Shown here: positions 1 to 64,000 of the stretch, in pieces
Numbering within the stretch: the first letter of the stretch is position 1
How the letters are laid out: the number at the start of each line of letters is the position of its first letter
From: an uncultured archaeon
GTDB lineage: Archaea > Aenigmatarchaeota > Aenigmatarchaeia > CG10238-14 > SCSR01
DNA: 64,000 bases
NCBI GenBank assembly: GCA_964646855.1
Contig: CAZYHQ010000001.1
Location: 3,414-67,413, forward strand
Direction of reading: 5' to 3'
Position numbers and translations under genes: made by a program
The notes under the pieces: generated by a model
What the model was told of the DNA's origin: nothing
What the model saw: the letters and a program-made list of their open reading frames with translations, nothing else
Database searches by the model: none

Positions 1-6
1 GAGAAA

Positions 7-504
7 TTGGAAAAGGTCCACACACCATTCAGCGTTGGAAATTTAGGCACAGCAATCCGTGATGTGTTGAACCATACTGTTACGTTGGCAGAAATTTGCA
101 TTCAAACCGCAGACAGTTTGCAAAAAAATTTTGGATTGAAAGTAAACAAAGATTATTTGATTGCCGGAGCGGTTTTACACGACATAATGAAAGTTATAGA
201 GTGGCAGATGAGTAACGAAGGACCTAAACATACTGGAGTGCTCTTGGATCACTCTATGCTTGGTGTTGCGGAACTTTACAGAAGAGATTTTCCAGAGGGA
301 GTGATTCATATCGTTGCGAGTCACTTTGGCGAGAGTGGACCAACTCCTCCGAGAAATTACGAAGCGTTGATTGTTCACTACATAGATTCCATGCTGTCAA
401 TAGCTGAATTCCAGATCAATGCCGGAAAACAGAATTCCCAACTGCCGATTTTATTTTTGGATGAGGAGACAATTAAAAAAATGGGTGAAAAATCTGAGGA
501 ATGA
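7..504 (+). CDS. HD-domain metal-dependent phosphohydrolase; probably 5'-partial, since the frame is open to position 1 and the listed start is TTG
   Basis: H..HD motif (AGAVLHDIMK) with downstream His/Asp residues (LLDHSM, HIVASHFG) typical of the HD superfamily. No stop codon upstream in frame. Confidence 0.5.
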   Translation: MEKVHTPFSVGNLGTAIRDVLNHTVTLAEICIQTADSLQKNFGLKVNKDYLIAGAVLHDIMKVIEWQMSNEGPKHTGVLLDHSMLGVAELYRRDFPEGVIHIVASHFGESGPTPPRNYEALIVHYIDSMLSIAEFQINAGKQNSQLPILFLDEETIKKMGEKSEE

Positions 505-1636
505 AATCGTCGAGAAACTTGTCAATGCTGCCGCAGATTATTTGAAAAGAATAAAACCTTCTGACAACGTACTCATCGTGCACGCGCACGACAACGATAG
601 CATCTGCTCTGCCGCGATAATCTACAGGATGATCAGACATCTCTCGGAAAAGGAGCCGAAACTTTTCACGACCGAAAACAATTTTTCTATCACCGAGAGC
701 GACGCAAAAAAAATCCTGAAAACGAAATCTGATTTTATAATCGTACTTGACATTTCTGATGTGCGTGTCGATATTGCAACGCAGCTGACAAAATCAAGCG
801 GGGTGATGATAATCGACCATCACAAGCCGAGGGGGCATGCAAGGATTGTTTATGTGAATCCGAGAATTTACGACAGGGAAATCTATCTGCCGACGACGTA
901 CATAGCCTACAAAATTTACGAGAAGTTTTTGGATCCGACAGGAATTCTGTGGATTGCAGGAGTGGGCACGCTCTCTGACATGGGAATGAAGTATGCCGAA
1001 GATTTATTTTCGAAAATAAGACTTGCAGACAAGGAACTGGTAGGTGACTGCAGGTCTATCGACGAGGAACTCTTCGACAACTCAACGCTCGGGACGCTGG
1101 CGAAAATCATCGGTAGCGCAAGAGACGCGAAAGGTTTGTCTGGAGTAGAACTGGCGATGAAAGTCCTCACCTCCGCGGGCGGCTACAAAGAAATTCTGGA
1201 GAAGAAGTCGAGCGACAGCAAAAAGTTGTTCACTTATTTCGAACTTGTAGAAAAGGAATTTAAGAGAATTGTCGACGACTTCCATAAAAATAAAAAGCAA
1301 ATTAAAAATTTCTTGGTCTACAAAATAAAATCGAAAATGAATATCAAGTCTGCCATAGCAAGCTACCTGCCAAAATTTTTGGACGATAAAATTCTAGTGA
1401 TAATGCTGAAGGAGAAGGAAAAAGATTTTGTTAACGTCAGTTTTCGCAGAGGAAAAAATGTGAATGTGGATTTGGCTAGTCTTGCTGTAGCTTTGGTAAA
1501 GGGTATTCCAAATTCCAACGGCGGAGGGCATCCGCAGGCTGCTGGTGGGGGATTTCCAAAAAAATACATGAAAAGTTTCATGAAAAATCTAACAGAACTT
1601 GCATATTCTAAAAATTTATCACGAGAAGATTTATAG
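461..1636 (+). CDS. DHH/DHHA1 phosphoesterase (archaeal RecJ/GAN- or NrnA-like nuclease)
   Basis: DHH-family motifs (HAHDNDSICSAAII, DISD, IIDHHKPRG) and the C-terminal DHHA1 GGGH motif (NGGGHPQAAGGGF). Start taken at the ATG at 461; the ORF-track start at 419 overlaps the upstream gene. Confidence 0.7.
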   Translation: MRRQLKKWVKNLRNEIVEKLVNAAADYLKRIKPSDNVLIVHAHDNDSICSAAIIYRMIRHLSEKEPKLFTTENNFSITESDAKKILKTKSDFIIVLDISDVRVDIATQLTKSSGVMIIDHHKPRGHARIVYVNPRIYDREIYLPTTYIAYKIYEKFLDPTGILWIAGVGTLSDMGMKYAEDLFSKIRLADKELVGDCRSIDEELFDNSTLGTLAKIIGSARDAKGLSGVELAMKVLTSAGGYKEILEKKSSDSKKLFTYFELVEKEFKRIVDDFHKNKKQIKNFLVYKIKSKMNIKSAIASYLPKFLDDKILVIMLKEKEKDFVNVSFRRGKNVNVDLASLAVALVKGIPNSNGGGHPQAAGGGFPKKYMKSFMKNLTELAYSKNLSREDL

Positions 1637-1657
1637 TTACAACGATAACTAAAAATT

Positions 1658-2065
1658 ATGACTGAGGGCATGGATCAAGAAGAGATTAGAATAGGTAATT
1701 CAAGAACTTTCTTAATAAGTTCAGTTACAGCTTTTATATTTATTGTTACATTTACGTCAGCTTATCAAACTAATATTGAATCTGTAATAATACAAACAGT
1801 CTCAGTTTTTTGGGCTTTATCAGTATTAACTAATTTTACATCCACTATAATAGCTGTCGATTTTTTCGATAAAAAATCAATTGTTTATAGAAGAAGATTA
1901 AAATATGCTTATAATTCTGGATTTATTATATTCCAATCGGCGTTTTTAATGACGTTCGGTATAATTTTTCCTATATACTGGACTGCGATACTAGCTCTCA
2001 GTATTTTGCTGGTTATGGCTACAGTAATTTTTTTGGCCAAGTACAAGTTACAAAAGATAGAATAA
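1658..2065 (+). CDS. hypothetical small integral membrane protein
   Basis: 135 aa with several hydrophobic helices and no recognisable motif. Confidence 0.35.
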   Translation: MTEGMDQEEIRIGNSRTFLISSVTAFIFIVTFTSAYQTNIESVIIQTVSVFWALSVLTNFTSTIIAVDFFDKKSIVYRRRLKYAYNSGFIIFQSAFLMTFGIIFPIYWTAILALSILLVMATVIFLAKYKLQKIE

Positions 2066-2118
2066 TTTACCAGTCGATGAAATTTTCTGCCCGTATGAGA
2101 CATGCAAAAAATCATTTC

Positions 2119-2832
2119 TTATATTGTTCCTAATGGAAAATGGAATTTTATAGTTTTTAGAACAATTTTAATAAAATCTAGAATATTCCATTCTAATTTT
2201 TTATAATCTGTACTGCCAAAGGGCGTGTGAGAAGAAAGTCCAAAATACGTTGTGAATTTCGAACCAATGTCAATAAGTTCTAATTTGTGTATGAAACCAC
2301 TCCTATACTGATCGTAAAAATTTTGTAGATAATCTTCAAATAAATTTTTTAAGAAACTTATTTTCTCTTCATCTAAAGTTTGATTTCGCATGAGAGATGC
2401 GTAATTGTGGATTACAAAATCTGGGAATGGTAAGATATCTTTTTCAAAGGATTCCATAACAGTTGTGACAAAATTTCGTCTACTGCCATATTTTTTTAAA
2501 TATTCTTCTTTAAGATTTTCCAAAATTGTTTGTAGTTCCTGATTACTTTTATTTGCGATTGTTTCTAATTTTTCATCAAGTAACCAATCAATCATTTGTT
2601 TGAACTCACTACCTTGTTTGTGATTTGAAATGCCTTCTACAATAGAACATAGAATCAAATATGTTGCTTCAGGAAAACGCATATCGATATGTTTGGTTGC
2701 ATAATTAAAAATGTATGATAATTTTTTAAAAAAAATATCGGATTTAATTCCTTGTCGTTCCAAAACTTTCACATACTCTTCAAATTCTTGTTTTATTTTT
2801 TCAAGTTCTTTTTCAAATCTTTCACGAGACAT
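2119..2832 (-). CDS. hypothetical protein
   Basis: 237-aa uninterrupted ORF in a gene-dense region, charged and helical N-terminus. No family recognised. Confidence 0.4.
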   Translation of the reverse strand: MSRERFEKELEKIKQEFEEYVKVLERQGIKSDIFFKKLSYIFNYATKHIDMRFPEATYLILCSIVEGISNHKQGSEFKQMIDWLLDEKLETIANKSNQELQTILENLKEEYLKKYGSRRNFVTTVMESFEKDILPFPDFVIHNYASLMRNQTLDEEKISFLKNLFEDYLQNFYDQYRSGFIHKLELIDIGSKFTTYFGLSSHTPFGSTDYKKLEWNILDFIKIVLKTIKFHFPLGTI

Positions 2833-2949
2833 GTATGTTTAAAAAGAAAATATAACTTTATAAGTTTTTGAGTCCTTATTGTTTGCTAATTTCAAAACGA
2901 AATGAACTCCCCCAAAAGCCAGGTATACCTTCTGCGGTAAATTAGTTTT

Positions 2950-3141
2950 ATGAGTATGCAATGCTTCCGATGCAAATCCAACCGCATAATGCGCTTTGTC
3001 GACGGTTTTGGAGAGAAAAGGATGTTCTGCAGGACGTGCTCAGGGAGCTTTCCCGAAAGGAGCGTGAAACTTTTAAACGAGCAGCAGAACCTGAACAGGT
3101 TTACAAAGGAGATGCACCAGAAACTTGGGTTCCACAACTAA
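2950..3141 (+). CDS. putative small zinc-ribbon protein (63 aa)
   Basis: CxxC...CxxC arrangement (CFRCKSN...CRTCSG) in an otherwise non-coding ~550 bp gap. An alternative overlapping ORF at 2961-3149 in another frame is less protein-like. Confidence 0.2.
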   Translation: MSMQCFRCKSNRIMRFVDGFGEKRMFCRTCSGSFPERSVKLLNEQQNLNRFTKEMHQKLGFHN

Positions 3142-3309
3142 TGGTTTAGTGATTTTATGCAAGAGACAACAGCAGCAGACATAGCGATAGTCAGAGATCG
3201 TGGGGTAGAAAAATTACGCGTCAGTTTGCTGAAGGACAATCAGATGATAGGGTTTTTACGGCCGTTGAAACCCAAGCCGAAAATATTTAAGTGATTTTTT
3301 TACTTTTGA

Positions 3310-3391
3310 GGAGAGGCGGCAGCCCCTTCGGATCTATCCGACTGCTACTTTTTCCAGCCCTCTCCTTGAAAGGATTTTTTAAATTTTTATT
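3310..3391 (+). terminator. GC-rich hairpin (GGAGAGG ... CCTCTCC, ~40-nt loop) followed by a T-rich tract; plus-strand terminator-like or structured RNA element
   Basis: A 7-bp GC stem at 3310-3316 / 3359-3365 stands out in an AT-rich genome. It is followed by ttgaaaggattttttaaatttttatt on the plus strand. Confidence 0.3.
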
Positions 3392-3839
3392 CAATCGTAG
3401 GTCGAAAATCTTCTTTTTGTATATTCAGCACAAGTAAGGTTTCTGTCCTTGCAATACCTTTTCTTTTTTGCAACTCTCGCACGAAACTGCTGAGCTCTTC
3501 AATATTTCTAAATCTGGCTATTACAAATATGTCGACTCTGCCAGCTACAGAATAAACAGAACAAACGTTAGGTAATGTAGAAAGATACTTGTCGATTGTA
3601 GTGGTTTTAATAGTTGTGCCAGTAATTTCTATTACAACAGTCAGCGGATAGCCAACTTTAATCGGATTGATAAAAGCGGAGTAATTCTCTATAACACCTT
3701 CCGACTCCAATCTGTTCAACCTTTCTATAGCTGTGCTGACGGAAACTCCAAGTCGTCTTGCCAACTCACGATAAGATAAGCGTGAGTCGTCGACAATAAT
3801 CTGCACAATTTTTTTATCGAGTTCATCGAATTCCAACAT
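3387..3839 (-). CDS. Lrp/AsnC family transcriptional regulator
   Basis: N-terminal HTH (LDKKIVQIIVDDSRLSYRELARRLGVSVSTAIERLNRLESEGVI) and C-terminal RAM/AsnC_trans domain. Start trimmed to the ATG at 3839; the ORF-track N-terminal extension to 4148 is hydrophobic low-complexity sequence and unlikely to be real. Confidence 0.75.
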   Translation of the reverse strand: MLEFDELDKKIVQIIVDDSRLSYRELARRLGVSVSTAIERLNRLESEGVIENYSAFINPIKVGYPLTVVIEITGTTIKTTTIDKYLSTLPNVCSVYSVAGRVDIFVIARFRNIEELSSFVRELQKRKGIARTETLLVLNIQKEDFRPTIE

Positions 3840-3966
3840 TTGTTCGCCTTTGTCTCTTTCCAAATTACGATTGTCTGATAGTGTTCGATTTTTCCTACTA
3901 ATTTTGAACATATGTATAATTTTTATATCCACAATGTATTTATATGTTCTTATTGATAGCTCAATT

Positions 3967-4161
3967 ATGAACAAATGGAATACTCTAAATCGCAGCAAAA
4001 CTAGCATGAGGGACGCAGAGAACCTCAGCAGGAAATTAAGCGACAGAAGATACGTCGCCGACAGCGCCAGTTTCACTTGCCCGTCATGCGAGTCGAAAGT
4101 GGGCATGAAAGACCTGATCGAAAGGAAAGGAAGTTTCGGCTGCGTCAACTGCGTAAGGTAA
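3967..4161 (+). CDS. putative small zinc-ribbon protein (~64 aa)
   Basis: C-terminal CPSCES...CVNCVR (two CxxC pairs). Lies divergent from the Lrp gene and convergent with fibrillarin. Start trimmed to the internal ATG at 3967. Confidence 0.3.
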   Translation: MNKWNTLNRSKTSMRDAENLSRKLSDRRYVADSASFTCPSCESKVGMKDLIERKGSFGCVNCVR

Positions 4162-4816
4162 GAACTACGAACAAATGGAATTTTTCATAGGGGTCCAACT
4201 CCACTTTGTCCAGAATTTTAAAATGTTTCTCCAGTTTTTCTAGTGCTTGTTTGTAGACCTGTGCAGGTTCTTTCGTTACGTCGATGCTCTGCGACTTGAT
4301 TGCAATCATCGCGTATCCACCTGCTTTCAGGAATTTTTCGCAATTGCGGATTAGAATCTCGATCTGGTCTGGGCTGGCGACATCCTCGTAAACCAAATCA
4401 ACCTTTTCCAAAATCTGATTTTCGTACTCCTCCGGCTTTCGCGTGTCGGCGAGTATAGGAATTATGTTGCCTCTTTTTTCGGCAACGGGAATCAGTTCCC
4501 TCAAAACCCGCTCAGAAATTTCTATCCCGTAAATTATTCCGCTTTTGCCGATTATGTCGGAAAAATGCGATGCTGTCGTGCCCGACGCGATTCCTAAATA
4601 CAATATCTTCATTCCGGCGGACAGCGGGAAATTTTTCAACCCTTTTTTAATTGCTGCTGCTGGCTTGCTTCTGTAGTGGTCCCATGTTCTGTACTCGGTT
4701 TTGTTGTCTTTGAGTAAATCTTCTCCGTAAACTTTTTCGCCTGAAACAAGATTTTTTGTCGCGAGCTTGCTACCAATTAGAAAAACATTTTCAAACTTGG
4801 ATTTTTTAATTTGCAT
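4145..4816 (-). CDS. flpA: fibrillarin-like rRNA/tRNA 2'-O-methyltransferase
   Basis: 223 aa with SAM-binding motif KILYLGIASGTTASHFSDIIG and conserved fibrillarin N-terminal region (FENVF...VYGE...YRTWDHYRSK). Sits directly downstream of nop5, as in the archaeal nop5-flpA operon. Confidence 0.9.
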   Translation of the reverse strand: MQIKKSKFENVFLIGSKLATKNLVSGEKVYGEDLLKDNKTEYRTWDHYRSKPAAAIKKGLKNFPLSAGMKILYLGIASGTTASHFSDIIGKSGIIYGIEISERVLRELIPVAEKRGNIIPILADTRKPEEYENQILEKVDLVYEDVASPDQIEILIRNCEKFLKAGGYAMIAIKSQSIDVTKEPAQVYKQALEKLEKHFKILDKVELDPYEKFHLFVVLTLRS

Positions 4817-4820
4817 AAAA

Positions 4821-5894
4821 TTACTTAGAACTTAGTATTTCTTTAACTCTTGCCTGGAGCTCTATTTTCATCTTGTCCGCCTTGTATTCCTTGCCGTAGT
4901 AGTCCAGTTTGGCTGCAATGGAAAGTTTTGACGCGAGCACTCTGGCTATTCTTCCCTTCAGTTTTTCTGGGGCGTTCTGCACAAGAGGATGGTTGTACAG
5001 GATTCCGAATCGTGGAGACTTGCCTTGACCGTGCAAAAATCTGAACAGGGCTTTCTCTGCACCTAACAACTGTATTGTTGAAGAGGGCATTCGCGAAATT
5101 TTGTCGAGTCCTCCAGAATGCGCAATCATTTTTGCGGCAAGTGAGGAACCTGCAATAGAAGTGAAGTTTGGTGCAACGCCTTGCAACAAATTATCCAAAT
5201 ATTTTGAAAGCATTTCACGAAGCTCGTACATCTTTACGAGCTCTGATGCAAGTAGCTGCATTGCTTTGACGTCCTCTTCACCGAAATCTGCTCCAATACT
5301 TTTTTCCTTAATCAAATTCAATTCAGGATCTTCTACGTTTTTCCTTTGACCGAATTTTTCAACGAGTTTAACAAATTTTTCATGCGAACTGACTGCACGC
5401 TCCATCTCTGGAAAATGCAAACCGTACCATTCGCGCAAACGCTCGACAAAAATATTTATCGATTTGTCCAGCTCTTCCATCGTTCCGTTAACCTGGGAAA
5501 TCAGACTGTCTCTGCCGACTGCCGACTTGATCTTCACTTTGGCGAGCTCGATGTTGACTTTTGAAAACAGTTGGTTGAACTCTGCTTGATCTTTAATAAT
5601 TTTGTAATCAACAGCCAGCTTTCGCAGATTTTCTTTTACAAAAATTTCAGCCGGGGTGTTGGGCTCTACATGCTTTACTCCTGGCTTTCTGTAGCCGTAA
5701 ATGAATGTTCTGAACTTTTTTCTTCCAAGCTCGTCCCTTACCTGCTTCTCTTCTTCAATCAGCTCGAGCTCTGACTTCTTGAGTTTCTCCGCCGCCTTCG
5801 CTGGATCTCTGGGCAACTGCCTGAACGCCAAAACTTTATTGTCCTCGTCTACCCCGAAAACTCCGACAAAAGTCGTGACAATGTAAGCTTTCAT
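4821..5894 (-). CDS. nop5: Nop5/Nop56-family C/D box snoRNP protein
   Basis: N-terminal NOP5NT-like region, coiled-coil middle, and Nop domain (GKSPRFGILYNHPLVQ, ASKLSIAAKLDYY). Adjacent to fibrillarin on the same strand. Confidence 0.85.
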   Translation of the reverse strand: MKAYIVTTFVGVFGVDEDNKVLAFRQLPRDPAKAAEKLKKSELELIEEEKQVRDELGRKKFRTFIYGYRKPGVKHVEPNTPAEIFVKENLRKLAVDYKIIKDQAEFNQLFSKVNIELAKVKIKSAVGRDSLISQVNGTMEELDKSINIFVERLREWYGLHFPEMERAVSSHEKFVKLVEKFGQRKNVEDPELNLIKEKSIGADFGEEDVKAMQLLASELVKMYELREMLSKYLDNLLQGVAPNFTSIAGSSLAAKMIAHSGGLDKISRMPSSTIQLLGAEKALFRFLHGQGKSPRFGILYNHPLVQNAPEKLKGRIARVLASKLSIAAKLDYYGKEYKADKMKIELQARVKEILSSK

Positions 5895-5933
5895 AGATTT
5901 TTATTTATACTAGTAAACTTTAAATGTGACAAA

Positions 5934-6173
5934 ATGGCAGAGGTAAACCTGGTTTCTGTCGGCATCATGGCGGTTTTGATAGGCGTGGTTTTAATTTTCG
6001 CAGGCATTATGCAGCAATCAAAGGGTAAAACGAAAGTCGAAGGCGGAGGTGTAATCTTCATTGGGCCGATACCGATTATTGGTGCTACAAGCGAACGGGC
6101 ACTTTACTTCGTGATTGCGCTGGCTGTAATCTTTTTATTAATCTCCGTTGTACTAAATTTAGTTGGTAGGTAG
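5934..6173 (+). CDS. small two-helix membrane protein (79 aa), hypothetical
   Basis: Two hydrophobic segments flanking a Gly-rich loop (EGGGVIFIGPIPIIGATSE). Overlaps the htpX start by 11 nt, suggesting co-transcription. Confidence 0.4.
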   Translation: MAEVNLVSVGIMAVLIGVVLIFAGIMQQSKGKTKVEGGGVIFIGPIPIIGATSERALYFVIALAVIFLLISVVLNLVGR

Positions 6174-7017
6174 AATGTCTTTCATAAGAACTGCAGCTTT
6201 GTTGGGGTTGTTGACCGGCATACTGCTTGCAATAGGTTTCTTTTGGTCGGGCGTAGCTGGTATGACGCTTTTCTTAGGAATCGCGCTTGTAATTAATTTT
6301 TTGTCATACTGGTTTTCAGACAGGATTGTACTTGCAATGTACAGAGCAAAACAAATTTCAAAAAGTGATGAGCCGAAATTGCATGAAATTGTGGAAAAAC
6401 TTTCGAAGGAAGCTGGCATACCAAAGCCGAGATTGTACAAAGTTAGTTTGCCTGTGCTGAATGCGTTCGCAACCGGTAGAAATCCTAATCATGCCGCAGT
6501 TGCGGTAACAGACGGTTTAATGAAACATTTAGAGTGGAATGAAATTGAAGGCGTGCTTGCTCACGAATTATCCCATGTAAAAAACAGGGACACTCTAACT
6601 TCTACGCTTGCTGCAACTGTGGCCGGAGCGATTGCATGGATAGCACAGATTGCGTGGTGGAGTTTGTTTACTGGCGGTGGCAGAAGGCAAGGTGGAAGTA
6701 TGATCTTTCTGCCGTTGCTGTTGCTAGCGCCATTCGCAGCAACTTTGATACAGCTTGCAATAAGCCGTACAAGGGAATATTCCGCTGATAAAACTGGTGC
6801 TCTGCTTTCTGGAAAGCCGTTAAGTCTTGCCACTGCTTTACAGAAAATTTCAAATGTTGCAAAACAGCATCCTATACATGGAAATTCTGCAACGAGCCAT
6901 TTGTTCATAGTGAACCCGTTCAAAGCCGATGGTTTTGTGCACCTCTTCATGACTCATCCTCCAGTAGAAGCCCGCGTACAAAGATTGAAAGAAATAGCTA
7001 AAGAATTAAAGAAGTAA
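6163..7017 (+). CDS. htpX: zinc metalloprotease HtpX (M48 family)
   Basis: HExxH motif (LAHELSHVKNRD), four transmembrane segments, and a conserved HtpX C-terminus (ADKTGA...KI, THPPVEARV). Confidence 0.85.
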   Translation: MVGRMSFIRTAALLGLLTGILLAIGFFWSGVAGMTLFLGIALVINFLSYWFSDRIVLAMYRAKQISKSDEPKLHEIVEKLSKEAGIPKPRLYKVSLPVLNAFATGRNPNHAAVAVTDGLMKHLEWNEIEGVLAHELSHVKNRDTLTSTLAATVAGAIAWIAQIAWWSLFTGGGRRQGGSMIFLPLLLLAPFAATLIQLAISRTREYSADKTGALLSGKPLSLATALQKISNVAKQHPIHGNSATSHLFIVNPFKADGFVHLFMTHPPVEARVQRLKEIAKELKK

Positions 7018-7026
7018 TTAATTCTT

Positions 7027-7767
7027 ATGAAGCGCGGAGGGTTGGCACTCCTGATTTCAAAAAATGAAAGTTACGTTACAAGTTTTGATAAAGATTTTCA
7101 CACTAAAGACGGTGTACTCTATGCGAAGTATCTGCGCAAGAAAAAATTCGGTGAAAAAATAAAAACTCATCTTGGAAAAGAATTTCTAATTGTTAAACCC
7201 ACCATTGCAGACATAATCGAGAAAAAAATCAAAAGAACAGCGCAAGTTATTTTGCCGAAAGATGCCGCATTAATTCTTGCTTATACCGGTGTAAATTCGG
7301 ATGCCGTGGTAGTCGATGCTGGAACGGGAAGCGGTTATCTTGCAATTTTTCTCGCAAACTTTTTGAGCAAAGGCAGGATCATAACTTACGAAAATAGAAA
7401 AGAATTTTTTGAAACTGCAAAACAGAATATAAAATCTTCAGGGCTGAAAAATATTTTTGTCAAGCAAAAAGACGTCAGCAAAGGTATAGCTGAAAGAAAT
7501 GTTGACTTGATAACGTTAGATTTGCAAAACGCCAGGGCTGTCGTAAGGCATGCACACAAATCACTGAGGGTTGGTGGGTGGCTGGTGGTCTACTCGCCGA
7601 CTGTGGAGCATTTGACATCTGTTTTGAAGGATGTAAATAGGAAAGGTTTTAGCCAAATAAAAACCGTAGAAAATATTGTTAGGGAGTGGCAAGTCGAAAG
7701 AACGACGCGCCCAAAAACCATAGGGCTGATGCACACTGGCTGGTTAACATTTGCGAGAAAATTGTGA
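7027..7767 (+). CDS. trmI: tRNA (adenine-N1)-methyltransferase TrmI / Gcd14-like
   Basis: Class I SAM motif I (VVDAGTGSGYLAIFLA), the acidic loop ITYENRKE, motif IV-like DLITLD, and a size and layout typical of archaeal TrmI. Confidence 0.7.
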   Translation: MKRGGLALLISKNESYVTSFDKDFHTKDGVLYAKYLRKKKFGEKIKTHLGKEFLIVKPTIADIIEKKIKRTAQVILPKDAALILAYTGVNSDAVVVDAGTGSGYLAIFLANFLSKGRIITYENRKEFFETAKQNIKSSGLKNIFVKQKDVSKGIAERNVDLITLDLQNARAVVRHAHKSLRVGGWLVVYSPTVEHLTSVLKDVNRKGFSQIKTVENIVREWQVERTTRPKTIGLMHTGWLTFARKL

Positions 7768-7771
7768 TTAG

Positions 7772-8383
7772 ATGATTGAAGACAAAGTTAAAAAAATGCA
7801 GGAAGTTCCACCAGAAGAACCTGCTGGACCACAGCCGTACATAAGTCCAGAAATGATACACACGGCTTTCCATGCGCTAGAAACAAAAGGAATGATTTAT
7901 TATTCCGAGGGCGGTGTTTACGTGCCAACCGAAAAGGGCTGGAAGCTTTTGATGAGCATAAGCGGGAATAGAGAAGAGATAACAGCTTACGGTAACGAAA
8001 CAGTAATTGCTACTAACAAAAACTGTTTCGCAATTATTCGAGGTAGTGAAATCAAAACCGATAAGGATTCTATTATCGCTGTAGGTGCAAACAAGTCTGC
8101 TGCTGAATTAAATCCGGAATTTATACGCTCATTGAAAGACAGCAGTAAAAAAATAGAAATGATAATTGAAGCTGATGGTATTGAGGATGTTGTAACTGCC
8201 TACAGTTCACCTGCGCTCAAGCTGAACAACGACAAAGCAGTTGTTGTAAGAAAAGACGACGTTATTGATGGAAGAGTTATTGCAATACTTGCCGATAAGT
8301 CTGCCGCTGATCTTAAAAAAGATTTGACTGAGAAATTAAAGAATCCTAAGACAAAAGTAAAAATAACTTTGGAAATAAAGTAG
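7772..8383 (+). CDS. hypothetical protein with an internally duplicated domain
   Basis: Two tandem ~55-aa segments with similar patterns (EEITAYGNETVIATNK...AIIRG...IIAVGANKSAAEL versus EDVVTAYSSPALKLNND...VIAILADKSAADL). No family recognised. Confidence 0.4.
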   Translation: MIEDKVKKMQEVPPEEPAGPQPYISPEMIHTAFHALETKGMIYYSEGGVYVPTEKGWKLLMSISGNREEITAYGNETVIATNKNCFAIIRGSEIKTDKDSIIAVGANKSAAELNPEFIRSLKDSSKKIEMIIEADGIEDVVTAYSSPALKLNNDKAVVVRKDDVIDGRVIAILADKSAADLKKDLTEKLKNPKTKVKITLEIK

Positions 8384-8390
8384 TGGTCGC

Positions 8391-8465
8391 GGGGTTGTAG
8401 TATAGCTTGGTCTAGTACCCGCGCCTCGGGCGTGCGGAACCTGGGTTCAAATCCCAGCAACCCCA
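8391..8465 (+). tRNA. tRNA-Pro (anticodon CGG); 3' CCA not encoded
   Basis: A manual cloverleaf folds cleanly. The 7-bp acceptor stem is GGGGTTG/CAACCCC with discriminator A. D-stem GTAT/GTAC encloses an 11-nt D-loop containing GG. Anticodon stem CGCGC/GTGCG encloses the loop CUCGGGC, giving U33, anticodon CGG and G37. Variable loop is 4 nt. T-arm is CTGGG-TTCAAAT-CCCAG. An alternative register giving anticodon UCG (Arg) pairs less well. Confidence 0.75.
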
Positions 8466-8508
8466 TGGTTTTTTACATCCTCACTCATAAAATTACTATT
8501 AAGATTCT

Positions 8509-8982
8509 ATGAGAATTACGAAAGGTTTTGCCGTAAAAATTTTAGTGATAACATTTTTTGCACTATCGATGGGTTACCTTGAAGCTGTTGTTGTAGTCTA
8601 CTTGAGGGACGCACTTGGCGTAACAGCTACGCAACCCAACACACAAATAGTAATCTCTGATACTGTCTTGCTGATTGAACAATTTAGAGAAGCTGCAACA
8701 ATTATCATGTTGATTGCTGTTGGCTGGTTGTATGGTAAAACGCTTAAGGAAAGGTTTGCAGCGTTCGTTTGGTGTTTTGCTCTTTGGGATCTGTTTTATT
8801 ACGTAAGTTTGTATTTTCTAGTTTCTTGGCCGTTATCAGTGATGGATATTGATCTTTTGTTTTTAATACCAGTCCCTTGGGTTGCTCCTGTGATTGTTCC
8901 TGTTGTGATTTCGGCTGTTGCATTAATTGTTTCTGGATACTTTTTGTTCAAGGAAAACAAACGTTCATTCAAACGAGATTAA
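8509..8982 (+). CDS. hypothetical integral membrane protein
   Basis: 157 aa with 4-5 hydrophobic helices. 3' end convergently overlaps hel308. Confidence 0.35.
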   Translation: MRITKGFAVKILVITFFALSMGYLEAVVVVYLRDALGVTATQPNTQIVISDTVLLIEQFREAATIIMLIAVGWLYGKTLKERFAAFVWCFALWDLFYYVSLYFLVSWPLSVMDIDLLFLIPVPWVAPVIVPVVISAVALIVSGYFLFKENKRSFKRD

Positions 8983-11160
8983 TTTAGTTTGTTCTTCTAT
9001 TTGTTTCATTGACTTCTTTCCAGCCAATTGATCCTTTATTGACTTGGTAGTTTTTACTCCTACCAACCGTTCCAAGCTTTCTACAGGAACTTCTCTGAGT
9101 TTTTGCAGACTCGTCATCCCTGCGGAGTAAAGTCTTCTTGCCCGCACCCTACCCACATCTTTCAGTTTTACCAGAGCCAACAGTTCTCCCTTTATGCCGT
9201 ACTGCATTCGCACACGGACTTTCCCTATCTCTGTCAACAAATCTTTGTGGCCGAGAAGAAGTGCGAGTTCGTGAAGAGAGTACAAAAGCCAGTTGGATGT
9301 TTCCAACCTGTTTCTCAGCTCGCCAGGGGCAACCCGATATTTTGTAAGTATCTGGTTTTCAGTTGCTTCATTAATCCAATCGGAAAACATTACAGATGTT
9401 TTAACTGATTTGAAAAACTCGTCAAATTCCAAGTCCCACTCCTCAGGAATTTTCTGCAAAAATTCTTTCTCTTTTATGACAAGCATGTTGCCGAGGTCTG
9501 CAATTTCTACAGACTTTACAGAAAGAAGTGGCCTCATTTCCAGACTGTTGGAAATTGTTTGGAGAAAGCTGAATTCCGTAATTTGCTTTTTGCTGGCAAC
9601 ATTTAACGATTCAATAAAATTGTGCGCTGTCAAAGGATCGATATAAAGTTCTGACACCCTTCTTCCCATTAGTGTAGGTCTGAGCTTGCCGTCGTCTATA
9701 GAAACAAAACCCCACCCTGCCAGCTGGCTTAGAATATCGAAAATTTTTTCTTCGATAAAAGACATGTCGCCGTACTGGAGAGCGTAAAAAGTTTTTGAAA
9801 AAAACTCTTTCAACGATTCCTGAGATTTTACAAACTCGCTGGCTATCAACGCCATTGTGTGCATGCGCAGGACAGGTTCGATTGCAAGCTTTGATGTGAT
9901 GTCTTCCACTTCACCGTTTATATAACGGTCCGACAAATCACTTGCGTCGTCATCGTTCTTCGCAACTAAAATTGCTTCTCCAAATTCGTCGTACTGCGGC
10001 CTGCCAGCGCGGCCGACCATCTGTTTGTACTCCAGAACAGGAATGTAGTTCGAGCCGACAGAATCGTAGTAGCGTTTTGCATCACGAATTATCACCCTGA
10101 ATGCCGGAAGATTTACTCCAAGTGCAAGAGTAGGAGTTGCAGTAATAACTTTAATCAACCCGTTTCTGAAATTTTCTTCTATGAGCCTCTTTTGTTTGCC
10201 CAGCAGTCCTGCATGATGAAATGCAACACCGCGTCTAACTGTCGCAGCAATTCTTTCGCATTGGTCTGTAGGACTTTCTAGAACGTTCAGAATTTCATTT
10301 GCTATTTTTTCCAGCTGCTCCGACTCAAGTTTGGTAAGAAATGGTTTTGTTGCGCTGGTGAGTGTCGAGGCGAGCTTCTCTGCTGTTTTTCTCGTCGCGA
10401 CAAAGAAAAGGCATTGTTTTTTCAGCAGCAGGGTGTTTTCGGCTATGGCCTCTTCAGTTTCAATCTCAGAAAGTTTGTACCCTTTCTTGCCGTAAAACTG
10501 AATTTGAGAATCGAACGACACGCCTTCGTACAATTTGACAGGACGAAAATCGCTCTCAATCAATGTGGCGTTCAACCACTTGGTAAGCTCAACAGAATTT
10601 TTTACCGTTGCTGACAAGGCGAATATCTGCGCACGCGGGGCAATTTCTTTCAGCTTTGTGAGAAGTATTTCCAAAGTTGCTCCGCGCGAAGAATCGTTCA
10701 ACAAATGAATTTCATCTGTAATTATCAAACCGATTTTGTTGACCCACTGTATATTGTGCCGAAGGAGAGAGTCAAGCTTCTCAGTGGTACAGCATATTAT
10801 GTCGTAATCCGCCAACCAAGGGTCAGAAGAATCAAAATCACCGACGGAAATCGCAACCTTGTACTTGCCTTCGAAAAGATTTTTGAAGTAATTATATTTT
10901 TCATAAGTGAGCGCGACGAGCGGGGCGATGTAAACAATTTTGCATCTGGTTTCCGCCAACTTGTGAATGATTGCGAGAGTTGCGATTAATGTCTTGCCGC
11001 CTGCTGTCGGCAGTGACACAACAAGATTCCTGTCTTTGAACAACCCTTTACGTATGATGTCTGCTTGTGGTGGATACAGTTCAAAAATTTTCTCTTCTTT
11101 GAATTTTTGTACGTATTCTTGGGGAATACCGTATTTCGTCAGCTCATCTACTTTCATCAT
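8965..11160 (-). CDS. hel308: ATP-dependent DNA helicase Hel308 (Hjm; Ski2-like)
   Basis: Walker A (PTAGGKTLIA), DEIH box (ITDEIHLL), helicase motifs SAT and QMVGRAGR, winged-helix/ratchet domains, and a C-terminal HhH (LVKLKDVGRVRARRLYSAGM). 731 aa. Confidence 0.85.
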   Translation of the reverse strand: MMKVDELTKYGIPQEYVQKFKEEKIFELYPPQADIIRKGLFKDRNLVVSLPTAGGKTLIATLAIIHKLAETRCKIVYIAPLVALTYEKYNYFKNLFEGKYKVAISVGDFDSSDPWLADYDIICCTTEKLDSLLRHNIQWVNKIGLIITDEIHLLNDSSRGATLEILLTKLKEIAPRAQIFALSATVKNSVELTKWLNATLIESDFRPVKLYEGVSFDSQIQFYGKKGYKLSEIETEEAIAENTLLLKKQCLFFVATRKTAEKLASTLTSATKPFLTKLESEQLEKIANEILNVLESPTDQCERIAATVRRGVAFHHAGLLGKQKRLIEENFRNGLIKVITATPTLALGVNLPAFRVIIRDAKRYYDSVGSNYIPVLEYKQMVGRAGRPQYDEFGEAILVAKNDDDASDLSDRYINGEVEDITSKLAIEPVLRMHTMALIASEFVKSQESLKEFFSKTFYALQYGDMSFIEEKIFDILSQLAGWGFVSIDDGKLRPTLMGRRVSELYIDPLTAHNFIESLNVASKKQITEFSFLQTISNSLEMRPLLSVKSVEIADLGNMLVIKEKEFLQKIPEEWDLEFDEFFKSVKTSVMFSDWINEATENQILTKYRVAPGELRNRLETSNWLLYSLHELALLLGHKDLLTEIGKVRVRMQYGIKGELLALVKLKDVGRVRARRLYSAGMTSLQKLREVPVESLERLVGVKTTKSIKDQLAGKKSMKQIEEQTKLISFE

Positions 11161-11644
11161 GAACCATATTTCTTTTGTTTCTTACATAAGTGAGAAAAGA
11201 ATAACCTTCTCCTTCCTCTCTGTTTTTTAGAATCCATTCGTTAAAATTTATTTTTGGGAAAAAGGTATCTCCTTCATAATTTCCATGTATTCTTGTTAGT
11301 TCTAAGGTGTCAGCAATTTTTAAGCCCTCATCGAATAAAGATTGTCCGCCGATAATGAAGACCTTGTCATAATTTTTGCAATATTCGATAGCTTCTTCCA
11401 ATGAGTTTTTTACAACTACATCTGGCGGACTAAATTCTTTTTGTTTTGTAAGTACTATGTTTACCCGATCCTTCAGGGGTTTTACAGGTAGCGATTCGTA
11501 TGTTTTCCTGCCCATAATCACAGGGTGGTTCAGCGTTAAAATTTTAAAATGTTGGAGGTCTTCTTTGATGTGCCAAGGGATTTTTCCATCTTTCCCTATC
11601 ACATTATTTTCGGAAACTGCTGCAATAATTATAATTTTACTCAT
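11144..11644 (-). CDS. folA: dihydrofolate reductase
   Basis: Classic DHFR signature (IIIAAVSENNVIGKDGKIPWHIKEDLQHFK...VIMGRKTYESLP...IIGGQSLF), 166 aa. Confidence 0.8.
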   Translation of the reverse strand: MSKIIIIAAVSENNVIGKDGKIPWHIKEDLQHFKILTLNHPVIMGRKTYESLPVKPLKDRVNIVLTKQKEFSPPDVVVKNSLEEAIEYCKNYDKVFIIGGQSLFDEGLKIADTLELTRIHGNYEGDTFFPKINFNEWILKNREEGEGYSFLTYVRNKRNMVHDESR

Positions 11645-12507
11645 ACTGCTAACTCGAATTTTATTGGGGGGTGCGAATTATAATTTTCTGCTTTTGTATC
11701 TTGATATCTCCATTCAAAGATCGATTTAAAATTTTCTGTTTTAATTGTTGGTAATGGGAGTGGTTTCCTTTCTAACTGCTCTTTTAGTCCTTCAACATGA
11801 GTAACATAAACATGTGTGTCTCCCAAAAAACCAGTTAATTTTCCTTCTTTAAGATTTGCTTCCTTTGCAAGCAAATGCAACAACAACCCGTAGCTAGCAA
11901 TGTTAAATGGCAGACCTAGAGCTACATCGATAGATCTCTGATTCCACATCAGGTTTAATTTGTCACCTATGACAGTGACTTGAAAGCTGTAATGACAGGG
12001 TGGCAGAGCCATTCTCTGAACATCCACAGGATTCCAAGATGTGACAATCATCCTTCTATCGTAAGGATCTTCCTTCAATTTTCTAACAACATTCGCTAGT
12101 TGGTCAATGCCGTCCCCGATCGGAGGTTTATCATAAGAAATATATTTCGCTCCAAAATTTCTCCACTGCCAACCATATATGGGGCCGAGGTCACGCGCTT
12201 CCATCATTTTCTTTTTTGTTTCAGAATCATGCCCATAATTAACAATATCTTGACTGGCCCATTCATCCCAAATATGATTATTGTTGTCGATAAGCCATTG
12301 TTTATCGGTCATGCCTTTAATAAAAAATTCAAGTTCAGATGCAACCAATCTAAACGGCACTTTTTTTGTTGTAAGCAAAGGAAAGCCACTTTCCATATTG
12401 TGCTCAAAAATCACACCGGCGATAGCAATAGTGTCAATACCAGTTCTGTTTTTTTTCAAAGTCCCGTTTTTCAAAATTTTATCGACAATGTCTAAATATT
12501 CTTTCAT
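11641..12507 (-). CDS. thyA: thymidylate synthase (ThyA type)
   Basis: Active-site motif ALPPCH, plus RRMIVTSWNP and the dUMP-binding DLGPIYG region. 288 aa. Overlaps folA by 4 nt. Confidence 0.9.
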   Translation of the reverse strand: MKEYLDIVDKILKNGTLKKNRTGIDTIAIAGVIFEHNMESGFPLLTTKKVPFRLVASELEFFIKGMTDKQWLIDNNNHIWDEWASQDIVNYGHDSETKKKMMEARDLGPIYGWQWRNFGAKYISYDKPPIGDGIDQLANVVRKLKEDPYDRRMIVTSWNPVDVQRMALPPCHYSFQVTVIGDKLNLMWNQRSIDVALGLPFNIASYGLLLHLLAKEANLKEGKLTGFLGDTHVYVTHVEGLKEQLERKPLPLPTIKTENFKSIFEWRYQDTKAENYNSHPPIKFELAV

Positions 12508-12548
12508 TATTTTACCATTTCTCTATAGTTTGTTTAATTATTTCTCCT

Positions 12549-13022
12549 TTATGCGAGCAGTGTATACAAATAAAAAACTGCTACGTTGAATGCAAAGCTG
12601 AACAAAATAAAAATCAAAAATTTGCCGCCAAAACCTCGCGAAATAAAAACCATTATTGCAGAGAGCAGATGGTATAGAACTAAAGCTGGCCAGAAGCCGG
12701 CAAGCTGCAATAGATTACCGAGGTAGACTGCCAGCAAAACTGCCGGTGTCGCGAACAAAATGTAATGCGCAATGTTAATGCTTGTCGCGATGTGAACTGC
12801 TAAAATTACGGTGGCTGCAATCATCCCTTCTGCTAAACCGTATTTGTAAGCTGCCATCCAAGGAGCAAAAAACAGAAAATCCGCCCCGTAAATGCCTGGG
12901 ATGAATTTTTTTCTGAAAAAACTTAGTGCTACATTTAGACTTGCGAAAATCAATATGAATATAACAAAATTTACCATGTAATCATTTATTCTAACTCTTG
13001 GTAAAGTGGGAATTGTTTGCAC
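12549..13022 (-). CDS. hypothetical multi-pass membrane protein
   Basis: 157 aa with ~5 TM helices, lying between thyA and glyA and overlapping the glyA start. Confidence 0.35.
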   Translation of the reverse strand: MQTIPTLPRVRINDYMVNFVIFILIFASLNVALSFFRKKFIPGIYGADFLFFAPWMAAYKYGLAEGMIAATVILAVHIATSINIAHYILFATPAVLLAVYLGNLLQLAGFWPALVLYHLLSAIMVFISRGFGGKFLIFILFSFAFNVAVFYLYTLLA

Positions 13023-14329
13023 AAATCCAAGACTTGTTCACGAACTTGTTTGATTTTTTCATTCTTGGAAATGTCATCGCGGAAGTTTTGTAAATCTGTT
13101 TGTCTTTGTGTTTTGTCCTCAGACAATTGATAATTTGCAACTTCGTTCACAATTTCTACAATCCAGTTTCCGATTTTTTCCATTTCTGATTCTTTCATGT
13201 TTCGTGTAGTTAGTGCTGGTGTACCTAATCGAACACCAGATGGATAGAAAGGCGAAGATGGATCGTCAGGAATGGTATTCTTGTTTACAATTATTCCTGC
13301 AGACTCTAATGCTTCATGTACAAAAATTCCTTTACCTTTACCAAATGGTGTTAGATCAATTAGCATCATGTGATTATCTGTTCCGTTTGAAACAAGCTTC
13401 AATCCTTTATCGATCAGTGTTTGAGCTAGGTTTTTAGCATTCTTTACTATTTGCTCGGAATACTGTTTGAACTCTGGTTTTGATGCTTCGCCTAATGCGA
13501 CAGCAATTCCTGCGGTAGTGTGATCGTGTGGGCCACCTTGTAGTCCTGGAAATATCGCACGATCGATTTTTCCAGCCAGTTCAGGATCCTTTTTCAAACC
13601 TCTTTCTGTAACCATAATCATCGCGCCCCGCGGACCGCGTAAAGTTTTGTGAGTGGTTGTAGTAACGATGTGAGCGTATTGAACAGGACTTTTGTGGACA
13701 CCAGCAACAACCAGTCCAGCAATGTGTGCGATATCGGCTGCTAAGTAAGCTCCAACTTCATCAGCAATCTTACTCAGTTCTTCGAACGGAAATTCTCTTA
13801 CGTATGCTGTTGCGCCCACCCACATTAGTTTCGGTTTATTTTCTAAAGCCAGTTTCCTAACTTCTTCCAAGTCGATATAACCATCTGGTTTAACACGATA
13901 CTGTACACTTTTGAAGAACTGGCCCGTAACACTTGCATTCCAACCATGTGTTAAATGCCCACCATGTGGTAGACTCTGTCCCATTACAGTATCGCCGACC
14001 TTACAAGTTGCTACGTAGACTGCAAAATTTGCTGGGCTCCCAGAATAAGGTTGGACATTTACATGTGGTACTCCAAAAAGTTTTTTGGCGCGTCCGATCG
14101 CTAAACTCTCGAGTTGATCAACAATTCTATTTCCTGCGTAATATCTTTTGAAAGGGTACCCTTCTGAATACTTGTTTGTGAATACAGAACCCATGGCTTG
14201 CAGGACAGCGATGCTCACATGGTTTTCAGAAGGGATCATTTCGAGTTCGAATTTTTGCCTCTCTAACTCTGCTCTAATCAATGCTGCAATCTCAGGATCG
14301 ATTTTATCTAGAATATCAGAAACTTTCAT
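12986..14329 (-). CDS. glyA: serine hydroxymethyltransferase
   Basis: PLP-lysine motif TTTTHKTLRGPRG, plus SEGYP, YYAGN and GYIDL motifs. 447 aa. Confidence 0.9.
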   Translation of the reverse strand: MKVSDILDKIDPEIAALIRAELERQKFELEMIPSENHVSIAVLQAMGSVFTNKYSEGYPFKRYYAGNRIVDQLESLAIGRAKKLFGVPHVNVQPYSGSPANFAVYVATCKVGDTVMGQSLPHGGHLTHGWNASVTGQFFKSVQYRVKPDGYIDLEEVRKLALENKPKLMWVGATAYVREFPFEELSKIADEVGAYLAADIAHIAGLVVAGVHKSPVQYAHIVTTTTHKTLRGPRGAMIMVTERGLKKDPELAGKIDRAIFPGLQGGPHDHTTAGIAVALGEASKPEFKQYSEQIVKNAKNLAQTLIDKGLKLVSNGTDNHMMLIDLTPFGKGKGIFVHEALESAGIIVNKNTIPDDPSSPFYPSGVRLGTPALTTRNMKESEMEKIGNWIVEIVNEVANYQLSEDKTQRQTDLQNFRDDISKNEKIKQVREQVLDLCKQFPLYQELE

Positions 14330-14369
14330 AACATCTATAAATATTCAGTCAAAGTTTAAATATAGAAAC

Positions 14370-15371
14370 GTGGCTTTAGTGGGAGAATTAATTTGTCTTG
14401 GTATAGAATCGACTGCCCACACGTTAGGAGTTGGGATTGTTGATGACAAAGGGAAAATTCTTGCTGAGAAAAGGGAAATGGTAAAAACTAAACTCGGTTC
14501 TGGTTTCGTTCCAAAAGAATTGTTTGAACATCATGTAGCTGTAGCAGACAAGTTGATTAAATCTGCTCTTGAAGATGCGAAATTAAAAATTACTGGCGTT
14601 GATGTTTTTTCTTTTTCGCAGGGCATGGGCATACCTAATGCCCTCCGTGCAGGAGCTGCAGCAGCAAGATTTCTGGCTGAGAAATACAATAAACCTTTGG
14701 TCGGCGTGAACCACGCGGTCGCACACATAGAAATTGGAAAATTGACGACTGGAGCGAGGGATCCTGTCGTTCTTTACTTGTCTGGTGGCAACACTCAGGT
14801 CATTGCTTTAGCCGAAGGTAGGTATAGAATTTTTGGAGAGACCGAGGACATACCGGTTGGAAATGCTCTGGATGTGATTGCACGCGACATGAATCTGCCG
14901 ATGCCTGGAGGTCCTGAAATAGAAAAATTTGCAAAGTTTGGGAAGTACGTAGATCTGCCTTACGTTGTCAAGGGAACGGACCTGTCTTTCAGCGGAATAC
15001 TCACAGCTGCAAAACAGAAACTACGTGACGGTGTGAGTAAAGAAGATGTTGCATACAGCATGCAGGAAGTTTGCTTTGCTATGCTGACTGAAGTCACAGA
15101 GCGCGCTCTGGCCCACATTGGTAAAAAAGAGGTTCTGTTGGTTGGTGGTGTGGCTGCAAATAAAAGACTGCAAGAAATGCTGAAAATAATGTGTGGTGAT
15201 CGTGGTGCGAAATTGTTTTACGTTCCTATGCAGTACGCGTCTGACAACGGGGCAATGATTGCATGGAACGGAATTTTAGCTTACAATTCCGGCCGACAAA
15301 CAAAAATAGAAAACTCTGGTGTAAAGCAAAATTGGAGAACTGATGAAGTAGAAATATTTTGGGTTGTGTAA
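14370..15371 (+). CDS. kae1: tRNA N6-adenosine threonylcarbamoyltransferase Kae1 (KEOPS catalytic subunit)
   Basis: N-terminal LGIESTAHTLGVGIV, metal-binding HxxAH (VNHAVAHIEI), LSGGNTQV and VGGVAANKRL motifs. Start trimmed to the GTG at 14370, because the ORF-track start at 14148 overlaps glyA by 180 nt. A TATA-like tttaaata sits ~12 nt upstream. Confidence 0.85.
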   Translation: MALVGELICLGIESTAHTLGVGIVDDKGKILAEKREMVKTKLGSGFVPKELFEHHVAVADKLIKSALEDAKLKITGVDVFSFSQGMGIPNALRAGAAAARFLAEKYNKPLVGVNHAVAHIEIGKLTTGARDPVVLYLSGGNTQVIALAEGRYRIFGETEDIPVGNALDVIARDMNLPMPGGPEIEKFAKFGKYVDLPYVVKGTDLSFSGILTAAKQKLRDGVSKEDVAYSMQEVCFAMLTEVTERALAHIGKKEVLLVGGVAANKRLQEMLKIMCGDRGAKLFYVPMQYASDNGAMIAWNGILAYNSGRQTKIENSGVKQNWRTDEVEIFWVV

Positions 15372-15382
15372 AACACATCACT

Positions 15383-15646
15383 TTAGAGCAGTTCGTTCTC
15401 GCTAACGATTACAAAATCTCCAACAGATTTTACAGAAGAAAATGGAATCAGCAGTCGCCCTTTTTCGTCTGATTTTAGATTAAGGTCAGACAAATGCTTC
15501 GTCGATTGCTCGACAATCAAGTTAAGCAACTCGCCGCTTTCTGTTACGAAATCTATGTTGCTTACGACTCCGAACTTCCTTCCTGTTTCTTCGCTGATTA
15601 TTGTCTTGCCGACAATGTCTCCTGCTCGTACTCTCTGTTCAGCCAT
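15383..15646 (-). CDS. PRC-barrel domain protein
   Basis: 87 aa. GDIVGKTIISEETGRKFGVVSNIDFVTESGEL resembles the PRC barrel (RimM-like) fold pattern. Confidence 0.5.
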   Translation of the reverse strand: MAEQRVRAGDIVGKTIISEETGRKFGVVSNIDFVTESGELLNLIVEQSTKHLSDLNLKSDEKGRLLIPFSSVKSVGDFVIVSENELL

Positions 15647-15709
15647 TAAAAATCACCTTATCCTGTTTACTATATTTGTTTTTAATCTTTTTTAAGTTAA
15701 CATAAGGTT

Positions 15710-16225
15710 ATGCCGAGGCTCTTTATCGGGATGATGTTGCCGGAAGGTTTAAAAGATAGTGTAATTGTGCTTCAGGAGAGAGTCAAAAAGTTTGTTGATG
15801 CTAAATTTGTCGAGGGTGGAAATTTGCACATAAGCCTCTCCTTCCTAGGAGAGGTAGACGAAACTCAAACGGAAAACATTAACAACAGTTTGGATGGCAT
15901 CTGCCGAGGGCATAAAAAATTCGAGGTGAAAACCGGGGAGGTAAAATTTATACCGAGTTTGGATTTTTTGCGCGTGGTTGCACTGGATGTAGAAAGCAAC
16001 GAATTAAAAGGAATCAGCAGGGAGGTAAAAACAGAAATCGGTGGCGATGTAAAACCGCCTCATCTGACTTTGTGCAGAGTTAGAAAAGTAGTTGATAAGG
16101 ACGGCCTTGCAAAACTTTCTGGTGTAGAAATGAAATTTGTCGTGGATAAAATCTGCGTTGTAGAAAGCAGGTTGTCGCGTGCGGGGCCGACTTACATTGC
16201 AGTGCACGATTCCTATCTCGATTAA
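15710..16225 (+). CDS. RNA 2',3'-cyclic phosphodiesterase / 2'-5' RNA ligase (LigT/ThpR, 2H family)
   Basis: Two H-x-T/S-x motifs (HISLSFLG and HLTLCRV) separated by ~85 aa. 171 aa. Starts MPRLFIGM. Confidence 0.7.
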   Translation: MPRLFIGMMLPEGLKDSVIVLQERVKKFVDAKFVEGGNLHISLSFLGEVDETQTENINNSLDGICRGHKKFEVKTGEVKFIPSLDFLRVVALDVESNELKGISREVKTEIGGDVKPPHLTLCRVRKVVDKDGLAKLSGVEMKFVVDKICVVESRLSRAGPTYIAVHDSYLD

Positions 16226-16692
16226 GTTGCTACTCTCCTATCGGCGAATTTTTTTCGGTTGAAAAACTTGTCGATAGACTGTTCTGTGCCTGACTCGTAC
16301 ATTGTTTTGAGCTTTGTGAAGGAACTCAATTCTTCAATCCTTTGAACGCCGAACACCAAGTGGATTTTTTGACGTAATCTTGAATTTACATAAATGCCTT
16401 TGGCCTGCAAATTCCTTCGGAGATAATCACAGATTAGCTCGCCTTCTTCGTCAAAATCCGAAAGTATAGTTACGGAATTAAAATGCTCCGAAATGTTTTG
16501 TACGACATCGTAAAGTGGTTTGCCGGATATGTCGAGGATGTTTTTAAAACCGATCTCTGCCAGAACCCTTTTGTCACGTATGCCCTCTACCACAAAAACG
16601 GAATTTTCCGCCTCTTCTATTTCTTTGTTAAGCATTAAATTTTTTGAAGAAAAATTCATAATTGTTAGTTTATACGATTTCTTCCAAGACAT
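16222..16692 (-). CDS. small Toprim-domain protein (COG1658-like)
   Basis: Toprim signature: conserved Glu in VVEG and acidic DxD in LSDFDEEGE. 156 aa. Convergently overlaps ligT by 4 nt. Confidence 0.6.
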   Translation of the reverse strand: MSWKKSYKLTIMNFSSKNLMLNKEIEEAENSVFVVEGIRDKRVLAEIGFKNILDISGKPLYDVVQNISEHFNSVTILSDFDEEGELICDYLRRNLQAKGIYVNSRLRQKIHLVFGVQRIEELSSFTKLKTMYESGTEQSIDKFFNRKKFADRRVAT

Positions 16693-17464
16693 CTCTTTCC
16701 GTAATTACTCCTTCAAGATTGTCGTTGTCGTCGACGACGACCAACCCGCCGACATCACGCGAAACCATTATCTTGACCGCTTCGGAAACGTCTACGTGTT
16801 TTTCTACTTTGACCGGTTTTCTGGTTGCAATTGTGGTGGCTTCCTTGTCCAGTCCTGTATTGGAAAAATTGTTGCCGGCTACGAAACTAAGCATGTCTGC
16901 GGACGTGACGATGCCGACTAATTTTTTGTTCTCGACCACGGGCAGGCGTCTGTAGTGGACGTTGACCATACTTTTCAGGCAATCCAATATTGACATTTTT
17001 TCCTTTATGAAAAATGGTTTTTTTGTCATAATTTCAGAAACTGTTTTGTTGAACTCGGTTTGGGAAAAATTTTTAACAAAGTCTCTTTCGCTTATCATGG
17101 CGACAAGCCGTTTGAAATTCAGAACCGGGAGTCCACCGCGTCTGGATATTTTCATTCGCTGCAGCACAGAATTTATTGTATCGTCACTGTTTGCCGAGAT
17201 CACATCACGAACCATTATCTCAGAAATTTTGTCATTGAAGTTGACTTTTCGCAGAAATGAGTCGAGAATGTCCATAGAGGTAACGATGCCGACGACTTCT
17301 TCCCTGTTGCTGACGACCGGAATGCGCCTGTGTTTTTTTCCAAGCATTTTGTCCACTACTGCGGAAATTTTTTCACTCTCTGTTGCATAAACAGGATTAA
17401 CATTAGCCAGTCGCAAAATATTCTCGTTCCTATTTATTCCTACAGCGTCGAGGTTTACACTCAT
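16670..17464 (-). CDS. CBS-domain protein (four CBS repeats)
   Basis: Four repeats of the CBS pattern (for example IMTKKPFFIKEKMSILDCLKSMVNVHYRRLPVV...LVGIVTSADML). Confidence 0.7.
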   Translation of the reverse strand: MSVNLDAVGINRNENILRLANVNPVYATESEKISAVVDKMLGKKHRRIPVVSNREEVVGIVTSMDILDSFLRKVNFNDKISEIMVRDVISANSDDTINSVLQRMKISRRGGLPVLNFKRLVAMISERDFVKNFSQTEFNKTVSEIMTKKPFFIKEKMSILDCLKSMVNVHYRRLPVVENKKLVGIVTSADMLSFVAGNNFSNTGLDKEATTIATRKPVKVEKHVDVSEAVKIMVSRDVGGLVVVDDNDNLEGVITERDVLEEIV

Positions 17465-18066
17465 TCTTCCGCTTCCGACTCGTCTCTACAGCTTTCGCAC
17501 AGCCATTGATCGTTTTTGTTTTGCAGGGTTGTAAAATAATTTTCGCAGGAATCGCATATGCCGGATGTGATTTCCTCGCGCAGCACGAATGGCTCTTCTT
17601 TCATCTTAAGCCTGTATTCCAGCAAATCCAGCATTTCTGGTGACGTTCGTGCCACGTCGGTTAGCGAGACGACCCCAACCAACTTGTCTTTGTCCACGAC
17701 TGGCAATCTATGAATGTTGTTGAGTTTCATTTTGCGGACCACATCGATTAACTCGTCTTCCGGCCTTACTCCAACGATTGGTGAACTCATTATATTTTTT
17801 ATTTTTATTTTGCTGGCTGTTTTATTTTCAGCAACAATTTTCTGTATCACATCGCTTTCAGACAATGTTCCGATTGGTTTTTTGTTTTTTGTGACAATCA
17901 GGAAACCACGCCTGACTTTTCGAAACAGTTCACCCGCCTCTCTGGCGTTTTTATTAACGTCAATGGAGTAAACTGGTGACGACATTATGTCTCTAACTTT
18001 AATTGGCAAATTATCACCTACAATAATTAATCGTAATTTGAATAATATTAATTGTGGTTCTTGCAT
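17461..18066 (-). CDS. CBS-pair protein with C-terminal zinc ribbon
   Basis: Two CBS motifs followed by CDSCENYF...CESCRDE. Overlaps the upstream CBS gene by 4 nt. Confidence 0.65.
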   Translation of the reverse strand: MQEPQLILFKLRLIIVGDNLPIKVRDIMSSPVYSIDVNKNAREAGELFRKVRRGFLIVTKNKKPIGTLSESDVIQKIVAENKTASKIKIKNIMSSPIVGVRPEDELIDVVRKMKLNNIHRLPVVDKDKLVGVVSLTDVARTSPEMLDLLEYRLKMKEEPFVLREEITSGICDSCENYFTTLQNKNDQWLCESCRDESEAEE

Positions 18067-18436
18067 GCAGGCGAAAAACAGATACAGAAAGGGGGCGAAT
18101 GCCGAACGAGAACTTGCAAAAATATTAAAGGGTCACGCGTTTGCTGTTGCGCGCTCTGCGAAAAGTGGCGGGAGAATTTCCATACCGGATGTCATTGGCG
18201 TCAAAGGTGGGACTGTTTTTGCGTTTGAATGTAAAACATGGAAGAGAAAACCTGTACTGAAACCCGAAGAGTTTGTAGAAATTTCCGATTGGTGTTCGAG
18301 GGCTGGCGCGAATGGCTTTCTGGCGTGGAGAAAAAGGGGCGAGTGGTTGTTTCTAAACATAGTCGATTTGAAAACCAAAGATATTAGCAAAGACGGACTA
18401 AAATTAGAAGATATAATAAATATGGTGCAAAAATGA
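18065..18436 (+). CDS. hjc: Holliday junction resolvase Hjc
   Basis: Archaeal Hjc nuclease pattern (KGANAERELAKILKG...AVARSAKSGG...PDVIGVKGGTVFAFECK). Start trimmed to the ATG at 18065; the track start at 17987 overlaps the opposite-strand CBS gene. Confidence 0.8.
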   Translation: MQAKNRYRKGANAERELAKILKGHAFAVARSAKSGGRISIPDVIGVKGGTVFAFECKTWKRKPVLKPEEFVEISDWCSRAGANGFLAWRKRGEWLFLNIVDLKTKDISKDGLKLEDIINMVQK

Positions 18437-19110
18437 AAATAGTTGCGGTTGGCTGCATACACAATGACGTCGAAAATCTCCTGAAGTTTTTGGACTCTGT
18501 GTCACAGTTCGACTTTGATGTTTTAGTATGCGCCGGGGATTTTACTGACGGTGCCCTGCCTAGGGGGTTCACAAATGTCGGCATATCGAAACTGATTGTT
18601 GAGGAGCTGAAGGGACCAGGCAGGCCTGTGCTGGTCGTGCCTGGAAGTTGGGACAAAGATCTGATAAGTTTTTTCGAGAAAGAAAACATGAGCATCCACG
18701 GAAAGGGGAGGAAGATTGGCGACGTTGGTTTTTATGGTTTCGGCGGCGCGAAAACGCCTTTTGGTTTGCCGCTTGAGCCAAGCGAGGAAGAAATTTCCAA
18801 CGGGTTGAGGAAGGCGTACAACGACATCAAGAGTGCAGAGTACAAAGTCCAGGTTACACATGCCCCGCCGGTCAAGACAAAACTTGACACCATATCAAGT
18901 GGAGCGCATGTCGGATCCGAAGCGGTAAGGAAATTTATAGAAGAGTCCGGGCCGCAGGCTGCAATCTGTTCCCACATTCATGAGGCGCGCGGTGTAGACG
19001 AGATAAAAGGCACAAAAATTGTTAACACCGGCAGGTTCCCAGAGGGTCACTACGGACTCATCGAGATAAAAAACGGGCTGGTCGACGCAAAATTAATTGA
19101 TTTGATATGA
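18433..19110 (+). CDS. calcineurin-like metallophosphoesterase
   Basis: Motifs GCIHND, GDFTDG, GSWD, and His residues in VTHAPP and CSHIHE. 225 aa. Overlaps hjc by 4 nt. Confidence 0.7.
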   Translation: MKIVAVGCIHNDVENLLKFLDSVSQFDFDVLVCAGDFTDGALPRGFTNVGISKLIVEELKGPGRPVLVVPGSWDKDLISFFEKENMSIHGKGRKIGDVGFYGFGGAKTPFGLPLEPSEEEISNGLRKAYNDIKSAEYKVQVTHAPPVKTKLDTISSGAHVGSEAVRKFIEESGPQAAICSHIHEARGVDEIKGTKIVNTGRFPEGHYGLIEIKNGLVDAKLIDLI

Positions 19111-19207
19111 ATATTGCAGTATACAAATTCATTTTTATTGCCGTACGCCCAATTGTATTCTACCCACACCAGGAAAACACGAAAATTTCGCACGGAGAAC
19201 CAATTCG

Positions 19208-19582
19208 ATGAACACAGAAACAAATTTTTTAGAAGCAACTGATGCCGCGCAGCTCGGAGAGCTGACAAAAGAGGACTTTTCCTTCTTTTCGAACTTCGAC
19301 ATAATAACCGTTAGGATAATACAGAAATTTTACGGCTCTGGTGTCGGCGCGCTGAACAGCGACGTCAACTGTTTCCACGTTCAGCAGCTTCATTTTATAC
19401 TTAAGGGTGAGGGGCTGCAGATCGGAACAGAGGGGCTGAGGAAAAAACTTGAGTTTCTTGTGCGTATTGGTTTTATAGAAAAGGTCAACACGTATCCGAG
19501 AATCTACATGCCGCTCAAACACGTGGATGCAATACAAAAAATCCAAACCAAAGTAGAACAGCTGAAAAGAATTTTCCTATGA
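19208..19582 (+). CDS. hypothetical protein
   Basis: 124-aa ORF with no recognised motif. Followed by a 356-bp AT-rich intergenic region. Confidence 0.35.
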   Translation: MNTETNFLEATDAAQLGELTKEDFSFFSNFDIITVRIIQKFYGSGVGALNSDVNCFHVQQLHFILKGEGLQIGTEGLRKKLEFLVRIGFIEKVNTYPRIYMPLKHVDAIQKIQTKVEQLKRIFL

Positions 19583-19938
19583 GGATGCGTACAGTTGGAC
19601 AACTGTGTGTGCGTTAAAATCGTAGTTTGAATTTTTCTGACCTTTAGATTTCGTTTCTTTTTACAACGGTTTTTATAAGTCTTCTATATATATTCTATGA
19701 TCTTTCTTATTCTATTCTATATCTTAATAACAATAACAACACAACAACATGTTTTTCAGCTGGGAAACACGGTCAGATAGACAAACGAGTGTAAGGTGGC
19801 AGCGCTCAGAGCCTTCTCATAGGATGTTTTGTTTTTCATAGTTTTGTTGAAGTTTCATATTTTGTGTGAAATCTCATAAGTTGTGGAAAAAACTTTCAGA
19901 ACAACTAATATAAGTATGAAATTTTAATAAAATAACTT

Positions 19939-20160
19939 ATGCCAAGGCGCGGTTATCAACAGCTTTTCGAGATAGCAATAATCTCGGTTCTTGATCAGAA
20001 CATACCCACCAACGTAGAGGACATAAGGCGCAAAGTCTCTGAAAAAATCGGCCGGAAAGTGAGCTGGAACACAATCAAAAAATATCTCAGGACACTTCGC
20101 GATTCACAGAAAATTGAAGAGATTCATTCGGGCAAGATGGAAGTGTACAAACTCAAATAA
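19939..20160 (+). CDS. small winged-helix DNA-binding protein (putative regulator)
   Basis: 73 aa, basic and helix-rich (EIAIISVLDQN...VEDIRRKVSEKIGRKVSWNTIKKYLRTL). Sits immediately upstream of the DP1-like and polB genes. Confidence 0.4.
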   Translation: MPRRGYQQLFEIAIISVLDQNIPTNVEDIRRKVSEKIGRKVSWNTIKKYLRTLRDSQKIEEIHSGKMEVYKLK

Positions 20161-20226
20161 AGAGCAAATTTTTGTCTCGCGCCGCGGAACGATTAAATCT
20201 TTTCAATACAATATGTTTATGTTTCT

Positions 20227-21414
20227 ATGGAGAGTTTGGAAATCATAAAAATTTTCATCAACAAAGGATTCCAGTTGGACAAAAAGGCGTTGGATTACTT
20301 GAGTTCCAACCCAGACACGATAAACAATCTCCTTACACGATTAGAATCCATGGAACAAAAACCGTTCATTGTTAATCTAGACATTGTCCAAAGCGCAGAG
20401 ACAAAGGCCGGAGTCTCCGTCATCAAAAAATTTACCGAAGGCAGAAAACCAAAATCTGTCCAAGAAGTAACGCAATTTTTTTTCAACCGATATCAAAAAT
20501 TCATTGAGCTGTTCTCGAACAGGCTCGAGATGGTTAATCTCATTTCAATAAACAAAGTGACAGACAAGACAAAGAAATTCTCTGTTGTAGGTCTGGTTAG
20601 AGAAAAGAGCGAAAGCGACAATTCCATCCTAGTCGAAGACTTCACCGGAGAGACGACACTGATTTTTTCTGACGGCGACAGGAGGTTTGACGAGGCGAAC
20701 ACGGATGATGTTTTGGGGTTTGTCTGCGAAAACGACAACGGTGCGAATTCAGTCAAAAACATAGTCTACCCAGACGTGCCTGTAAAAAAGGACACCGCCC
20801 GCACAAACGAAAACATAACATGCTACTTTTTCCCCGACCTGCACATTGACGCTGAAAATTTCGATGAAGAAAGATACAAACTAATGTTGAAGGAAGTCCA
20901 TTCCGACAGCGGCACAAAAATAATTTTTGTTTTAGGAGGGATTTCGCTCAACAAGGAACAAATATCAAAAGTAATCTCCGACCTACCAAAGGACGCATCC
21001 AAAGTAATAATGGTTTCTTCGGAAGATGCCGATTTTGAAATCGGAAGCAACACACTAAAAATTGGTGATCCGTGCGTAGTCGGCATCGGTCCTGTGAAAA
21101 TTTTCGTGTCACACGGCAACCTGTTTGAAAAATATATCAATGATTCGGGCAAACTTCCTGCAGAAACCCTGCTCGGTCTGGTGAGAAAACGTCACCTAAA
21201 CCCGAGGTTTGAACCAGACAAGAAAATATACGACGAAGACCCGTATTTTCTCGACACAATTCCGGACATATTTGCAATCGGGCACTTCCATAAACCAGGT
21301 CTTGTCAATTACAAAGGCGTAACAGTTTTGTCCACAGGCAGCCTAAGCGAGAATCCTATATTCTGGAAAATAAACTTAAGAACCAGAGAAAACTTAAAAA
21401 TTGATTTAACATAA
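20227..21414 (+). CDS. DP1-like / DNA polymerase B-subunit-like protein (calcineurin-like phosphoesterase fold, possibly degenerate active site)
   Basis: C-terminal region carries phosphoesterase motif I (FFPDLHID) and motif V (GHFHKPG). The positions expected for GDxxD and GNHD read VLGGISLN and VSSEDAD. N-terminal ~190 aa are non-catalytic. Located immediately upstream of polB. Confidence 0.5.
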   Translation: MESLEIIKIFINKGFQLDKKALDYLSSNPDTINNLLTRLESMEQKPFIVNLDIVQSAETKAGVSVIKKFTEGRKPKSVQEVTQFFFNRYQKFIELFSNRLEMVNLISINKVTDKTKKFSVVGLVREKSESDNSILVEDFTGETTLIFSDGDRRFDEANTDDVLGFVCENDNGANSVKNIVYPDVPVKKDTARTNENITCYFFPDLHIDAENFDEERYKLMLKEVHSDSGTKIIFVLGGISLNKEQISKVISDLPKDASKVIMVSSEDADFEIGSNTLKIGDPCVVGIGPVKIFVSHGNLFEKYINDSGKLPAETLLGLVRKRHLNPRFEPDKKIYDEDPYFLDTIPDIFAIGHFHKPGLVNYKGVTVLSTGSLSENPIFWKINLRTRENLKIDLT

Positions 21415-21421
21415 GATATTT

Positions 21422-24109
21422 ATGGAACTAGAATTTCAGCTACTGGATTGCGATTACGTCATTGTCGACAACCTGCCTGTTGTGAGAGTTTTCGGCAAAA
21501 CAGAAAGCGGCCAGACAACATGCGTGTTTTTCGAAAACTACTACCCGTATTTTTACATCCTGCCAAGAAAACAATCCGAATCAAGTGTTGTAAATTTCCT
21601 GAAATCCAAATTCAACAATCTGGTTTTAGACATCTCAATGGTAAGCAGATTCCTTCCAATAGGTTTCAGCGACGAAAAAACACAGTTGATGCTTGTAAAA
21701 TTACGCGACCCTTCGCAAGTGCCAACTGTCAGGGACGAGCTGCTCAAACAAGATTTTGTCCAAGAAATTTTCGAGGCCGACATACTTTTCAAATACAGGT
21801 TCATGATTGACAAAGATTTGGCCGGAATGAGATGGTACCGCGCCTCTGGAGAAGCCCTGAAAACAACAACTGTCAAAGCAGACAAGGTGATACGGGTCAA
21901 GAATCTGCAGAAAATCGAAAAACAAAATTCGAATCTAAAGTATGTCGCGATAGATATCGAAATTGCAACAGACAAGGAAGTTCTCATAGATTACAAAAAA
22001 AATCAGATATCGATGATCAGCATGGCATTTTCTGAACCGTTCGAGGGAAAGGAAAATCTGGTCTTGATAGCAAAGAAAGTCAAAACCGCAAACAACAACG
22101 TGATTTCCTTCAAGGACGAGGCAGAGATGCTGCAAGAATTTGCAGACACCATGGAAAGATTCGACCCAGACATCATCACAGGTTACAACATCAACGGCTT
22201 CGACATGCCTTACATACTCGAAAGACTCGCAATTGCAAAAGTTCCAAGGACAATCGGCAGATGCAACCAGAAACCAGCGATGTCCAAAAAATTTGGCAAC
22301 TATTACAAAAATGTTATAACAGGCAGAATTGTCGCAGACGTTTACGATCTAATCAGAGAATCCGTTAGCAAAGGATTCCTGCGACTGAAAAGATACGGAT
22401 TGGGAGATGTTTCTAAAGAACTGCTGGGCGAAGAAAAAGTCGATGTCGTGCACAGCGAAATCTCAAAATTCTGGATTGGCGACAGCGAGCAGTTTTCGAA
22501 ATTAATAGAATACGCAAGAAAAGACTCGCAGCTTGCATTAAAACTACTGATGGAAAAGAACATGCTAGACAAGTTTTTCGAGCTTTCAAAAATTTCAGGA
22601 CTGCTGCTCCAAGATGTTTTAGATGGCGGCGAGGCCAACAGAGTTGAAAACCTGTTGTTGAAAGAATTCAACAAGGAAGGATACGTCCTACCACTCAGAC
22701 CGTCTTCGCCAGAAATTCTGAACAGGAAAATAAAAAGAGAAGCGGAAGGTCTCAAGGGAGCTCTTGTCCTAGAGCCCAAAATCGGCCTGCACACAAACTG
22801 CACAGTCTATATGGACTTCAAAGCAATGTACCCATCGATTTTTATTTCGTACAATATTTGTCCGACTACTCTGCTGCTCAAGGAGAAGCAGATCGAACAC
22901 ATGGAAACTCCGAACGGCGCGAAATTCGTTTCCAAAAAAATTCGCGTCGGCATAATCCCGAAAATAGTTGAGCATCTTATTGAGGAAAGAGATTTGGTAC
23001 GAAACCAGATGAAAAACTCTTCGGACGATTTTGCGAGGCGACTTCTGGATGCAAAACAATACGCGTTAAAGATCATGGCGAACTCGTTCTACGGATACAC
23101 CGGCTACGTGAGGGCGAGGCTATATTTATTGGACATTGCCAATGCGATCACCGGTTGCGGCAGGTTCCTCATACAAAAAACCAAAGAAATAGTTGAAGCC
23201 GACAAAAATTTCGAAGTGATTTACGGGGACACAGATTCTATAATGGTCAAGACTAGCACAAAAAATCCGGACGAGGCGTTTTCAACAGGCGCAATAATCG
23301 AATCAAAAATAAACGAAGAGTTGCGTGGAATTGTGCAGATGAAGATTGAAAATGTTTTTAGAACGCTTCTGATTCTCTCTAAAAAGAGATATGCGGGCCT
23401 GTCATTGGAAAAAATAAACGGCTCATCGAGGGAAAAAATTTTAATGAAGGGAATCGAGACCATCAGGAGGGACTGGTGCGACCTCACGAGCGAAACGCTC
23501 TTCGGAGTTTTGGAAATAATGCTGAAAGAGGGGGATCCCAAAAAAGCAGTCAGATACGTAAAGACAGTACTCGTCGATTTGGAAAAAAACAAAATACCTG
23601 TCGAAAAACTCGTGATAACAAAAAGCATTTCCAAACCACTGAAGGAATACAAGGGAATCCAGCCACACATCGAGCTTCTGAAAAAACTGCGCAAGCGTGC
23701 GCCTGCAGGCTCGCCAGGCATCGGGGACAGAATAGGGTTCGTCATAACTCAGGGTTTGCAGCTCATGTCTGACAGGGCAGAGGATCCTGAATATGTAAAG
23801 GCAAACAATCTAAAAATCGATTCTAAATATTACATGGAAGGGCAGCTGTTGCCGCCGCTGGAAAGAGTTTTCGAAGCGATTGGCATCGGCAAGACAGACA
23901 TATTGAACGTCGGCAGGCAGATGATTTTGTCGGACGCAATTAAAAACGGAAACTCAAATTCAAAGAGTCACGTGCTGACGGACTTTGATGGTTTTGTCTG
24001 CGGCAAGTGCAATACGAATTTCAGGCGCCCGCCGCTCGTCGGAAAATGCAGGTGCGGCGGCGAACTTATGTTTTTCTCCGGACAAAACAGGTCAACAGTG
24101 ATAATGTGA
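21422..24109 (+). CDS. polB: family B DNA polymerase with C-terminal Cys4 module
   Basis: Exo I (YVAIDIEIAT), Exo II (YNINGFDMPYI), Exo III (YARKDSQLAL), Pol A (DFKAMYPSI), Pol B (KIMANSFYGYTGY) and Pol C (YGDTDS). C-terminal CGKCNTNF...GKCRCGG. Confidence 0.9.
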   Translation: MELEFQLLDCDYVIVDNLPVVRVFGKTESGQTTCVFFENYYPYFYILPRKQSESSVVNFLKSKFNNLVLDISMVSRFLPIGFSDEKTQLMLVKLRDPSQVPTVRDELLKQDFVQEIFEADILFKYRFMIDKDLAGMRWYRASGEALKTTTVKADKVIRVKNLQKIEKQNSNLKYVAIDIEIATDKEVLIDYKKNQISMISMAFSEPFEGKENLVLIAKKVKTANNNVISFKDEAEMLQEFADTMERFDPDIITGYNINGFDMPYILERLAIAKVPRTIGRCNQKPAMSKKFGNYYKNVITGRIVADVYDLIRESVSKGFLRLKRYGLGDVSKELLGEEKVDVVHSEISKFWIGDSEQFSKLIEYARKDSQLALKLLMEKNMLDKFFELSKISGLLLQDVLDGGEANRVENLLLKEFNKEGYVLPLRPSSPEILNRKIKREAEGLKGALVLEPKIGLHTNCTVYMDFKAMYPSIFISYNICPTTLLLKEKQIEHMETPNGAKFVSKKIRVGIIPKIVEHLIEERDLVRNQMKNSSDDFARRLLDAKQYALKIMANSFYGYTGYVRARLYLLDIANAITGCGRFLIQKTKEIVEADKNFEVIYGDTDSIMVKTSTKNPDEAFSTGAIIESKINEELRGIVQMKIENVFRTLLILSKKRYAGLSLEKINGSSREKILMKGIETIRRDWCDLTSETLFGVLEIMLKEGDPKKAVRYVKTVLVDLEKNKIPVEKLVITKSISKPLKEYKGIQPHIELLKKLRKRAPAGSPGIGDRIGFVITQGLQLMSDRAEDPEYVKANNLKIDSKYYMEGQLLPPLERVFEAIGIGKTDILNVGRQMILSDAIKNGNSNSKSHVLTDFDGFVCGKCNTNFRRPPLVGKCRCGGELMFFSGQNRSTVIM

Positions 24110-24645
24110 GTTTTGCAGATTTAGATTTACAAATTTTGAAAATATTCAACCACCCATCATCAATAAACGTAGACATTTTTGTCGTGACTGCGATATTCGC
24201 AGTTTACGTTTTTCTGATTTACCTCGTCTACAACAACTTTAGAAAAAACTACACACCCAAATTCGCACACATAATTCTGGCTTCTATAATCGGCTACGCG
24301 TTTGTCACGGTGCTGAAATACATCGTTGCCAGACCCAGGCCGTACACGGACGCGAGCGTGGACGCCGTTATCACGAAACCTTACGACCCGCACAGTTTTC
24401 CGTCTGGTCACAGTTTCGTCGCCTTTCTGCTGCTGAATTTTCTGCCCGAAAGCTGGCCGAACTATGCAAAATATCTGGCGGCGGCCTACATAGTTTTCAT
24501 TCCTGTAGGATCAATGTACATAGGAGTTCACTACCCTTCGGATGTCTTATTCGGCTCTCTGCTCGGCTTCATTTTTCCGAAAATCCTCTCAGAAAAAATT
24601 TCTTTCAAAATATTTAACAAAATCTCACAGCTGCATCTTCGTTAG
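24106..24645 (+). CDS. PAP2-family phosphatase (phosphatidic acid / polyprenyl-pyrophosphate phosphatase-like) membrane protein
   Basis: PAP2 motifs KYIVARPRP, SFPSGHS and GVHYPSDV, with multiple TM helices. Start uncertain: GTG at 24106 or TTG at 24136. The ORF-track start at 24007 overlaps polB by ~100 nt. Confidence 0.7.
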   Translation: MSFADLDLQILKIFNHPSSINVDIFVVTAIFAVYVFLIYLVYNNFRKNYTPKFAHIILASIIGYAFVTVLKYIVARPRPYTDASVDAVITKPYDPHSFPSGHSFVAFLLLNFLPESWPNYAKYLAAAYIVFIPVGSMYIGVHYPSDVLFGSLLGFIFPKILSEKISFKIFNKISQLHLR

Positions 24646-26238
24646 CGTGTTGAACAGAATCGGTTTCGTAATCAAGAGCCCGGTAATGACACCAAACATC
24701 AGTACGAAACCGAATCCCCTGGCAAAGATTAACAACGCAACCGATGCCGCAAAAACTACCAGGTTAATCATCCAATTTATCCGACCGAACTTTTTGATTC
24801 TGTAAGAAAGGCTCAGGTCCTTCTTCTGCAGTATGTATTCCATGCCGAACAACATCTGCCCAATGCTTATCGCACCAAAAACAGAAAAGCCGTTAACAGT
24901 CGCCAAATCAATCAAGAAAAAAGTGAACTTCTGTACAACAGAGATGAGACCAAAAACTATGAACAGTTCTGCCAAGACCAACCCAGCCAAAACATACCAG
25001 TACCTGTACACTTTGTATCTCGTCTGGACTAAAACAAAACTTGCTGCAAGAGCCGAAATAAGAAAAGTCGCTACTGAAATTTCAGCAAAAAACCTCCCGC
25101 TCGGCTCCAAACTTTCTACCGAAACTTTTTCAAAATTCGTGTCCAACGGGTCTGAATTCAGGCAGAGATGAAGCTCTGCCCCTACATTTTCTAAGTTTTT
25201 CAAATTGTTGTCGAAGCTTACAACCGCAAGTCTGGCAATATTCTGCCTTGCAATTTCGCTTAGAACTGGCACCTCGTTGATTATCCGTTCGTCAAGTTTG
25301 AAAACAAAACCCGCGTCCAAGACGCTAATACCGCTCACAAAAAACGACTTTACACCTTTCGTAATTGTACTGAATCTGTCAGATGCGGTAGGTGAAACTG
25401 AAAGAGGAAGCTCCAACCTGAACGAACTGGCTTGCGGAACGTAATTCACAGACTGCAATCCAATGACTTCTACGTCGCTGTTGTTTGCAAAAATCTGTTT
25501 TGTTGTTATGGTCGTGTTCGATTCATGCTGCAATTTGGTTTCTACGTTATCCAAATAAAAACTTTCATCCAGCTGGTACCAGCTGCCGTTCAACTTAAAC
25601 TGCACACCGCTGAACTCAACTTCGTATCTTTTCCCATTCAGTTCCACAAAGCTTTCGTTTTGCGTCTGGCCAAATTTGCGTACCACTTCAATTGAAAATT
25701 TGCACGGTTTTGTCAGCGCTGAAATGTCCTTTTCCAAACTCATTATTTTAATTAAATCTTGCTCCAAACTTACGTCGTACCCGACAAGCTTCAGACCTTC
25801 AATTCTGCTTCTCATTGTCTCTAAAATTTCTCCAAGTTCACTGGCATCTTCGGCTTTGAGCTTGGTTGCAAAACTTTCTCCCAATTCACCACTCAGTTTT
25901 AGTTGAGAGCCGGAAACGTCGGACACTTCCACCCCGAGATAACCGTCTCTAATCGCCACGCAGCCAGCAGGGCCGCCATTCACAACCATTGGCACATACG
26001 TGCCGGCAGCAACATACAGCGTTTTTTCTTCAAAATCCTGCGAATCACCAATTATTGAGCCCGCAACCTGATTAACCGCAGCGCCCAAGCTCACACTTGA
26101 ACACTTGTTGGCAGGATCCAAGGACGAAACAACAACGCCGCTTGTTCTAAAAACATAAGGCGAAAAAACCAAATACGCGGCCAGCACAACAAGCACTAGA
26201 AGCAAATAAACTCTAAAGTTCGCCATTAATCCCACCAA
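24625..26238 (-). CDS. SecD-like protein-export membrane protein (tentative)
   Basis: N-terminal TM anchor, a ~330-aa extracytoplasmic domain, then 5-6 C-terminal TM helices (GRINWMINLVVFAASVALL...GVITGLLITKPIL) resembling the SecD/SecF transmembrane region. No adjacent SecF was found. Confidence 0.4.
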   Translation of the reverse strand: MVGLMANFRVYLLLVLVVLAAYLVFSPYVFRTSGVVVSSLDPANKCSSVSLGAAVNQVAGSIIGDSQDFEEKTLYVAAGTYVPMVVNGGPAGCVAIRDGYLGVEVSDVSGSQLKLSGELGESFATKLKAEDASELGEILETMRSRIEGLKLVGYDVSLEQDLIKIMSLEKDISALTKPCKFSIEVVRKFGQTQNESFVELNGKRYEVEFSGVQFKLNGSWYQLDESFYLDNVETKLQHESNTTITTKQIFANNSDVEVIGLQSVNYVPQASSFRLELPLSVSPTASDRFSTITKGVKSFFVSGISVLDAGFVFKLDERIINEVPVLSEIARQNIARLAVVSFDNNLKNLENVGAELHLCLNSDPLDTNFEKVSVESLEPSGRFFAEISVATFLISALAASFVLVQTRYKVYRYWYVLAGLVLAELFIVFGLISVVQKFTFFLIDLATVNGFSVFGAISIGQMLFGMEYILQKKDLSLSYRIKKFGRINWMINLVVFAASVALLIFARGFGFVLMFGVITGLLITKPILFNTLTKMQL

Positions 26239-26310
26239 AACTATTCGTGTAAAGTATTATTAATCCACAACACTTTTAAAAATAACTCCGCAACTAACTA
26301 AAAGATTAAG

Positions 26311-27624
26311 ATGAAAGTTTCTGTGATTGGTACAGGTTACGTAGGCCTTACCGCTGCCTGCCTAGCGGATTTCGGGCACAATGTTGTTTTAATCGGCAGG
26401 AGCAAAGACAAAATCGATGTGATTAACCAAGGAGCCTCGCCAATCTACGAGCCCGGTCTGGACGAAGTATTGAAAAGAAATATATCCGCTGGCAGGCTAC
26501 ACGCAACCACAGACTACAAAGAAATTGACGACAGCGACGTTGTTTTCATCTGTGTCGGTACGCCGTCCAACGATGACGGCTCTATAGATTTGTCTCAGGT
26601 CGAAGAATGCTCAATCCAAATCGCCGAGCGTCTGAAGAACAGCAGCAAATACAAAATCATAGTAGTCAAGAGCACCGTAGTGCCCAAAACCACAAAAAAC
26701 TTTGTCATACCAGTTCTCGAAAAGCATTCCGGTAAAAAAGCCGGCAAGGATTTTGGAGTCGGCATGAACCCGGAATTTTTGCGCGAAGGCACAGGAGTTT
26801 ATGATTTTGTGAACCCGGACAAAATTGTCATCGGCGGGCTTGATGAAAAATCTACTGCAACACTCTCAACCCTTTACGAAAATTTTGATAAAAAATTCCA
26901 CCGTGTTACAACAGATTTGACAACCGCGGAGATGATAAAATACGCGCAAAATTCCGCTCTGGCAGCAAGGATATCATTCATTAACGAGATTGCAAACATC
27001 TGCGAAAAATATTCCGTTGATGTCAAAGAAGTCGCTCATGCCATAGGTCTCGACACCAGAATAGGCCAGAGATTTTTGAGCGCCGGCATCGGTTTTGGCG
27101 GCAGCTGCTTTCCTAAAGACGTCAACGCTTTGATCTCAGCAGCAAAAGCCGTGGGCATAAACCCAGTTTTTCTTCAAACCATAATGGAAATCAACGAGCG
27201 GCAGCCACACAGACTAGTTGAGCTGGCAAAAGAAGCCGCCGGCGACCTGCATGGCAAAACAATTGCTGTGTTAGGTCTGGCATTCAAAAATGATACGGAT
27301 GATATGCGCGAATCGCGAGCAACGCCAATAATCAACAGCCTGCTGCACGCAGGCGCAAACGTGAGGGCTCACGACCCAAGAGCAATGGAGAACGCGAAGG
27401 AAATTTTCGGAGACAAAATTGAATACTGCAATTCCAAAGAAGAGTGTGTCCGCGGTGCGGATTTGTGCATGATCGTAACAGAGTGGGACGAATTCAGAAA
27501 TTTGGATTTGAATTCTGTGAAATGCCCGGTTATCGACGGCAGGAGAGTTCTGGATCCCGAGAAGGCAAAGTCACACGGATTAATTTACAAAGGAATAGGT
27601 TACAAGGGAAATTTTGGTGTTTGA
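26311..27624 (+). CDS. nucleotide-sugar 6-dehydrogenase (UDP-glucose / UDP-ManNAc dehydrogenase family)
   Basis: N-terminal Rossmann motif KVSVIGTGYVGL, catalytic region GFGGSCFPKD, 437 aa. Confidence 0.85.
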   Translation: MKVSVIGTGYVGLTAACLADFGHNVVLIGRSKDKIDVINQGASPIYEPGLDEVLKRNISAGRLHATTDYKEIDDSDVVFICVGTPSNDDGSIDLSQVEECSIQIAERLKNSSKYKIIVVKSTVVPKTTKNFVIPVLEKHSGKKAGKDFGVGMNPEFLREGTGVYDFVNPDKIVIGGLDEKSTATLSTLYENFDKKFHRVTTDLTTAEMIKYAQNSALAARISFINEIANICEKYSVDVKEVAHAIGLDTRIGQRFLSAGIGFGGSCFPKDVNALISAAKAVGINPVFLQTIMEINERQPHRLVELAKEAAGDLHGKTIAVLGLAFKNDTDDMRESRATPIINSLLHAGANVRAHDPRAMENAKEIFGDKIEYCNSKEECVRGADLCMIVTEWDEFRNLDLNSVKCPVIDGRRVLDPEKAKSHGLIYKGIGYKGNFGV

Positions 27625-28449
27625 ATGAAAGCGATAATTCTTGCCGCTGGCAGGGGCACCAGACTGAGGCCACTAACGTACGGCATACCTAAACCGCTGC
27701 TTCCGGTAAAAGGCAGGCCAATGTTGGACTGGGTAATCAGCAGCATCGTAGACAAATCCATCGACGAAATTATTGTTGCAGTTTCCGGAACTGTTGGCAA
27801 CGACGCAATGGAAAGAGTTTTGACACACATTCACGGAATTTGCATCGATTCTTATCTGAAAAACGCAAACTACAATTTTAACATAAGAACAATTCCAACC
27901 CCGCAAAGAGAGACTGCCGGTGACTTGAGATATGTGCTTGAAGAGATTGGTATGAGAAGTGGCGAAGTGCTGGTTGTCTACGGGGACAACATTACCTCAT
28001 TTAACATGTCACAGTTTGTCGATTATCACAGAAGTTGCAGAAAAGAGCTTGGAACTTCTGCGTCAGTCGTCTTGTTCGAGGCTCCGGAGCAAGAATTGCA
28101 CAGATTCGGCATAGCAAAAGTAAACCAAATAAAAAATTTCACCATGATTGAAAAATTCGTTGAGAAACCTTCATTGGCCGAAGCGCCATCAAGACTTGCC
28201 AGCGCAGGTTATTACATTTTGGAAGTTGGAGATGTGCTGGAAGCACTTTCACGCGAGAAGGTCAAAGTTGAAAATTCTTTGTTTCCAACACTGGCATCCC
28301 AAGGCAAACTGGCAGGGTTTGTTACCAAACTGCCATACTGGATTGACATAAGTACGATGGAAGCTTACAATCTCGCCAATCAGCTTGCGCACGACAATCT
28401 CATTTTGCCGCCACCTGTTCACGATGATAAGGATGGACGAAATAGTTAG
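27625..28449 (+). CDS. sugar-phosphate nucleotidyltransferase
   Basis: MKAIILAAGRGTRLRPLT...PKPLLPV signature of the NTP_transferase family. 274 aa. Start overlaps the upstream stop. Confidence 0.75.
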   Translation: MKAIILAAGRGTRLRPLTYGIPKPLLPVKGRPMLDWVISSIVDKSIDEIIVAVSGTVGNDAMERVLTHIHGICIDSYLKNANYNFNIRTIPTPQRETAGDLRYVLEEIGMRSGEVLVVYGDNITSFNMSQFVDYHRSCRKELGTSASVVLFEAPEQELHRFGIAKVNQIKNFTMIEKFVEKPSLAEAPSRLASAGYYILEVGDVLEALSREKVKVENSLFPTLASQGKLAGFVTKLPYWIDISTMEAYNLANQLAHDNLILPPPVHDDKDGRNS

Positions 28450-29461
28450 ACAGGATCTGGAAAAAATAAAATCGGACATTTCAGATCTTCATTCAAAAAT
28501 TCAGGGAAAGACATTTTTGGTTACCGGCGGCGCTGGATTCATCGGAAGTTGGATTTGCGATTTGTTGGCAGACCTCGGCGCAAAAGTCATTTGCGTCGAC
28601 AACCTAGTTACAGGCTCGGAAAAAAATTTGCAGAACAGAAACCAAAACATGCAATTCGTCAACTCTGACATAACAAACTTCGAATTCAAAGGCGACTGCG
28701 ACTACATAATACATCTGGCTGCAATACCTTCCCCGCTTGTTTATTTGGAAAGGCCGATAGAGACTTTGAACACGAGCATAACAGGGACAAAAAATATTTT
28801 GGAGATTGCACGTAGAACAAACGTCAAGGGTTTTATTTTTGCAAGTACTAGCGAGGTGTATGGCGACCCACCAGCCGACATGGTTCCGACATCAGAAAAC
28901 TTTTTCGGTTATGTCAATCCAGTTGGTGCAAGAGCAGCATACTACGAAGGGAAAAGAATTGCAGAAACGCTCTGCTCGCTATATTGGAAAGATTACAAGA
29001 CGCCTGTTAGAATTGCCAGACTGTTCAACACGTATGGTCCAAGATTAGATTTTAAGCTCCCGTCCTCTTATGGACGGGCCGTGATTAATTTCATCAAGCA
29101 ATCTCTAAACAACGAACCTGTTTTGGTTTTCGGCGACGGAAAACAAACACGCAGCTTCTGCTACATTACTGACACAATAACCGGAATACTTAGGTTGCTG
29201 TTAATTGACGGACTTGACGGTAAGGTAATCAACATCGGTAATCAGGAGGAAATTAAAATCATCGATCTGGCTGAAAAAATAATTTCATTTACAAACCCAA
29301 ATTCGAAAGTTGCTTTTAAACAGTTGCCTGAAGATGATCCGCTGAGACGACTACCTGACATAACAAAAGCCCAGCAACTGTTGGGTTACAAGCCAGCTGT
29401 AGGTTTGGACGAAGGTCTGAAGCGTACTATAGAATGGGCAAGAGTTCACTTCACGATGTGA
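28424..29461 (+). CDS. NAD-dependent epimerase/dehydratase, UDP-glucuronate decarboxylase (UXS)-like
   Basis: [12 protein letters not shown] motif, with the DNLVTGS and YxxxK features of extended SDRs of the UXS type. Sits downstream of the nucleotide-sugar dehydrogenase. Confidence 0.75.
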   Translation: MIRMDEIVRQDLEKIKSDISDLHSKIQGKTFLVTGGAGFIGSWICDLLADLGAKVICVDNLVTGSEKNLQNRNQNMQFVNSDITNFEFKGDCDYIIHLAAIPSPLVYLERPIETLNTSITGTKNILEIARRTNVKGFIFASTSEVYGDPPADMVPTSENFFGYVNPVGARAAYYEGKRIAETLCSLYWKDYKTPVRIARLFNTYGPRLDFKLPSSYGRAVINFIKQSLNNEPVLVFGDGKQTRSFCYITDTITGILRLLLIDGLDGKVINIGNQEEIKIIDLAEKIISFTNPNSKVAFKQLPEDDPLRRLPDITKAQQLLGYKPAVGLDEGLKRTIEWARVHFTM

Positions 29462-29467
29462 GTTACC

Positions 29468-30406
29468 ATGATGAAAATTTTAGTGACAGAACCGGAATTT
29501 TTTTATGAAGATTTCTTTGAAACCCTTCAAAAATCTGGGAGCTCGGTTGTAAAAATTTTTGGCAGTGACTCGCTGGTTAAAGAAATTGTTGACGCAGACA
29601 TACTCATAATAAGAGTCGGGACAACCGTTGGCAAAGAACTTTTAGACAGGGCCAAACAACTGAAACTGATAGTATCGGCTACGACCGGTTTGAACCACAT
29701 AGATATGGAGTATGCAAAAGAAAAGAAAATAGAAATCTTCAATCCTGTCGGATATGCGACCGAATCAACGGCCGAACATACCTTCGCTTTGATTTTAAGC
29801 TTAGCTAGGAGGATTCCATGGGCATTTCAGTCAGTTGCTGTTGGCGAATGGGAGCGACACAAATTTTCTGGCGTGCAGCTCTCAGGAAAAGTTTTAGGAA
29901 TAATCGGTCTCGGCAGGATAGGAAAAGAAACAGCCAAATATGCACTCGCATTCGGCATGAAAGTTTTAACTTACGACCCCTACATTACGAAAGAAATTGC
30001 TACTGATGCAGGTTCAGAAATGGTCTCGTTGGAAGAACTTTTGTCCAAATCAGACTTCATAACTGTAAATGTTGCACTAACTCCGGAGACACAAGGCATG
30101 ATTAACAAAGACATTTTTAACAAAATGAAAAAAGGTGCAATGTTAATTAACACTTCGCGCGGCGCCGTGATTAATGAAAACGATTTGGTTGAAGCTCTTG
30201 AGTATGGAAAAATTTCCGGAGCGGCTTTGGACGTTTTCGCAACCGAACCATTGACTGTAAACAGTTCGCTGATTACATACTCCAAAAATCACACCAATCT
30301 CCTGCTAACTCCGCATATAGGAGGTTCTACGGACCAGTCGATGAGGAATGCGTGCGATCGCATAACGGCAAAATTAAAAGAGCTTCTAGAGAAATCTGGC
30401 TCTTAG
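29468..30406 (+). CDS. D-isomer-specific 2-hydroxyacid dehydrogenase (phosphoglycerate dehydrogenase-like)
   Basis: NAD motif GIIGLGRIGKETA plus the catalytic region (TSRGAVIN, HIGGST). 312 aa. Confidence 0.75.
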   Translation: MMKILVTEPEFFYEDFFETLQKSGSSVVKIFGSDSLVKEIVDADILIIRVGTTVGKELLDRAKQLKLIVSATTGLNHIDMEYAKEKKIEIFNPVGYATESTAEHTFALILSLARRIPWAFQSVAVGEWERHKFSGVQLSGKVLGIIGLGRIGKETAKYALAFGMKVLTYDPYITKEIATDAGSEMVSLEELLSKSDFITVNVALTPETQGMINKDIFNKMKKGAMLINTSRGAVINENDLVEALEYGKISGAALDVFATEPLTVNSSLITYSKNHTNLLLTPHIGGSTDQSMRNACDRITAKLKELLEKSGS

Positions 30407-31057
30407 CGCCGCAAACAAAAAGTTCAGTATATCATTGAAAAATTTCAGTTTCGACCTGCCTCTCCTTTCTTCAAAATCAATCGGAACATCTTTGTATCTG
30501 TAACCTTTTCGGATTGCCATCGTTGTAAACATAACTTCGTATTCCAGGCCGCCCTTAGGTTCTATCTTCTTTGCAATCGGAAGTTTCGTCAGCTCCTTTT
30601 TGAAAATTCTCATCCCGCTTGTCGCATCGGTTATCCTTGTAAGATTAATAACTGATATCACCAACGAGCCGACTATGTTCGCCAGATTCCGAAACCAAGG
30701 AAGACCTTTTGCAAAACCTTTTGCAAATCTCGAGCCCACAACCAAGTCATTGTTTTTTATCGCAGCAATCAATTTCGGGAAATCTTCAGGCGGATAAGAA
30801 GCATCCGAGTCTATCGTCCCGATTATATCATGCTTTGCGTGTTCGTATCCAGTTTTCAGCGCGTATATCTTGCCCTTGTTCGGCACGTATCTTACAACTT
30901 TAACCCCAGTCTTCTTTGCTTCCATGTATGTCTTGTCGGTAGAGCCGTCGTCCACCACGATTATTTCGGCGTCTGGCAAGGTTTTTTTAGTGCGCTGTAC
31001 CACTTCCCGGATAGATTTTTCTTCGTTGTAGGCAGGAATTATTATCGAAATTTTCAT
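30386..31057 (-). CDS. GT2 glycosyltransferase (dolichyl-phosphate sugar synthase-like)
   Basis: ISIIIPAYNEE, VVDDGSTD and DSD(A) motifs. 223 aa. DPM-synthase-like architecture. Confidence 0.8.
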   Translation of the reverse strand: MKISIIIPAYNEEKSIREVVQRTKKTLPDAEIIVVDDGSTDKTYMEAKKTGVKVVRYVPNKGKIYALKTGYEHAKHDIIGTIDSDASYPPEDFPKLIAAIKNNDLVVGSRFAKGFAKGLPWFRNLANIVGSLVISVINLTRITDATSGMRIFKKELTKLPIAKKIEPKGGLEYEVMFTTMAIRKGYRYKDVPIDFEERRGRSKLKFFNDILNFLFAALRARFL

Positions 31058-31092
31058 CTTATTAATTTTGAATTGAGGTTAATTATAAATAG

Positions 31093-31803
31093 TTGAATCA
31101 AATGTCAGCAGAGATTAGCGTAATCGTACCGGCGTATAATTCGGAAAAGACTTTGAAAGTCGTCACATCACAACTGCTCACAGAGTTGAGGAAAATCAAA
31201 AAAGGTTCCGAACTAATTATAGCGGAAGACGGAAGCACAGACAATACCTATCAGCTCGCCAAGGGCATTTCGAAAAGCCACAAAAATGTCAGACTAATCC
31301 ACTCAGATGAAAAATTAGGAAAGGGCGGAGCTCTAGGAAACGCTTTTTTCAAAGCCAGAGGCAGAAAAATAATTTTCATCGATGCGGATTACATCGATGT
31401 TCCCAAATTTCTGCCTCAAATGGTAAACGCTCTTGACAGGTTTGATGTTGTCATAGGAAGCAGGTACCAGAAGCCATCAAAGACAAAAAGAATTTTTAGA
31501 AGGCTGGTGGCAAGCAAGGTTTACATATTCTTGGCAAAACTTTTCTTCTTTCTCCCGTTTTCAGATCTGCAGTGTGGGTTCAAAGGAATGAATAAAAAGG
31601 TTGTAGGGATGCTGAAAAATGTCAAGTCCAGAGATTATTTCTGGGATACGGAATTTTTAGTAAAGGCAAGCAGAGACGGTTACACCATTTCCGAGATTCC
31701 AATAACTTGGATCGAAAAAAAATCCAAACACTCTGCGAGTTTGCTCAAAAACTCATTTAAGTTCGTGAAATCTTTAATTAAATTAAGATTAGGACTTTTA
31801 TGA
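31093..31803 (+). CDS. GT2 glycosyltransferase (dolichyl-phosphate sugar synthase-like)
   Basis: ISVIVPAYNSE, AEDGSTDNT and DADY motifs. 236 aa. Overlaps the next gene by 4 nt. Confidence 0.75.
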   Translation: MNQMSAEISVIVPAYNSEKTLKVVTSQLLTELRKIKKGSELIIAEDGSTDNTYQLAKGISKSHKNVRLIHSDEKLGKGGALGNAFFKARGRKIIFIDADYIDVPKFLPQMVNALDRFDVVIGSRYQKPSKTKRIFRRLVASKVYIFLAKLFFFLPFSDLQCGFKGMNKKVVGMLKNVKSRDYFWDTEFLVKASRDGYTISEIPITWIEKKSKHSASLLKNSFKFVKSLIKLRLGLL

Positions 31804-33383
31804 AAATCAGATTGAGCGCGCTCTGGTTGCTTGGAATTCTTGTACTAGCTGTAATTTTCAGATTTTACAATTTGAATGAGCCGATGGTGTGGGTAGACGA
31901 GCCCATCTACATAGTCGGCGGTATCAAACTACTTTTGCAGGACAGGAACCTTTACGACCCAAGCTTGTGGAATTTCGAGCACCCGCCATTGTCAAAATAT
32001 CTAATTGGTATAACCACGACTTTCGCTCCGGTGAGCTTTGACGCAATAACACAGCTCCCACCGAACTACTATGTAGGATTAGGAAACCCGAACGTGGCAG
32101 AGGCTATGGACGCGGCGTTGACATTTTCAAGATCTTCTGCGGCGGTCTTCGGCGTTCTGCTAGTTCTGATAGTTTACTTGTTCGCAAGAAACCTGTACGG
32201 TGAAATTAATGCAATACCCGCTGGTCTCATGGCTGTTCTATCTGTGGACCTTCTCGCTTTCAGCAGAAATGCGCACTTGGACATCTTTCTGTTTTTCTTT
32301 TCAACTTTAGGCGTATATTTATTTTACAAATTTGTTAACTCAGAAGGAAGCAGACTCGCCTTTTCAAAAACGGATTTCAAACTCGTGTTAAACAACAGGC
32401 TAGTTTATCTATTATCTTCCGCACTAGCTGTAGGATTGTCTTTATTGACAAAAACCATCCAACCATTCATTTTGTTACCAGTTTTCATTGTGCTATACTT
32501 CGTATTCAGGCAAAAAATCTCTTTACCAGAAATCCTAATATTTTTCTTAATTTCAATCGCTGTTTTTTTCATAGGACTCGGCGGCAACTTGGAACTATAC
32601 TCACAGGCAGTTTCCTATTTTGGCGGCGACGGGTCCCTAATTAATTTCTCCAACATTATCAATTCCAGTAAAATACTTCTCAGAATACAACCTGCGTTGA
32701 CAGTAATTGTCTTGATTGCTGCAATAAGTTTCTTGCGCAGAAAGAATTTTGTGAACAACGAGCTATTCGCAATTATCCCGGCTATGTTCATAATTTTATC
32801 ATTCATACTTACGACAAATCAACATTACAGGTATTTCGATTTCGCACTGCCGTTCTTGATAATTTTTTCAGCCCGAATTTTCTCGACACGTAAAGCAATT
32901 TACTATTCTGTCCCGCTGTTCGCGCTGTTACTCTACACAGCAGTTGTTTGGTCGCCAGACTATCTTATTTACACAAATCTATTGGACGAGCTGACTGGGA
33001 GAAGCTATTTCTGGTCTAACTTCGGCTTCACAGGGTTCAGCGAATCGGCAAACTACCTGAAGGAAAAGACAACTCAGGATGATTTAATTTTTTCCTCGGA
33101 CGATGCTATAAGATACAGGCTAAGTAGAAACCTTATTGTACATGAAAACGGCAGGAACACAGTCTATCTTGTAGACGGGAGGTTTGCAGATTTGGAATCC
33201 AACAGATGTCCTACCATAGACGATTTGAAATTAAATAATGTAACATACGCAGTCGTCGCGAATCCCATCAGCTTGGGGGATGAATACTGCAGTACAATCA
33301 AAGACCTTTACAGAACTTTGGAACCGGTCCTGACAGTCCATAAAAACAATGTGGACGTAATGAAAGTTTTCAAGTTGGTGTAA
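31800..33383 (+). CDS. GT-C family membrane glycosyltransferase (ArnT / PMT-like, GT39/GT83-type)
   Basis: 527 aa, ~11 TM helices. The first extracytoplasmic loop carries an acidic motif (VWVDEP) typical of GT-C enzymes that use polyprenyl-phosphate sugar donors. Confidence 0.6.
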   Translation: MKIRLSALWLLGILVLAVIFRFYNLNEPMVWVDEPIYIVGGIKLLLQDRNLYDPSLWNFEHPPLSKYLIGITTTFAPVSFDAITQLPPNYYVGLGNPNVAEAMDAALTFSRSSAAVFGVLLVLIVYLFARNLYGEINAIPAGLMAVLSVDLLAFSRNAHLDIFLFFFSTLGVYLFYKFVNSEGSRLAFSKTDFKLVLNNRLVYLLSSALAVGLSLLTKTIQPFILLPVFIVLYFVFRQKISLPEILIFFLISIAVFFIGLGGNLELYSQAVSYFGGDGSLINFSNIINSSKILLRIQPALTVIVLIAAISFLRRKNFVNNELFAIIPAMFIILSFILTTNQHYRYFDFALPFLIIFSARIFSTRKAIYYSVPLFALLLYTAVVWSPDYLIYTNLLDELTGRSYFWSNFGFTGFSESANYLKEKTTQDDLIFSSDDAIRYRLSRNLIVHENGRNTVYLVDGRFADLESNRCPTIDDLKLNNVTYAVVANPISLGDEYCSTIKDLYRTLEPVLTVHKNNVDVMKVFKLV

Positions 33384-35179
33384 TGCAGATTAAATTCCGG
33401 ATTACAAAAACAAAAATTGTCCTAGTCGCATTTCTAGTGCTTTTAGCAGGACTCTACTGGAATTCCCGTCAGCACGTACTGACATACGACGATTACAGAG
33501 ACATGCATCTGGGAAAAAATCTTCTAAGCGGACAGTACAGTTTTTTCGGCGACGCTTACTTCAAGCATCCACCATTGTACATGATGACTCTAGCAGCAAG
33601 TTTTTCAATTTTCGGTTTTGGCGAAGACGCAGGTTACATCGTTTCAATTTTCTTTGCTCTGGCAACTTTATTCATTACTTTCCTGTTCGCAAGAAAAATT
33701 ACAAATAACAAAATCGCGTTCGCCGCAATTGCGATACTCGCTGTCAACCCTTGGTTCGTGCAGTTTGCAAGAGATTTGCGTTTTGAAATGGCAACAACCT
33801 TCTTTTTCATTCTGAGCCTTTACATGTACTGGAGATTTTTTGAAACCAGCAACAAAAAATATCTCATCGCATCCGGCGTTTCGATTGGCTTGGGCCTTTT
33901 GACAAAATCTTTTATCTTTCTGCTGTTTCCAGCGTATTTACTTTTCGTAATTCTGCTGGCGTACAAGAAAAAACACAGTTTCGTTAAAGGATTTTTCCAT
34001 CTAGCAATCATGACAGCAATCGCATTTGTCGTTTACTTACCGTGGATTGCGTACGGCTCCTTGAACCACGGACCATCACAGCTTACAGCGCAGATAGAAG
34101 AGTTCACAGGCAAACTAAGTTGGGCTCCGGATTATGTGCCGCCACCGTTCTACTTTTACATTCAAGAATTACCTAAAGTGCTTACGTATCCCATAATGTT
34201 ACTTTCCATACTCGGATTTGTTTACTTCATTAAAAATAAATCGAAAAGTTTGTTGTTAGTGTTGTGTTGGATTTTTGTTTACTTCATTTTTGTTTCGATA
34301 ATGGGTTGGAAGGAAGGCAGGTTTTTGATGTACATTTTGCCAGGATTTGCTGTTCTAGCTGCTCTGGGACTAAACTGGATTTTGCCGAAAATCAAGCTAG
34401 CTAAGAGTAGTATATTTTGGATTTTTGTAATCTCGGTGATTTTCTTAACAGTTACGCCAATAACATTTCTAGGCATCTCTAACGACGTCTTCAGCCAACT
34501 GTGGCCATATGCAAAATCTCCTGCTGATTGGGAACTTTGGGATTATGTTGACCAGCTTGTGGACAAAAACGACTATCTGCTAACAAACAATTATGGAATG
34601 GTTGAAATTTATTCACGACCGTCTGATGCTTTGTTTAAAAATTGGCAGACTGATTCGATGAGATTTTTGATGTTCGATTCACAGTATGCATTGATCGAAA
34701 CCAACGTTGATTATCCAAGAAACTCCCCAGAAATTTTCACTCCCATAAAGAGTTTTAATTTTGTCACGTACGAAAATAACATTTCTCTAATACTTTACAA
34801 GGTTGATTTGGAAAAACTGTCGCAGCTGATTTATGGCAACAACACAATAAAGGTTACCGGAAAGATCTATGACGTAAACACCGGTCAAAGCATACACAGA
34901 GCAAAGCTGCTTGCTGCAGACCCCTCTTCTGGCCAGCTAATCGGTATATTTTATTCCAAAATGGACGGAACAGTTACTGCTTACCTACCAGCGCACGCTA
35001 CTTATTTAATGCAGACAAGCGCTTTTGGATACGAGCTGAAGAATTTGCTTGTTGATTTGAAACCAGACGCTATTACAATTTGTGAAACACAAAACCAGTG
35101 CTTTCAGAAACCCAGTCTGGAAATTGGTTTAGCCTTCAAAAGTTTTCTTGTCCATGAATATCCGAACGTAAGATTCTAA
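33383..35179 (+). CDS. GT-C family membrane glycosyltransferase (ArnT / PMT-like), paralog with a large C-terminal soluble domain
   Basis: 598 aa. N-terminal multi-TM region followed by a ~200-aa C-terminal extracytoplasmic domain. Start overlaps the previous stop by 1 nt. Confidence 0.6.
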   Translation: MQIKFRITKTKIVLVAFLVLLAGLYWNSRQHVLTYDDYRDMHLGKNLLSGQYSFFGDAYFKHPPLYMMTLAASFSIFGFGEDAGYIVSIFFALATLFITFLFARKITNNKIAFAAIAILAVNPWFVQFARDLRFEMATTFFFILSLYMYWRFFETSNKKYLIASGVSIGLGLLTKSFIFLLFPAYLLFVILLAYKKKHSFVKGFFHLAIMTAIAFVVYLPWIAYGSLNHGPSQLTAQIEEFTGKLSWAPDYVPPPFYFYIQELPKVLTYPIMLLSILGFVYFIKNKSKSLLLVLCWIFVYFIFVSIMGWKEGRFLMYILPGFAVLAALGLNWILPKIKLAKSSIFWIFVISVIFLTVTPITFLGISNDVFSQLWPYAKSPADWELWDYVDQLVDKNDYLLTNNYGMVEIYSRPSDALFKNWQTDSMRFLMFDSQYALIETNVDYPRNSPEIFTPIKSFNFVTYENNISLILYKVDLEKLSQLIYGNNTIKVTGKIYDVNTGQSIHRAKLLAADPSSGQLIGIFYSKMDGTVTAYLPAHATYLMQTSAFGYELKNLLVDLKPDAITICETQNQCFQKPSLEIGLAFKSFLVHEYPNVRF

Positions 35180-35204
35180 ATAACTTCAGAAACTTCTAAA
35201 ACAC

Positions 35205-36572
35205 TTATTCAATTTTGTAAATATCAATGTAACCTGACATAACTTTTTTGACGTTAGGTTGCTTTTCAATGAACTCTGGAAGAGGGCCATCAAAGTAAAT
35301 ATAATTTATTTTGTATTTTTCTACGTTTTCCAAGAACTCCTGCTCACTGGAACCAGCAGGAACCCAATTTCTTTTCGTGTACAACCAAAGCCATGCATGC
35401 GCATTTGTCATCACGGTTTCATTTTCTGATGTCATATCTTTCACATATAATGCCGCGTTTTTTCTGTCCAAACTCTCAGCAAAGTATGCTCTAATTTCGA
35501 TGAAACTCGGCAATTGTTTGAATTCTTGATGGGGATTGATGAAAAGATACGTGACAACGTATCCGACTACAAGATTTAGGGAAAGCGAAATCAAAACAAG
35601 CGCTACAAGCCTTTTGCTGCTTCGATCAAAACCACCGAAAGCAAGAATTGCAATGAAAGGCAGAAGCGGTATCAAATATCTGAACGATGACAGAATAAAA
35701 CCGTTCGCCACAAGGAAAACCACAATAAAAATTACACTGAACTTTTGCCAAGTCAGTTTCGGTTTTGATTTGTAGAATTTGTAAATACCATAAACGAAAA
35801 ACGGCGTGGAGAAAAGAGGAAGCAACCAAAAATACAAAACATAATTAGTGGGAAATTCAAATTTTTCGAACTTCAGTTGCGGAGAATTAGCGATTACTTC
35901 ATTTGAATTAATTGCAAAATCAATGAACGGGTATGCAATCAACAGAGACACAATAATGCCTACAAAAAAATACTGCGTGGTTAAAATTTTTTTCAACCAA
36001 CCTCTCTCGAGAGTGAGAAAGTAAATAAGGTATATCACGGGAATTATAAAAAGATTGTATCGTGTCAATATCGCCAAGACCAAAGTTGCCGCAAACGGGA
36101 CGAAGAACCTAACATCCTTGCGCATTTTTACGAAAAGGTAGAAGGACAGCACAACGAGTAAAATGGACAGCATTTCCACAAAAATTCTATTCGAAAAGAA
36201 AACAACAAGATGGTTAGTAGCCAAAAACAAAGTTGCAAGCAGGCTTACCTTCTTTGAGTAAAAACTCTTCAAAACAGTGTAGAAAATTACTACCGACACA
36301 ACAAACAACATCGATACAAAAATCTGAGCAACTGCAATCTCTGCACCAAATATAGAAAATAAACCTGCAAGCATTATAGGAAACAAAGGAGGTCGAAACG
36401 CCTCTACATTAAGATTTCCTATATAGCCGTATTCCTTGCCTTCAGCTAAGCTTTCTGCCAGACCCAAATAGACGGCCTCGTCCCACGAGAAAGAGACATT
36501 GATATCGAATGTAGCTAACCGAATTCCGATTACAACCAATAACAATAAAAGAAGAAATTTTTCTAGTTTCAT
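35205..36572 (-). CDS. GT-C family membrane glycosyltransferase (ArnT / PMT-like), third paralog
   Basis: 455 aa. N-terminal pattern (FSWDEAVYLGLAESL...FRPPLFPIM) is typical of PMT_2/ArnT-like GT-C enzymes. Multiple TM helices. Confidence 0.6.
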   Translation of the reverse strand: MKLEKFLLLLLLVVIGIRLATFDINVSFSWDEAVYLGLAESLAEGKEYGYIGNLNVEAFRPPLFPIMLAGLFSIFGAEIAVAQIFVSMLFVVSVVIFYTVLKSFYSKKVSLLATLFLATNHLVVFFSNRIFVEMLSILLVVLSFYLFVKMRKDVRFFVPFAATLVLAILTRYNLFIIPVIYLIYFLTLERGWLKKILTTQYFFVGIIVSLLIAYPFIDFAINSNEVIANSPQLKFEKFEFPTNYVLYFWLLPLFSTPFFVYGIYKFYKSKPKLTWQKFSVIFIVVFLVANGFILSSFRYLIPLLPFIAILAFGGFDRSSKRLVALVLISLSLNLVVGYVVTYLFINPHQEFKQLPSFIEIRAYFAESLDRKNAALYVKDMTSENETVMTNAHAWLWLYTKRNWVPAGSSEQEFLENVEKYKINYIYFDGPLPEFIEKQPNVKKVMSGYIDIYKIE

Positions 36573-36943
36573 TACGACTCCAACTTTTCCAATTTAACCT
36601 TCCCATCTTTTACGTCAGTTACGGTGTACCCATTTTTCTTGTAAAAGTTAATAACCTTGTCATCACCGATTGTTATCGCCCAAGGATTTTTCGGCTCGGT
36701 CTGCTCCAAGAGCAAAGAACCAACACCCATTCCCTGCGCTTTTTTGCTGACGGTAATTACACCCAATCTTCTGCCAGACCAAATTGCTATTCCAGATATT
36801 TTGTTCTCTTCGACACAAACGTAGGCCGTACCGCGTATTATACCCCTGACTAGAAAATAAAAAAAGCTCGGAAACAACCAATATTCTTTTTGCACACGTA
36901 TTACATCAATAACTTCACTAAGTTTCATCTTTCTTACTTGCAT
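36572..36943 (-). CDS. GNAT-family N-acetyltransferase (tentative)
   Basis: Acetyl-CoA-binding-like motif (KKAQGMGVGSLLLE) and C-terminal FYKKNGY. 123 aa. Confidence 0.5.
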   Translation of the reverse strand: MQVRKMKLSEVIDVIRVQKEYWLFPSFFYFLVRGIIRGTAYVCVEENKISGIAIWSGRRLGVITVSKKAQGMGVGSLLLEQTEPKNPWAITIGDDKVINFYKKNGYTVTDVKDGKVKLEKLES

Positions 36944-37023
36944 AATTTATTTCAGCCTCGCACACGAATTAAATTAAACATTTGTTCGAAAGATTTTTAT
37001 ATTCTATGGTCGTATGGTTTATA

Positions 37024-38217
37024 ATGAAAATTTGTTACCTCACCAGAATATTCCCACCGCGCATTGGCGGACCCGGGACGCTAACACACTTAATAGGGAC
37101 ACAAATGGTGAAGAGGGGTTTTGGTGTTACGGTCGTCACACAAAACAAAGGCGACGCCCCAAAGTACGAAGTCATCAACGGCATGAAGGTGCACAGGACT
37201 TTTTGTTTTTCAAACGAGTTTACGCCATACAACTTATCGATATCGACTGTACTGTTCATAAAAAAAGTTTTAGGACAGCTTGAACACAACGACATGTTCC
37301 AGGCAATGGACATTTCTGTCGCTGGATTCGGTGGCTACATAGCAAAGCACTTTTCAAAAAAGCCGTTCTTCCTGCACTATGGAGGAGATTTGGTCTTCGA
37401 ATTCCTTTCTCTGAAAAAACAAAAAAACTGGGATCCAAAAAAAGGCGTGACTGGAGCTTTAGAACAAAAAAGTCTTACTGCAAAAGTACTGCTGGCGATT
37501 CAAAATGACTACATGGAAAAATACAACGTCATTATTCCGGACAGCGAATTTGGGGAAAGACTGTTGCTAGAAAAGTTCCATGTTCCTAAGGAAAAGGTCA
37601 AGCTCATAGTTAACGGCGTGGATACGCAGAGATTCAAGCCTTCCAACAAGGAGCAGGCAAAAAAGAAACTTGGCTTGAACGGGCGGATAATTCTGACTGC
37701 TACACGCCTTGTGCCTTGGAAGGGAATAGATTTTTTAATCAAATCCATGCCAGCTGTCTTGAAAAAAATCCCTGATACGAAACTTATGATAGCCGGCGAG
37801 GGAATAATGTACGATAGGCTGCGCATTCTAGCAGAATCTTTGAAACTGGGGAATCACGTGAAACTTCTTGGCAGAGTACCTGAAGATTTGATGCCGTTTT
37901 ACATGAAGGCGTGCGATGTTTACGCCTTGCCATCATTTTTTGACACGGTTCCAAATATACTTTTGGAGATAATGTCATCCGGGAAACCGACAATAGTCTC
38001 TGACATAGACGGTTTGCGTGAAGTTGTCACAAATAAAACGAGCATCAAGATTCCAGTTGGGGATTCCGATGTGCTTGCAGAAAAATTGATTGAAGTGCTC
38101 TCGAGTTCAGATAAGATGCAGAAGATGGGTGCAGCCGCACGAAGGAACATACTACAAAAATACTCAAGAGAAAAAATGATTAAAGAATATGTGAAGTTGT
38201 ACGAATCTTGGTCGTGA
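37024..38217 (+). CDS. GT4 (GT-B fold) glycosyltransferase
   Basis: N-terminal PPRIGGPGT loop and C-terminal E-x7-E region (LPSFFDTVPNILLEIMSSGKPTI). ~398 aa from the ATG at 37024. Confidence 0.8.
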   Translation: MKICYLTRIFPPRIGGPGTLTHLIGTQMVKRGFGVTVVTQNKGDAPKYEVINGMKVHRTFCFSNEFTPYNLSISTVLFIKKVLGQLEHNDMFQAMDISVAGFGGYIAKHFSKKPFFLHYGGDLVFEFLSLKKQKNWDPKKGVTGALEQKSLTAKVLLAIQNDYMEKYNVIIPDSEFGERLLLEKFHVPKEKVKLIVNGVDTQRFKPSNKEQAKKKLGLNGRIILTATRLVPWKGIDFLIKSMPAVLKKIPDTKLMIAGEGIMYDRLRILAESLKLGNHVKLLGRVPEDLMPFYMKACDVYALPSFFDTVPNILLEIMSSGKPTIVSDIDGLREVVTNKTSIKIPVGDSDVLAEKLIEVLSSSDKMQKMGAAARRNILQKYSREKMIKEYVKLYESWS

Positions 38218-38717
38218 TTATTACGTTTATCAAAACACCACATCAATTTCTTGTAGAAAGAGAACTACGAAAATATGCAGCCAACAAAACAAATAAAAAA
38301 ATTCTAGAAATAGGGTCGGGAACCAGCAGTTACAGAAATTTTTTTGAAAAATGTTCCTTTCTCGCGACAGACATTAGAAAATTTTCTGGTGTAGACGAAA
38401 TAGCCGATGTAACAAAACTACAATACAAATCCAATTCGTTTGACATTGTGATTTGTGTAAGCGTTTTAGAGCATGTGAAGGACTACAACAAGGCCGTGTC
38501 AGAAATTTTTAGAGTCTTGAAACCTGGTGGTGAAACAGTCATTGCAGTACCCTTTTTATTTCCGTTGCATGATGTGCCAGGCGACTATTGGAGATTTACT
38601 GTTTACGCACTAAAAGAAATTTTGAAAAAATTCTCTAAGGTTATTGTAAAACCGATAATACCTTCAAAATTCCTTTGGAGATTTGTTCTCGACTACTTTG
38701 TTGTCGCGAAGAAATAA
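38208..38717 (+). CDS. class I SAM-dependent methyltransferase
   Basis: Motif I (ILEIGSGTSS), a post-I acidic residue, and motif LKPGG. 169 aa. Confidence 0.65.
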   Translation: MVVIITFIKTPHQFLVERELRKYAANKTNKKILEIGSGTSSYRNFFEKCSFLATDIRKFSGVDEIADVTKLQYKSNSFDIVICVSVLEHVKDYNKAVSEIFRVLKPGGETVIAVPFLFPLHDVPGDYWRFTVYALKEILKKFSKVIVKPIIPSKFLWRFVLDYFVVAKK

Positions 38718-38742
38718 ATACTGCGCGGCTCATTTTATTTGT

Positions 38743-39696
38743 ATGAAATTCTCGACACGCCCATTAGTTTTTGTTGGACTTGCAATTTTCGCCTACATAG
38801 TTTATAGTGTTGGCCTTGAAAAGATAATTAATATCTTGACAAAGGTTGACCCCTTCTACCTTTCGATTTCGTTACTTTTCCCCTTGCCCACTATAATTCT
38901 GAAAGCCCTAAGATGGAAATTCATTATAAGTTATCTTAATACAGATTACAATTTCTTAAAATCGATAAAGGTCTGGCTAATTGGTTCCACGCTAGGCATA
39001 ATTACTCCGGGCCACTTGGGAGATTTTTCCCGCAGTTTTTATCTACACAGAGACACAGGAATGAGTTTGGGTAAATCGTTTTCAACAACTGTTTTAGACA
39101 GATTTTTTGACATCGCCGTGCTATTGGTTTTATCAGTTTTTGGAATAATATATATTCTGATTACTTATAGCGTGTCTTTATTCACACCAACCATAGTCGT
39201 AGTTTTTATCTTCTTTGGAATTTTTTTACTTGGCGTAATCAAAAGAAAGTTCATAAGTTTTTTACTCAAACCATTTTTTAATTTTCTTACGCCACAGAAA
39301 TATAAAAGTTCTTTGATAGAAGGTTTCAACGAATTCTACAAGGGGCTGAAAATAATTCTAGAATGGCGAAAATTTGCGGTTTTGTCTGGTCTATCTATAG
39401 TTTCTTGGTTTGTTTCCATACTGCAGGGTCTAATAATTCTAAAAGCATTCGGGATCGACGCACCATTCCTGTTTCTTCTTTCTGTTTTCCCTATAGAGGT
39501 ACTAATTTCTCTTTTGCCAATAACAATCTCTGGGTTTGGAACGAGGGAGCTTACGTTCATTTTCTTTTTCTCAATAATTGGCGTGGCTGCTGACACAGTA
39601 ATAGCATTTTCATTGATCAGCGTTTTTCTAATTTGGGCAATGGTAGCAGTCGGGTTCTTTTTCTGGTATAGAAACCCGATAAAAATTGAGTTATAG
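38743..39696 (+). CDS. flippase-like polytopic membrane protein (lysylphosphatidylglycerol-synthase-TM / UPF0104-like)
   Basis: ~8 TM helices with a topology typical of the family often found beside GT2 genes in archaeal glycosylation loci. Start trimmed to the ATG at 38743. Confidence 0.5.
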   Translation: MKFSTRPLVFVGLAIFAYIVYSVGLEKIINILTKVDPFYLSISLLFPLPTIILKALRWKFIISYLNTDYNFLKSIKVWLIGSTLGIITPGHLGDFSRSFYLHRDTGMSLGKSFSTTVLDRFFDIAVLLVLSVFGIIYILITYSVSLFTPTIVVVFIFFGIFLLGVIKRKFISFLLKPFFNFLTPQKYKSSLIEGFNEFYKGLKIILEWRKFAVLSGLSIVSWFVSILQGLIILKAFGIDAPFLFLLSVFPIEVLISLLPITISGFGTRELTFIFFFSIIGVAADTVIAFSLISVFLIWAMVAVGFFFWYRNPIKIEL

Positions 39697-39704
39697 AAAA
39701 TTTT

Positions 39705-40847
39705 TTATTTCACTTCTCTGCTAACTTTTTCGATAGCACCAAACATTTCTTCCAGTTCTTCTTCAGTCATCTCAGGATACAGTGGTAGTGTGATTATAGA
39801 TTTTGATATTTCCTCTGCAACTGGCAGTGATATCCTGCCAAACAGGTTTGTGTAAAACGGCTGCAAGTGTACCGGCGGATCGTAATGGACGGATGCGCCT
39901 ATGCCGGCCTCCCTCAACTTTTCAAGAAAAGTTCTTCTGTCCTTGCCGACGATTCTGGCTGTGTACATGTGATAACTGTGTTTGTGATTATCCGGTGTGT
40001 TTTGCGGTACAATAAAATCAAACTGCTCGAGGAATTTTGTAATTTTCTGGGCGATTTTAATTCTGTTCTCTATGTTTTCGTTTATCCTTTTCAGCTGTCC
40101 TATTCCCATCGCCGCTTGGAAATTGGTCATCCTGAAATTGAATCCGAGGTCACTTTGGATCCTCTCCCAAGGATATTTTGCATAAGATCGTGCCCACGTT
40201 GATTTGTCTATACCGTGGCCGGCAAACTTCAAAACCTTTTCAGCAATTTCATCTTGGTTGGTTGTCACCATCCCACCCTCACCTGTTGTTATGTGTTTGG
40301 TAGAGAAGAAGGAGAAACACCCGAGCCCGAAACTTCCGGCTTTTTTCCCGCCGAATTCGGCACCAAGTGACTGCGCGACGTCTTCCACTACATGCAAATT
40401 ATTTTTTTCGGTCAATTCGGAGAGCCTTGCCATGTCGCATGTAAGGCCCGCGTAATGAACAGGCACTATCGCTTTTGTTCTGCTTGTCATCTTTTTTCCC
40501 GCATCCTCAATGTCCATGTTGAACGTATCCAATTCGGATTCCACAAAAATTGGTTTCGCTCCGCAATACATGACAGCGTTCGCGGTTGCAACAAATGTAA
40601 AAGAGGGGACTAATACCTCGTCGCCAGGCTTGATGCCGCTTGCCACCAAAGACAAGTACAAAGCCGAAGTGCACGAGTTAACCGACACAGCCCTTTTAAC
40701 ACCAATGTAATTCGCAAAAAGGTTTTCAAACTCTTCGTTCTTATCTCCGTAAGTGAACCAACCGGATTTCAAAACTTCTATTACGTCGTTTATTTCCTTT
40801 TCAGTGATGTTCGGTTTCATTAACGGTATCATGATATCACATTTCAA
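39705..40847 (-). CDS. DegT/DnrJ/EryC1/StrS-family PLP-dependent sugar aminotransferase
   Basis: PLP-lysine region SFFSTKHITTGEGGMV with N-terminal NSCTSALYLSL. 380 aa. Confidence 0.85.
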   Translation of the reverse strand: MKCDIMIPLMKPNITEKEINDVIEVLKSGWFTYGDKNEEFENLFANYIGVKRAVSVNSCTSALYLSLVASGIKPGDEVLVPSFTFVATANAVMYCGAKPIFVESELDTFNMDIEDAGKKMTSRTKAIVPVHYAGLTCDMARLSELTEKNNLHVVEDVAQSLGAEFGGKKAGSFGLGCFSFFSTKHITTGEGGMVTTNQDEIAEKVLKFAGHGIDKSTWARSYAKYPWERIQSDLGFNFRMTNFQAAMGIGQLKRINENIENRIKIAQKITKFLEQFDFIVPQNTPDNHKHSYHMYTARIVGKDRRTFLEKLREAGIGASVHYDPPVHLQPFYTNLFGRISLPVAEEISKSIITLPLYPEMTEEELEEMFGAIEKVSREVK

Positions 40848-40850
40848 TAA

Positions 40851-41873
40851 TCACTCAAAGCGCAGGTCTGCCGCTTTAGCTTCTAACAAATTTTTGTAAC
40901 GTTTAACAGTTTGATATTTCTCACTCTCAAAATCTTCTTTTTTCAGTTCAATTGTTTTCAAATATTCGTGGACCTCTTTCACACCATCTCTGACACTGAT
41001 TTTCGGAGCAAATCCTAAAACATCTTTTATTTTTGTGAAATCCACTTGGTATGTTCTTTGGTCATTGTTGCTGCCAGCGATGCGTACAATCTTTGTGTTT
41101 GACACTTCTTCTGAAACTATTTTTGCAATATCTTGTACTTGGTGATTTTGTGAATCGCCGCCGACATTAAAAATTTGACCACCAACAGATTCAGAATCTG
41201 CCCGCGATGCCAGCAGGAATGCACGCGATATGTCCTTTATGTGCACCAAAGGCCTCCATATAGTTGCTTCGGATGCGAGCTCCAATGTGCTAGTCATAAA
41301 TGCGCGAGCTGTCATGCTGTTAACAACCAAATCAAACCTCATTCTCGGCGAGACGCCAAAAGCTGTAGCACTCCTCAACACGACCGTTTTGAAATTTTTA
41401 TTAGACATATTTAAAATTTCTTTTTCTGATAACAGTTTTGATTTTGCATATGCAGTGAGCGGTTTGCATTCAGAATATTCATTAACCATACCATTGCTCA
41501 CACCATACACAGCGCAACTAGATGAGAACAAAAATTTTTCCACCCCGGACAATTTCGATAATTCAACTAGTTTTTTGGTTGCCAGAAAATTTATTTCATT
41601 TGTAAGTCTCGGGTTCAATTCTCCGGACGGATCGTTCGAGATTGCAGCCAAATGTACTACGACGTCTATACCATTCAAATCATTCTCGGAAATGTCTCTT
41701 ACGTCTTTTATTATTTGTCTAAAATTTTCTCCGAATGTCGTATCAGGCAAGAATTCTTTGAAATGCCCAGCATCTAGGCCAACAACTTCAAAATTATTTG
41801 AAAGAAAAGTCTGTGTTAAAACGTGTCCGATGTAACCTAAATTACCGGTGATTAGAACTCTCATTTTTACCAA
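40851..41873 (-). CDS. NAD-dependent nucleotide-sugar epimerase/dehydratase
   Basis: VLITGNLGYIGHVL Rossmann motif and catalytic YAKSK. 340 aa. Paralog of 45849-46886. Confidence 0.8.
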   Translation of the reverse strand: MVKMRVLITGNLGYIGHVLTQTFLSNNFEVVGLDAGHFKEFLPDTTFGENFRQIIKDVRDISENDLNGIDVVVHLAAISNDPSGELNPRLTNEINFLATKKLVELSKLSGVEKFLFSSSCAVYGVSNGMVNEYSECKPLTAYAKSKLLSEKEILNMSNKNFKTVVLRSATAFGVSPRMRFDLVVNSMTARAFMTSTLELASEATIWRPLVHIKDISRAFLLASRADSESVGGQIFNVGGDSQNHQVQDIAKIVSEEVSNTKIVRIAGSNNDQRTYQVDFTKIKDVLGFAPKISVRDGVKEVHEYLKTIELKKEDFESEKYQTVKRYKNLLEAKAADLRFE

Positions 41874-41880
41874 CTCAAAA

Positions 41881-42972
41881 TCACAAAGCGATGAAGGAAT
41901 TTTCTCCTACAAAAACTTGGCAAGCCTTTGGCAGACTATCCGCAGACGAAACTATTGTAACATTTTTTCCTATCAAGCTGTCAATTATTCTTTGTCCACA
42001 GCTTATTTTTGAATCGCCAATCAAAACACTCGATTCTATTTCTGTATTTTCAATAACACAATTATCTCCTATTGAGGTATACGGTCCAATGTAAGTCTTC
42101 TCACCAATCACACAGTTCTTTCCAATAACTACAGGGCCGCGAACCGAAGAACCACTTTTTATGATAGACCCTTCATCAATCCCAACTTGACCAATAACGT
42201 TTGCCCCTTCTTCGATTATTCCTCTGTTGAATGGCACCAAATCATGCAATAAGAGTCTATTCGCCTCAACGATTCCCTCACGGTCTCCTGGGTCTTTCCA
42301 CCATGCAGCACCAACTATTTCATATGTTACCTTTTTTTCGTTCGTAAGTAAACCTTGTATCGCATCTGTTATCTCGTATTCGTTTCTCCATGAAGGTTTC
42401 AACGTTGCTATCGAATCAAAAATAGAATTGTTCAAAAAATATATCCCAACCAAAGCCAGGTTGCTTATCGGAGTTTTCGGTTTCTCAACGAGTCTGATAA
42501 TTTTCCCGTTGTTTACTTCTACCACACCAAACCTTTCAGGATTAGTAACTTCTTTAAGCAGCAAATGGCCGTCCACATCGTGGGTCGAAAAGTAATCTAC
42601 ATAGTTTTTAATTCCACCTCGCAGAATATTGTCTCCGAGATGGACGACAAACTTACCACCGCTGTTGTTAGTAGTCAAAAATTCTTTTCCTGTTGCAACC
42701 GCGTGAGCGAGTCCGCGAGCCGCATCCTGCTCTATGTAAGTTGCCTTGATGCCGAATTTCGAGCCGTCGCCAATGGCATCTTTTATTTCCTGTATCCTCT
42801 GCGGCGTGTGGCCAACAATTATTCCTATGTCAGTAATCCCAGCTTCCTTTAGGGTTTCTATTGCATAGTGAATCATTGGTTTGTTTGCCAAAGGAAGCAA
42901 GTGCTTGTTGCTGGTATGCGTTAGAGGTCGCAATCTTGTTCCAGTCCCTCCAGACAAAATCAAACCTTTCAT
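41881..42972 (-). CDS. bifunctional sugar-1-phosphate nucleotidyltransferase with C-terminal left-handed beta-helix (acyl/acetyltransferase) domain
   Basis: N-terminal GLILSGGTGTRLRPLT; C-terminal hexapeptide repeats (VIGKNCVIGEKTYIGPYTSIGDNCVIENTEIESSVLIGD). Start at the ATG at 42972. Confidence 0.75.
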   Translation of the reverse strand: MKGLILSGGTGTRLRPLTHTSNKHLLPLANKPMIHYAIETLKEAGITDIGIIVGHTPQRIQEIKDAIGDGSKFGIKATYIEQDAARGLAHAVATGKEFLTTNNSGGKFVVHLGDNILRGGIKNYVDYFSTHDVDGHLLLKEVTNPERFGVVEVNNGKIIRLVEKPKTPISNLALVGIYFLNNSIFDSIATLKPSWRNEYEITDAIQGLLTNEKKVTYEIVGAAWWKDPGDREGIVEANRLLLHDLVPFNRGIIEEGANVIGQVGIDEGSIIKSGSSVRGPVVIGKNCVIGEKTYIGPYTSIGDNCVIENTEIESSVLIGDSKISCGQRIIDSLIGKNVTIVSSADSLPKACQVFVGENSFIAL

Positions 42973-43072
42973 ATCAACAACTTTCTGAGAAAAATATAAA
43001 CTTTTGGTTTTTAAAGTTAAGTGAATCTCTGATTCTAACAAGTTATTTAACCGCATATTTCATCTAAAATTT

Positions 43073-43924
43073 ATGAAAAAAATTTTAGTAACAGGAGGAA
43101 ACGGTTACATCGGTTCAAAACTTGCAACAGTTCTAAAAGAAAAAGGATACGAAGTGGAGACATTTGATCAGCCAAAAGACATTCGGAGCAAAACAGAAGT
43201 TGAAGAAGCAGTTAAAGGAAAAGACATAGTCTACCATTTAGCCGCAGTGACGAATCACAGTTGGATGGATGCACACCCATCAGAAACATTCGACGTCAAC
43301 ATTGTTGGAACAAAAAATGTTGCGGAAGCGTGTGCAGCCAACAAAGTTCTTTTAAATTTCATATCGACTTGTAGCATTTTTGAAGATTCATTGGAATCTC
43401 CCACTGATGTGTACGCAGCTAGCAAAGCTGCCGGCGAATGGGTAGTAAAAGCATGGCATATCTCAACAGGAGTTGAGTATAATATTTTAAGAGTGGACAC
43501 TGTATACGGACTAAGCATAGATAACAAAATGAGGACCGACACATGTATTCCAGTGTTTTTGGAACATGCAATCAGAAACAAAAAACTACCTATATTTGGA
43601 ACTGGAAAAGAGACCAGAAACTATCTGCACATCGATGATGTAATTGATGCATTGGTTGCTGTGTTAGAGAAAGAGGTAAAAAATGAAACTATCAACCTAT
43701 CTGGTGTAGAACAAATTTCAGTTCTTGACGTGGCACGCACGGCATTAAAATCAGCTGGAATGCCAGAAGATTCCGTTGAGTTTTATCCGCCAAGAAAAAA
43801 CAGCTTTAGTTATCCAGTTATCAGCATTGAAAGGGCAAAGAAACTTCTTGGATGGTATCCTAAAATTAGCTTTGAACAGGGAATGTCAAATCTGTATAAT
43901 TTGCTAAAAAATACAAAATCGTAA
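43073..43924 (+). CDS. short NAD-dependent epimerase/dehydratase
   Basis: KILVTGGNGYIGSKL and YAASK motifs. 283 aa. Confidence 0.7.
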   Translation: MKKILVTGGNGYIGSKLATVLKEKGYEVETFDQPKDIRSKTEVEEAVKGKDIVYHLAAVTNHSWMDAHPSETFDVNIVGTKNVAEACAANKVLLNFISTCSIFEDSLESPTDVYAASKAAGEWVVKAWHISTGVEYNILRVDTVYGLSIDNKMRTDTCIPVFLEHAIRNKKLPIFGTGKETRNYLHIDDVIDALVAVLEKEVKNETINLSGVEQISVLDVARTALKSAGMPEDSVEFYPPRKNSFSYPVISIERAKKLLGWYPKISFEQGMSNLYNLLKNTKS

Positions 43925-43934
43925 TTTAATTACA

Positions 43935-44960
43935 TCATACGTCAGCAAATTCCTTCAGGTAAACTTTTCTATTTTCTGCTGCAGACAACCTCACGGCTTC
44001 CATTAACTTTGCCTGGGCTAGAATGTTTTTGTATACATCGGAAATTTTTTGTATATTCTTGCTCAATACTGTGTTGCAAAAATCTCTAAAAATAATCTCG
44101 AAGTGGTTTGCCGCCTGCACTTTTACCGAAGTGATTACGTCTTTCGCGGTCTCGTTGTGCAAGATTTCTACCGGAGGTTCCAAGTTCGCAGGTATGCTAT
44201 ATGCACGGTTGACCCTAACAAGACCTTTCTCACCCCAGACAGTGTAATTGTTTTGATAAACCTGGTTGAACCCGAAGGAGCAGAATGCAACCTTGTTGTT
44301 TGGAAATTCGACATAAGCAGAACCCTGTACGTCTACACCAGTCTCACTGTCAATAACAAGGTTCGCGGTGACAGCAACAGGTTCGCCTTCCAACATTTTT
44401 CTGGCCATAAAAAGCGTGTAAGAACCTGCATCGTTCAAGCTACCGCCTCCCAATTTTTTGTCATAACGGAAATTTTTTTTGTCAAGCGGAGGAAAACCAA
44501 AATATCCCTTGAACACAAAAGGCTCGCCTATCTCACCTTCATGTATGAGCGACAGAACTTTTGCGTGCTGAGGATGGAATCCGCACATAAAATTTTCATA
44601 TAGAGCAACACCGTTAGATTTACAGGCTTCAATCATTTTCACTGCAGATGAAAAACTGCCTGTTAAAGACTTCTCGCACAACACATGCTTTCCTGCAGAT
44701 GCAGCTTTGATGACCCATTCCTCATGCAGGCCCACAGGAAGCGGTATGTATACAGCATCTATGTCAGTCCTCTGCAATACAGCATCATAAGATTTTTCCG
44801 CAGATATTCCATGGCGTTTTGCACACTCTTCAGCCTTTTTAGGATTCCTGCTCGCAACGCAAATCAATTCCGCGTTATCGATGAACTTGAATGCGTTTAT
44901 CGAATATTTTTCTGCTATAGCTGCGCATCCCAAAATCCCAATTCGAACTTTTCCTGCCAT
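43935..44960 (-). CDS. Gfo/Idh/MocA-family oxidoreductase (nucleotide-sugar 3-dehydrogenase-like)
   Basis: N-terminal NAD Rossmann (IGILGCAAIAEKY) and the typical EKP-like motif (CEKS). 341 aa. Confidence 0.8.
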   Translation of the reverse strand: MAGKVRIGILGCAAIAEKYSINAFKFIDNAELICVASRNPKKAEECAKRHGISAEKSYDAVLQRTDIDAVYIPLPVGLHEEWVIKAASAGKHVLCEKSLTGSFSSAVKMIEACKSNGVALYENFMCGFHPQHAKVLSLIHEGEIGEPFVFKGYFGFPPLDKKNFRYDKKLGGGSLNDAGSYTLFMARKMLEGEPVAVTANLVIDSETGVDVQGSAYVEFPNNKVAFCSFGFNQVYQNNYTVWGEKGLVRVNRAYSIPANLEPPVEILHNETAKDVITSVKVQAANHFEIIFRDFCNTVLSKNIQKISDVYKNILAQAKLMEAVRLSAAENRKVYLKEFADV

Positions 44961-44968
44961 AACAAAAA

Positions 44969-45712
44969 CTACAGAAGAGCGAACACTTCGCGTGCCAGTG
45001 AGTTAACCACACCATCCATCCTCAGCAGTTTTTTAATCTGTGGTAATGTCAGCCAGATAAACTCTTCTGGCGCTTTTACATCTTCGTTTTCATTAACTTC
45101 AACCAACACGCTTCTGTTTGTTTTCAAATAAAATCGTCCGCCATCCTCCACACCTTCGGCGGAATATAAAACTCTACCCTTTCCACCTTCTTCAAAATAT
45201 TCAGCCAGTAAAGGTTTCTTTCCACCATGAACCAACTTCAAATTGCTTTGAGTCGCTTGTAACGCAGGAGAAAGTTGCAGATTCGGGTTGTTGCCAGGTT
45301 CGAATTTCGCATTCAGCAAATAATGTCTAACACCATTTATTTTTTTTGTGATGACACCCAAAATCCCACACTCAGCTTGTTTCATCATCGGTTGCGTCCA
45401 CGACGACACTTCACGATTTCCGGCCCCAGTCACGCGAACACCAATGATTTGAAAAAACCTTCCAGACTCGTGCGTTATCCAGCCTGTTTTTGGATCAACA
45501 TGCCACTTGTCCAATTCATTTATCCCAACTTCCTCAACCTTGGCAGGATATTTTTTTCTCTGTTCTTCTAACCACTGCAACACGCCTGTAATGTCAGACT
45601 TATCCTGCGCTAGCGTCATTTCTGCCAATCGCTCTGCAGCAACGGCAACTTCGTCAGTTACTTTGTACCCTTTTTGTTGTATGAACTGTACGATTTCCTC
45701 TTGCAAACCCAT
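44969..45712 (-). CDS. NDP-hexose 2,3-dehydratase-like protein (single-domain; tentative)
   Basis: The segment LLNAKFEPGNNPNLQLSPALQATQSNLKLVHGG recalls the conserved core of EvaA/TylX3-type hexose 2,3-dehydratase domains. Only 247 aa, whereas canonical enzymes have two such domains. Confidence 0.4.
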   Translation of the reverse strand: MGLQEEIVQFIQQKGYKVTDEVAVAAERLAEMTLAQDKSDITGVLQWLEEQRKKYPAKVEEVGINELDKWHVDPKTGWITHESGRFFQIIGVRVTGAGNREVSSWTQPMMKQAECGILGVITKKINGVRHYLLNAKFEPGNNPNLQLSPALQATQSNLKLVHGGKKPLLAEYFEEGGKGRVLYSAEGVEDGGRFYLKTNRSVLVEVNENEDVKAPEEFIWLTLPQIKKLLRMDGVVNSLAREVFALL

Positions 45713-45848
45713 TTCTATCTCAAATTTATTTGAGTCCGTGTTTTAAAAACCATCTGAACCAATGGTATTCTACCAAAAGTCCATTCGTTCAATAATTTCT
45801 TAAACACAATTTTCGTACAAATAAATCAGCTAAGTCTAAGTATTTCGA

Positions 45849-46886
45849 GTGAATATCATGAGCACTGTACTGGTTACCGGCGGAGCAGGTTACATCGGTT
45901 CTGTGTTGGTCAGAAAACTTCTTGACGAGGGCTTTAAGGTGAAGTGTCTTGACAGGTTCTTTTTCGGCATGGAATCTGTCAGCGAGCTGTTGGGTAACAG
46001 CAATTTTCAGGTAATCAAGGACGATATAAGATGGTTCAATCCGAAAATTTTGGAAGGCGTAGATTGTGTGATGGACCTGGCTGCAATTTCGAACGACCCG
46101 GCAAGCGAACTCGATCCTTCAAAGACGTACGACATCAATTTTGTGGGAAGAGTCAGAGTTGCGAACCTGAGCAAGAAGTACGGCGTCAGCAAGTACGTAC
46201 TTGCATCAACGTGCAGCGTTTACGGCGCGAAAGATCACAACGAAGTGTCAAACGAGAAATCCGAGCCCAACCCGCTCACTACATATTCAAAGGCAAATCT
46301 GATGGCAGAGAAAGAGATATTGCCGTTTGCTGACAACAAATTTTCTGTTACAGTTTTGAGGCAGGCAACAATTTACGGAGTCTCTCCACGCATGAGATTC
46401 GACATTGCGATAAACGCAATGGTTTTGAACGTGATGAAAAGTAAAAAACTTATGCTGATGCGCGATGGCACCCAGTGGAGACCGTTCGTCCACATAGCAG
46501 ACACATCAAGTGCATTCTTGGCAGTTGCAAATAGTTCTGTGGATACGGTGAACGGTCAGACATTCAATGTCGGCTCGAATGATCAAAATATTCAGGTGAA
46601 TGTTTTGCCGGAATTGGTAAAAAGTTCTCTGCCTATTGATTTTGAAATCGAATGGTATGGAAGTCCTGATACAAGATCTTACAGAGTTGACTTCGATAAG
46701 ATCGCCGAAATGCTTCACTTCAAGCCAAAGTTCTCACCCAAAGACGGAATCAAAGAGATTCATGATGCGATATCTTCAAATAAGATTTCTGATACGCTGA
46801 AGACCAGAACTGTTGATTGGTACAAGCATCTGATTGAGTCGGACAAACTTATTAAGGGCGTATCCATTAACTCTCAAATTTTGTGA
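45849..46886 (+). CDS. NAD-dependent nucleotide-sugar epimerase/dehydratase
   Basis: VLVTGGAGYIGS and YSKANLMAEK motifs. 345 aa. Confidence 0.75.
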   Translation: MNIMSTVLVTGGAGYIGSVLVRKLLDEGFKVKCLDRFFFGMESVSELLGNSNFQVIKDDIRWFNPKILEGVDCVMDLAAISNDPASELDPSKTYDINFVGRVRVANLSKKYGVSKYVLASTCSVYGAKDHNEVSNEKSEPNPLTTYSKANLMAEKEILPFADNKFSVTVLRQATIYGVSPRMRFDIAINAMVLNVMKSKKLMLMRDGTQWRPFVHIADTSSAFLAVANSSVDTVNGQTFNVGSNDQNIQVNVLPELVKSSLPIDFEIEWYGSPDTRSYRVDFDKIAEMLHFKPKFSPKDGIKEIHDAISSNKISDTLKTRTVDWYKHLIESDKLIKGVSINSQIL

Positions 46887-46890
46887 TATT

Positions 46891-48057
46891 ATGAAAGTTC
46901 TGATGATATCAAGAAAATTTGGGCCTCTACCGCAGATGTCATTCGGTCCGTTCCCTATGGTTTACAAACTTGTCAAGGGTCTGAATGAAAAGATAGACAT
47001 CGCAGTTTTATCTTCACATCGCGGTTTACCTGGAAAAGAAAGTGTGGAAGGCGTTGACGTATACAGGACTTTCTTTCCTCCCATAGATGACATGACAAAA
47101 TTATTTTTCATGCCGCATGCATTTTTTGAAAACGGTTTTGTCGGTAAATTCTCGCCAGAAGTATTGCACTCTCAAGATGTGGAGGGTGCAGCAGTTTTCA
47201 AGAAATATAAAAACACGAGTATGAAAAAAATTTTTGCGGTGAAATCCGCAGTATCGTTCAGAACCAAAAACAGGAGCCCAGATTATGGAACAAAGCAAAA
47301 GATTTACAGCAAGACTTTGGGTTTCTGGGAAAAAGTAATCATAGAAAATTCAGACTACTTCATCACGCCTGTGAATTTTTTGAAGCGCGAAATAAGCGAA
47401 CACTACGGAATAGACGATAGCAGATTCTTCAACATCAAAAACGGAACGTTCACAGATTTGTTCACGCCTCATGTGGATGACAGCAAACTCAGAAAGAAAT
47501 TGGGGTTGGGTAACGAAACAGTTTTTTTCAGCACATCTGCAGGATGGAGAAAGGGTTTTGACGCCCTGCTGAAGTCATTCAACATAATCAAAAAAGATTG
47601 CGACGACGCAAAACTTGTTGTTGCCGGCGCATCAAGCTTGGGCACATTTGAAAAATTTGTTGACACAAATGTCGTGGATTCGAAAGAGGATATAATTCTT
47701 GTTGGATATGTCAGCAATTACGATTTTCCGATGTACTACAACATGGCAAAACTTTTCTTGTTCCCGTCATTCATGGAGACACAACCTAACACACTAATAG
47801 AATCTTTGTCGTGCGGTACACCGGTCGTCACGTTCAATTCAGGGGGTTGCCCAGAATTGGTTTCGAAAAATGAGGGAGCCATTGTCAGGGTTGGGGACAC
47901 GGAAGGATTTGCAGAAGCAACTCTCAAACTATTGGACAACAAATCAAGACTAAGAAAATTGGAAGCTAATTGCAGAAAGCGGGCGTTGAGAGATTACACA
48001 ATCGAGAAGTCTGTTAACGAACACATTAAGATGTACGAAAGTGTTTTGAGCAGCTAG
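46891..48057 (+). CDS. GT4 (GT-B) glycosyltransferase
   Basis: C-terminal region [23 protein letters not shown] (E-x7-E-like). Start at the ATG at 46891. Confidence 0.75.
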
Positions 48058-49023
48058 ATGTTTATGGGCGAAAAAATTTTAGTTACTGGCGGAGCAGGCT
48101 TCGTTGGCAGCCATATATGCGAACGGCTTGTTGCAGAAGGCAAAGAGATAGTTATAGTCGACAATCTGCATAATTTTTACGATCCTAAAATAAAACTGTC
48201 CAATTTGAAAGGCCTTGCTCAAAACCCAAATGTAACGATTTTGAATGCCGACATTCGCGATGCTAACATTCAATCCGAGCTGAGTAAGTTCGAAATAAGT
48301 TCTGTACTCCATGTCGCGGCTATTGCAGGTGTCAGGCCGTCCATGCTGAATCCTGGGGAGTACATAGACATCAACGTGAAAGGAACGCTGAACATCTTGG
48401 AATTTGCGAGGAAAGCAGATGCAGACAAGTTCATTTTCTCTTCATCTTCATCAGTTTATGGCGATGTCCCCTTATCAGAGTTGCCAGTGGCAGAGACGGT
48501 GGAGCCAAAACCAATCTCACCTTACGCAGCTTCAAAACTCGGAGCCGAGATACTTTGCAACACCTACTTAAAAACATTCGGGCTCGATACAACAATCTTG
48601 CGATACTTTACTGTATACGGCCCTAGGCAAAGGCCGGATGAAGCGATATCAAAATTCACTTCTCTTATTCTGAAAAACCAGCCGATAGAAATTTTCGGCA
48701 ACGGAGAGCAGCAGAGGGATTTCACGTATGTGTCGGATGCAGTCGAAGGAACGCTGCTAGCACTGCGCAGCAAGAACTGCAGCGGCGAAACGATTAACAT
48801 AGCAGGAGGAAAAAGAATTTCTGTCAACGAACTTGTAAAAATAATTTCAAATATCCTAGGCTCACAACCAAGGATAATTTTTTCGGACAAGAAAGCTGGC
48901 GAGGCGTCTAACACGCACGCAGACATATCAAAAGCGGAAAAGATTTTGGGCTACAAACCGAAAGTTAGTATGGAAGAAGGAATTAGGAATTTTGTTCAAT
49001 GGTTCAAGAGTCAGCAGATATAA
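48058..49023 (+). CDS. NAD-dependent nucleotide-sugar 4-epimerase-like SDR
   Basis: [13 protein letters not shown] and YAASKLGAE motifs. 321 aa. Confidence 0.8.
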
Positions 49024-49041
49024 TTTTATTTATGAATTTTT

Positions 49042-50511
49042 ATGAGAGAATTTGAGAAGATAGGTCTTGACAGCCTGTACAATCTTCTTGGGTCAGTTTT
49101 TGTAGCTATCCTGACTTTTTTTATAACCGTAATCATAACAAGAAAGCTGGGTCCTGAGGACTACGGAATATTTTCTTATGCATTTTCTGTTTTTTCCCTG
49201 CTACCGCAATTCTGCTTGCTGAGCCTGAACACAATTTTGTTGAGGGACACTGCGTTTTTCGCTGGCAAGCGCGACCCTTCTGCAATAAAATCTTACTTCC
49301 TTCAGTTCTCAAAAATTGTTTTTCTGACTACCACAGCTATTTCTTTAGGGTTACTCGTGACAATTTTTGCGTTTCCAGGTCTCATTCCATTCTCTAATTT
49401 CCTTGTCATGTTCATCCCGTATCTGTTCATCATAAATTTCTTTACCCTGATTACATCAGGATCTTTGTCGGGACTGAGGAAATTCGGTCTTGTGAATTCT
49501 CTCACAGTTGTGTCTAGAGTATTGCTTCTGTTGTTTGTGCTATTGTTTATTGGCCAAAGGGTTTCAGGCGTGATAGTTTCTTACACGGTCAGCCTTGCAA
49601 TCCCACTTGCGATCTCACTGTTTTTTGTCCACAAAATTATTTTGTCAAAAGTCAAGACCAAGAAAATCAGTATTAATGAAATATTCTCGTTCTCACTGCC
49701 GTTCTTCATTGCGCAGATTCTTTTCGGCGTATTGCTTTATTTCAACATATTTGCTCTGACTTACTTCGCTCCAAAGTTTGGTTTCGATGACGTCGGTTTC
49801 TATTCGCTAGCATTTCACATCGAACTGTTTTTGGAAACTTTGCTGCTGTTTGTAGCAAACTCCGTAACGCCGGCAATTTCCCAGTTCTACGGTGCAAATG
49901 AATTTTCAAGAATCAAAAAAATATTTTCTCTTGGTATGAAGTACACGTTTATTTTTGTATTTCCGATAATGTTTTCGCTTGTGGCTGCAGCAGATGTACT
50001 GATACGCGATGTTTTCACAAAGACCTATTCAGGGTCGACCTTGGTGCTGCAAATACTTGCGTTCACATTGGTAGCCACGATGCTTCTCAGGTACATGCTT
50101 TCTATAATTCTTGCGAAAAAACTTGTCAGATCGTATCTTTACTTGGGAATTATACTGCTTGTAGTTACGGTGCCGTTGACACTGTTCCTTACATCAGAAT
50201 TTTCTGCGATAGGCGCAGCACTTTCAAGGGTCGTACCGCTTGTAGTGCTTACGATAATTTTTACTAAAATCATAGTCAAAAAGGCGCGACTTCAGCTGCC
50301 CTCAAGAGATTTGTTGGCAGAATTTGCCGGCTCGCTAATGTTTCTGCTGTTGTTCTTGGCCCCAAGAAACTTATTCTCTGTAATCGCATACTTTATGGCA
50401 ATTGGTATAGCCTACATTTCCTTCTTGTATTTTGTTAAAGTTCTTAGAGCAAGCGACATCGAAAGGGTAAAAACGTTTTTCAAGCTTCTAATTGATCCGT
50501 CCGCTAGATGA
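49042..50511 (+). CDS. Wzx-like oligosaccharide flippase (MOP/polysaccharide biosynthesis protein family)
   Basis: 489 aa with ~12-14 TM helices and an N-terminal pattern typical of PST-family flippases. Confidence 0.65.
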   Translation: MREFEKIGLDSLYNLLGSVFVAILTFFITVIITRKLGPEDYGIFSYAFSVFSLLPQFCLLSLNTILLRDTAFFAGKRDPSAIKSYFLQFSKIVFLTTTAISLGLLVTIFAFPGLIPFSNFLVMFIPYLFIINFFTLITSGSLSGLRKFGLVNSLTVVSRVLLLLFVLLFIGQRVSGVIVSYTVSLAIPLAISLFFVHKIILSKVKTKKISINEIFSFSLPFFIAQILFGVLLYFNIFALTYFAPKFGFDDVGFYSLAFHIELFLETLLLFVANSVTPAISQFYGANEFSRIKKIFSLGMKYTFIFVFPIMFSLVAAADVLIRDVFTKTYSGSTLVLQILAFTLVATMLLRYMLSIILAKKLVRSYLYLGIILLVVTVPLTLFLTSEFSAIGAALSRVVPLVVLTIIFTKIIVKKARLQLPSRDLLAEFAGSLMFLLLFLAPRNLFSVIAYFMAIGIAYISFLYFVKVLRASDIERVKTFFKLLIDPSAR

Positions 50512-50585
50512 TTGTTCCATCGGTTTTATATATGTTTTTTCCAACAATAACCTATAGAAAAATTTTTTGAATAAAGGTAAACAAA

Positions 50586-51554
50586 ATGAAAAGTTCTCAG
50601 CCCTACGTGTTAGTAACAGGCGGGTCAGGTTTCATAGGCTCACATACCGTTGAAGAACTTTTGTCAATCGGCAAGAACGTAATTATTTTGGATCCGGCCC
50701 CGCCGTTGTTTGCTGACAGAGAATTGGTGAAATCAGGGCGCGTTATTTACAAACACGGAACTAGCTATGATTTACCGCAGATGCTGGACATAGCTAACAA
50801 TTTCGAGCTCGAAGGCATATTCGACATTGGCGGCATACTCGGCACAGAAGAGTTGAGTAAGCGAATAGACAGCGCTATGGCGTTCAACGTAATCGGTTCT
50901 ACAAACACATTGGAACTGGCACGGATGAAAGATTTGAAAATTTTCTTTCCGATGAAAGAAGGCGTGTGGCTCGAAGGATACAGCCTGACAAAGAACACAA
51001 TACTGCACCAATACAAAATCTACAGAAAGATGTACGGGCTGAAAACTGTGGTTTGTGTGTGGTACCATGCGTATGGAGAGAGGCAGGCGGTATTCCCGGT
51101 AAGAAAAGCAGTTCCTACTTTCATAATGCAGGCGCTGTGCGGGGACAATTTTACGATAATGAACGACCCGAAGAACGCGCTTGATTACATATACGTTAAA
51201 GACGTGGGCAAGATAGTTGTTAATTTATTCTATTCGGACAAAACCAATTTCGACGAGGTATACGAAATCGGAAGCGGCAAGTCAATTACTTTGGAGGATC
51301 TCGTGAATCTGATAAAGCGGCTTACAAACAGCAGCAGCAATACAGAACTTATAGAGTATAGAAAGACACTACCAGAGCACCCTTTCGGCACTGCGGATGT
51401 AACAAAATTCGAGAACGTCATCGGCAAGTACGATTTCATGCCTCTGGAAAAAGGCATGAAGTTGACAGTTGACTGGTACAAACAGAATTATTCCATTGAG
51501 CAGCTGAAGAACGCTCTTGCATTGTGGAGACAGAGACAAACATACGGCGTTTGA
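50586..51554 (+). CDS. NAD-dependent epimerase/dehydratase
   Basis: VLVTGGSGFIGSH motif. 322 aa. Confidence 0.7.
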   Translation: MKSSQPYVLVTGGSGFIGSHTVEELLSIGKNVIILDPAPPLFADRELVKSGRVIYKHGTSYDLPQMLDIANNFELEGIFDIGGILGTEELSKRIDSAMAFNVIGSTNTLELARMKDLKIFFPMKEGVWLEGYSLTKNTILHQYKIYRKMYGLKTVVCVWYHAYGERQAVFPVRKAVPTFIMQALCGDNFTIMNDPKNALDYIYVKDVGKIVVNLFYSDKTNFDEVYEIGSGKSITLEDLVNLIKRLTNSSSNTELIEYRKTLPEHPFGTADVTKFENVIGKYDFMPLEKGMKLTVDWYKQNYSIEQLKNALALWRQRQTYGV

Positions 51555-51631
51555 ACAGCAACAGCAACTGCAACGTAGACGATTGTTCCACTTGTTTTAA
51601 ATATTTTTTTCCAGCAATAGTTTTTGAGAAA

Positions 51632-52438
51632 ATGGAAGACATACCAGTAGTTATTCTCTGCGGCGGTAAAGGTTTCAGGCTAAGAGAATTCACCGAAACA
51701 ATGCCCAAAGCCTTGGTGCCGATAGGGAACATGCCGATACTGTTACACGTGATGAAACTTTACGCGCACCACGGCTACAGAAGATTCATCCTGTCTTTAG
51801 GATACAAAGGCAACGAAATCAAACAGTACTTCATGAACCATGATTGGATGTCAAACGATTTTTTACTCAAGATGGGTCCGGCAAAAGAAGTAAGACACCT
51901 GTCCAGCAACTTGCACGATTTTGAAATAACCTTTGTTGACACAGGATTGGAAACAAATACTGGCGGGAGAGTTAAAAAAATAGAGAAACACATCGACACG
52001 GAAAATTTCATGGCAACATACTGCGACGGCGTGGCAAACATAGACTTGAACTCGCTTTTGGGATTCCATAAAAATATGGGCAGGATAGCAACTCTTACAG
52101 GCGTGCATCCTATAACATCTTTCGGTTTCATAGAAACTGAAAACGGAATAGCAAAATCATTCAGGGAGAAGCCGGCGCTCCCCGGCTTGGTCAACGGCGG
52201 ATTCTTCGTCTTCAACAAAAAAATTTTCGAATTCCTCGAAGAGGACAGCATCTTGGAAGACAAACCGCTGAGAACTTTGGCCTCAGCAGGGCAGCTTGCA
52301 GTTTACGAGCATAAAGATTTTTGGGCTTGCATGGATACTTTCAAAGATGTCGAGCGACTGAACGGTATTTGGGACACAGGGTACATGCCGCTCGGCTATT
52401 ACCAATTCAAAAAAGCTCCTTGGAAAATCTGGGAATAA
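51632..52438 (+). CDS. rfbF: glucose-1-phosphate cytidylyltransferase
   Basis: Close to the RfbF signature (VVILCGGKGFRLREFTETMPKALVPIGNMPILLHVMKLYAHHGYRRFILSLGYKGNEIKQYF). Start at the ATG at 51632. Confidence 0.85.
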   Translation: MEDIPVVILCGGKGFRLREFTETMPKALVPIGNMPILLHVMKLYAHHGYRRFILSLGYKGNEIKQYFMNHDWMSNDFLLKMGPAKEVRHLSSNLHDFEITFVDTGLETNTGGRVKKIEKHIDTENFMATYCDGVANIDLNSLLGFHKNMGRIATLTGVHPITSFGFIETENGIAKSFREKPALPGLVNGGFFVFNKKIFEFLEEDSILEDKPLRTLASAGQLAVYEHKDFWACMDTFKDVERLNGIWDTGYMPLGYYQFKKAPWKIWE

Positions 52439-52442
52439 TTCC

Positions 52443-53447
52443 ATGTCAGATAATTTTTGGCCAGACAAAAGAGTTTTGATAACTGGTGCAACAGGTTTCA
52501 TTGGCTCATGGCTGACTGAAGATTTGATTTCTAAAGGAGCGAGTGTTTCAGTTTTTGTAAAAAAGGATTCATTCGGAACCGACGCAGTCAAGCATTTAGA
52601 ATCCAAACTGAAAACTTTTCATGGAGATATAACTCAGAAGGACACGATAAAACCGGCAATAAGCGATCAAGAAATTATTTTTCACCTTGCAGCATACAGT
52701 CAGGTCCTGCATTCAATTGAAAATCCCAGTGAAGCATTTTTAGTGAACGCAACCGGTACTTTGAACTTGCTTGAAGAAGTGCGGAAAAACAATTCGAATT
52801 CTATTTTCGTTTTTGCTAGTACAGACAAAGTTTACGGCGAGCCGAAATACCTGCCGATTGATGAGCAGCACACTTTAAGCGCAAAATCTCCCTATGACGC
52901 ATCCAAACTAGCAGCAGACCGGTTGACATATTCTTACTATACTTCTTACGGCATGAATTGCACAATTTCCCGCTGGTCGAATACAATTGGCGGGCGAGAC
53001 GCAAACATTTTACGCGCGGTTCCAGATTTTGTAACAAGCCTACTGAATAACAGACCACCAACAATAAGAAGAACAGGGGAAGACGTTCGTGATTACATGT
53101 ATGTGACCGACGCGATTCGTGGAATCGAACTCCTTGCACAAGAAATTAATTTGACGAAAGGCCAAGCGTTTAATCTTGGAACAGAGAAACCGATTAAGCT
53201 AATAGAATTGTGCAAATTAATTTTGAAAACAATGGGACACGAAAATAAATTCCAGCCAACAATTTTAGGAAAACAAATTCCTGGGGAAATTGATAAACAG
53301 CATTTGTCTGCTAAAAAATCCATGGAAGTTACGAAATGGAGTCCTGAAGTAACATTAGAGGAAGGAATAAGGAAATCAATCGAGTGGTATTCACAGAACA
53401 GATGGTGGGAAGAAGTAATGAAGAGAGTGGCTAACGCCCGCACCTAA
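52443..53447 (+). CDS. rfbG: CDP-glucose 4,6-dehydratase
   Basis: N-terminal FWPDKRVLITGATGFIGSWL and YDASK, typical of RfbG/DdhB. 334 aa. Confidence 0.8.
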   Translation: MSDNFWPDKRVLITGATGFIGSWLTEDLISKGASVSVFVKKDSFGTDAVKHLESKLKTFHGDITQKDTIKPAISDQEIIFHLAAYSQVLHSIENPSEAFLVNATGTLNLLEEVRKNNSNSIFVFASTDKVYGEPKYLPIDEQHTLSAKSPYDASKLAADRLTYSYYTSYGMNCTISRWSNTIGGRDANILRAVPDFVTSLLNNRPPTIRRTGEDVRDYMYVTDAIRGIELLAQEINLTKGQAFNLGTEKPIKLIELCKLILKTMGHENKFQPTILGKQIPGEIDKQHLSAKKSMEVTKWSPEVTLEEGIRKSIEWYSQNRWWEEVMKRVANART

Positions 53448-54739
53448 ACAATTCTCGGCCCCGGTATAGGGATAATAAATTTTCCACCAATGTCTTTGTA
53501 TTTTTGTTGCTGCCTCATTACTTCGTCAGCAAAATTCCAAGCAAGTATAAACATATAGTCAGGTTTGTCTTCCAAAATTTTTTCTACCGGAACAACTGGA
53601 ATGTGCATACCAGGCGTAAGCAATCCATGTTTCAGCGGGTTTTTGTCTGCTATGTAATCCAATAACTTTGTGTCGATACCAAAGAAATTAAGCAGTGTGT
53701 TGCCCTTTGCTGGCGCGCCGTACCCGATTATATTTTTGCCTTCTGATCTCAATTTTTTTAGCAACGAAATCAAATTTTCTTTCAGCCTTTTTATTCTATC
53801 TGCAAATTCCAGATAAGTTTCAAATTTGTCAAGTTCCATTTCTTCCTCCAACTTCAGCAATTCACCAACAGCAGCTGTAGTTTTCAAGTTTGATGATTTC
53901 TTTTTTACGTAAATCCTTATCGTGCCGCCATGAATTGGAAAACGCTTTACGTCGAAAATTTCCATGTCAAAGCTTTTGAAAAGTTCTGTCAAAGGTCTGA
54001 TTGCAAAATAGGAAAGGTGTTCATGGTAAGCAGTATCGAACTCGTTGTTTTGTATCATGTCAACAAGGTATGGCACCTCGATGACAAACGCACCATCATC
54101 CTCAAGCAAAACACTGACTCCTGCCAACAAATCGTAGGAATCGTTTATGTGCGCTACTACATTGGTCGCGGTTATAATCTTTGCTTTGCTTTTTTCTTTT
54201 ACTATTTTCTCTGCAGTGGCTGAATTGAAAAAATCGTTCACAGTTTCTATCCCGGATTTTCTTGCGATTTCTGCGATGTTAGTTGCAGGTTCGACGCCAA
54301 GAGTTCTTATACCAACCTTTTTGAAACCCTTCAGTAATGTCCCGTCATTGCTCCCTATGTCAACAACAAGCGAATTCTCGCCAGCGCCAACAATCTTTGT
54401 GGACTCGTCAGCAAGCTGCTGAAAATGCACAGGAACTGCGTCAGACGTTCCAGATACCCACAGATAACTTTTGAACATCAATTCCGGGGGTACAACATAA
54501 TCCAGCTGCACTAAACCACAATTGTTGCAGAAAACTAAGTTTAGTGGGTAGGTTGGTTCTGGTTTTTTCAAGTCTTCTTTCCTCAAAAAACTGTTTGCCA
54601 AAGGCTGATTACCAAGTTCCAAAAATTTTTTTAGTTCAGCGTTTTTGCAAATCCTACAATTGGTTACCTGCATGTCATCACTTGTAGACTTTAGATACAA
54701 CGGATTTAAATTTTGTGTACTCTTATTTCCATCATGCAA
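53444..54739 (-). CDS. NDP-hexose C-methyltransferase (TylCIII-like; zinc-ribbon + SAM MTase + C-terminal C-MT domain)
   Basis: N-terminal CRICKNAELKKFLELGNQPLANSF Zn-binding motif, SAM motif VVDIGSNDGTLL, and the characteristic C-terminal domain. 431 aa. Confidence 0.8.
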   Translation of the reverse strand: MHDGNKSTQNLNPLYLKSTSDDMQVTNCRICKNAELKKFLELGNQPLANSFLRKEDLKKPEPTYPLNLVFCNNCGLVQLDYVVPPELMFKSYLWVSGTSDAVPVHFQQLADESTKIVGAGENSLVVDIGSNDGTLLKGFKKVGIRTLGVEPATNIAEIARKSGIETVNDFFNSATAEKIVKEKSKAKIITATNVVAHINDSYDLLAGVSVLLEDDGAFVIEVPYLVDMIQNNEFDTAYHEHLSYFAIRPLTELFKSFDMEIFDVKRFPIHGGTIRIYVKKKSSNLKTTAAVGELLKLEEEMELDKFETYLEFADRIKRLKENLISLLKKLRSEGKNIIGYGAPAKGNTLLNFFGIDTKLLDYIADKNPLKHGLLTPGMHIPVVPVEKILEDKPDYMFILAWNFADEVMRQQQKYKDIGGKFIIPIPGPRIV

Positions 54740-55618
54740 ATACTTGTTACCGGCGGAACAGGAGTAATTGGTTACAAGCTAGTGAAATATTTCGTTGATA
54801 ACGGCGAGAATGCCAGCTACACATATCTTTCACATGAAACCGAAATCAAAAGTGCAATTGGCCACAAACTTGATATAACAGACACGCAAGCAGTTCTTGA
54901 TTTGATAAATAAAATCAAGCCAAACGTCGTTGTACATACTGCGGCATTGACAAAGGTTGACTTGTGCGAAACAAATCACAAACTTGCGGATGCGATGAAT
55001 ATAGAAGGCACAAGAAACATAGTTGAAGCTTGCAAAGCTACCGGCAGCAAAATAGTGTTGGTTTCTACTTCAGCTGTATTCGACGGCAAAAAATCTGTTT
55101 ACTACGAGGACGACGAAGTCAACCCTCAATATTATTATGCTTTCACCAAAGCAGAAGCAGAAAAAATTGTAAAAACTTCTGGCTTAGAATTTCTGATTCT
55201 TCGAACAGACCAACCTTACTGCTGGACAGAGAAGTGGCAGCATGACAACTCAGTTCTGCGAGTGATTAACAAACTGAAGGCAGGAAAGGTTATGAAAGAC
55301 GTTGCTGACTGGTATAACAACCCAACCCTTGTTGACAATTTTGTTGAAGTTGCATTCGCTTTGATCAAGAAAAATCAAACTGGAATCTATCACGTTTGCG
55401 GTTCTGATTATTTGAACCGTTATGAAATGGCACTGAAAGTTGCGGAAGTTTTTGGATTAAATAAAGATTTAGTTCAGTCGATGAAGTCAATAGAACTTAG
55501 CCTGCCAGCAAAAAGAGTTAATGTGAATTTGAATAATGAAAAGGCTCAGAAAGATTCTGGGGTCAAACTGCTAAATTTTGAAGAAGGACTAAACTCAATG
55601 AAAGTAAAAATTGCTTAA
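54734..55618 (+). CDS. RmlD-like NAD(P)H-dependent nucleotide-sugar 4-ketoreductase
   Basis: ILVTGGTGVIGYKL Rossmann motif and YAFTKAEAEK catalytic region. ~295 aa, the size of dTDP-4-dehydrorhamnose reductases. Confidence 0.6.
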   Translation: MQILVTGGTGVIGYKLVKYFVDNGENASYTYLSHETEIKSAIGHKLDITDTQAVLDLINKIKPNVVVHTAALTKVDLCETNHKLADAMNIEGTRNIVEACKATGSKIVLVSTSAVFDGKKSVYYEDDEVNPQYYYAFTKAEAEKIVKTSGLEFLILRTDQPYCWTEKWQHDNSVLRVINKLKAGKVMKDVADWYNNPTLVDNFVEVAFALIKKNQTGIYHVCGSDYLNRYEMALKVAEVFGLNKDLVQSMKSIELSLPAKRVNVNLNNEKAQKDSGVKLLNFEEGLNSMKVKIA

Positions 55619-57813
55619 TTTGAAACAACTGTCTGAAATGTATCATTGTAGGAAGTCTGATTGACAGTTATGTTTGGTGTGTAGATTGCATTGGTTGTAT
55701 AATCAGTCTCAATTATTACGAAAACTTTTTCCGAGTTGTTAAGCGAAGTGGTCTGCGTCGAGTGTATGTTTGATTGGCCGGTATTGAACAACCATGAAAA
55801 TATCTGGCTACCCAAGTTATTGACTATCTCAAAGACCTGAACTGTGCTGTCTTTGTTTTCCTTCAGCACAAGACCGCCCAACACTTCTATCATGTTCACT
55901 TGGAATTTGTCTGCAAAGCTGTTGTTGAAAGTTCCGTTATATGCTTGAACAGCTGGTGTTCTTTTGCCCTGCGCGCTGTAGTTTACTTCTACTGTAAAGT
56001 TTGTAGTTTCTCTCGGCGCAAGAGTTACCGAAGTGTTGCTAGTTACACCTGCATCAGAAATACGCCAATTTATGTTGGAAACATTGTAAGGCCAGTAGTT
56101 TGTTATGTTAAACCTGAAGACTCTTATGTTTGTTTCATTTTTCTTGTAGCTTTCAAAGTTTTCAATTCTTATTGCGTTGAGAACAAATGATTCGTTAAAG
56201 CGATCTGAAATGGCCCCAGAGACTATTGTAACATTAACATCTTTGTTACCGTCAGTAGTGTAGTTTATACTTTGCGTTACTGTGCTTGATGCATCGGTTC
56301 CCAAGCTGCCTGTGCTTCCAGAAAACAGCTGGTCATCGCTTCTTATGTTATAAGTTACCGTCAATGCCGACCAATAATTCTTGATGTTGAACTGCATGTT
56401 TCTATTGTTTTCTCCAACAGAACTTGTGTTGTAATCTTCAATTTTTGTTCCTTTTAGTTCAAACTTTACAAACTTTGTATCGTTTCCTTCGGGTGAAGTT
56501 ACGTTGCAATTTAGGTATTTTGCTCCGGGCGAACCGTATGTTCTGTTGAGGTATTCGGTTCTCCTGCCGAAAGCTGATACAGAAAACGAACTGTTTGACT
56601 TGGCACCGTTATCGCAAGCCCAGTCCATGTTGCTTACAGTAGAATTCAGGCCGTTGAGTATTGTCATGTTGAAATTTGCCTTGTCTCCATTCTGGCTGAT
56701 GAATGATAGCGACCCTATGGTAATTCCAAACTTGTTTGTAATGTTTTCGAAATCATAAGAACCAGGATTAGACCGTGCCGTCACATTTACTTTGTAACTT
56801 CCGCCAGATGAGTAATTATGTTCGACTATAACTAACACTGATTCGTTGGTCGATACATTAAATGCATTTGTAGAAATAATCTGATTGCCGTCTCCAAAAT
56901 CTGCAGTCCAGTTTACATCTGTAATTGTAGAATTCTTTTCGTTTGCAAGATAAAACTGGAAAGTTCTGTTTCTGTCAGCAGAATAAAGATTTTCTTGTCT
57001 GCTAACATCTACGCCAGCATCCACCGTTACTATCTGCGACGGCGCGTGCACAGGGTAACTGCCGTAAACGAATTTTGTTGTATTGGCACTGTCTCTCACT
57101 ATTTTCAGAATGTTGCCTATCGGATTGTATGAGTATAACCAAGTGTTGCCTGCGATAGAAACATTTACCAGCCTGTCCAGAAAGTCATAAGCCATTCTGT
57201 AAGTTCGATTGTTTGCGGTGTCATTAATCAGGACAATGTTGCCCACAGAATCATACGTGTAATTAATATTTTGAATCGCACCAGTTTTTATTTGCTGCAA
57301 TCTTGAATTTGTTTCATTGTAAGTCTGTTCAGTAATCCTGGTATTTGCATAAGTCCTGTTCAGCATTTTGTCGAACGCATCGTAGAAAGTATTGGTTATG
57401 TAGTTAGTAATCTTGTTTACCTTGCTCTGGTTGTTGTAGTAGTATTCTATTTCTTGTCCTGTTAAATTTATTTCAAGTACTCTATCCATAGAGTCATAGA
57501 CATATCTTTTCTCAAATTGTATACCATCGATAATCCTGATTTCCGTTATCAGTCTCAGTTTGTCATTGTATTCGTACTTTACTGTGTCATTGCCGAATGT
57601 AACGTTTGTCAGAGTTCCTTGGTGTTGCTCGTCGTAAGTGTAGTTTATGCTAATGCCTGTAGAATTTTTAGTTACAATTCTGTTTAACGCATCGTAAGTT
57701 ATGTTCACTTGGTTCGTCGGATTGTCGTAAGTTAAATCTTGTGTGGCAGCAATCGCCAACTGCGGGATTAATGCAAAAACGATCATTGCAAATAAAAACA
57801 ATTTAGTCTTCAT
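55615..57813 (-). CDS. secreted YD-repeat protein with Ig/PKD-like domains, extremely rich in N-x-S/T sequons
   Basis: Signal peptide MKTKLFLFAMIVFALIPQLAIAA. N-terminal YD repeats (YTYDALNRIV, YTYDEQHQG, YEYNDKLRL, YVYDSMDRV, YTYDSVGNI), then beta-rich repeats with more than 40 N-x-S/T sites. Start at the ATG at 57813. Confidence 0.7.
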   Translation of the reverse strand: MKTKLFLFAMIVFALIPQLAIAATQDLTYDNPTNQVNITYDALNRIVTKNSTGISINYTYDEQHQGTLTNVTFGNDTVKYEYNDKLRLITEIRIIDGIQFEKRYVYDSMDRVLEINLTGQEIEYYYNNQSKVNKITNYITNTFYDAFDKMLNRTYANTRITEQTYNETNSRLQQIKTGAIQNINYTYDSVGNIVLINDTANNRTYRMAYDFLDRLVNVSIAGNTWLYSYNPIGNILKIVRDSANTTKFVYGSYPVHAPSQIVTVDAGVDVSRQENLYSADRNRTFQFYLANEKNSTITDVNWTADFGDGNQIISTNAFNVSTNESVLVIVEHNYSSGGSYKVNVTARSNPGSYDFENITNKFGITIGSLSFISQNGDKANFNMTILNGLNSTVSNMDWACDNGAKSNSSFSVSAFGRRTEYLNRTYGSPGAKYLNCNVTSPEGNDTKFVKFELKGTKIEDYNTSSVGENNRNMQFNIKNYWSALTVTYNIRSDDQLFSGSTGSLGTDASSTVTQSINYTTDGNKDVNVTIVSGAISDRFNESFVLNAIRIENFESYKKNETNIRVFRFNITNYWPYNVSNINWRISDAGVTSNTSVTLAPRETTNFTVEVNYSAQGKRTPAVQAYNGTFNNSFADKFQVNMIEVLGGLVLKENKDSTVQVFEIVNNLGSQIFSWLFNTGQSNIHSTQTTSLNNSEKVFVIIETDYTTNAIYTPNITVNQTSYNDTFQTVVSN

Positions 57814-58027
57814 AGAAACCTCCTGAGACAATTCTCATCAGCTCTTTGAACGGAGTGTAAATTTTCGTGCTGGCAGAATCGTTGCGAGAAATCTCTGACA
57901 GTCTTAACGAAAGAATTCGGAAATTATTTTTGGAAAATATTTTTATTTCAGCTAGATAATTTTGATTGTCCTTTGTTAATTTTTTTACTATAATTATTTT
58001 ATTTTCTAAAAGCGACTCTTGTTTCAT
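57803..58027 (-). pseudogene. orphan ORF carrying a fragment of the RHS core (…RNDSASTKIYTPFKELMRIV…)
   Basis: The 74-aa ORF has a C-terminal half that duplicates 20 aa found in the large RHS protein. Confidence 0.35.
57836..57883. repeat. 48-bp direct repeat (46/48 identical to 59607-59654) derived from the RHS core-coding region
   Basis: catcagctctttgaacgg[a/c]gtgtaaattttcgtgctggc[a/t]gaatcgtt. Encodes ...STKIYTPFKELMRIV... on the minus strand in both copies. Confidence 0.85.
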
Positions 58028-58590
58028 TGTTCAGAAACCTCCCTTGTTTGGTTAAGAACAATAGTTTTACCAGTGTCAGGATCACATACTAAGAAGTCTT
58101 TGTTTTGATTGTACCAACCTTTCCAAGCATTAAGAATCTGGTCTTGGTTAGTTTCGTTGACAGAGCCAAGATATACACCGGTAATTGCATTAAGTATAAC
58201 GTTTATAGTTTTTCCAACAGTGTTCTTGCCTATAACACCGTATTCTTCAAAAGATCCTCTAGGGAGAATTATCAACGCATTGCTACTATCTGTTCGGTTA
58301 AGATTATCTATCAGAATTGGTATTGAATTATCAGAAAGTAAAATCAATTCCGCAACACTCCTGTAAGATAGAGCAGCATCATAAGATGTTATATCGTCAA
58401 TACGTTTCTGAATTTCTTCTTTTGAGAGGCTGTAACTACAAGATGGCGTCGATTCGTAGAAATCTCGTACGTCTCTTAATGTTTGTTCGTCTACAGTACT
58501 TTTTTCTATCAAAAACAAAATAATTACAAGAAAAATAGCTACAAGAGTTACAAAAACAAATTTTATGTTTAAATAATTCCTAATTCTCAA
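58024..58590 (-). CDS. small membrane-anchored protein, candidate cognate immunity/partner of the RHS metallopeptidase toxin
   Basis: 188 aa with an N-terminal signal anchor. Its (TTG) start overlaps the RHS stop in a TTGA arrangement, so translation is coupled. Confidence 0.5.
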   Translation of the reverse strand: MRIRNYLNIKFVFVTLVAIFLVIILFLIEKSTVDEQTLRDVRDFYESTPSCSYSLSKEEIQKRIDDITSYDAALSYRSVAELILLSDNSIPILIDNLNRTDSSNALIILPRGSFEEYGVIGKNTVGKTINVILNAITGVYLGSVNETNQDQILNAWKGWYNQNKDFLVCDPDTGKTIVLNQTREVSEQ

Positions 58591-61500
58591 TTAAGATCAC
58601 TTTGTGTTCTTGGTTCAATGAGATGAGTCTCTTTTCCAGTCAGCCAAGTATCAATAAAAGGATCTAGTGGTCTAAACCACCATCTGACCGCACCAACAAA
58701 ACTGGTCCATGTATCTTTAGGTTCGTCTTTAAAATACGGATCAATGATTGCATTTGTGTTTTCTTGTTTTGCGTGGTAAAATTTTCCCGGGTTCATAATG
58801 TTCTCTGCATCAAGGCGGTCGTCCAAACCAAAGAAATGACCGACCTCATGTACGTATTGCTCTCGATCTGTAGTCCATTCACCAGTCCTACCATAGTTAT
58901 TATCTAATGGAAGATTACCAAAAGGAACGATAGATTTATCTCTCTTAGAAATACTAAAGATTTCTACGGCATTCTCATACAAGGGTATGTAATCAGGCTT
59001 ACTACTTACATATGCAACCTTAACATCAAATCTTACATTATAAGTCTGCCCCCCGCTTTGATAAGTAAATCCTTGATTCCAAACGAAATTTATATCTTCT
59101 TCCATTTGCTTTGCAAGATCTGCATTAGCAGCATCACCATAAATGTAGATTGTGGTGCTAACCACGATTTCTTTATTTTCGTCGTCAATTACAAGTTTTG
59201 CATCTCTTCCTGTCGGGTCGATATATTTTATCGGATTGTTTAACGAATATGAAAATCTATTCAAACTCTGGGAATTATATATATTTGGTACATTTACATC
59301 AGGTTGATGCCATCTGCCTATACACGGATTGTAATATCTGGCACCATAATAAAATTGACAACTAGAATCTTTGAATTGCCCAGTGTATAGTTTATTTTCA
59401 GCACTTCCCCCACCCAGCAACTCCCCGAACGGACTATAGAACGTGTTCTCAACAACATTCCCATTCTGATTTGTTATTAAACTAGTGCTTCCCAAATGAT
59501 CCGGATGATAGTAATATTTCGAGCCGTCTGGATTGACACGTGCGACTAAAGTACCGTCTTGGTAAATGTAAGTGAAGTCAAATGTTCCGCTGCTATTAAC
59601 TATCCGCATCAGCTCTTTGAACGGCGTGTAAATTTTCGTGCTGGCTGAATCGTTTCTCTCGATTTTTATGCGGATACCAAACGGATCGTATGTGTAATTT
59701 TCGATAATTGGTGAACTGACAGTAGAGCCATTGCGAATTATTATCAACTGATTTAGCGCGTCATACTCGCGATAAAATCCGTCACCAGTTACTAAATTGC
59801 CACCACCCTGTTGCTGCTGGCGAATTAAATTTCCAGCAAGATTGTAAGTGTAAGTCCAGTTGCCGAGATCAGGATCGATCAATGCGGTGCGCCTGCCGAG
59901 TGAATCGTAAGTAAAACTAAAAATGTTTCCTAACGAATCAGTAATTTTTACGAGATTATCACTAGTGTCGTACTCATAGCTAGTATTGTAAATGTCTGAC
60001 TCGAAATTCCAGCCGAGAACAGGATCGTTATTGTATTCGAGAACATTTTTAATACGATCGTATGTATCAAGAACGTAAGCCTTGCGATGTCCATTTTCAT
60101 CGTATGCTGTAATCGTGCGATGGTCGAAATTAATTGTCTTGTTGCTGCTATCCGGATTCAAAACAAAATTAACTCTGCCTAGAGTATCGTAAGTGTAATT
60201 AGTAGCATTAACAGTTGAAGAAGGAGTTGACAATGAAACAGAAAACGTATCGAAATATGGATTGCTCTCAGAAATAACTCTGCCCAATCCGTCATAATAA
60301 AAGTTTTTGACAATCTGCCTGTTGTTGTCTGCCGGACGCTTTAGCTGAATGAAGTTTCCAAATCCATCATAGTAAAAATATGTATCTGAAGTTTTGTTCG
60401 CTGAAGTTCGCTGTGAAATCTTAATATATTCAGGAGTATTACCATCGAAAAAGTAAGTGTAATTCTTAGTAGGCAACTCGTATGAATCAAACGGTTGCAC
60501 TTCCTTAATTATTCTGCCGAAAATGTCGTAGTAGAAATAATTAGTGATTTCGTTCTGCTTCTGCCAAATCAGATTGCCGGTACCAATGTCATAAGCGTAA
60601 TCAGCAGTGTGGAACAAAGCATTAGTGATTCTGTCTGGGTAAGTGAACGTAGTGTCGCGCAACCCGTATGTGTAAGTCGTCTCAGCACCGAGCGGATTGG
60701 TCTCGCGGATTACATTGCCGAGAGAATCGTATGCAAACTTTGTCTTTTGATTGCCTCCAGTATCCAGCCAGTTGTCTATTTCTGTCAAGTCTCCGCGAAT
60801 GGGAGCAGCAGAGTAAGGAAGATTATCGTAAGAATATTTTGTCTCTATAACCTTTGTAGAGTTGTCAGAAGCAAACAGCAAGTACCAGCTAAGTCTGTCA
60901 ACAATCCAGCCAGAAGTGTTTAATGCGTATGCATACCGCTCGTATTTTTCATCGCCGCTGATGTTAACATCGCCGAAGAAATTTCTGTGCAAAACATTTC
61001 CATAACTGTCGTAAACGTAAGAAACATTTGTGATGTTTGGTGCAATCGGTGAACCGTCGTAGAAATAATTTGTCTGAGACAGCAGGAAAGTTTTGTGATA
61101 CAGATTGCCTCCAACGGAGATGTTTGTATAATTAAAGAAATTTTCAGCGCGAGAAAACAAACTGCGGGAAGAATTGTAAATTTCAGTTTTGTATTCCTTG
61201 CCTTTGCGGGCATCGTCTTGATGGAAATAATGGACAATTAAACTTTTGTCAGGAAGAGTTTCGTTTGTCAAGGCAAACCCGCGGAATTCGGAATTGTCGT
61301 AATCGTAACTTCCGCCGGAGTAGTTGTATGTATAGTTTGCAATTACAGCAAACCTGCCGGGCATCGAGTTGTTTTGCAAAACATTCCGTACGACCCAAAT
61401 ATTGAATCCTAAATCGGACAGCGAGTCGTTGCCTGTGTTGTTGAATTGAGTTGACTTGTTGTACTGGACAGAAACGGAGTCTATTGTAATTGTCCCGCCG

Positions 61501-63575
61501 TATTCAGTTGTTATCTTTTTCAGCAGGAATGGAGTGGTAATGTTTTTCTCCCATGTCCAGAACTGGGTAGTAGTCTCGTTCTTGTAGGCTACCACAAGGT
61601 CTGCAAACCCGTCGCCATTGACATCAGCAAGCCTCCTGCCTTTATTCTGGCCATGACTCAGAAGAATTTCATTTACATTCCAAGAGTCATTTTGCAACCA
61701 GCCAGTGCCGTTGTTTATCCAAACATGTTTTTCTGTATTTGTGCTGTTTTCCATCCCAACCACAAGGTCTACCAACCCATCCCCGTTTATTTCCAAAAGT
61801 CTGAGACCTGTATCGCCATTATCTACAAAGTTCATCGGAATATCATTCCAAACAGAGGAATTTTCCCAACCATTGCCGTTATTCAGCCAAGCACGTTTCG
61901 TCTGACCACCGCCCCATTCTCTGTAGGATTCGATTATATCTGGAAGACCGTCGCCATTGACGTCTTCAACTCTTACTCCCTTGTCTGTGTTGCCATCCAT
62001 GAAGTAAGTCGGCGGCAGCCAAGTTGCGGTCGCGTCTGTCCAACCTTTTCCTGTGTTCAGCCATGCCGATTTGTTTTTTGGGCTCTCGAAAGTGTTTTCC
62101 CTAGACATCAAAATGTCCACTCTGCCGTCTCCGTTGAAGTCGGTGAACAGCACACCGAAATCAGGGATTCCCGTAGAACTTCTAACAAAATCTATGGGTG
62201 GCTTCCAGATGCTAGATACATCAATCCATCCGTTGCCGTTGTTCATCCACGCTTTTCTCTCTGAAGGGTAAGTCGCATCGGCACGAAGTATGTCAACAAA
62301 CCCGTCGCCGTTGAAATCCACAAGCCTGAAACCGTAATCTTCCTGCAGAGGACCGAGGAACTCAATCGGCGGAGCCCATACAGAACTCGCGTCAGTCCAA
62401 TTGTTCGCACCGTTGTTGAGCCAAGCCTTTTTTGCAATATTGCCGCCACTGAAGTCCCTGCCCTGTATCATATCGACGTAACCGTCCCTGTTCAGATCCA
62501 CCAGACGCACGCCATCATCTTCAATGGTGTCTGAAAACTCGACTGGTGCAATCCAGACTGTCGTGCGGTTTCTGTAACCAATCTCTGGATAATGATATGC
62601 AAAGGAAACTTGGTGCAGCAAAGATGTACCATCTGAACCAAAATATTTTATTTTTGCAAGCGAGAACGACGACTGTTCCGCGCTCAAATTTGCATATTCG
62701 AATCTGTAATTTCTTACGGCCAACCCGTTAGCCCAAACGACTATCTCCGAAAGTCTCCTGCTTTGGTTTACGTAATGACCCTGTTCGATTACCAACCTTC
62801 TAGCGCCTGTAGCCTCGTAACTGAAATCTACCTGCCTCTGTTGGTCGTTGTTGTAGACAATCTGCGAAGGATAAGTAACATTCCTGTCTTCTGGATTCGA
62901 GTTTTCAAGATACGAGTAAATTATCTTGTTGTCGTGAGTGTCCTTGACTTCGTCCAAGTACCAGCGGAGCGAATAGTTTCTTGCCACAGTAGACTCCAAC
63001 TCGGAATCATTGTTGTAACCAAACCTGTATCGCATGCCGTCTTTCGTTGTGACAACCCAATAAACGCTGTTGTTATTTGGAGCGCCTGTCAGGTTTTGTA
63101 CTTTCAAAAACGATTCCATTTTTGTGTGGTAAAGACCATCAGATGAGTCGTAAACCAAATCGTAAGAAGCATCGTTGAAAATTAATTTGAATTCGTCGTC
63201 GCTAACATTGCTGGGAGTGGAGTTTACGTCTCTGTATACGTAGTTCTGTGTGATTGACCAACCGGAACCCAGCAAACCGCTTTGTTTTGCAGACTGGCTG
63301 TTATAGGACAGTGCAACCGACGGTTGCAGACCGTTCGTGCCAGACGGCGTTTCAATTGAATACGTATAAGTCGCCGCACCTGGGAACAAATTAGTTGCGT
63401 AACTTCCGTACAATTTTAATTTCGGATGCTCGGGAATCTGCGGTTCATGCAGGTAGGGTTTGTAAGGATCTGCGGCTGATGCATGTTGCACATTAAAAAG
63501 GAAAATCGTGAAAAATAAAATTGCGAAAACAACCTCGAAATTTTTTTGGGGTAAAATTTTCTGAATAAATTTCAC
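58587..63575 (-). CDS. Tc-toxin/teneurin-like RHS-repeat polymorphic toxin with C-terminal zinc-metallopeptidase domain
   Basis: Signal peptide (…FNVQHASA-ADP); six FG-GAP/VCBS-like motifs (DLNRDGYVDM, DFNGDGFVDIL, DFNGDGRVDIL, DVNGDGLPDII, INGDGLVDLV, DVNGDGFADLV); many YD repeats; RHS core (YYHPDHLGSTSL...YTGQ...YYGARYYNPCIGRWHQPD...YIDPTGR); then a ~230-aa tip with HEVGHFFGLDD (HExxHxxGxxD). Confidence 0.85.
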   Translation of the reverse strand: MKFIQKILPQKNFEVVFAILFFTIFLFNVQHASAADPYKPYLHEPQIPEHPKLKLYGSYATNLFPGAATYTYSIETPSGTNGLQPSVALSYNSQSAKQSGLLGSGWSITQNYVYRDVNSTPSNVSDDEFKLIFNDASYDLVYDSSDGLYHTKMESFLKVQNLTGAPNNNSVYWVVTTKDGMRYRFGYNNDSELESTVARNYSLRWYLDEVKDTHDNKIIYSYLENSNPEDRNVTYPSQIVYNNDQQRQVDFSYEATGARRLVIEQGHYVNQSRRLSEIVVWANGLAVRNYRFEYANLSAEQSSFSLAKIKYFGSDGTSLLHQVSFAYHYPEIGYRNRTTVWIAPVEFSDTIEDDGVRLVDLNRDGYVDMIQGRDFSGGNIAKKAWLNNGANNWTDASSVWAPPIEFLGPLQEDYGFRLVDFNGDGFVDILRADATYPSERKAWMNNGNGWIDVSSIWKPPIDFVRSSTGIPDFGVLFTDFNGDGRVDILMSRENTFESPKNKSAWLNTGKGWTDATATWLPPTYFMDGNTDKGVRVEDVNGDGLPDIIESYREWGGGQTKRAWLNNGNGWENSSVWNDIPMNFVDNGDTGLRLLEINGDGLVDLVVGMENSTNTEKHVWINNGTGWLQNDSWNVNEILLSHGQNKGRRLADVNGDGFADLVVAYKNETTTQFWTWEKNITTPFLLKKITTEYGGTITIDSVSVQYNKSTQFNNTGNDSLSDLGFNIWVVRNVLQNNSMPGRFAVIANYTYNYSGGSYDYDNSEFRGFALTNETLPDKSLIVHYFHQDDARKGKEYKTEIYNSSRSLFSRAENFFNYTNISVGGNLYHKTFLLSQTNYFYDGSPIAPNITNVSYVYDSYGNVLHRNFFGDVNISGDEKYERYAYALNTSGWIVDRLSWYLLFASDNSTKVIETKYSYDNLPYSAAPIRGDLTEIDNWLDTGGNQKTKFAYDSLGNVIRETNPLGAETTYTYGLRDTTFTYPDRITNALFHTADYAYDIGTGNLIWQKQNEITNYFYYDIFGRIIKEVQPFDSYELPTKNYTYFFDGNTPEYIKISQRTSANKTSDTYFYYDGFGNFIQLKRPADNNRQIVKNFYYDGLGRVISESNPYFDTFSVSLSTPSSTVNATNYTYDTLGRVNFVLNPDSSNKTINFDHRTITAYDENGHRKAYVLDTYDRIKNVLEYNNDPVLGWNFESDIYNTSYEYDTSDNLVKITDSLGNIFSFTYDSLGRRTALIDPDLGNWTYTYNLAGNLIRQQQQGGGNLVTGDGFYREYDALNQLIIIRNGSTVSSPIIENYTYDPFGIRIKIERNDSASTKIYTPFKELMRIVNSSGTFDFTYIYQDGTLVARVNPDGSKYYYHPDHLGSTSLITNQNGNVVENTFYSPFGELLGGGSAENKLYTGQFKDSSCQFYYGARYYNPCIGRWHQPDVNVPNIYNSQSLNRFSYSLNNPIKYIDPTGRDAKLVIDDENKEIVVSTTIYIYGDAANADLAKQMEEDINFVWNQGFTYQSGGQTYNVRFDVKVAYVSSKPDYIPLYENAVEIFSISKRDKSIVPFGNLPLDNNYGRTGEWTTDREQYVHEVGHFFGLDDRLDAENIMNPGKFYHAKQENTNAIIDPYFKDEPKDTWTSFVGAVRWWFRPLDPFIDTWLTGKETHLIEPRTQSDLN
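59607..59654. repeat. 48-bp direct repeat, copy inside the RHS gene (partner of 57836-57883)
   Basis: See the partner repeat. Confidence 0.85.
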
Positions 63576-63579
63576 CCTC

Positions 63580-64000
63580 CTAAGAAATTCTTGTAGCGTT
63601 TATGAAATTTTGGACTTGAGTCGTGGTTTCAGCAGAAGTTAGGTTCGTCATTTCTAAAACATACAGTGAAGTGCTTATGTTTGGTATACTTGTTAGCGCA
63701 TCGCTGCCGGTTAAGTAGTTAAATGCCCAGTACTGAGCTCCGTATTTAGTGACTTCATCGAACCTTCCTAACTTTTGGAAATTGGAGGCATTGCGTACAT
63801 AGATTTGCTGATCTGTGAATATTGGAGCAGTGCTGCCAAGAACATTTCTAATTCCGGTGTTAATTGCATTTCTTGCATCCGCTTCACTGGTATTTGGTGT
63901 ATTATTTAGATCGCCTGCCCCCCAAGAATAAGTAGGTTCTGGTATTGTAAAATTCCTTACTGCGAACCAGTCTAAAACATATCTTCCGCTCGGACCAGTT
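63580..64000 (-). CDS. 3' end of a further secreted-looking, sequon-rich protein that runs off the window edge
   Basis: Manual translation of minus frame 63583-63999 gives 139 codons without a stop (…SGRYVLDWFAVRNFTIPEPTYSWGAGDLNNTPNTSEADARNAINTGIRNVLGSTAPIFTDQQIYVRNASNFQKLGRFDEVTKYGAQYWAFNYLTGSDALTSIPNISTSLYVLEMTNLTSAETTTQVQNFINATRIS*). Stop TAG is 4 nt upstream of the RHS start. Confidence 0.4.
   Translation of the reverse strand, partial: TGPSGRYVLDWFAVRNFTIPEPTYSWGAGDLNNTPNTSEADARNAINTGIRNVLGSTAPIFTDQQIYVRNASNFQKLGRFDEVTKYGAQYWAFNYLTGSDALTSIPNISTSLYVLEMTNLTSAETTTQVQNFINATRIS

Follow-up and report, generated by a model that had tools for sequence, protein, structure and literature searches.

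The short open reading frame ORF74, together with the downstream copy of an RHS-coding repeat that it carries, is most probably the stub of an orphan RHS module displaced behind an archaeal RHS toxin gene. RHS polymorphic toxin loci with orphan arrays are textbook matter in Proteobacteria; in archaea, to our knowledge, they have hardly been described. The stretch of DNA analysed here (64 kb; hereafter the window) carries on its minus strand, in this order, a main RHS gene, a putative immunity gene, ORF74 and a YD/PKD gene, each joined to the next through a stop codon that overlaps a start codon. The operon, like the related loci with which it was compared, belongs to a DPANN archaeon of Aenigmatarchaeota-like type. 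The window holds a recombination scar of the known bacterial type, here in a DPANN archaeon, and the translatable, leader-bearing orphans are the variant.

The repeat was recovered as the initial annotation had described it, both by a k-mer search and by blastn of the window against itself. Positions 57836-57883 and 59607-59654 share 46 of 48 nucleotides; the pair was the sole non-trivial match in the self-comparison (E 7.6e-15), and a scan with the 48-mer at up to three mismatches returned these two sites alone, none being expected from 100 shuffles. The match lengthens to 57828-57883 and 59599-59654 (51/56, 91%), and the longest perfect run shared by the copies is 20 nt. Translation of the minus strand gave the same peptide for both, as had been claimed (RNDSASTKIYTPFKELMRIV), each copy coding for (R)NDSASTKIYTPFKELMRIV. 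All eight nucleotide differences over 20 codons are synonymous, with mismatches at 6 of 12 nt in the flanks versus 2 of 48 in the centre. Among 105 pairs compared, the window pair is the most alike (43/45), and another pair, whose members come from different genomes, reaches 42/45. Since this segment is highly conserved, with YTPFKEL nearly invariant across all homologues, near-identity alone is no proof of recent exchange. We read the 46/48 agreement as a sign of shared ancestry in functional RHS alleles, which a recent crossover or conversion tract has probably sharpened.

The upstream copy (59599..59654, minus strand) encodes residues 1308-1326 (NDSASTKIYTPFKELMRIV) of the main RHS gene (58587..63575, minus strand), a 1662-aa ORF with Pfam and NCBIfam matches. 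Its product combines SpvB, FG-GAP (FG-GAP_3, 2e-21), TcdB_midN (TcdB_toxin_midN, 7e-21), a YD shell (RHS_repeat, PF05593, 1.1e-17; TIGR01643, 1.6e-14), an Rhs-associated core and, last, a tip that varies; its homologues carry the precomputed TEN_YD-shell label. As judged from these domains, which recall TcB-TcC of Tc toxins and teneurins, the architecture is that of a fused BC cocoon encapsulating a C-terminal toxin. Unlike in Tc toxins, no TcA-like partner was seen, and the gene sits on an archaeal chromosome and encodes a protein with a signal-peptide-like, Sec-type N-terminus and heavy enrichment in N-glycosylation sequons. The core (aa 1380-1456; 59208..59438, minus strand; TIGR03696, Rhs_assc_core, 1.4e-16) closes with NNPIKYIDPTGR, in the PxxxxDPxG pattern. 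The repeat does lie ahead of it, 54 residues upstream; however, its description as core-coding does not hold, as it sits in the YD-repeat shell and not in TIGR03696.

Past the core the protein is hypervariable, as Rhs polymorphic toxins are: 120 homologues can be aligned to about aa 1456-1464 and diverge beyond, and in a comparison with five orthologous main genes the nucleotide identity, ~70% up to aa 1453, is only ~35% thereafter. The tip (aa 1458-1662; 58590..59204, minus strand) had been called a metallopeptidase. The motif HEVGHFFGLDD (HExxHxxGxxD) is indeed present, but all zincin matches in Pfam are under the gathering score and centred on that motif (Zincin_1, 0.007; Peptidase_M10, 0.03; M54; M66), and we regard the tip as a putative zincin/metzincin-like peptidase. 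No sequence relative was found in the PDB and no counterpart in the related loci, and a single-sequence AF2 model (pLDDT 43) was too poor for use. The 188-aa ORF that follows (58024..58590, minus strand), translationally coupled to the RHS gene, begins with a TTG overlapping the RHS stop (TTGA), has a hydrophobic helix at its N-terminus and ends on the ORF74 start (ATGA). It had been named the immunity gene; its position after the RHS gene makes it a putative cognate immunity gene. It has no family match in Pfam or NCBIfam, and among the related loci it is unique to the window. The principle of downstream immunity in these loci is supported by two relatives: in L001 a Barstar-domain gene comes after an RNase tip, and in L022 a TsiV-family gene after another tip.

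The existence of a short ORF at 57803-58027, holding the downstream copy just upstream of the second YD-repeat gene, was confirmed. ORF74 (57803..58027, minus strand, 74 aa) has its ATG 9 nt after a GGGAGG. Residues 1-47 form a degenerate leader, a shortened form of the one that heads intact orphans in related loci; 20 RHS-shell codons that include the repeat (57828..57883) come next, and the frame then reads on through the ribosome-binding site of the following gene into its start. It stops 7 codons past the repeat, 8 nt inside the YD/PKD gene, which encodes a 732-aa secreted protein (55615..57813, minus strand, ATG at 57813; Pfam RHS_repeat and PKD). An exhaustive search of 1.84 billion representatives returned only four meaningful matches to ORF74: itself, P0122, P0042 and P0123. 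P0122 (79 aa, locus L003) is a 75% identical counterpart, while residues 17-73 align to residues 49-105 of the intact orphan P0042, an alignment that takes in the C-terminal half of the leader and in which both sequences enter the shell at an identical residue. This match, and the orphans or stubs that relatives carry at the same place, bear out the earlier suggestion that the downstream copy is a footprint of orphan formation or tip displacement. ORF74 is a direct-orientation fragment of the 3' part of the main gene, situated downstream of the immunity gene. It has no alternative core or toxin tip and no immunity gene of its own, and hence is the vestige of an orphan and not an orphan module.

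Comparison with related genomes, which had been proposed as a check, revealed extensive variation at this junction. The YD/PKD gene forms the 3' boundary of the orphan array, and its orthologues (48-73% identity) directly follow the array in L001, L003, L004, L005, L006, L016, L017 and L021. Between the main immunity gene and the YD/PKD gene, relatives carry intact orphan modules, up to three in number, or stubs that have been truncated. The intact state is seen in L001, where the main RHS and immunity genes are followed by three orphans with leaders, every one of which has a gene of its own behind it (Barstar-like in one case, beside an RNase tip), and then by the YD gene; intact modules were also found in L021 and L022. 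Nine of the ten related loci have a truncated terminal stub (L003, L004, L005, L006, L015/L016, L017, L021, L022). Each locus with main gene and stub has its own direct repeat between the two, of 56-586 bp at 78-91% identity. The 3' junction, in which RHS residue ~1322-1330 adjoins the YD gene's GGAGG directly, is common to the window, L003, L004, L005, L006, L017 and L021, small in-frame deletions being the sole differences. The 5' join point differs among loci (aa 1138, 1259, 1291, 1305), as do the leader type (A, A2, B or none) and the stub length (74 to 295 aa). Locus L003 is a mosaic, its leader resembling that of the window (~80% nt) and its sequence from the first repeat codons onwards that of L017 (>90% nt). 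Variation in leader and join point, together with the mosaic switching at the repeat, implies past crossovers, and this shell segment thus appears to have recombined in the course of evolution, as the mosaic and the shared junctions suggest. A candidate microhomology (RIVN) for the L015/L016 junction was dropped on reading the DNA. The alignment-based contig searches yielded 3 and 3 true relatives, and a contig search with the single YD protein found none.

In the light of these comparisons, the following order of events may be inferred. The module would once have been complete, with leader, shell fragment, core and toxin, followed by an immunity gene. Older RHS 3' ends would have been pushed downstream as new segments of shell 3' part, core, toxin and immunity gene arrived, as in bacterial rhs loci; in this lineage, displaced modules would begin with their own Shine-Dalgarno sequence, ATG and a leader of ~50-95 aa. 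In the last module, a deletion could then have taken out everything between about RHS residue 1330 and the ribosome-binding site that serves the YD/PKD gene, producing the terminal stub kept by most relatives. Later homologous deletions between an upstream copy and the stub may have renewed the 5' part of the latter, giving a new leader and join point with the same 3' junction. We considered concerted evolution of stub and main gene as a rule, but it fails across loci, the stubs of L017 (35/54) and L006 (41/54) being not especially similar to their resident main genes; for the window only, it is kept as a suggestion.

A separate problem is whether ORF74 has a function now. It could be a maintained small gene that couples or tunes expression of the YD/PKD gene, or whose leader and YTPFKEL peptide have a role of their own, in which case selection on the peptide would preserve the repeat; this would be compatible with an orphan origin and alter the present role only, and we consider it a minority possibility. 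A Shine-Dalgarno sequence and an ATG stand ahead of every stub, and stub ORFs end at or just past the YD start codon. Comparison of the window with L003 gave signals of purifying selection in both leader and repeat: in the leader, 14.5 changes over 23.7 synonymous sites versus 14.5 over 96.3 nonsynonymous sites (P ~5e-4). ORF74 shows signs of purifying selection, and one would hardly expect these, together with kept initiation signals, in a pure relic, unless it is young or regularly renewed. However, the selection signal could date from the stage of a functional orphan. Each of the three deletion variants at the junction removes a number of nucleotides divisible by 3, but with three events only this pattern has a chance probability of ~0.04. 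A maintained gene fits poorly with the strong GGAGG that the YD gene has of its own, with the lack of any stub in L001, with the lack of a YD gene after the stub in L022 and with the enormous variation of the stubs in length and content, from 74 to 295 aa with three leader types or none.

Integration of a cassette by a site-specific or circular route would give a similar layout. A circle of shell fragment, core, toxin, immunity gene and leader would enter a tip-less RHS gene by a single crossover, creating flanking direct repeats, and excision would return an empty site. The constant right junction, the variable leader and join point, and leaders placed right after immunity genes fit such a crossover, as does the conserved DNA just upstream of the leader ATGs (GGAGGTCTCTnAnTAATG). 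On the other hand, joins scattered over aa 1000-1305 point less to a fixed att site than to recombination of a general kind, homologous or illegitimate, and no empty site (a tip-less RHS gene abutting the YD gene) occurs among 10 loci. The recombinase and fixed attachment site of an integron-like system were not found either, precomputed Pfam labels indicating no integrase or recombinase among the annotated neighbours of L001, L004, L021 and L022. We thus consider cassette integration improbable.

It is very improbable that a collapsed or chimeric join duplicated an RHS piece beside the YD gene: although the window is a metagenome-type assembly and the independent Logan contig L020 (SRR12113384) breaks 26 nt past the repeat, that contig is 100% identical over window positions 57909-50389 and includes the downstream copy between unique flanking sequences, the differences at 5 of the 56 positions are codon-synonymous, and the layout of main gene plus stub recurs in at least 8 independent assemblies. 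The sharp bounds of the near-identical tract might likewise suggest a functional nucleic-acid element (structured RNA, regulatory target or protein-binding site), a reading we rejected as scarcely credible, since folding was no better than for shuffled sequences (z -0.9 and -0.7), the only Rfam match was far below threshold (E 0.56), neither covariation nor conserved non-coding copies outside RHS genes were seen, and coding conservation of YTPFKEL accounts for the tract.

Taking ORF74 as the vestige of an orphan, the effect of recombination between the copies can be considered. A deletion removing the tip and the immunity gene (~1.7 kb) had been envisaged; it is possible, would span 1771 bp and would take the core as well, but the homology is short (56 bp). 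The product would be a 1333-aa RHS protein ending in MRIVSGGFYED, without core plug, toxin or immunity gene. Because the stub contains no core, toxin or immunity gene, the outcome of such a crossover is loss only, and tip switching is impossible here. The proposal of a tip-switching hotspot is not supported for the window genome, which has no spare tip and offers 56 bp of homology with a 20-nt perfect run at most, and the deletion would be a loss event, likely counter-selected, rather than a switch. A tip-exchange breakpoint at the repeat in main genes was dropped as well, identity profiles between these genes having no breakpoint there. Recombination may be still going on. Neither a variant with the deletion nor one with another tip was seen for this genome: searches for exact protein matches returned no record for the RHS protein, for ORF74 or for the immunity protein, whether begun with L or with M, and the YD protein matched one partial contig of the same strain only. 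In practical terms the repeat has a modest meaning: it is a scar of recombination that might serve as a substrate for deletion, but it does not act as a switch.

The closest known arrangement is the rhs locus of Salmonella Typhimurium LT2, where rhs and its immunity gene are followed by a direct-orientation rhs fragment, and recombination over 522 bp at 95% identity, demonstrated experimentally, removes the tip of the main gene along with its immunity gene (Koskiniemi et al. 2014, PMC3967940). The LT2 orphan, however, has a working toxin and immunity gene, so that recombination switches tips, whereas the window has 56 bp and no toxin behind; it also differs in the archaeal host and in a fragment that possesses a separate Shine-Dalgarno sequence, ATG and leader. 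In Enterobacteria, Yersinia and Dickeya, orphan cdiA-CT/cdiI and rhs-CT/rhsI arrays, proposed as a reservoir swapped by recombination (Poole et al. 2011, PMC3150448), likewise have displaced C-terminal modules after the main gene, variable upstream homology and degenerate fragments without immunity genes. Unlike them, the archaeal arrays end at a conserved YD/PKD gene. In the Vibrio cholerae type VI secretion system, according to PMC5361080, incoming effector/immunity modules displace the residents, giving downstream arrays and short homologous remnants; orphan immunity genes are left over there, whereas the window has a toxin-gene stub without one. Such toxin systems were reported to be rare in archaea (PMC3482391). 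The window and about ten relatives indicate that episymbiotic-type DPANN archaea keep a main toxin, its immunity gene and displaced modules, an arms-race layout, in arrays that recombination in the shell segment has reshaped.

Two features depart from the bacterial pattern, namely orphans that bear a leader and can be translated, and a terminal stub that is conserved; they might reveal turnover of the toxin repertoire in organisms with tiny genomes. Bacterial orphans generally have no translation initiation signals (PMC3150448), whereas GGAGG, ATG and a leader are present in ORF74 and in all 11 related orphans and stubs examined. One tentative explanation, to which we give little weight, is that displaced tips are independently translated 'mini-RHS' toxins, re-capped with a Shine-Dalgarno sequence, ATG and leader, and that the stub is actively kept, either as a fixed downstream homology anchor that each deletion between orphan and stub renews or as a translational coupler of the YD/PKD gene; if true, archaea would here have a distinct way of their own to organise a reservoir of polymorphic toxins. 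A profile search with 12 leader sequences gave no match at E<=0.01. At least three leader types occur in the array orphans, one of them with a signal peptide, and the leader of orphan P0042, as modelled by AF2 at pLDDT 48-68 only, would form two helices and hairpins that continue into the YD sheet.

The two copies of the direct repeat at 57836-57883 and 59607-59654, taken for near-perfect in the initial annotation, indeed differ at only 2 of 48 positions, and the pair was the sole non-trivial match when the window was compared with itself by blastn (E 7.6e-15). Similarity reaches 56 bp (57828-57883 and 59599-59654, 51/56 identical), and a search of the window with the 48-mer, three mismatches being allowed, returned just these two sites, with 0 expected in shuffles. 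Both copies encode RNDSASTKIYTPFKELMRIV on the minus strand; the 8 nucleotide differences across the 20 codons, which leave a longest perfect run of 20 nt, cause no amino-acid change. The repeat corresponds to aa 1308-1326 of the main RHS protein and thus lies in the YD shell, 54 residues upstream of the core domain. This segment is strongly conserved everywhere, and the window pair (43/45) ranked at the top of 105 pairs (mean 35.1, sd 2.6), one between-genome pair reaching 42/45. The window copies differ at 2/48 central nucleotides versus 6/12 flanking nucleotides coding for the same residues (Fisher 4e-4, with boundaries set post hoc), a pattern that looks like a bounded exchange tract.

The upstream copy is part of the main RHS gene (63575-58587, minus strand), whose 1662-aa product has a signal-peptide-like N-terminus, SpvB, FG-GAP and TcdB_midN domains, YD repeats, the Rhs-associated core (aa 1380-1456, ending NNPIKYIDPTGR) and a 205-aa tip carrying HEVGHFFGLDD. 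Matches of the tip to zincin families were sub-threshold, and no solved relative of it was found. Direct-repeat families D1/D2 at 61583-62323 (48 and 38 nt, spacing ~170-360 nt) were rejected as a separate feature, being FG-GAP repeat units of the N-terminal propeller. Downstream, on the same strand, follow a 188-aa ORF, putatively an immunity gene, with a hydrophobic N-terminus, no family match and a TTG start overlapping the RHS stop; ORF74 (57803-58027), a 74-aa ORF with GGGAGG before an ATG that overlaps the stop of the 188-aa ORF; and a gene for a 732-aa secreted YD/PKD protein (55615-57813), whose GGAGG and ATG lie within the last ORF74 codons. G+C is 0.32-0.39 over ORF74, the 188-aa ORF and the tip (57800-59400), below the RHS shell (0.40-0.50) and the window as a whole (0.41), which fits a horizontally exchanged cassette. 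The locus lies on an archaeal chromosome, as indicated by neighbouring genes for a family-B DNA polymerase, a Hel308-type helicase with archaeal domain 4 and PMT glycosyltransferases; the best RHS homologues and the related loci carry Aenigmatarchaeota, Woesearchaeota or Nanoarchaeota labels.

A homologue search with the C-terminal 462 aa of the RHS protein returned many short proteins of 350-780 aa, each composed of a non-RHS N-terminal leader, a shell fragment whose starting point varies, the core and a variable tip. The leaders that recur near this family (50-95 aa, conserved) fall into type A (MQQYLxPxHxLPxED...), type A2 (MQQLLLNQ...YWKKL...) and type B, in which a signal peptide precedes AFDY...FPINLTILE...; none of them matched a Pfam family, and in the AF2 model of P0042, a leader-A orphan, the leader had a pLDDT of only 48-68. 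ORF74 aa 17-73 align with P0042 aa 49-105, i.e. with the second half of leader A and the shell junction, which falls at the identical residue. In an exhaustive HMMER search of 1.84 billion representatives, the only meaningful hits were ORF74 itself, P0042, a 79-aa ORF74 counterpart with 75% identity (P0122) and a 181-aa stub ending ...MRITSRGFYEN-stop (P0123). From this alignment and these matches, ORF74 consists of a shortened leader and 20 shell codons. Judged by sequence relationships, ORF74 is what remains of an orphan module and is best named a vestigial orphan stub, and the earlier proposal that the downstream copy is a footprint of orphan formation or displacement is thereby supported. 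Leaders lie at 58027-57887 in the window and, on contigs with related loci, at 5881-6114, 8125-8358 and 10001-10228 (L001), 1287-1511 (L005), ~9651-9890 (L006), 9103-9390 (L016), 9677-9919 (L017), and 10001-10246 and 11488-11772 (L021). In many DPANN proteins of ~400-480 aa (P0060-P0120), a signal peptide is followed by just the end of the YD shell (starting near RHS aa 1259), the core and a tip that varies; such "mini-RHS" proteins seem too short for a closed shell.

Eleven further loci were collected and mapped by tblastn. L001 has a main RHS gene, an immunity gene, three intact leader-A orphans (a small gene follows each of them) and the orthologous YD/PKD gene, without a stub; the gene after its RNase-tipped orphan has a Barstar domain. 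A perfect 41-nt direct repeat (7499-7539 and 7907-7947) within this 273-aa Barstar-domain gene might stem from an internal duplication in the immunity protein. In L021, the main gene is followed by an immunity gene, a leader-B orphan, another immunity gene, a 134-aa leader-B stub and the YD gene. L022 and L023 carry the main gene, an immunity gene, a leader-B orphan, a TsiV-family gene and a 229-aa leader-A2 stub with no YD gene after it; this stub (11762-12451 and 6029-6718, respectively) breaks off near RHS aa 1288, and a convergent gene takes the place of YD/PKD. A stub lies immediately 5' of the YD gene also in L004, L005, L006, L016, L017 and the short contig L003. L015 (2719-5493) has a 102-aa shell stub and a YD/PKD gene; the main RHS gene is absent within 5 kb, where an unannotated 748-aa protein without a Pfam family is encoded instead. 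It may be a case in which the main toxin was lost or replaced. Wherever a main gene and a stub occur together, the locus has a direct repeat of its own, of 56 bp at 91% in the window and 93-586 bp at 78-83% in the others.

The initial annotation had called for a comparison of related genomes for variation at this junction, and the answer differs between the two sides of the stub: its 5' part varies, while the 3' junction is common to seven loci, namely the window (57803-57836), L003 (366-390), L004 (10510-10546), L005 (~1575-1610), L006 (~9975-10000), L017 and L021 (11860-11892). The fullest form is that of L021, ...ATGAGGATTGTTAACAGTTCAGGAGG..ATG, where the RHS 'SSG' codons share nucleotides with the YD ribosome-binding site; relative to it, the remaining junctions have lost 6, 12 or 21 nt, always in frame. 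On the 5' side, leader A, A2, B or none is joined to the shell at aa 1305, 1138, 1291 or 1259. The simplest account of a constant 3' junction with a variable 5' part would be a single old truncation, after which modules upstream were repeatedly acquired or displaced and the terminal stub underwent homologous recombination with a copy upstream of it, the resulting deletions replacing the 5' part of the stub and keeping its 3' junction. L003 is a mosaic: its short leader resembles that of the window (~80% nucleotide identity), and from the first repeat codons through the YD gene it matches L017 at >90%; in the L017 stub, the leader is of another kind and the shell fragment comprises 185 codons. 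In L017 and L006, the stub is not closely similar to the resident main gene, and no breakpoint at the repeat emerged from identity profiles between main genes.

A site-specific cassette mechanism would also account for the constant right junction and the positions of the leaders; however, no recombinase was seen among the annotated neighbours of L001, L004, L021 or L022, the join points are scattered, and an empty site was not found among the loci. An assembly artefact, raised earlier as a possible refutation, is very unlikely, as L020, an independent Logan contig of the same strain (SRR12113384), has the downstream copy and both flanks exactly, and the architecture of main gene plus stub recurs in many assemblies. 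L020 ends at window position 57909, 26 nt past the repeat in the unique part of ORF74; the repeat, lacking a perfect run of >=31 nt, does not account for this break, which could come from low coverage or upstream strain heterogeneity. No support was obtained for reading the repeat as an RNA or DNA element.

If the two copies recombined by crossover, 1771 bp would be lost (final shell repeats, core, tip, 188-aa ORF and ORF74 leader), in agreement with the ~1.7-kb loss of tip and putative immunity gene predicted earlier, and the predicted product is a 1333-aa RHS protein ending MRIVSGGFYED-stop. Since no alternative tip lies downstream, such an event would be a loss and not a switch, and it would also cost the cell the presumed immunity gene, as noted for bacterial loci. 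In E. coli, the lower limit for efficient RecA-type recombination is ~20-30 bp. The homology in the window is 56 bp with no more than 20 identical bases in a row, whereas the recombining locus of Salmonella has 522 bp at 95% (PMC3967940). A 'hotspot' is therefore unproven for the window genome, and the proposal of a tip-switching hotspot is unsupported.

A separate problem is whether ORF74 is a relic or a maintained ORF. Its leader differs from that of P0122 by 14.5 synonymous differences in 23.7 sites and 14.5 non-synonymous ones in 96.3 sites (P ~5e-4), and the repeat part has the same synonymous bias. Stubs keep their start signals, and their ORFs end at the YD start codon or 8 nt past it. 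Together with the in-frame junction deletions, these stops may hint at translational coupling, or may have arisen by chance (~0.04). One possibility is that the stubs are young and the selection acted while they were still part of functional orphans, which agrees with stub renewal by deletion; the other is that the stub ORF is itself useful, e.g. in coupling translation into the YD/PKD gene.

The arrangement in the window works like, and derives from, the bacterial rhs/CDI system of orphan modules (PMC3150448, PMC3967940). ORF74 departs from an orphan module in two respects, having neither toxin nor immunity gene and possessing initiation signals. Bacterial orphans usually lack start signals, whereas the orphans and stubs of these archaeal loci carry GGAGG, ATG and a leader; GGAGG with ATG was present in every one examined. 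Polymorphic toxins have been described as rare in archaea (PMC3482391). In the literature found, there was no paper on DPANN RHS proteins and no description of leader-bearing translatable orphans or of a conserved terminal stub beside a conserved YD/PKD gene.

The ~730-aa secreted YD and PKD-like protein, encoded directly 3' of the orphan array and translationally overlapped by the last array ORF, shows 48-73% identity across loci; orthologues are at L001 11648-13882, L004 10536-12725, L017 10488-12671 and L021 11889-14087. N-x-S/T sequons are enriched about twofold in this protein (44 versus 18.0+-3.8 in shuffled sequences) and in the main RHS protein (44 versus 21.8+-4.4), an enrichment absent from cytoplasmic proteins of the window, and the surroundings of the locus are rich in genes of the PMT-type glycosyltransferase and sugar-nucleotide kinds.

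What the first reader, a model, noticed from the sequence alone, without database searches (positions are those of the whole stretch)
58024..58590. Translationally coupled small ORF downstream of the toxin tip, a candidate immunity or partner protein
The 188-aa ORF starts on TTG embedded in the toxin stop (TTGA overlap), the arrangement typical of toxin-immunity pairs in polymorphic toxin loci. Unlike most immunity proteins it has an N-terminal membrane anchor. That would fit neutralisation of a peptidase acting outside the cytoplasm, or a pseudopeptidoglycan/S-layer-directed activity. It has no recognisable motif, so it may be a new immunity family.
Basis: inference. Interest (0 to 1): 0.6.

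Follow-up and report, generated by a model that had tools for sequence, protein, structure and literature searches.

The report
Membrane-tethered partner gene of archaeal RHS toxin
A small, real and very rare gene sits directly behind the toxic tip of a giant secreted RHS toxin in an archaeon and encodes a protein tethered to the outside of the cell membrane; it is probably a self-protection (immunity) protein, but its only distant relatives sit behind a different kind of toxin tip, so a general toxin-accessory role is not excluded.

Summary
A 188-codon ORF lies at 58024-58590 on the minus strand. Its TTG start overlaps the TGA stop of a 1662-aa Sec-exported RHS toxin, whose 205-aa tip carries HEVGHFFGLDD. 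The ORF has one N-terminal anchor helix and matches no Pfam, NCBIfam, PADLOC, PHROG or PDB family.

It is a real gene. dN/dS against its closest homolog is about 0.23, and the AlphaFold model is a compact helical domain (pLDDT 78).

Only four family members turned up in about 15 billion proteins, all just downstream of RHS tips and all tethered by a TM helix or lipobox. Each starts on a non-ATG codon in the same NTGA overlap.

Immunity is the leading reading (about 0.45):
- The closest homolog follows the same tip.
- Tip and ORF share a low GC3 (0.29 and 0.25, against 0.47 for the shell).
- An RHS-derived repeat brackets the tip-plus-ORF segment.

Against it, the two distant homologs (25-29% identity) follow a different, glycine-rich tip, with multi-pass membrane proteins in the immunity position. 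A tip-independent accessory, tether or exclusion role therefore remains plausible (about 0.3).

Verdict: a new member of a known kind, of moderate interest.

The parts
58024..58590 (-). ORF188: 188-aa membrane-tethered extracytoplasmic protein. It has a TTG start, two invariant cysteines (C51, C169) and three N-glycosylation sequons whose positions are kept in the closest homolog.
   Evidence: ORF; homologs; alignment; AlphaFold model pLDDT 77.8; hydropathy, sequons; dN/dS about 0.23
58504..58560 (-). N-terminal signal-anchor helix of ORF188 (residues 11-29), preceded by R2, R4 and K10.
   Evidence: Homologs carry either an equivalent TM helix (P0002) or a lipobox (LVAC in P0003, LAAC in P0005).
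58587..58590 (-). TTGA junction: the TTG start of ORF188 overlaps the TGA stop of the RHS toxin.
   Evidence: The same NTGA junction with a non-ATG start occurs in all four family members.
58587..63575 (-). 1662-aa Sec-exported RHS toxin of the fused TcB/TcC type. It comprises a signal peptide (residues 1-34), SpvB, FG-GAP propeller, TcdB_toxin_midN, RHS/YD repeats and the RHS-associated core, which ends ...NNPIKYIDPTGR.
   Evidence: PDB Rhs/teneurin/YenC2 matches all end at residue 1456-1459.
58590..59204 (-). 205-aa C-terminal toxin tip (residues 1458-1662). It carries HEVGHFFGLDD followed by ENIM (a possible Met-turn), contains no cysteine and no N-glycosylation sequon, and belongs to an orphan family.
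   Evidence: only sub-threshold zincin hits; no homologs found beyond the L001 fragment; 45% identity to the L001 fragment; AlphaFold pLDDT 43, uninformative
57803..58027 (-). ORF74: a 74-codon ORF whose ATG overlaps the ORF188 stop (ATGA). Its 3' third is a copy of an internal RHS segment. It is probably a recombination scar, and it is absent from L001.
57828..57883 (.). Downstream copy of a direct repeat, 56 nt and 91% identical to 59599-59654.
   Evidence: family D5; alignment
59599..59654 (.). Upstream copy of the repeat, inside the RHS gene (aa about 1307-1326, RNDSASTKIYTPFKELMRIV). Together with the downstream copy it brackets RHS tail + tip + ORF188, the low-GC3 segment.
55615..57813 (-). 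ORF732: a secreted YD-repeat + PKD-domain protein. Its start is ATG 57813, with a GGAGGT Shine-Dalgarno sequence. It is the conserved downstream neighbour of ORF188 in both the window and L001.

Best explanation
ORF188 is a genuine gene of the RHS-tip cassette. It is translated by coupling to the end of the toxin gene and inserted in the membrane by its N-terminal signal-anchor helix. It displays a roughly 155-residue, mainly alpha-helical, probably disulfide-stabilised domain on the outer face of the archaeal membrane.

Most likely it is a surface-located immunity protein. It would bind the metzincin-like tip, which the RHS shell releases after autoproteolysis, and so keep the tip from acting on the envelope of the producer and its kin. 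This would work like the membrane-anchored, outward-facing immunity protein TipC of Gram-positive bacteria.

Shown:
- The gene is real and under purifying selection.
- The start/stop coupling is conserved across the family.
- Predicted membrane tethering (TM helix or lipobox) is kept in every family member.
- All family members lie next to RHS tips.
- The ORF shares the tip's composition.

Inferred:
- That it binds the tip.
- That the tip is an active peptidase.
- That the tip acts outside the cytoplasm.
For: - Adjacency and a 4-nt start/stop overlap with the tip occur in both loci that carry this tip: the window (TTGA) and L001 (GTGA).
- No other candidate immunity gene lies between the tip and the next conserved gene. 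ORF74 is a scar that is absent from L001.
- GC3 is 0.29 for the tip and 0.25 for ORF188, against 0.47 for the RHS shell and 0.42 for ORF732. The low-GC3 segment is bracketed by a 56-nt, 91% identical direct repeat of RHS sequence. This is the signature of a tip + immunity cassette swapped by recombination.
- The family is tiny and found only in RHS-tip loci.
- Conserved extracytoplasmic tethering, two invariant cysteines and conserved sequons fit a protein that works outside the membrane.
- The domain is compact and helical, with no catalytic motif and only weak HEAT/ARM-like resemblance. That is the binder type already recorded among immunity proteins (PMC3482391 lists HEAT and ankyrin repeat immunity proteins).
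- There are precedents for outward-facing, membrane-bound immunity: TipC (PMC6193138), the secreted or TM immunity proteins of LD-peptidase tips, and the lipoprotein Imm65 (PMC3482391).
Against: - Two of the four family members (P0003 and P0005, 25-29% identity) sit in loci whose RHS tip is glycine-rich and lacks HExxH. They are coupled to multi-pass membrane proteins rather than to the tip. The family therefore does not co-vary with the tip type.
- Metallopeptidase-tipped RHS toxins described so far have no assigned immunity family (Tox-MPTase1-5 in PMC3482391), so a missing immunity gene would not be unusual.
- The tip is encapsulated in the RHS shell, and it may act in the target's cytoplasm, where an outward-facing protein could not reach it.
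- The peptidase assignment itself rests only on a motif.
- No interface prediction or experiment was possible.
Confidence: 0.45

Rival explanations
1. A tip-independent accessory of Sec-exported RHS toxins. In this reading, the membrane-tethered surface protein recognises the conserved RHS tail/core rather than the variable tip. It could hold the exported toxin on the producer's surface, help its maturation, or exclude re-entry of kin toxin (a self-exclusion factor). This is comparable in logic to the MafA lipoprotein proposed to anchor MafB toxins.
For: - The only element shared by all four loci is the last roughly 200 residues of the RHS shell plus the core. The window RHS residues 1259-1456 are 35% identical to the L003 mini-RHS. 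The tips differ.
- In L002 and L003 the multi-pass membrane proteins already occupy the immunity position.
- The low-GC3 cassette in the window also includes the RHS tail (GC3 0.35).
- Divergence of the small protein (25-29% between subfamilies, 53% between L002 and L003) parallels that of the RHS tail (35% and 52%).
- PMC3482391 lists no immunity family for Tox-MPTase1-5 RHS tips and describes MafA as an anchoring lipoprotein.
Against: - L002 and L003 are related loci from one sample, so they count as one independent observation.
- Polymorphic-toxin loci often carry extra or multi-component immunity genes. The EsxX glycine-zipper toxin, for example, has both ExiAB and the polytopic ExiCD (PMC12744356).
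- One immunity fold can serve several toxin types (PMC3482391).
- Known anchors such as MafA are encoded upstream of the toxin gene and are not part of the swapped cassette.
Confidence: 0.3
2. A passenger or orphan gene. In this reading, ORF188 is an envelope protein unrelated to this toxin, for example an orphan immunity gene against some other surface-acting toxin, or a small surface glycoprotein. It would sit in RHS loci only because such loci accumulate cassettes.
For: - No function could be assigned by sequence or fold.
- The family is associated with two different tip types.
- The locus shows a recombination scar.
Against: - All four members keep the same tight NTGA coupling to the upstream gene of an RHS operon.
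- The tip-ORF188-YD/PKD synteny is conserved between two organisms of different G+C content (0.41 and 0.33).
- The gene is under purifying selection.
Confidence: 0.15
3. Not a gene: a chance ORF in AT-rich sequence behind the toxin gene.
For: - The start codon is non-ATG.
- No canonical GGAGG Shine-Dalgarno sequence lies directly upstream.
- There is no database family.
Against: - Homologs at 51% and 25-29% identity with conserved cysteines and topology.
- dN/dS of about 0.23.
- A confident AlphaFold model.
- A 188-codon ORF in 33% G+C DNA.
Confidence: 0.02

Closest known systems
TipC, the immunity protein of the T7SS toxin TelC (Streptococcus intermedius; PMC6193138)
   Same: It has an N-terminal transmembrane segment with the toxin-inhibitory domain facing the outside of a single-membrane cell. 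It is encoded next to the toxin, and it protects against toxin arriving from sister cells.
   Different: - TipC has an alpha/beta crescent fold, whereas ORF188 is modelled as mainly helical, and the PDB Foldseek search gave no significant match to any chain.
- Its partner is an LXG/T7SS lipid II phosphatase, not a Sec-exported RHS tip.
- It is bacterial, not archaeal.
- No sequence similarity was found.
Non-cytoplasmic immunity proteins of polymorphic toxins: secreted or TM immunity proteins of Tox-LD-peptidase, and the lipoprotein Imm65 of Tox-JAB-1 (Zhang et al. 2012, PMC3482391)
   Same: These are immunity proteins placed where a surface-acting peptidase tip works. They are anchored by a TM helix or a lipobox, exactly the two anchors seen in the ORF188 family.
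   Different: - ORF188 and its homologs hit no Pfam family at all at E up to 0.1-1, the Pfam immunity families included.
- The partner tips differ. That survey assigned no immunity family to the Tox-MPTase1-5 RHS tips.
MafA lipoprotein of Neisseria MafB toxin loci (as discussed in PMC3482391)
   Same: [quoted passage not shown] It is thought to interact with a constant part of the toxin rather than with the variable tip.
   Different: - MafA is encoded upstream, is not polymorphic and is restricted to Neisseria.
- ORF188 is downstream of the tip and shares the tip's atypical composition.
Rhs / TcB-TcC cocoon toxins (Tc toxin BC components, T6SS Rhs effectors such as Tse5, teneurin-like proteins)
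   Same: The upstream gene has SpvB, FG-GAP propeller, TcdB_midN, YD repeats and the RHS core with the DPxG end. This is the 'TcdB/TcaC' export class that PMC3482391 lists for Euryarchaeota as well as for bacterial phyla.
   Different: - The tip family is unknown.
- No ORF in the window is long enough for a TcA-like partner. The largest ORFs are 1662, 895, 738 and 731 aa. DNA upstream of the toxin gene is not covered.
- The known glycine-zipper Rhs toxins pair with small membrane immunity proteins. That is the arrangement seen in L002 and L003, not in the window.

Membership tests
Polymorphic-toxin immunity protein (functional class) | Encoded immediately downstream of the toxin tip, on the same strand and in the same operon | tested here: met
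   TTGA overlap in the window; GTGA overlap in L001.
Polymorphic-toxin immunity protein (functional class) | Co-varies with the toxin tip family across loci | tested here: inconclusive
   Two of the four homologs follow the same tip (window, L001). The other two follow a glycine-rich tip with multi-pass membrane proteins in between. Only three samples are available.
Polymorphic-toxin immunity protein (functional class) | Part of a swappable tip + immunity cassette distinct from the constant part of the toxin | tested here: met
   GC3 is 0.29 for the tip and 0.25 for the ORF, against 0.47 for the shell. An RHS-derived direct repeat brackets the segment.
Polymorphic-toxin immunity protein (functional class) | Binds and neutralises the cognate toxin | not testable with these tools
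   No multimer prediction tool was available. The tip model alone is unreliable (pLDDT 43).
Polymorphic-toxin immunity protein (functional class) | Located in the compartment where the toxin acts | not testable with these tools
   An extracytoplasmic location is predicted for ORF188. The tip's site of action is unknown.
Described immunity / defence families (Pfam families, PADLOC, NCBIfam) | Sequence match above the family threshold | tested here: not met
   No Pfam, NCBIfam, PADLOC or PHROG match above noise for any family member. No PDB sequence match for the family profile.
TipC family | N-terminal TM segment with an outward-facing C-terminal domain | tested here: met
   Hydropathy and the positive-inside rule. 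This is a prediction only.
TipC family | Crescent alpha/beta fold (three helices and a seven-stranded sheet), plus sequence homology | tested here: not met
   The model is helical with one small hairpin. The Foldseek PDB search found no match at E < 1.
HEAT/ARM repeat immunity proteins | Recognisable tandem alpha-helical repeats | tested here: not met
   The best PDB Foldseek hits are HEAT, armadillo and alphaRep proteins, but at E 1.5-5 and TM 0.2-0.28. There is no Pfam HEAT hit.
MafA-like toxin-anchoring lipoprotein | Conserved with the constant part of the toxin, independently of the tip | tested here: inconclusive
   The family is found with two tip types that share only the RHS tail, but this rests on four loci.
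RHS / TcB-TcC toxin (upstream gene) | SpvB, FG-GAP propeller, TcdB_midN, YD repeats and the RHS-associated core ending in DPxG | tested here: met
   The core ends ...NNPIKYIDPTGR at residue 1457.
Zincin / metzincin metallopeptidase (toxin tip) | HExxH helix with a third ligand and a Met-turn; family-level sequence match; zincin fold | tested here: inconclusive
   HEVGHFFGLDD and ENIM are present in the sequence. NIM is kept in L001. Pfam matches are all below cut-off. The AlphaFold model is unreliable.

The most novel reading that the evidence does not exclude
ORF188 founds a new family of outward-facing, membrane-tethered immunity proteins, the first assigned to a metallopeptidase-tipped RHS toxin and to an archaeal polymorphic toxin acting on the cell surface. 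That would imply that archaea wage protease-based, envelope-directed warfare on their kin. An alternative, equally novel reading is that the family is a tip-independent self-exclusion or docking factor for Sec-exported RHS toxins.
Probability: 0.4. Interest if true: 0.6.

Novelty: new member of a known kind. Interest (0 to 1): 0.42.

Why it matters
Antagonism between archaea is poorly understood. RHS toxins with metallopeptidase tips have no assigned immunity partner in the reference survey (PMC3482391).

An immunity protein facing the outside of the membrane would indicate that this tip acts on the archaeal envelope rather than in the cytoplasm. It would also provide a handle, in the form of a binding partner, for finding the tip's target.

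If the protein instead serves the RHS tail whatever the tip, it would be a new accessory component of Sec-exported RHS toxins. Either way, the pair can be tested directly with two small recombinant proteins.

Tried and rejected
Searches that came back empty:
- Homolog searches for ORF188 in genome contigs, metagenome contigs, viral contigs and plasmids found nothing.
- Homolog searches for the toxin tip also found nothing. These covered the word-indexed protein search, genome contigs, metagenome contigs, PDB, plasmids and phages.
- tblastn of the locus proteins against the whole window found no paralog of ORF188 and no second RHS locus.
- A literature search for the two SRA run accessions found nothing.
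- Makarova et al. 2019 (PMC6509191) is not held.

Hits or models rejected:
- P0004, an 803-aa repeat protein from the exhaustive search (E 4.7e-5), is not a homolog. hhalign gives 0.7% probability, and its Pfam hits are scattered and inconsistent across unrelated families.
- The Foldseek searches of the ORF188 model against PDB and BFVD found nothing significant.
- The single-sequence AlphaFold model of the tip has pLDDT 43. It was not used for fold search.

Tools not available:

Other dead ends:
- The look-up of ORF732 in other assemblies gave only an identical contig that breaks inside the ORF74 repeat, so there is no strain variant to compare.
- A linker-fused tip-ORF188 pseudo-complex prediction was considered and dropped. 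The tool returns no contacts or PAE, and the tip has no alignment.

Full report
**1. Observation**

The ORF is real and at the stated coordinates, on the minus strand: 58024-58590, 188 aa, TTG start. On that strand the 1662-aa upstream protein ends ...GAT CTT AAT TGA, and the ORF begins TTG AGA ATT AGG. Start and stop therefore share the four bases TTGA.

The protein has no internal methionine. Its only other in-frame start codons fall inside the hydrophobic segment, so the overlapping TTG is the only start that keeps the conserved N-terminus.

Hydropathy shows one strongly hydrophobic stretch at residues 11-29 (mean 3.09). Three basic residues precede it and acidic residues follow it. This is a signal anchor that puts residues 30-188 outside the cytoplasm.

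The identical protein is in the collection from an NCBI source, so it was called there with the same TTG start. The same is true of the three other genes of the operon.

**2. The surrounding operon**

The upstream gene (58587-63575, minus strand) encodes a Sec-type signal peptide followed by:
- SpvB;
- FG-GAP propeller;
- TcdB_toxin_midN;
- RHS/YD repeats;
- the RHS-associated core.

Matches to solved Rhs, teneurin-like and YenC2 structures all stop at residue 1456-1459, directly after ...NNPIKYIDPTGR. This defines a 205-residue tip (58590-59204).

The tip carries HEVGHFFGLDD, followed 9 residues later by NIM. From general knowledge of metzincins, HExxHxxGxxD plus a Met-turn is the snapalysin-type arrangement. 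Here, however, only sub-threshold zincin matches were obtained (Zincin_1 E 0.007, M10 0.03, M54 0.14). The single-sequence AlphaFold model is unreliable (pLDDT 43). The peptidase assignment is therefore motif-level only.

Downstream of ORF188 lie two ORFs:
- A 74-codon ORF (57803-58027), whose ATG overlaps the ORF188 stop.
- A 732-aa secreted YD-repeat/PKD protein (55615-57813), with its own GGAGGT ribosome-binding site.

All four genes abut or overlap, so they form one operon.

The window belongs to an archaeon: it encodes a family B DNA polymerase, Hel308, and AglM- and Agl23-like proteins. The operon lies at the edge of a large surface-glycan biosynthesis cluster.

**3. Is it a gene, and who are its relatives?**

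Three searches found only four family members in all:
- the word-indexed search of 5.8 billion protein clusters;
- the exhaustive HMMER scan of 1.84 billion representatives;
- a profile search.

| Member | Source | Identity to ORF188 |
|---|---|---|
| P0001 | the window | - |
| P0002 | 1-kb Logan contig L001 | 51% |
| P0003 | L002 | 25-29% |
| P0005 | L003 (same sample as L002) | 25-29% |

Nothing turned up in GTDB genomes, JGI metagenome contigs, IMG/VR or plasmids. A fifth hit (P0004) was rejected, since hhalign gives it 0.7% probability.

Features conserved across the family:
- Two invariant cysteines (C51, C169) and an N-terminal tether. The tether is a TM helix in P0001 and P0002, and a lipobox (LVAC or LAAC) in P0003 and P0005.
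- The three N-glycosylation sequons of ORF188 hold their positions in P0002.
- Window against L001 gives pN 0.31 and pS 0.67, so dN/dS is about 0.23.

AlphaFold2 on the four-sequence alignment gives a confident compact domain (pLDDT 77.8, pTM 0.71). It consists of five helices after the anchor, plus a small C-terminal hairpin. Foldseek against the PDB and BFVD finds nothing significant. The least bad hits are HEAT, armadillo and alphaRep proteins at E > 1.

No Pfam, NCBIfam, PADLOC, PHROG or PDB sequence match exists. So this is a real, selected and very rare protein family with no described relatives.

**4. Context of the relatives**

*L001.* This contig repeats the window's arrangement:
- The upstream ORF ends ...NINAIIDPY...IDWLFTGK...SDLA. 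This is 45% identical to the end of the window's tip.
- The homolog starts at a GTG overlapping that stop (GTGA).
- Its own stop abuts the ATG of a protein beginning ...TTQDLTYDSPTNQ, the homolog of ORF732.

*L002 and L003.* These differ:
- A 427-434-aa protein carries a signal peptide plus only the last 200 or so residues of an RHS shell and the core. It is 35% identical to window RHS residues 1259-1456.
- That protein ends in a glycine-rich tip without HExxH.
- One or two multi-pass membrane proteins follow.
- Only then comes the ORF188 homolog, as a lipoprotein.
- Every component is 52-53% identical between L002 and L003, so these two loci count as one independent observation.

*Shared junction.* All four family members start on a non-ATG codon in the same NTGA junction with the upstream gene:

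| Locus | Junction |
|---|---|
| Window | TTGA |
| L001 | GTGA |
| L002 | TTGA |
| L003 | GTGA |

. In L002 and L003, however, the upstream partner is the membrane protein, not the tip.

**5. Cassette signature in the window**

| Segment | GC3 |
|---|---|
| RHS shell | 0.47 |
| RHS tail (aa 1333-1457) | 0.35 |
| Toxin tip | 0.29 |
| ORF188 | 0.25 |
| ORF732 | 0.42 |

. A 56-nt segment of the RHS gene (59599-59654, encoding RNDSASTKIYTPFKELMRIV) recurs at 91% identity at 57828-57883, inside ORF74. Direct repeats of RHS sequence therefore bracket RHS tail + tip + ORF188.

This is the pattern expected when a tip/immunity cassette is swapped into a resident RHS gene by recombination (general model in PMC3482391). 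ORF74 is best read as the scar. It is absent from L001.

**6. Mechanism**

*Leading reading (confidence about 0.45): outward-facing immunity.* ORF188 would be made in step with the toxin and anchored in the membrane. Its helical ectodomain would bind the tip once the tip leaves the RHS shell at the cell surface, so protecting producer and kin.

This is how TipC works for the T7SS toxin TelC (N-terminal TM, inhibitory domain outside; PMC6193138). It also matches the rare non-cytoplasmic immunity proteins noted by Zhang et al. for surface-acting peptidase tips: secreted or TM partners of LD-peptidase, and the lipoprotein Imm65 (PMC3482391).

*Main rival (about 0.3): a tip-independent RHS accessory.* This could be a tether, a maturation aid or a self-exclusion factor. 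It is suggested by three points:
- Only the RHS tail is common to all four loci.
- The multi-pass proteins fill the immunity slot in L002 and L003.
- No immunity family is listed for Tox-MPTase1-5 RHS tips (PMC3482391).

Two precedents soften that objection:
- A single glycine-zipper toxin can need several immunity families, including polytopic ones (EsxX with ExiAB and ExiCD, PMC12744356).
- One immunity scaffold can serve several toxin types (PMC3482391).

*Minor readings.* A passenger or orphan role is given about 0.15. 'Not a gene' is effectively excluded.

**7. Comparison and novelty**

The system works like a polymorphic-toxin tip/immunity pair with a surface-located immunity protein. 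By every test available here, ORF188 is not a member of any described immunity family. Its fold has no significant match among solved or viral structures. The AlphaFold-database libraries could not be searched.

It is best filed as a new member of a known kind. It would interest workers on archaeal antagonism and on RHS toxins:
- The tip type has no known immunity partner.
- The protein's topology predicts an envelope target.

The key claim of binding and neutralisation is untested, and the co-occurrence evidence rests on three samples. Interest is 0.42.

Noticed in passing
window 57803-58027 (ORF74), with repeat copies at 57828-57883 and 59599-59654: A 74-codon ORF lies between ORF188 and the YD/PKD gene. 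Its 3' third is a 91% identical copy of an internal RHS segment (aa RNDSASTKIYTPFKELMRIV). It is absent from the syntenic contig L001, and an independent assembly (L004) breaks exactly inside it. It looks like the scar of a tip-swapping recombination.
   Followed up: partly
window 58587-58590; L001 235-238; L002 3933-3936; L003 3109-3112: All four genes of the family begin on TTG or GTG in an identical NTGA overlap with the stop of the upstream gene. Obligatory coupling with a weak start codon is thus a conserved trait of the family, whatever the upstream gene is.
   Followed up: yes
window 55615-57813, 58590-59204 and 59205-63575: N-glycosylation sequons are about twofold over-represented in the RHS shell (44 against 21 expected) and in ORF732 (44 against 18.5). 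The 205-aa toxin tip has none (1.5 expected). This fits glycosylated surface-exposed shell and partner proteins with an unglycosylated cargo, although for the tip alone the difference is not statistically strong.
   Followed up: partly
L002 2184-3936 and L003 799-3112: These are 'mini-RHS' proteins of 427-434 aa: a signal peptide, then only the last 200 or so residues of an RHS shell plus the core, then a glycine-rich (glycine-zipper-like) tip. Conserved multi-pass membrane proteins follow. They look like standalone, exportable tip cassettes with membrane immunity proteins, as for Tse5- or EsxX-type toxins.
   Followed up: partly
window 55615-57813 and L001 850-1005: A secreted protein with N-terminal YD repeats and several PKD/Ig-like domains is the conserved downstream neighbour of the tip-ORF188 pair in two organisms. 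Its role (adhesin, or receptor-binding partner of the RHS toxin) is unknown.
   Followed up: no
window about 26000-55600: A roughly 30-kb surface-glycan / N-glycosylation gene cluster directly abuts the RHS operon. It includes AglM, three Agl23-like membrane proteins, GT1/GT4 glycosyltransferases, a DegT aminotransferase, many sugar epimerases/dehydratases, and an rmlD-like gene. The rmlD-like gene converges on ORF732 and overlaps it by 4 nt.
   Followed up: partly
window 58590-59204: The toxin tip is itself an orphan. No relative was found in any collection except the 78-residue fragment on L001. Its last 55 or so residues (...NAIIDPY...IDxWLTGK...SDL) are the best conserved part and lie beyond the putative peptidase core.
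   Followed up: partly

Follow-up and report, generated by a model that had tools for sequence, protein, structure and literature searches.

Within the window, by which we mean the whole 64-kb stretch of DNA that was analysed, the ORF list places a gene at 58587..63575 on the (-) strand, exactly where the original prediction had put it. It starts at a GTG codon and encodes 1662 amino acids, and an NCBI record carries a protein identical to its product. From its Pfam and NCBIfam domains, the product is a predicted secreted, TcB/TcC-like fused RHS cocoon protein ending in a toxin tip. Residues 1–34 (63474..63575 (-)) form a predicted Sec signal peptide, read from the translation, with a charged n-region, a hydrophobic VVFAILFFTIFLF stretch and then ASA|ADP. 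By analogy with Rhs effectors and the BC subunits of Tc toxins, export would be by Sec. A scan for sigma-70 promoters and terminators gave a signal at the level of shuffled sequence; its model is bacterial and inapplicable to an archaeon.

The N-terminal part has a SpvB/TcB N-terminal domain at residues 66–248 (62832..63380 (-); Pfam PF03534, E=5.3e-10), which gave a weak PDB match to SpvB (6p0x). An FG-GAP β-propeller of about six blades occupies residues ~350–670 (61566..62528 (-); PF13517 FG-GAP_3, E=2e-21; PF01839 FG-GAP, E=3e-15). It contains five exact DxNxDGxxD motifs (at 360, 420, 479, 538 and 651), spaced about 59 residues apart, and a variant, EINGDGLVD, near 596, and it matches the TcdB1 propeller in the PDB (6l7i_F, E=1e-5). 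With the TcdB_toxin_midN domain at residues 647–778 (61242..61637 (-); PF12256, E=7.3e-21), the TcB elements, namely SpvB N-domain, β-propeller gate and TcdB mid domain, are all present. There follows a YD/RHS-repeat shell, as found in RHS polymorphic toxins, at residues ~780–1379 (59439..61238 (-); PF05593 RHS_repeat, E=1.1e-17; TIGR01643, E=1.6e-14), which matches Rhs and teneurin-like shells in the PDB (8h8a, E=2.7e-24; 9pt5, E=1e-18). These domain and structure matches bear out the TcB/TcC- or teneurin-like architecture first proposed for the protein. The "dozens of YD repeats" are there if one counts the roughly 35 Y[DNESTH] dipeptides between residues 781 and 1400, but the strict xYxYDxxG motif occurs only eight times.

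The Rhs-associated core (plug and aspartyl autoprotease) spans residues 1380–1456 (59208..59438 (-); TIGR03696, E=1.4e-16) and terminates in NNPIKYIDPTG(1456), the ending from which an RHS core had been recognised. In an alignment to TcdB2-TccC3, the QPDV and IDPTG of the query fall on SSDP and LDPDG of TccC3, and D1426 and D1453 line up with both catalytic aspartates. The sequence thus appears to have the PxxxxDPxG ending and the two catalytic aspartates expected of an RHS toxin core, and by analogy cleavage would occur after YIDPTG(1456).

In Tc toxins, TcB docks onto TcA through SpvB, propeller and TcdB_toxin_midN, and the core of our protein aligns best to TcdB2-TccC3. On these grounds the protein could supply the BC part of a three-component Tc toxin of the classical kind, with TcA encoded elsewhere in the genome and eukaryotic cells as the targets. 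We regard this as very unlikely. A TcA-like partner had been suggested as something to look for, but neither this nor any other delivery machine was found within the 64-kb window or in the 25 kb around the syntenic locus L001 of a relative; the only ORFs longer than 900 aa in the window are PolB and the RHS gene itself, and there are none near the syntenic locus. DPANN genomes are small, and a dedicated immunity-like gene, described below, argues for a target shared with the producer. Furthermore, fused BC-type RHS proteins that lack TcA are a recognised class in bacteria, the "TcdB/TcaC" trafficking class (PMC3482391).

The toxin tip comprises residues 1458–1662 (58590..59204 (-)), a predicted metzincin-fold zinc metallopeptidase domain of about 23.8 kDa and pI 4.6. 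The original prediction of a divergent tip with an HExxHxxGxxD motif stands, although its length is 205–206 residues and not about 230. The zinc-binding and catalytic motif is HEVGHFFGLDD at residues 1576–1586 (H1576, E1577, H1580, G1583, D1586; 58818..58850 (-)), identified from family alignments. In alignments of 37 and 96 members of the tip family, the two histidines and the glutamate do not vary and the glycine hardly does, and the last position is D in most of the members listed. The methionine of "ENIM" (M1594, tip M137; 58794..58796 (-)) falls at the Met-turn, where the family consensus is G-N-I-M, and is kept in at least 90% of the family.

An exhaustive phmmer search with the tip alone found 104 cluster representatives at E≤1e-3 (best 1e-16), far more than chance would give, in most of which the domain is preceded by an RHS core end. 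The family is spread over CPR bacteria, Bacteroidota, Acidobacteriota, Gammaproteobacteria and one DPANN archaeon. A word-indexed protein search with the tip gave no relatives, a single-sequence search of the PDB gave a chance match only, and neither the tip against Pfam and NCBIfam nor the 96 family members against Pfam reached the cutoff of any family. The snapalysin profile (MEROPS M7 / Pfam PF02031) was not matched significantly by the tip, and none of the Tox-MPTase Pfam models was matched by the tip at E≤10 or by the 96 family members at E≤0.01; Pfam is not known to have a model for Tox-MPTase1. The profile of the tip family, in turn, matched only metzincins in the PDB, with snapalysin the best, and HEVGHFFGLDD aligns with snapalysin HETGHVLGLPD, in keeping with the snapalysin-like character initially read from the motif. 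AlphaFold2 modelled the tip with a pLDDT of 84.8 and a pTM of 0.83, with high confidence across the active-site helix and low confidence at residues 164–177 in the C-terminal helical part. The extended motif HExxHxxGxx(H/D), the Met-turn and the modelled fold all point to a metzincin, and we predict the tip to be a zinc-dependent endopeptidase.

The toxin TGA stop overlaps the TTG start of a 188-aa ORF at 58024..58590 (-), which is present in the ORF list and the DNA and has a gene call in NCBI. The encoded protein is anchored by a transmembrane segment at its N terminus and contains a conserved cysteine pair (C51, C169). Its sole homologue among 5.8 billion proteins, P0231, is 51% identical and is encoded directly 3' of a homologous tip; the C-termini of the two tips are 42% identical. 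We note that this linkage of tip and partner is seen at two loci in related organisms, and that plain synteny could account for it. The 188-aa protein matched nothing in Pfam or NCBIfam and no known Imm family, had no homologue among JGI metagenome contigs, and showed no similarity to the ORFs downstream of bacterial tip loci; its AlphaFold2 model (pLDDT 57) was unusable for fold comparison. In about 19 of 24 bacterial loci of the tip family the next gene is a small ORF that encodes a signal peptide, lipobox or transmembrane anchor, and such an exported or anchored partner is consistent with a toxin working outside the cytoplasm. The 188-aa ORF is the candidate immunity gene for the tip.

Next comes a 74-aa remnant ORF at 57803..58027 (-), a degenerate duplicate of the part of the shell that immediately precedes the core (approximately residues 1252–1326). 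It was recognised from a direct repeat, in which the 56 nt at 57828–57883 are 91% identical to 59599–59654, and from BLASTP matches to the shell proteins P0001, P0002 and P0003; a longer, 273-aa version lies in the same place at L001. Beyond it, at 55615..57813 (-), is a gene for a secreted 732-aa protein with YD repeats and PKD-like domains (Pfam RHS_repeat and PKD), which has its own GGAGG, ATG and signal peptide and whose exact product is in the sequence records. A junction alignment shows it to be the counterpart of the C-terminal ~690 aa of toxin-less relatives about 1900 aa long, and by BLASTP residues 36–736 of its listed ORF share 31–40% identity with about 30 relatives at their C-termini.

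A decayed shell fragment so close to the tip could mean that the toxin gene is itself a relic whose tip is decayed or non-catalytic. The tip is also a singleton among the shell relatives, and it has a deletion before the Met-turn relative to its family, where the "GWxG" stretch of most members is missing. Against this, the ORF is intact over 1662 codons, every catalytic and zinc-binding position and the Met-turn are kept, the AlphaFold2 model is confident across the active-site helix, and the partner ORF is intact and conserved. We therefore give little weight to a relic.

The locus was compared with that of the syntenic relative at L001. Its RHS protein (P0002) is 80% identical in the shell, while its tip and next gene are unrelated to ours. 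At the DNA level (blastn), identity is 76% up to the end of the core, after which there is no similarity across the tip and the next gene, so that the break falls exactly at the core end. The variable cassette defined in this way covers 57893..59232 (-) and comprises the end of the core, the tip, the immunity candidate and most of the remnant ORF. Its GC content is 0.346, in the 3rd percentile of windows of the same size, against 0.407±0.028 for the window, whereas that of the shell is 0.426. The earlier statement that base composition matches the rest of the window thus applies to the shell but not to the tip–immunity cassette. Since the cassette is both AT-rich and replaced in the syntenic relative, the cargo looks exchanged: the comparison shows the core–tip–immunity end to have been swapped by recombination onto a resident shell. 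Among 41 core-bearing relatives there are 27 unrelated tip clusters, and a C-terminal tip that varies between close relatives in this way is, at least in sequence, what is expected of an RHS toxin.

The archaeal neighbours named in the original prediction were found: the same window encodes fibrillarin, Nop5 with an archaeal N-domain, an archaeal-type helicase and a family-B polymerase. Upstream of the toxin gene is the 3' end of a conserved gene (63580..64000 (-), from its translation) that continues past the window edge and into which the DNA homology with L001 reaches; its equivalent there encodes a 627-aa DUF2341 protein (Pfam, E=3.6e-6). The order DUF2341, RHS, small ORF, fragment, YD/PKD gene, RmlD, methyltransferase, epimerase is repeated on an independent 404-kb contig. 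The toxin locus lies inside a cell-surface glycan island. The closest named shell homologues are from Woesearchaeota and Nanoarchaeota, in whose MAGs such shells are common; the lineage proposed here is taken from the names of these homologues. The locus is consequently less unusual than was first supposed, all the more as RHS-linked metallopeptidase tips have already been described in bacteria (PMC3482391).

A few shell homologues bear bacterial names (Poribacteria, Ignavibacteria, Ryanbacteria), and a scan of GTDB genomes for related loci, based on a 7-sequence tip alignment, met the tip family otherwise only in bacteria, a result biased by motifs that exclude the query's own variant. Bacterial contamination or mis-assembly in an archaeal bin is nonetheless hardly credible, and we reject it on the grounds of the archaeal marker genes and the conserved synteny; the GC content of the shell also matches the window.

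We propose, with a probability of about 65%, that a DPANN-type (Woesearchaeota-like) archaeon here carries a polymorphic RHS toxin locus, consisting of an exported cocoon, an enclosed protease and a paired immunity protein, as suggested by the sequence and by analogy with known toxins. The 1662-aa protein would leave the cell via Sec, and its core would cut after YIDPTG(1456) to give a protease of ~24 kDa that is free but still enclosed in the cocoon. At the target cell, which may be kin, a competitor or a host, the protease would be let out to cut an extracytoplasmic protein of the envelope or the surface. The producer would be guarded by the 188-aa membrane-anchored protein, whose translation is coupled to that of the toxin and which would most simply inhibit the protease outside the cytoplasm.

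Many close shell relatives (~1900 aa) lack both core and toxin and finish in PKD-like, adhesion-type domains, so that the shell may serve these archaea mainly as a scaffold for the surface or for adhesion. The protein might accordingly be a device for host interaction or feeding and no competitive toxin: a DPANN cell living as an episymbiont would carry it as a teneurin-like scaffold on its surface, the protease would remodel or digest S-layer or envelope proteins of the host for attachment or nutrient uptake, and the 188-aa protein would shield the cell's own surface. The glycan island and the adjacent DUF2341 surface-type protein would suit such a role, as would the outward-facing immunity candidate and the wide description of DPANN archaea as symbionts or possible predators (PMC9723730). 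We nevertheless consider it unlikely: so many unrelated tips, together with exchange of the cassette with a linked small gene, form the signature of a toxin–immunity arms race and not that of a conserved housekeeping role in attachment, and some of the sister tips resemble pore formers or nucleases, judged by reading their sequences.

A more speculative idea, which we would put forward only with considerable doubt, is that Woesearchaeota-type DPANN archaea made a self-sufficient, TcA-independent toxin carrier out of a surface YD/PKD scaffold found throughout the lineage: core–tip–immunity cassettes were inserted, splitting the ancestral gene, and envelope-acting cargo, here a metzincin from the bacterial toxin pool, is delivered across the surface of a host or rival. 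If true, this would be a route of RHS cargo delivery not described in any domain. On the polymorphic-toxin reading that we prefer, the locus is a sound but unsurprising archaeal case of a well-known bacterial toxin system; it extends a known bacterial weapon to another lineage and establishes no new principle. Its value lies in being compact: a single secreted cocoon, a single predicted protease whose catalytic residues are clear, and a single candidate for an extracellular immunity protein. In most loci the tip family is paired with a small exported partner, which points to an envelope target. Archaeal antagonism and self/non-self systems are almost wholly predicted, and DPANN cell biology is largely unknown; should the protease and inhibitor prove to act as predicted, they would offer a first approach to DPANN targets and to TcA-free release of cargo. 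Polymorphic toxins of archaea are reportedly the subject of an earlier study by Makarova et al. from 2019. A later paper (PMC8416519) states that such systems were predicted in many archaea in 2019 and that none has been characterised by experiment.

Compared with the Tc BC subunits (Photorhabdus TcdB2-TccC3, Yersinia YenB-YenC2), the protein shares SpvB, FG-GAP propeller, TcdB mid domain and YD cocoon, as well as an Rhs core with two catalytic aspartates ahead of variable cargo. It differs in being one fused polypeptide with a predicted Sec signal peptide in an archaeal host, with no TcA within the limits searched; and its cargo is a predicted protease with a linked immunity-like gene, whereas that of Tc toxins is a eukaryote-directed enzyme without immunity. 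With bacterial Rhs/WapA-type toxins with orphan cassettes it has in common the conserved shell, the swapping of tip and next gene at the DPxG core end, the downstream remnant of a shell fragment and the many unrelated tips. Unlike these, it has no PAAR, VgrG or T6SS elements and its N-terminal part is TcB-like, and its remnant carries no alternative core–tip and abuts a separate YD/PKD gene.

Tox-MPTase1–5 of Zhang et al. 2012 (PMC3482391) are likewise small zincin HExxH domains placed last after RHS repeats, in the same trafficking class. The tip family differs from them in its metzincin extension HExxHxxGLxD and Met-turn, and usually has an exported downstream ORF, whereas the 2012 table gives the Tox-MPTases no immunity partner. 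It has no profile match to Tox-MPTase2–5; it could be identical with Tox-MPTase1. Identity of the tip to established metzincins (adamalysin/ADAM, fragilysin, snapalysin M7) is 10–18%, with no Pfam metzincin family at cutoff, and unlike them it has no prodomain, whose part its enclosure in the cocoon would presumably play. Finally, teneurins and bacterial teneurin-like proteins (PDB 9pt5, 9ifo) share the YD shell, the propeller and a core-like plug, and residues 1162–1458 match teneurin-like structures at E=1e-18. Teneurins, however, are adhesion receptors that span the membrane and do not release their C-terminal domain as a protease, while the protein described here has both autoprotease aspartates and a predicted enzyme as cargo.

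The RHS gene lies at 58587..63575 on the reverse strand, exactly where the original prediction placed it, and the ORF list gives it 1662 codons and a GTG start; an identical protein sequence is on record from a 134-kb NCBI contig. Profile searches recovered all of the TcB/TcC-like elements that had been named, with matches to SpvB (residues 66-248, E=5e-10), FG-GAP_3 (E=2e-21), FG-GAP (E=3e-15), TcdB_toxin_midN (residues 647-778, E=7e-21), RHS_repeat (E=1e-17) and the Rhs-associated core TIGR03696 (residues 1380-1456, E=1e-16). The motif DxNxDGxxD occurs five times exactly and once as a variant, at a spacing of about 59 residues, which indicates a six-bladed propeller. By eye, the first residues look like a Sec signal peptide (...FAILFFTIFLFNVQHASA/ADP). 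Sequence matches in the PDB include Rhs shells (8h8a, E=3e-24), bacterial teneurin-like proteins (9pt5, E=1e-18) and YenC2, and the N-terminal 800 residues match the TcdB1 propeller and SpvB. When the protein is aligned to TcdB2-TccC3, its ...GRWHQPDV... falls on ...GRWLSSDP... of TccC3 and its ...YIDPTG on ...LLDPDG. Both aspartates of the autoprotease site expected ahead of the tip are therefore present, as D1426 and D1453; their equivalents are the residues needed for self-cleavage in Tc proteins.

The C-terminal tip, which had been estimated at about 230 residues, is in fact 205 residues long (1458-1662), the core ending at residue 1456. It has a computed pI of 4.6 and a mass of roughly 24 kDa. 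No Pfam family matches it above cutoff, there being only motif-level zincin matches; a sequence search of the PDB found no relative, and a word-based search of 5.8 billion clustered proteins found no shared words. An exhaustive phmmer search returned 104 cluster representatives at E<=1e-3 (best 1e-16), with matches that span residues 1 to about 140 of the tip and are located C-terminally in proteins of 118-2142 residues. The consensus of 96 of these family members reads ...ARxYDxxxxRxxxxDP...NNPxxxxDPxG-DAxxxI...IYIYG...HEFGHLLGLxD...GNIM, in which the end of the RHS core stands ahead of HEFGHLLGLxD; the domain is thus habitually a cargo carried behind an RHS core.

Within the motif the H, E and H never vary, at least 90% of members keep the glycine and a methionine further downstream, and the last position is aspartate in most of the members listed. 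By these residues the family bears the metzincin signature HExxHxxGxx(H/D) and its Met-turn. A Pfam scan of the 96 members assigned none to a family, giving scattered sub-threshold matches to reprolysin, matrixin, M6, M7 and M66 and no match to the Tox-MPTase models. The family profile matched only metzincins in the PDB, with snapalysin at the top (E=1e-3, HETGHVLGLPDHY). AlphaFold2, given the family alignment, models the tip with confidence (pLDDT 84.8, pTM 0.83), and the Foldseek match of this model to fragilysin (E=1e-4, TM ~0.42) agrees with a metzincin. The description of the tip as metzincin/snapalysin-like holds for clan and motif; that it belongs to the snapalysin family itself is not supported. 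Two family members also contain an eCIS_core domain (formerly DUF4157), which would make the tip domain a cargo in more than one delivery context: the same protease domain appears to serve contractile injection systems as well as RHS cocoons.

The neighbourhood is archaeal, as originally proposed: the window holds four informational genes typical of archaea, namely fibrillarin (E=2e-85), Nop5 with the archaeal N-terminal domain, a helicase with archaeal domain 4, and a family-B polymerase. The polymerase gene is flanked by two ORFs, at 20227-21414(+) (395 aa) and 24625-26238(-) (537 aa), neither of which has a Pfam match at E<=1e-5. Named full-length homologues of the RHS protein are almost all from 'Candidatus Woesearchaeota archaeon' or 'Nanoarchaeota archaeon', together with a few bacterial names (Poribacteria, Ignavibacteria, Ryanbacteria), and from these names we infer a DPANN/Woesearchaeota-like host.

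The order of genes in the window is shared by L001, an independent contig of 404 kb: a DUF2341 protein, the RHS gene, a small ORF, a shell fragment and a YD/PKD gene, continuing with RmlD, a C-methyltransferase, an epimerase, a nucleotidyltransferase and a flippase. Local mis-assembly of the locus is ruled out by this shared order, as far as the data allow. In both genomes the DUF2341-type gene immediately precedes the RHS gene (window 63580-64000(-), running beyond the window; L001 8045-9928, 627 aa), and its stop codon is 4 nt ahead of the RHS start. A surface-glycan island adjoins the toxin locus at 45849-55618, its order conserved in L001, and contains several NAD-dependent epimerases/dehydratases, a GT4 glycosyltransferase, a Wzx-like flippase, a nucleotidyltransferase, a C-methyltransferase and RmlD. 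The window also has two PMT_2-type glycosyltransferases, at 33383-36572.

Up to the DPxG motif, the query and the RHS protein of L001 share 80% identity; past that point the two sequences are unrelated. The DNA follows the same pattern: over 63972-59233, which runs from the upstream gene to about RHS codon 1447, the window shares 76% identity with L001; there is no similarity over 59232-57893, and from 57892 to 51570 the identity is again high, at 72%. The unmatched segment, the sole part of the locus lacking DNA similarity to L001, covers the tip, a 188-aa ORF and the greater part of a 74-aa ORF; L001 has another tip here, together with an unrelated ORF of 141 aa and a portion of one of 273 aa. 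Base composition, originally said to match the rest of the window, does so for the shell (GC 0.426) but not for the cassette of tip and putative immunity gene, whose GC of 0.346 is at the 3rd percentile of same-size windows (0.407±0.028). Of the homologues listed, 41 extend as far as the core, and their tips fall into 27 clusters unrelated to one another; the tip of the query is a singleton. One alternative tip recurs within the archaeal RHS family (in P0006, P0018, P0021, P0022 and P0025); it is glycine-rich with GxxxG-like runs and to the eye resembles membrane-inserting glycine-zipper toxins. The precomputed Pfam lists of these five proteins include no toxin-domain family.

A relic of the shell lies downstream of the cassette. 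A 56-nt direct repeat at 57828-57883 is 91% identical to 59599-59654 within the RHS gene. It encodes RNDSASTKIYTPFKELMRIV (residues 1307-1326) as part of the 74-aa ORF (57803-58027, reverse strand), the rest of which is a decayed copy of RHS residues ~1252-1306. The relic thus copies the shell segment just ahead of the core, with its last 20 codons nearly intact and its upstream part decayed, and the repeat directly precedes the start of a 732-aa gene. Its retention could stem from gene conversion, from a recombination boundary at this point, or from a role as 5' control region for that gene. L001 has a far longer copy at the same position, of RHS residues ~1140-1322 (550 nt at 75% identity). 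By analogy with bacterial Rhs loci, such partial duplicates would be the leftovers of cassette replacement by recombination.

The candidate immunity gene is the 188-aa ORF (58024..58590), whose TTG start overlaps the TGA stop of the toxin. Its product carries a hydrophobic helix at the N-terminus and matches nothing in Pfam or NCBIfam; its structure model is too poor for use (pLDDT 57). The protein collection contains a single homologue, P0231, 51% identical and encoded on a 1-kb contig. The upstream frame of this contig ends ...GWEKNIMAE...NAIIDPYVKG...TGKPTYNIAPRARSDLA before its stop, a homologue of the C-terminus of the query tip (42% identity, E=1e-16), and the downstream frame opens with a signal peptide, after which comes TQDLTYDSPTNQ; this is where the YD/PKD gene starts. 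Tip and partner have therefore been inherited together in the only other case available. Both proteins have an anchor and two cysteines, C51 and C169, features that would suit an extracytoplasmic domain.

A motif scan of GTDB found 24 loci of the tip family (L003-L026), all bacterial (Jacksonbacteria, Saccharibacteria, Bacteroidota, Acidobacteriota, Gammaproteobacteria); the motifs exclude the query variant, so that the scan is uninformative on archaea. At about 19 of the 24, a small ORF (roughly 120-160 aa) comes next after the toxin ORF, often overlapping its stop, and its product has a signal peptide, a lipobox or a membrane anchor. The small ORFs belong to at least four unrelated families, none resembling the 188-aa protein; the largest comprises six proteins, of which five come from Bacteroidota genomes and the sixth from an Arenicellales MAG. 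They may be periplasmic immunity proteins for the tip family, and such exported partners suggest that the protease acts outside the cytoplasm. The 2012 catalogue (PMC3482391) lists RHS-linked metallopeptidase toxins without immunity proteins.

The 732-aa gene downstream (55615-57813, reverse strand; L001 16123-18327; ~850-1005 in L002, a second related contig) encodes a secreted YD/PKD protein and is on record as called. About half of the best shell homologues are ~1900 residues long and lack the core; they are colinear with the query to approximately residue 1280, and these relatives (about 30) end in sequence matching the 732-aa ORF (31-40% identity over 690 residues). In the window, L001 and L002 the YD/PKD part stands alone as a gene, equipped with a GGAGG ribosome-binding site, an ATG and a signal peptide. 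The most economical explanation is that acquisition of a core-tip-immunity module divided a scaffold gene; conversely, the YD/PKD gene may have been fused to the shell in the other genomes. The toxin-less relatives also support a rival view, in which these archaea use the shell mainly as a surface or adhesion structure.

As a toxin locus, the region has the architecture, intact catalytic sets for both autoprotease and metzincin, cassette exchange and a linked exported partner. On the model of Tc BC and Rhs biology, the RHS protein would be exported via Sec and cleave itself after G1456, the cocoon enclosing the ~24-kDa acidic protease until its release at the target, where it would cleave an envelope or surface protein; the 188-aa protein would be a surface-tethered inhibitor. 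There is no gene of TcA size in the 64-kb window or near the L001 locus, and the upstream DUF2341 protein or the downstream YD/PKD protein could take part.

Full-text searches found no paper in the collection covered that ties DPANN or Woesearchaeota to RHS or Tc-like proteins, and a DPANN study (PMC9723730) discusses only pore-forming toxins and peptidoglycan hydrolases. PMC8416519 (2021) describes polymorphic toxin systems as predicted for many archaea in 2019 and still lacking experimental characterisation, and a 2026 preprint, citing the same 2019 study, describes RHS and YD features around halocin C8 homologues. For bacteria, the 2012 catalogue already covers RHS polymorphic toxins, their TcB/TcC-like ('TcdB/TcaC') class and zincin tips linked to RHS (Tox-MPTase1-5); it includes archaea for other toxin types (PMC3482391). 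An RHS toxin system of this kind is already known, and the novelty here is limited to an archaeal (DPANN-type) member whose tip family has no Pfam model, the exported partners that accompany this family, and the split-scaffold layout of the locus.
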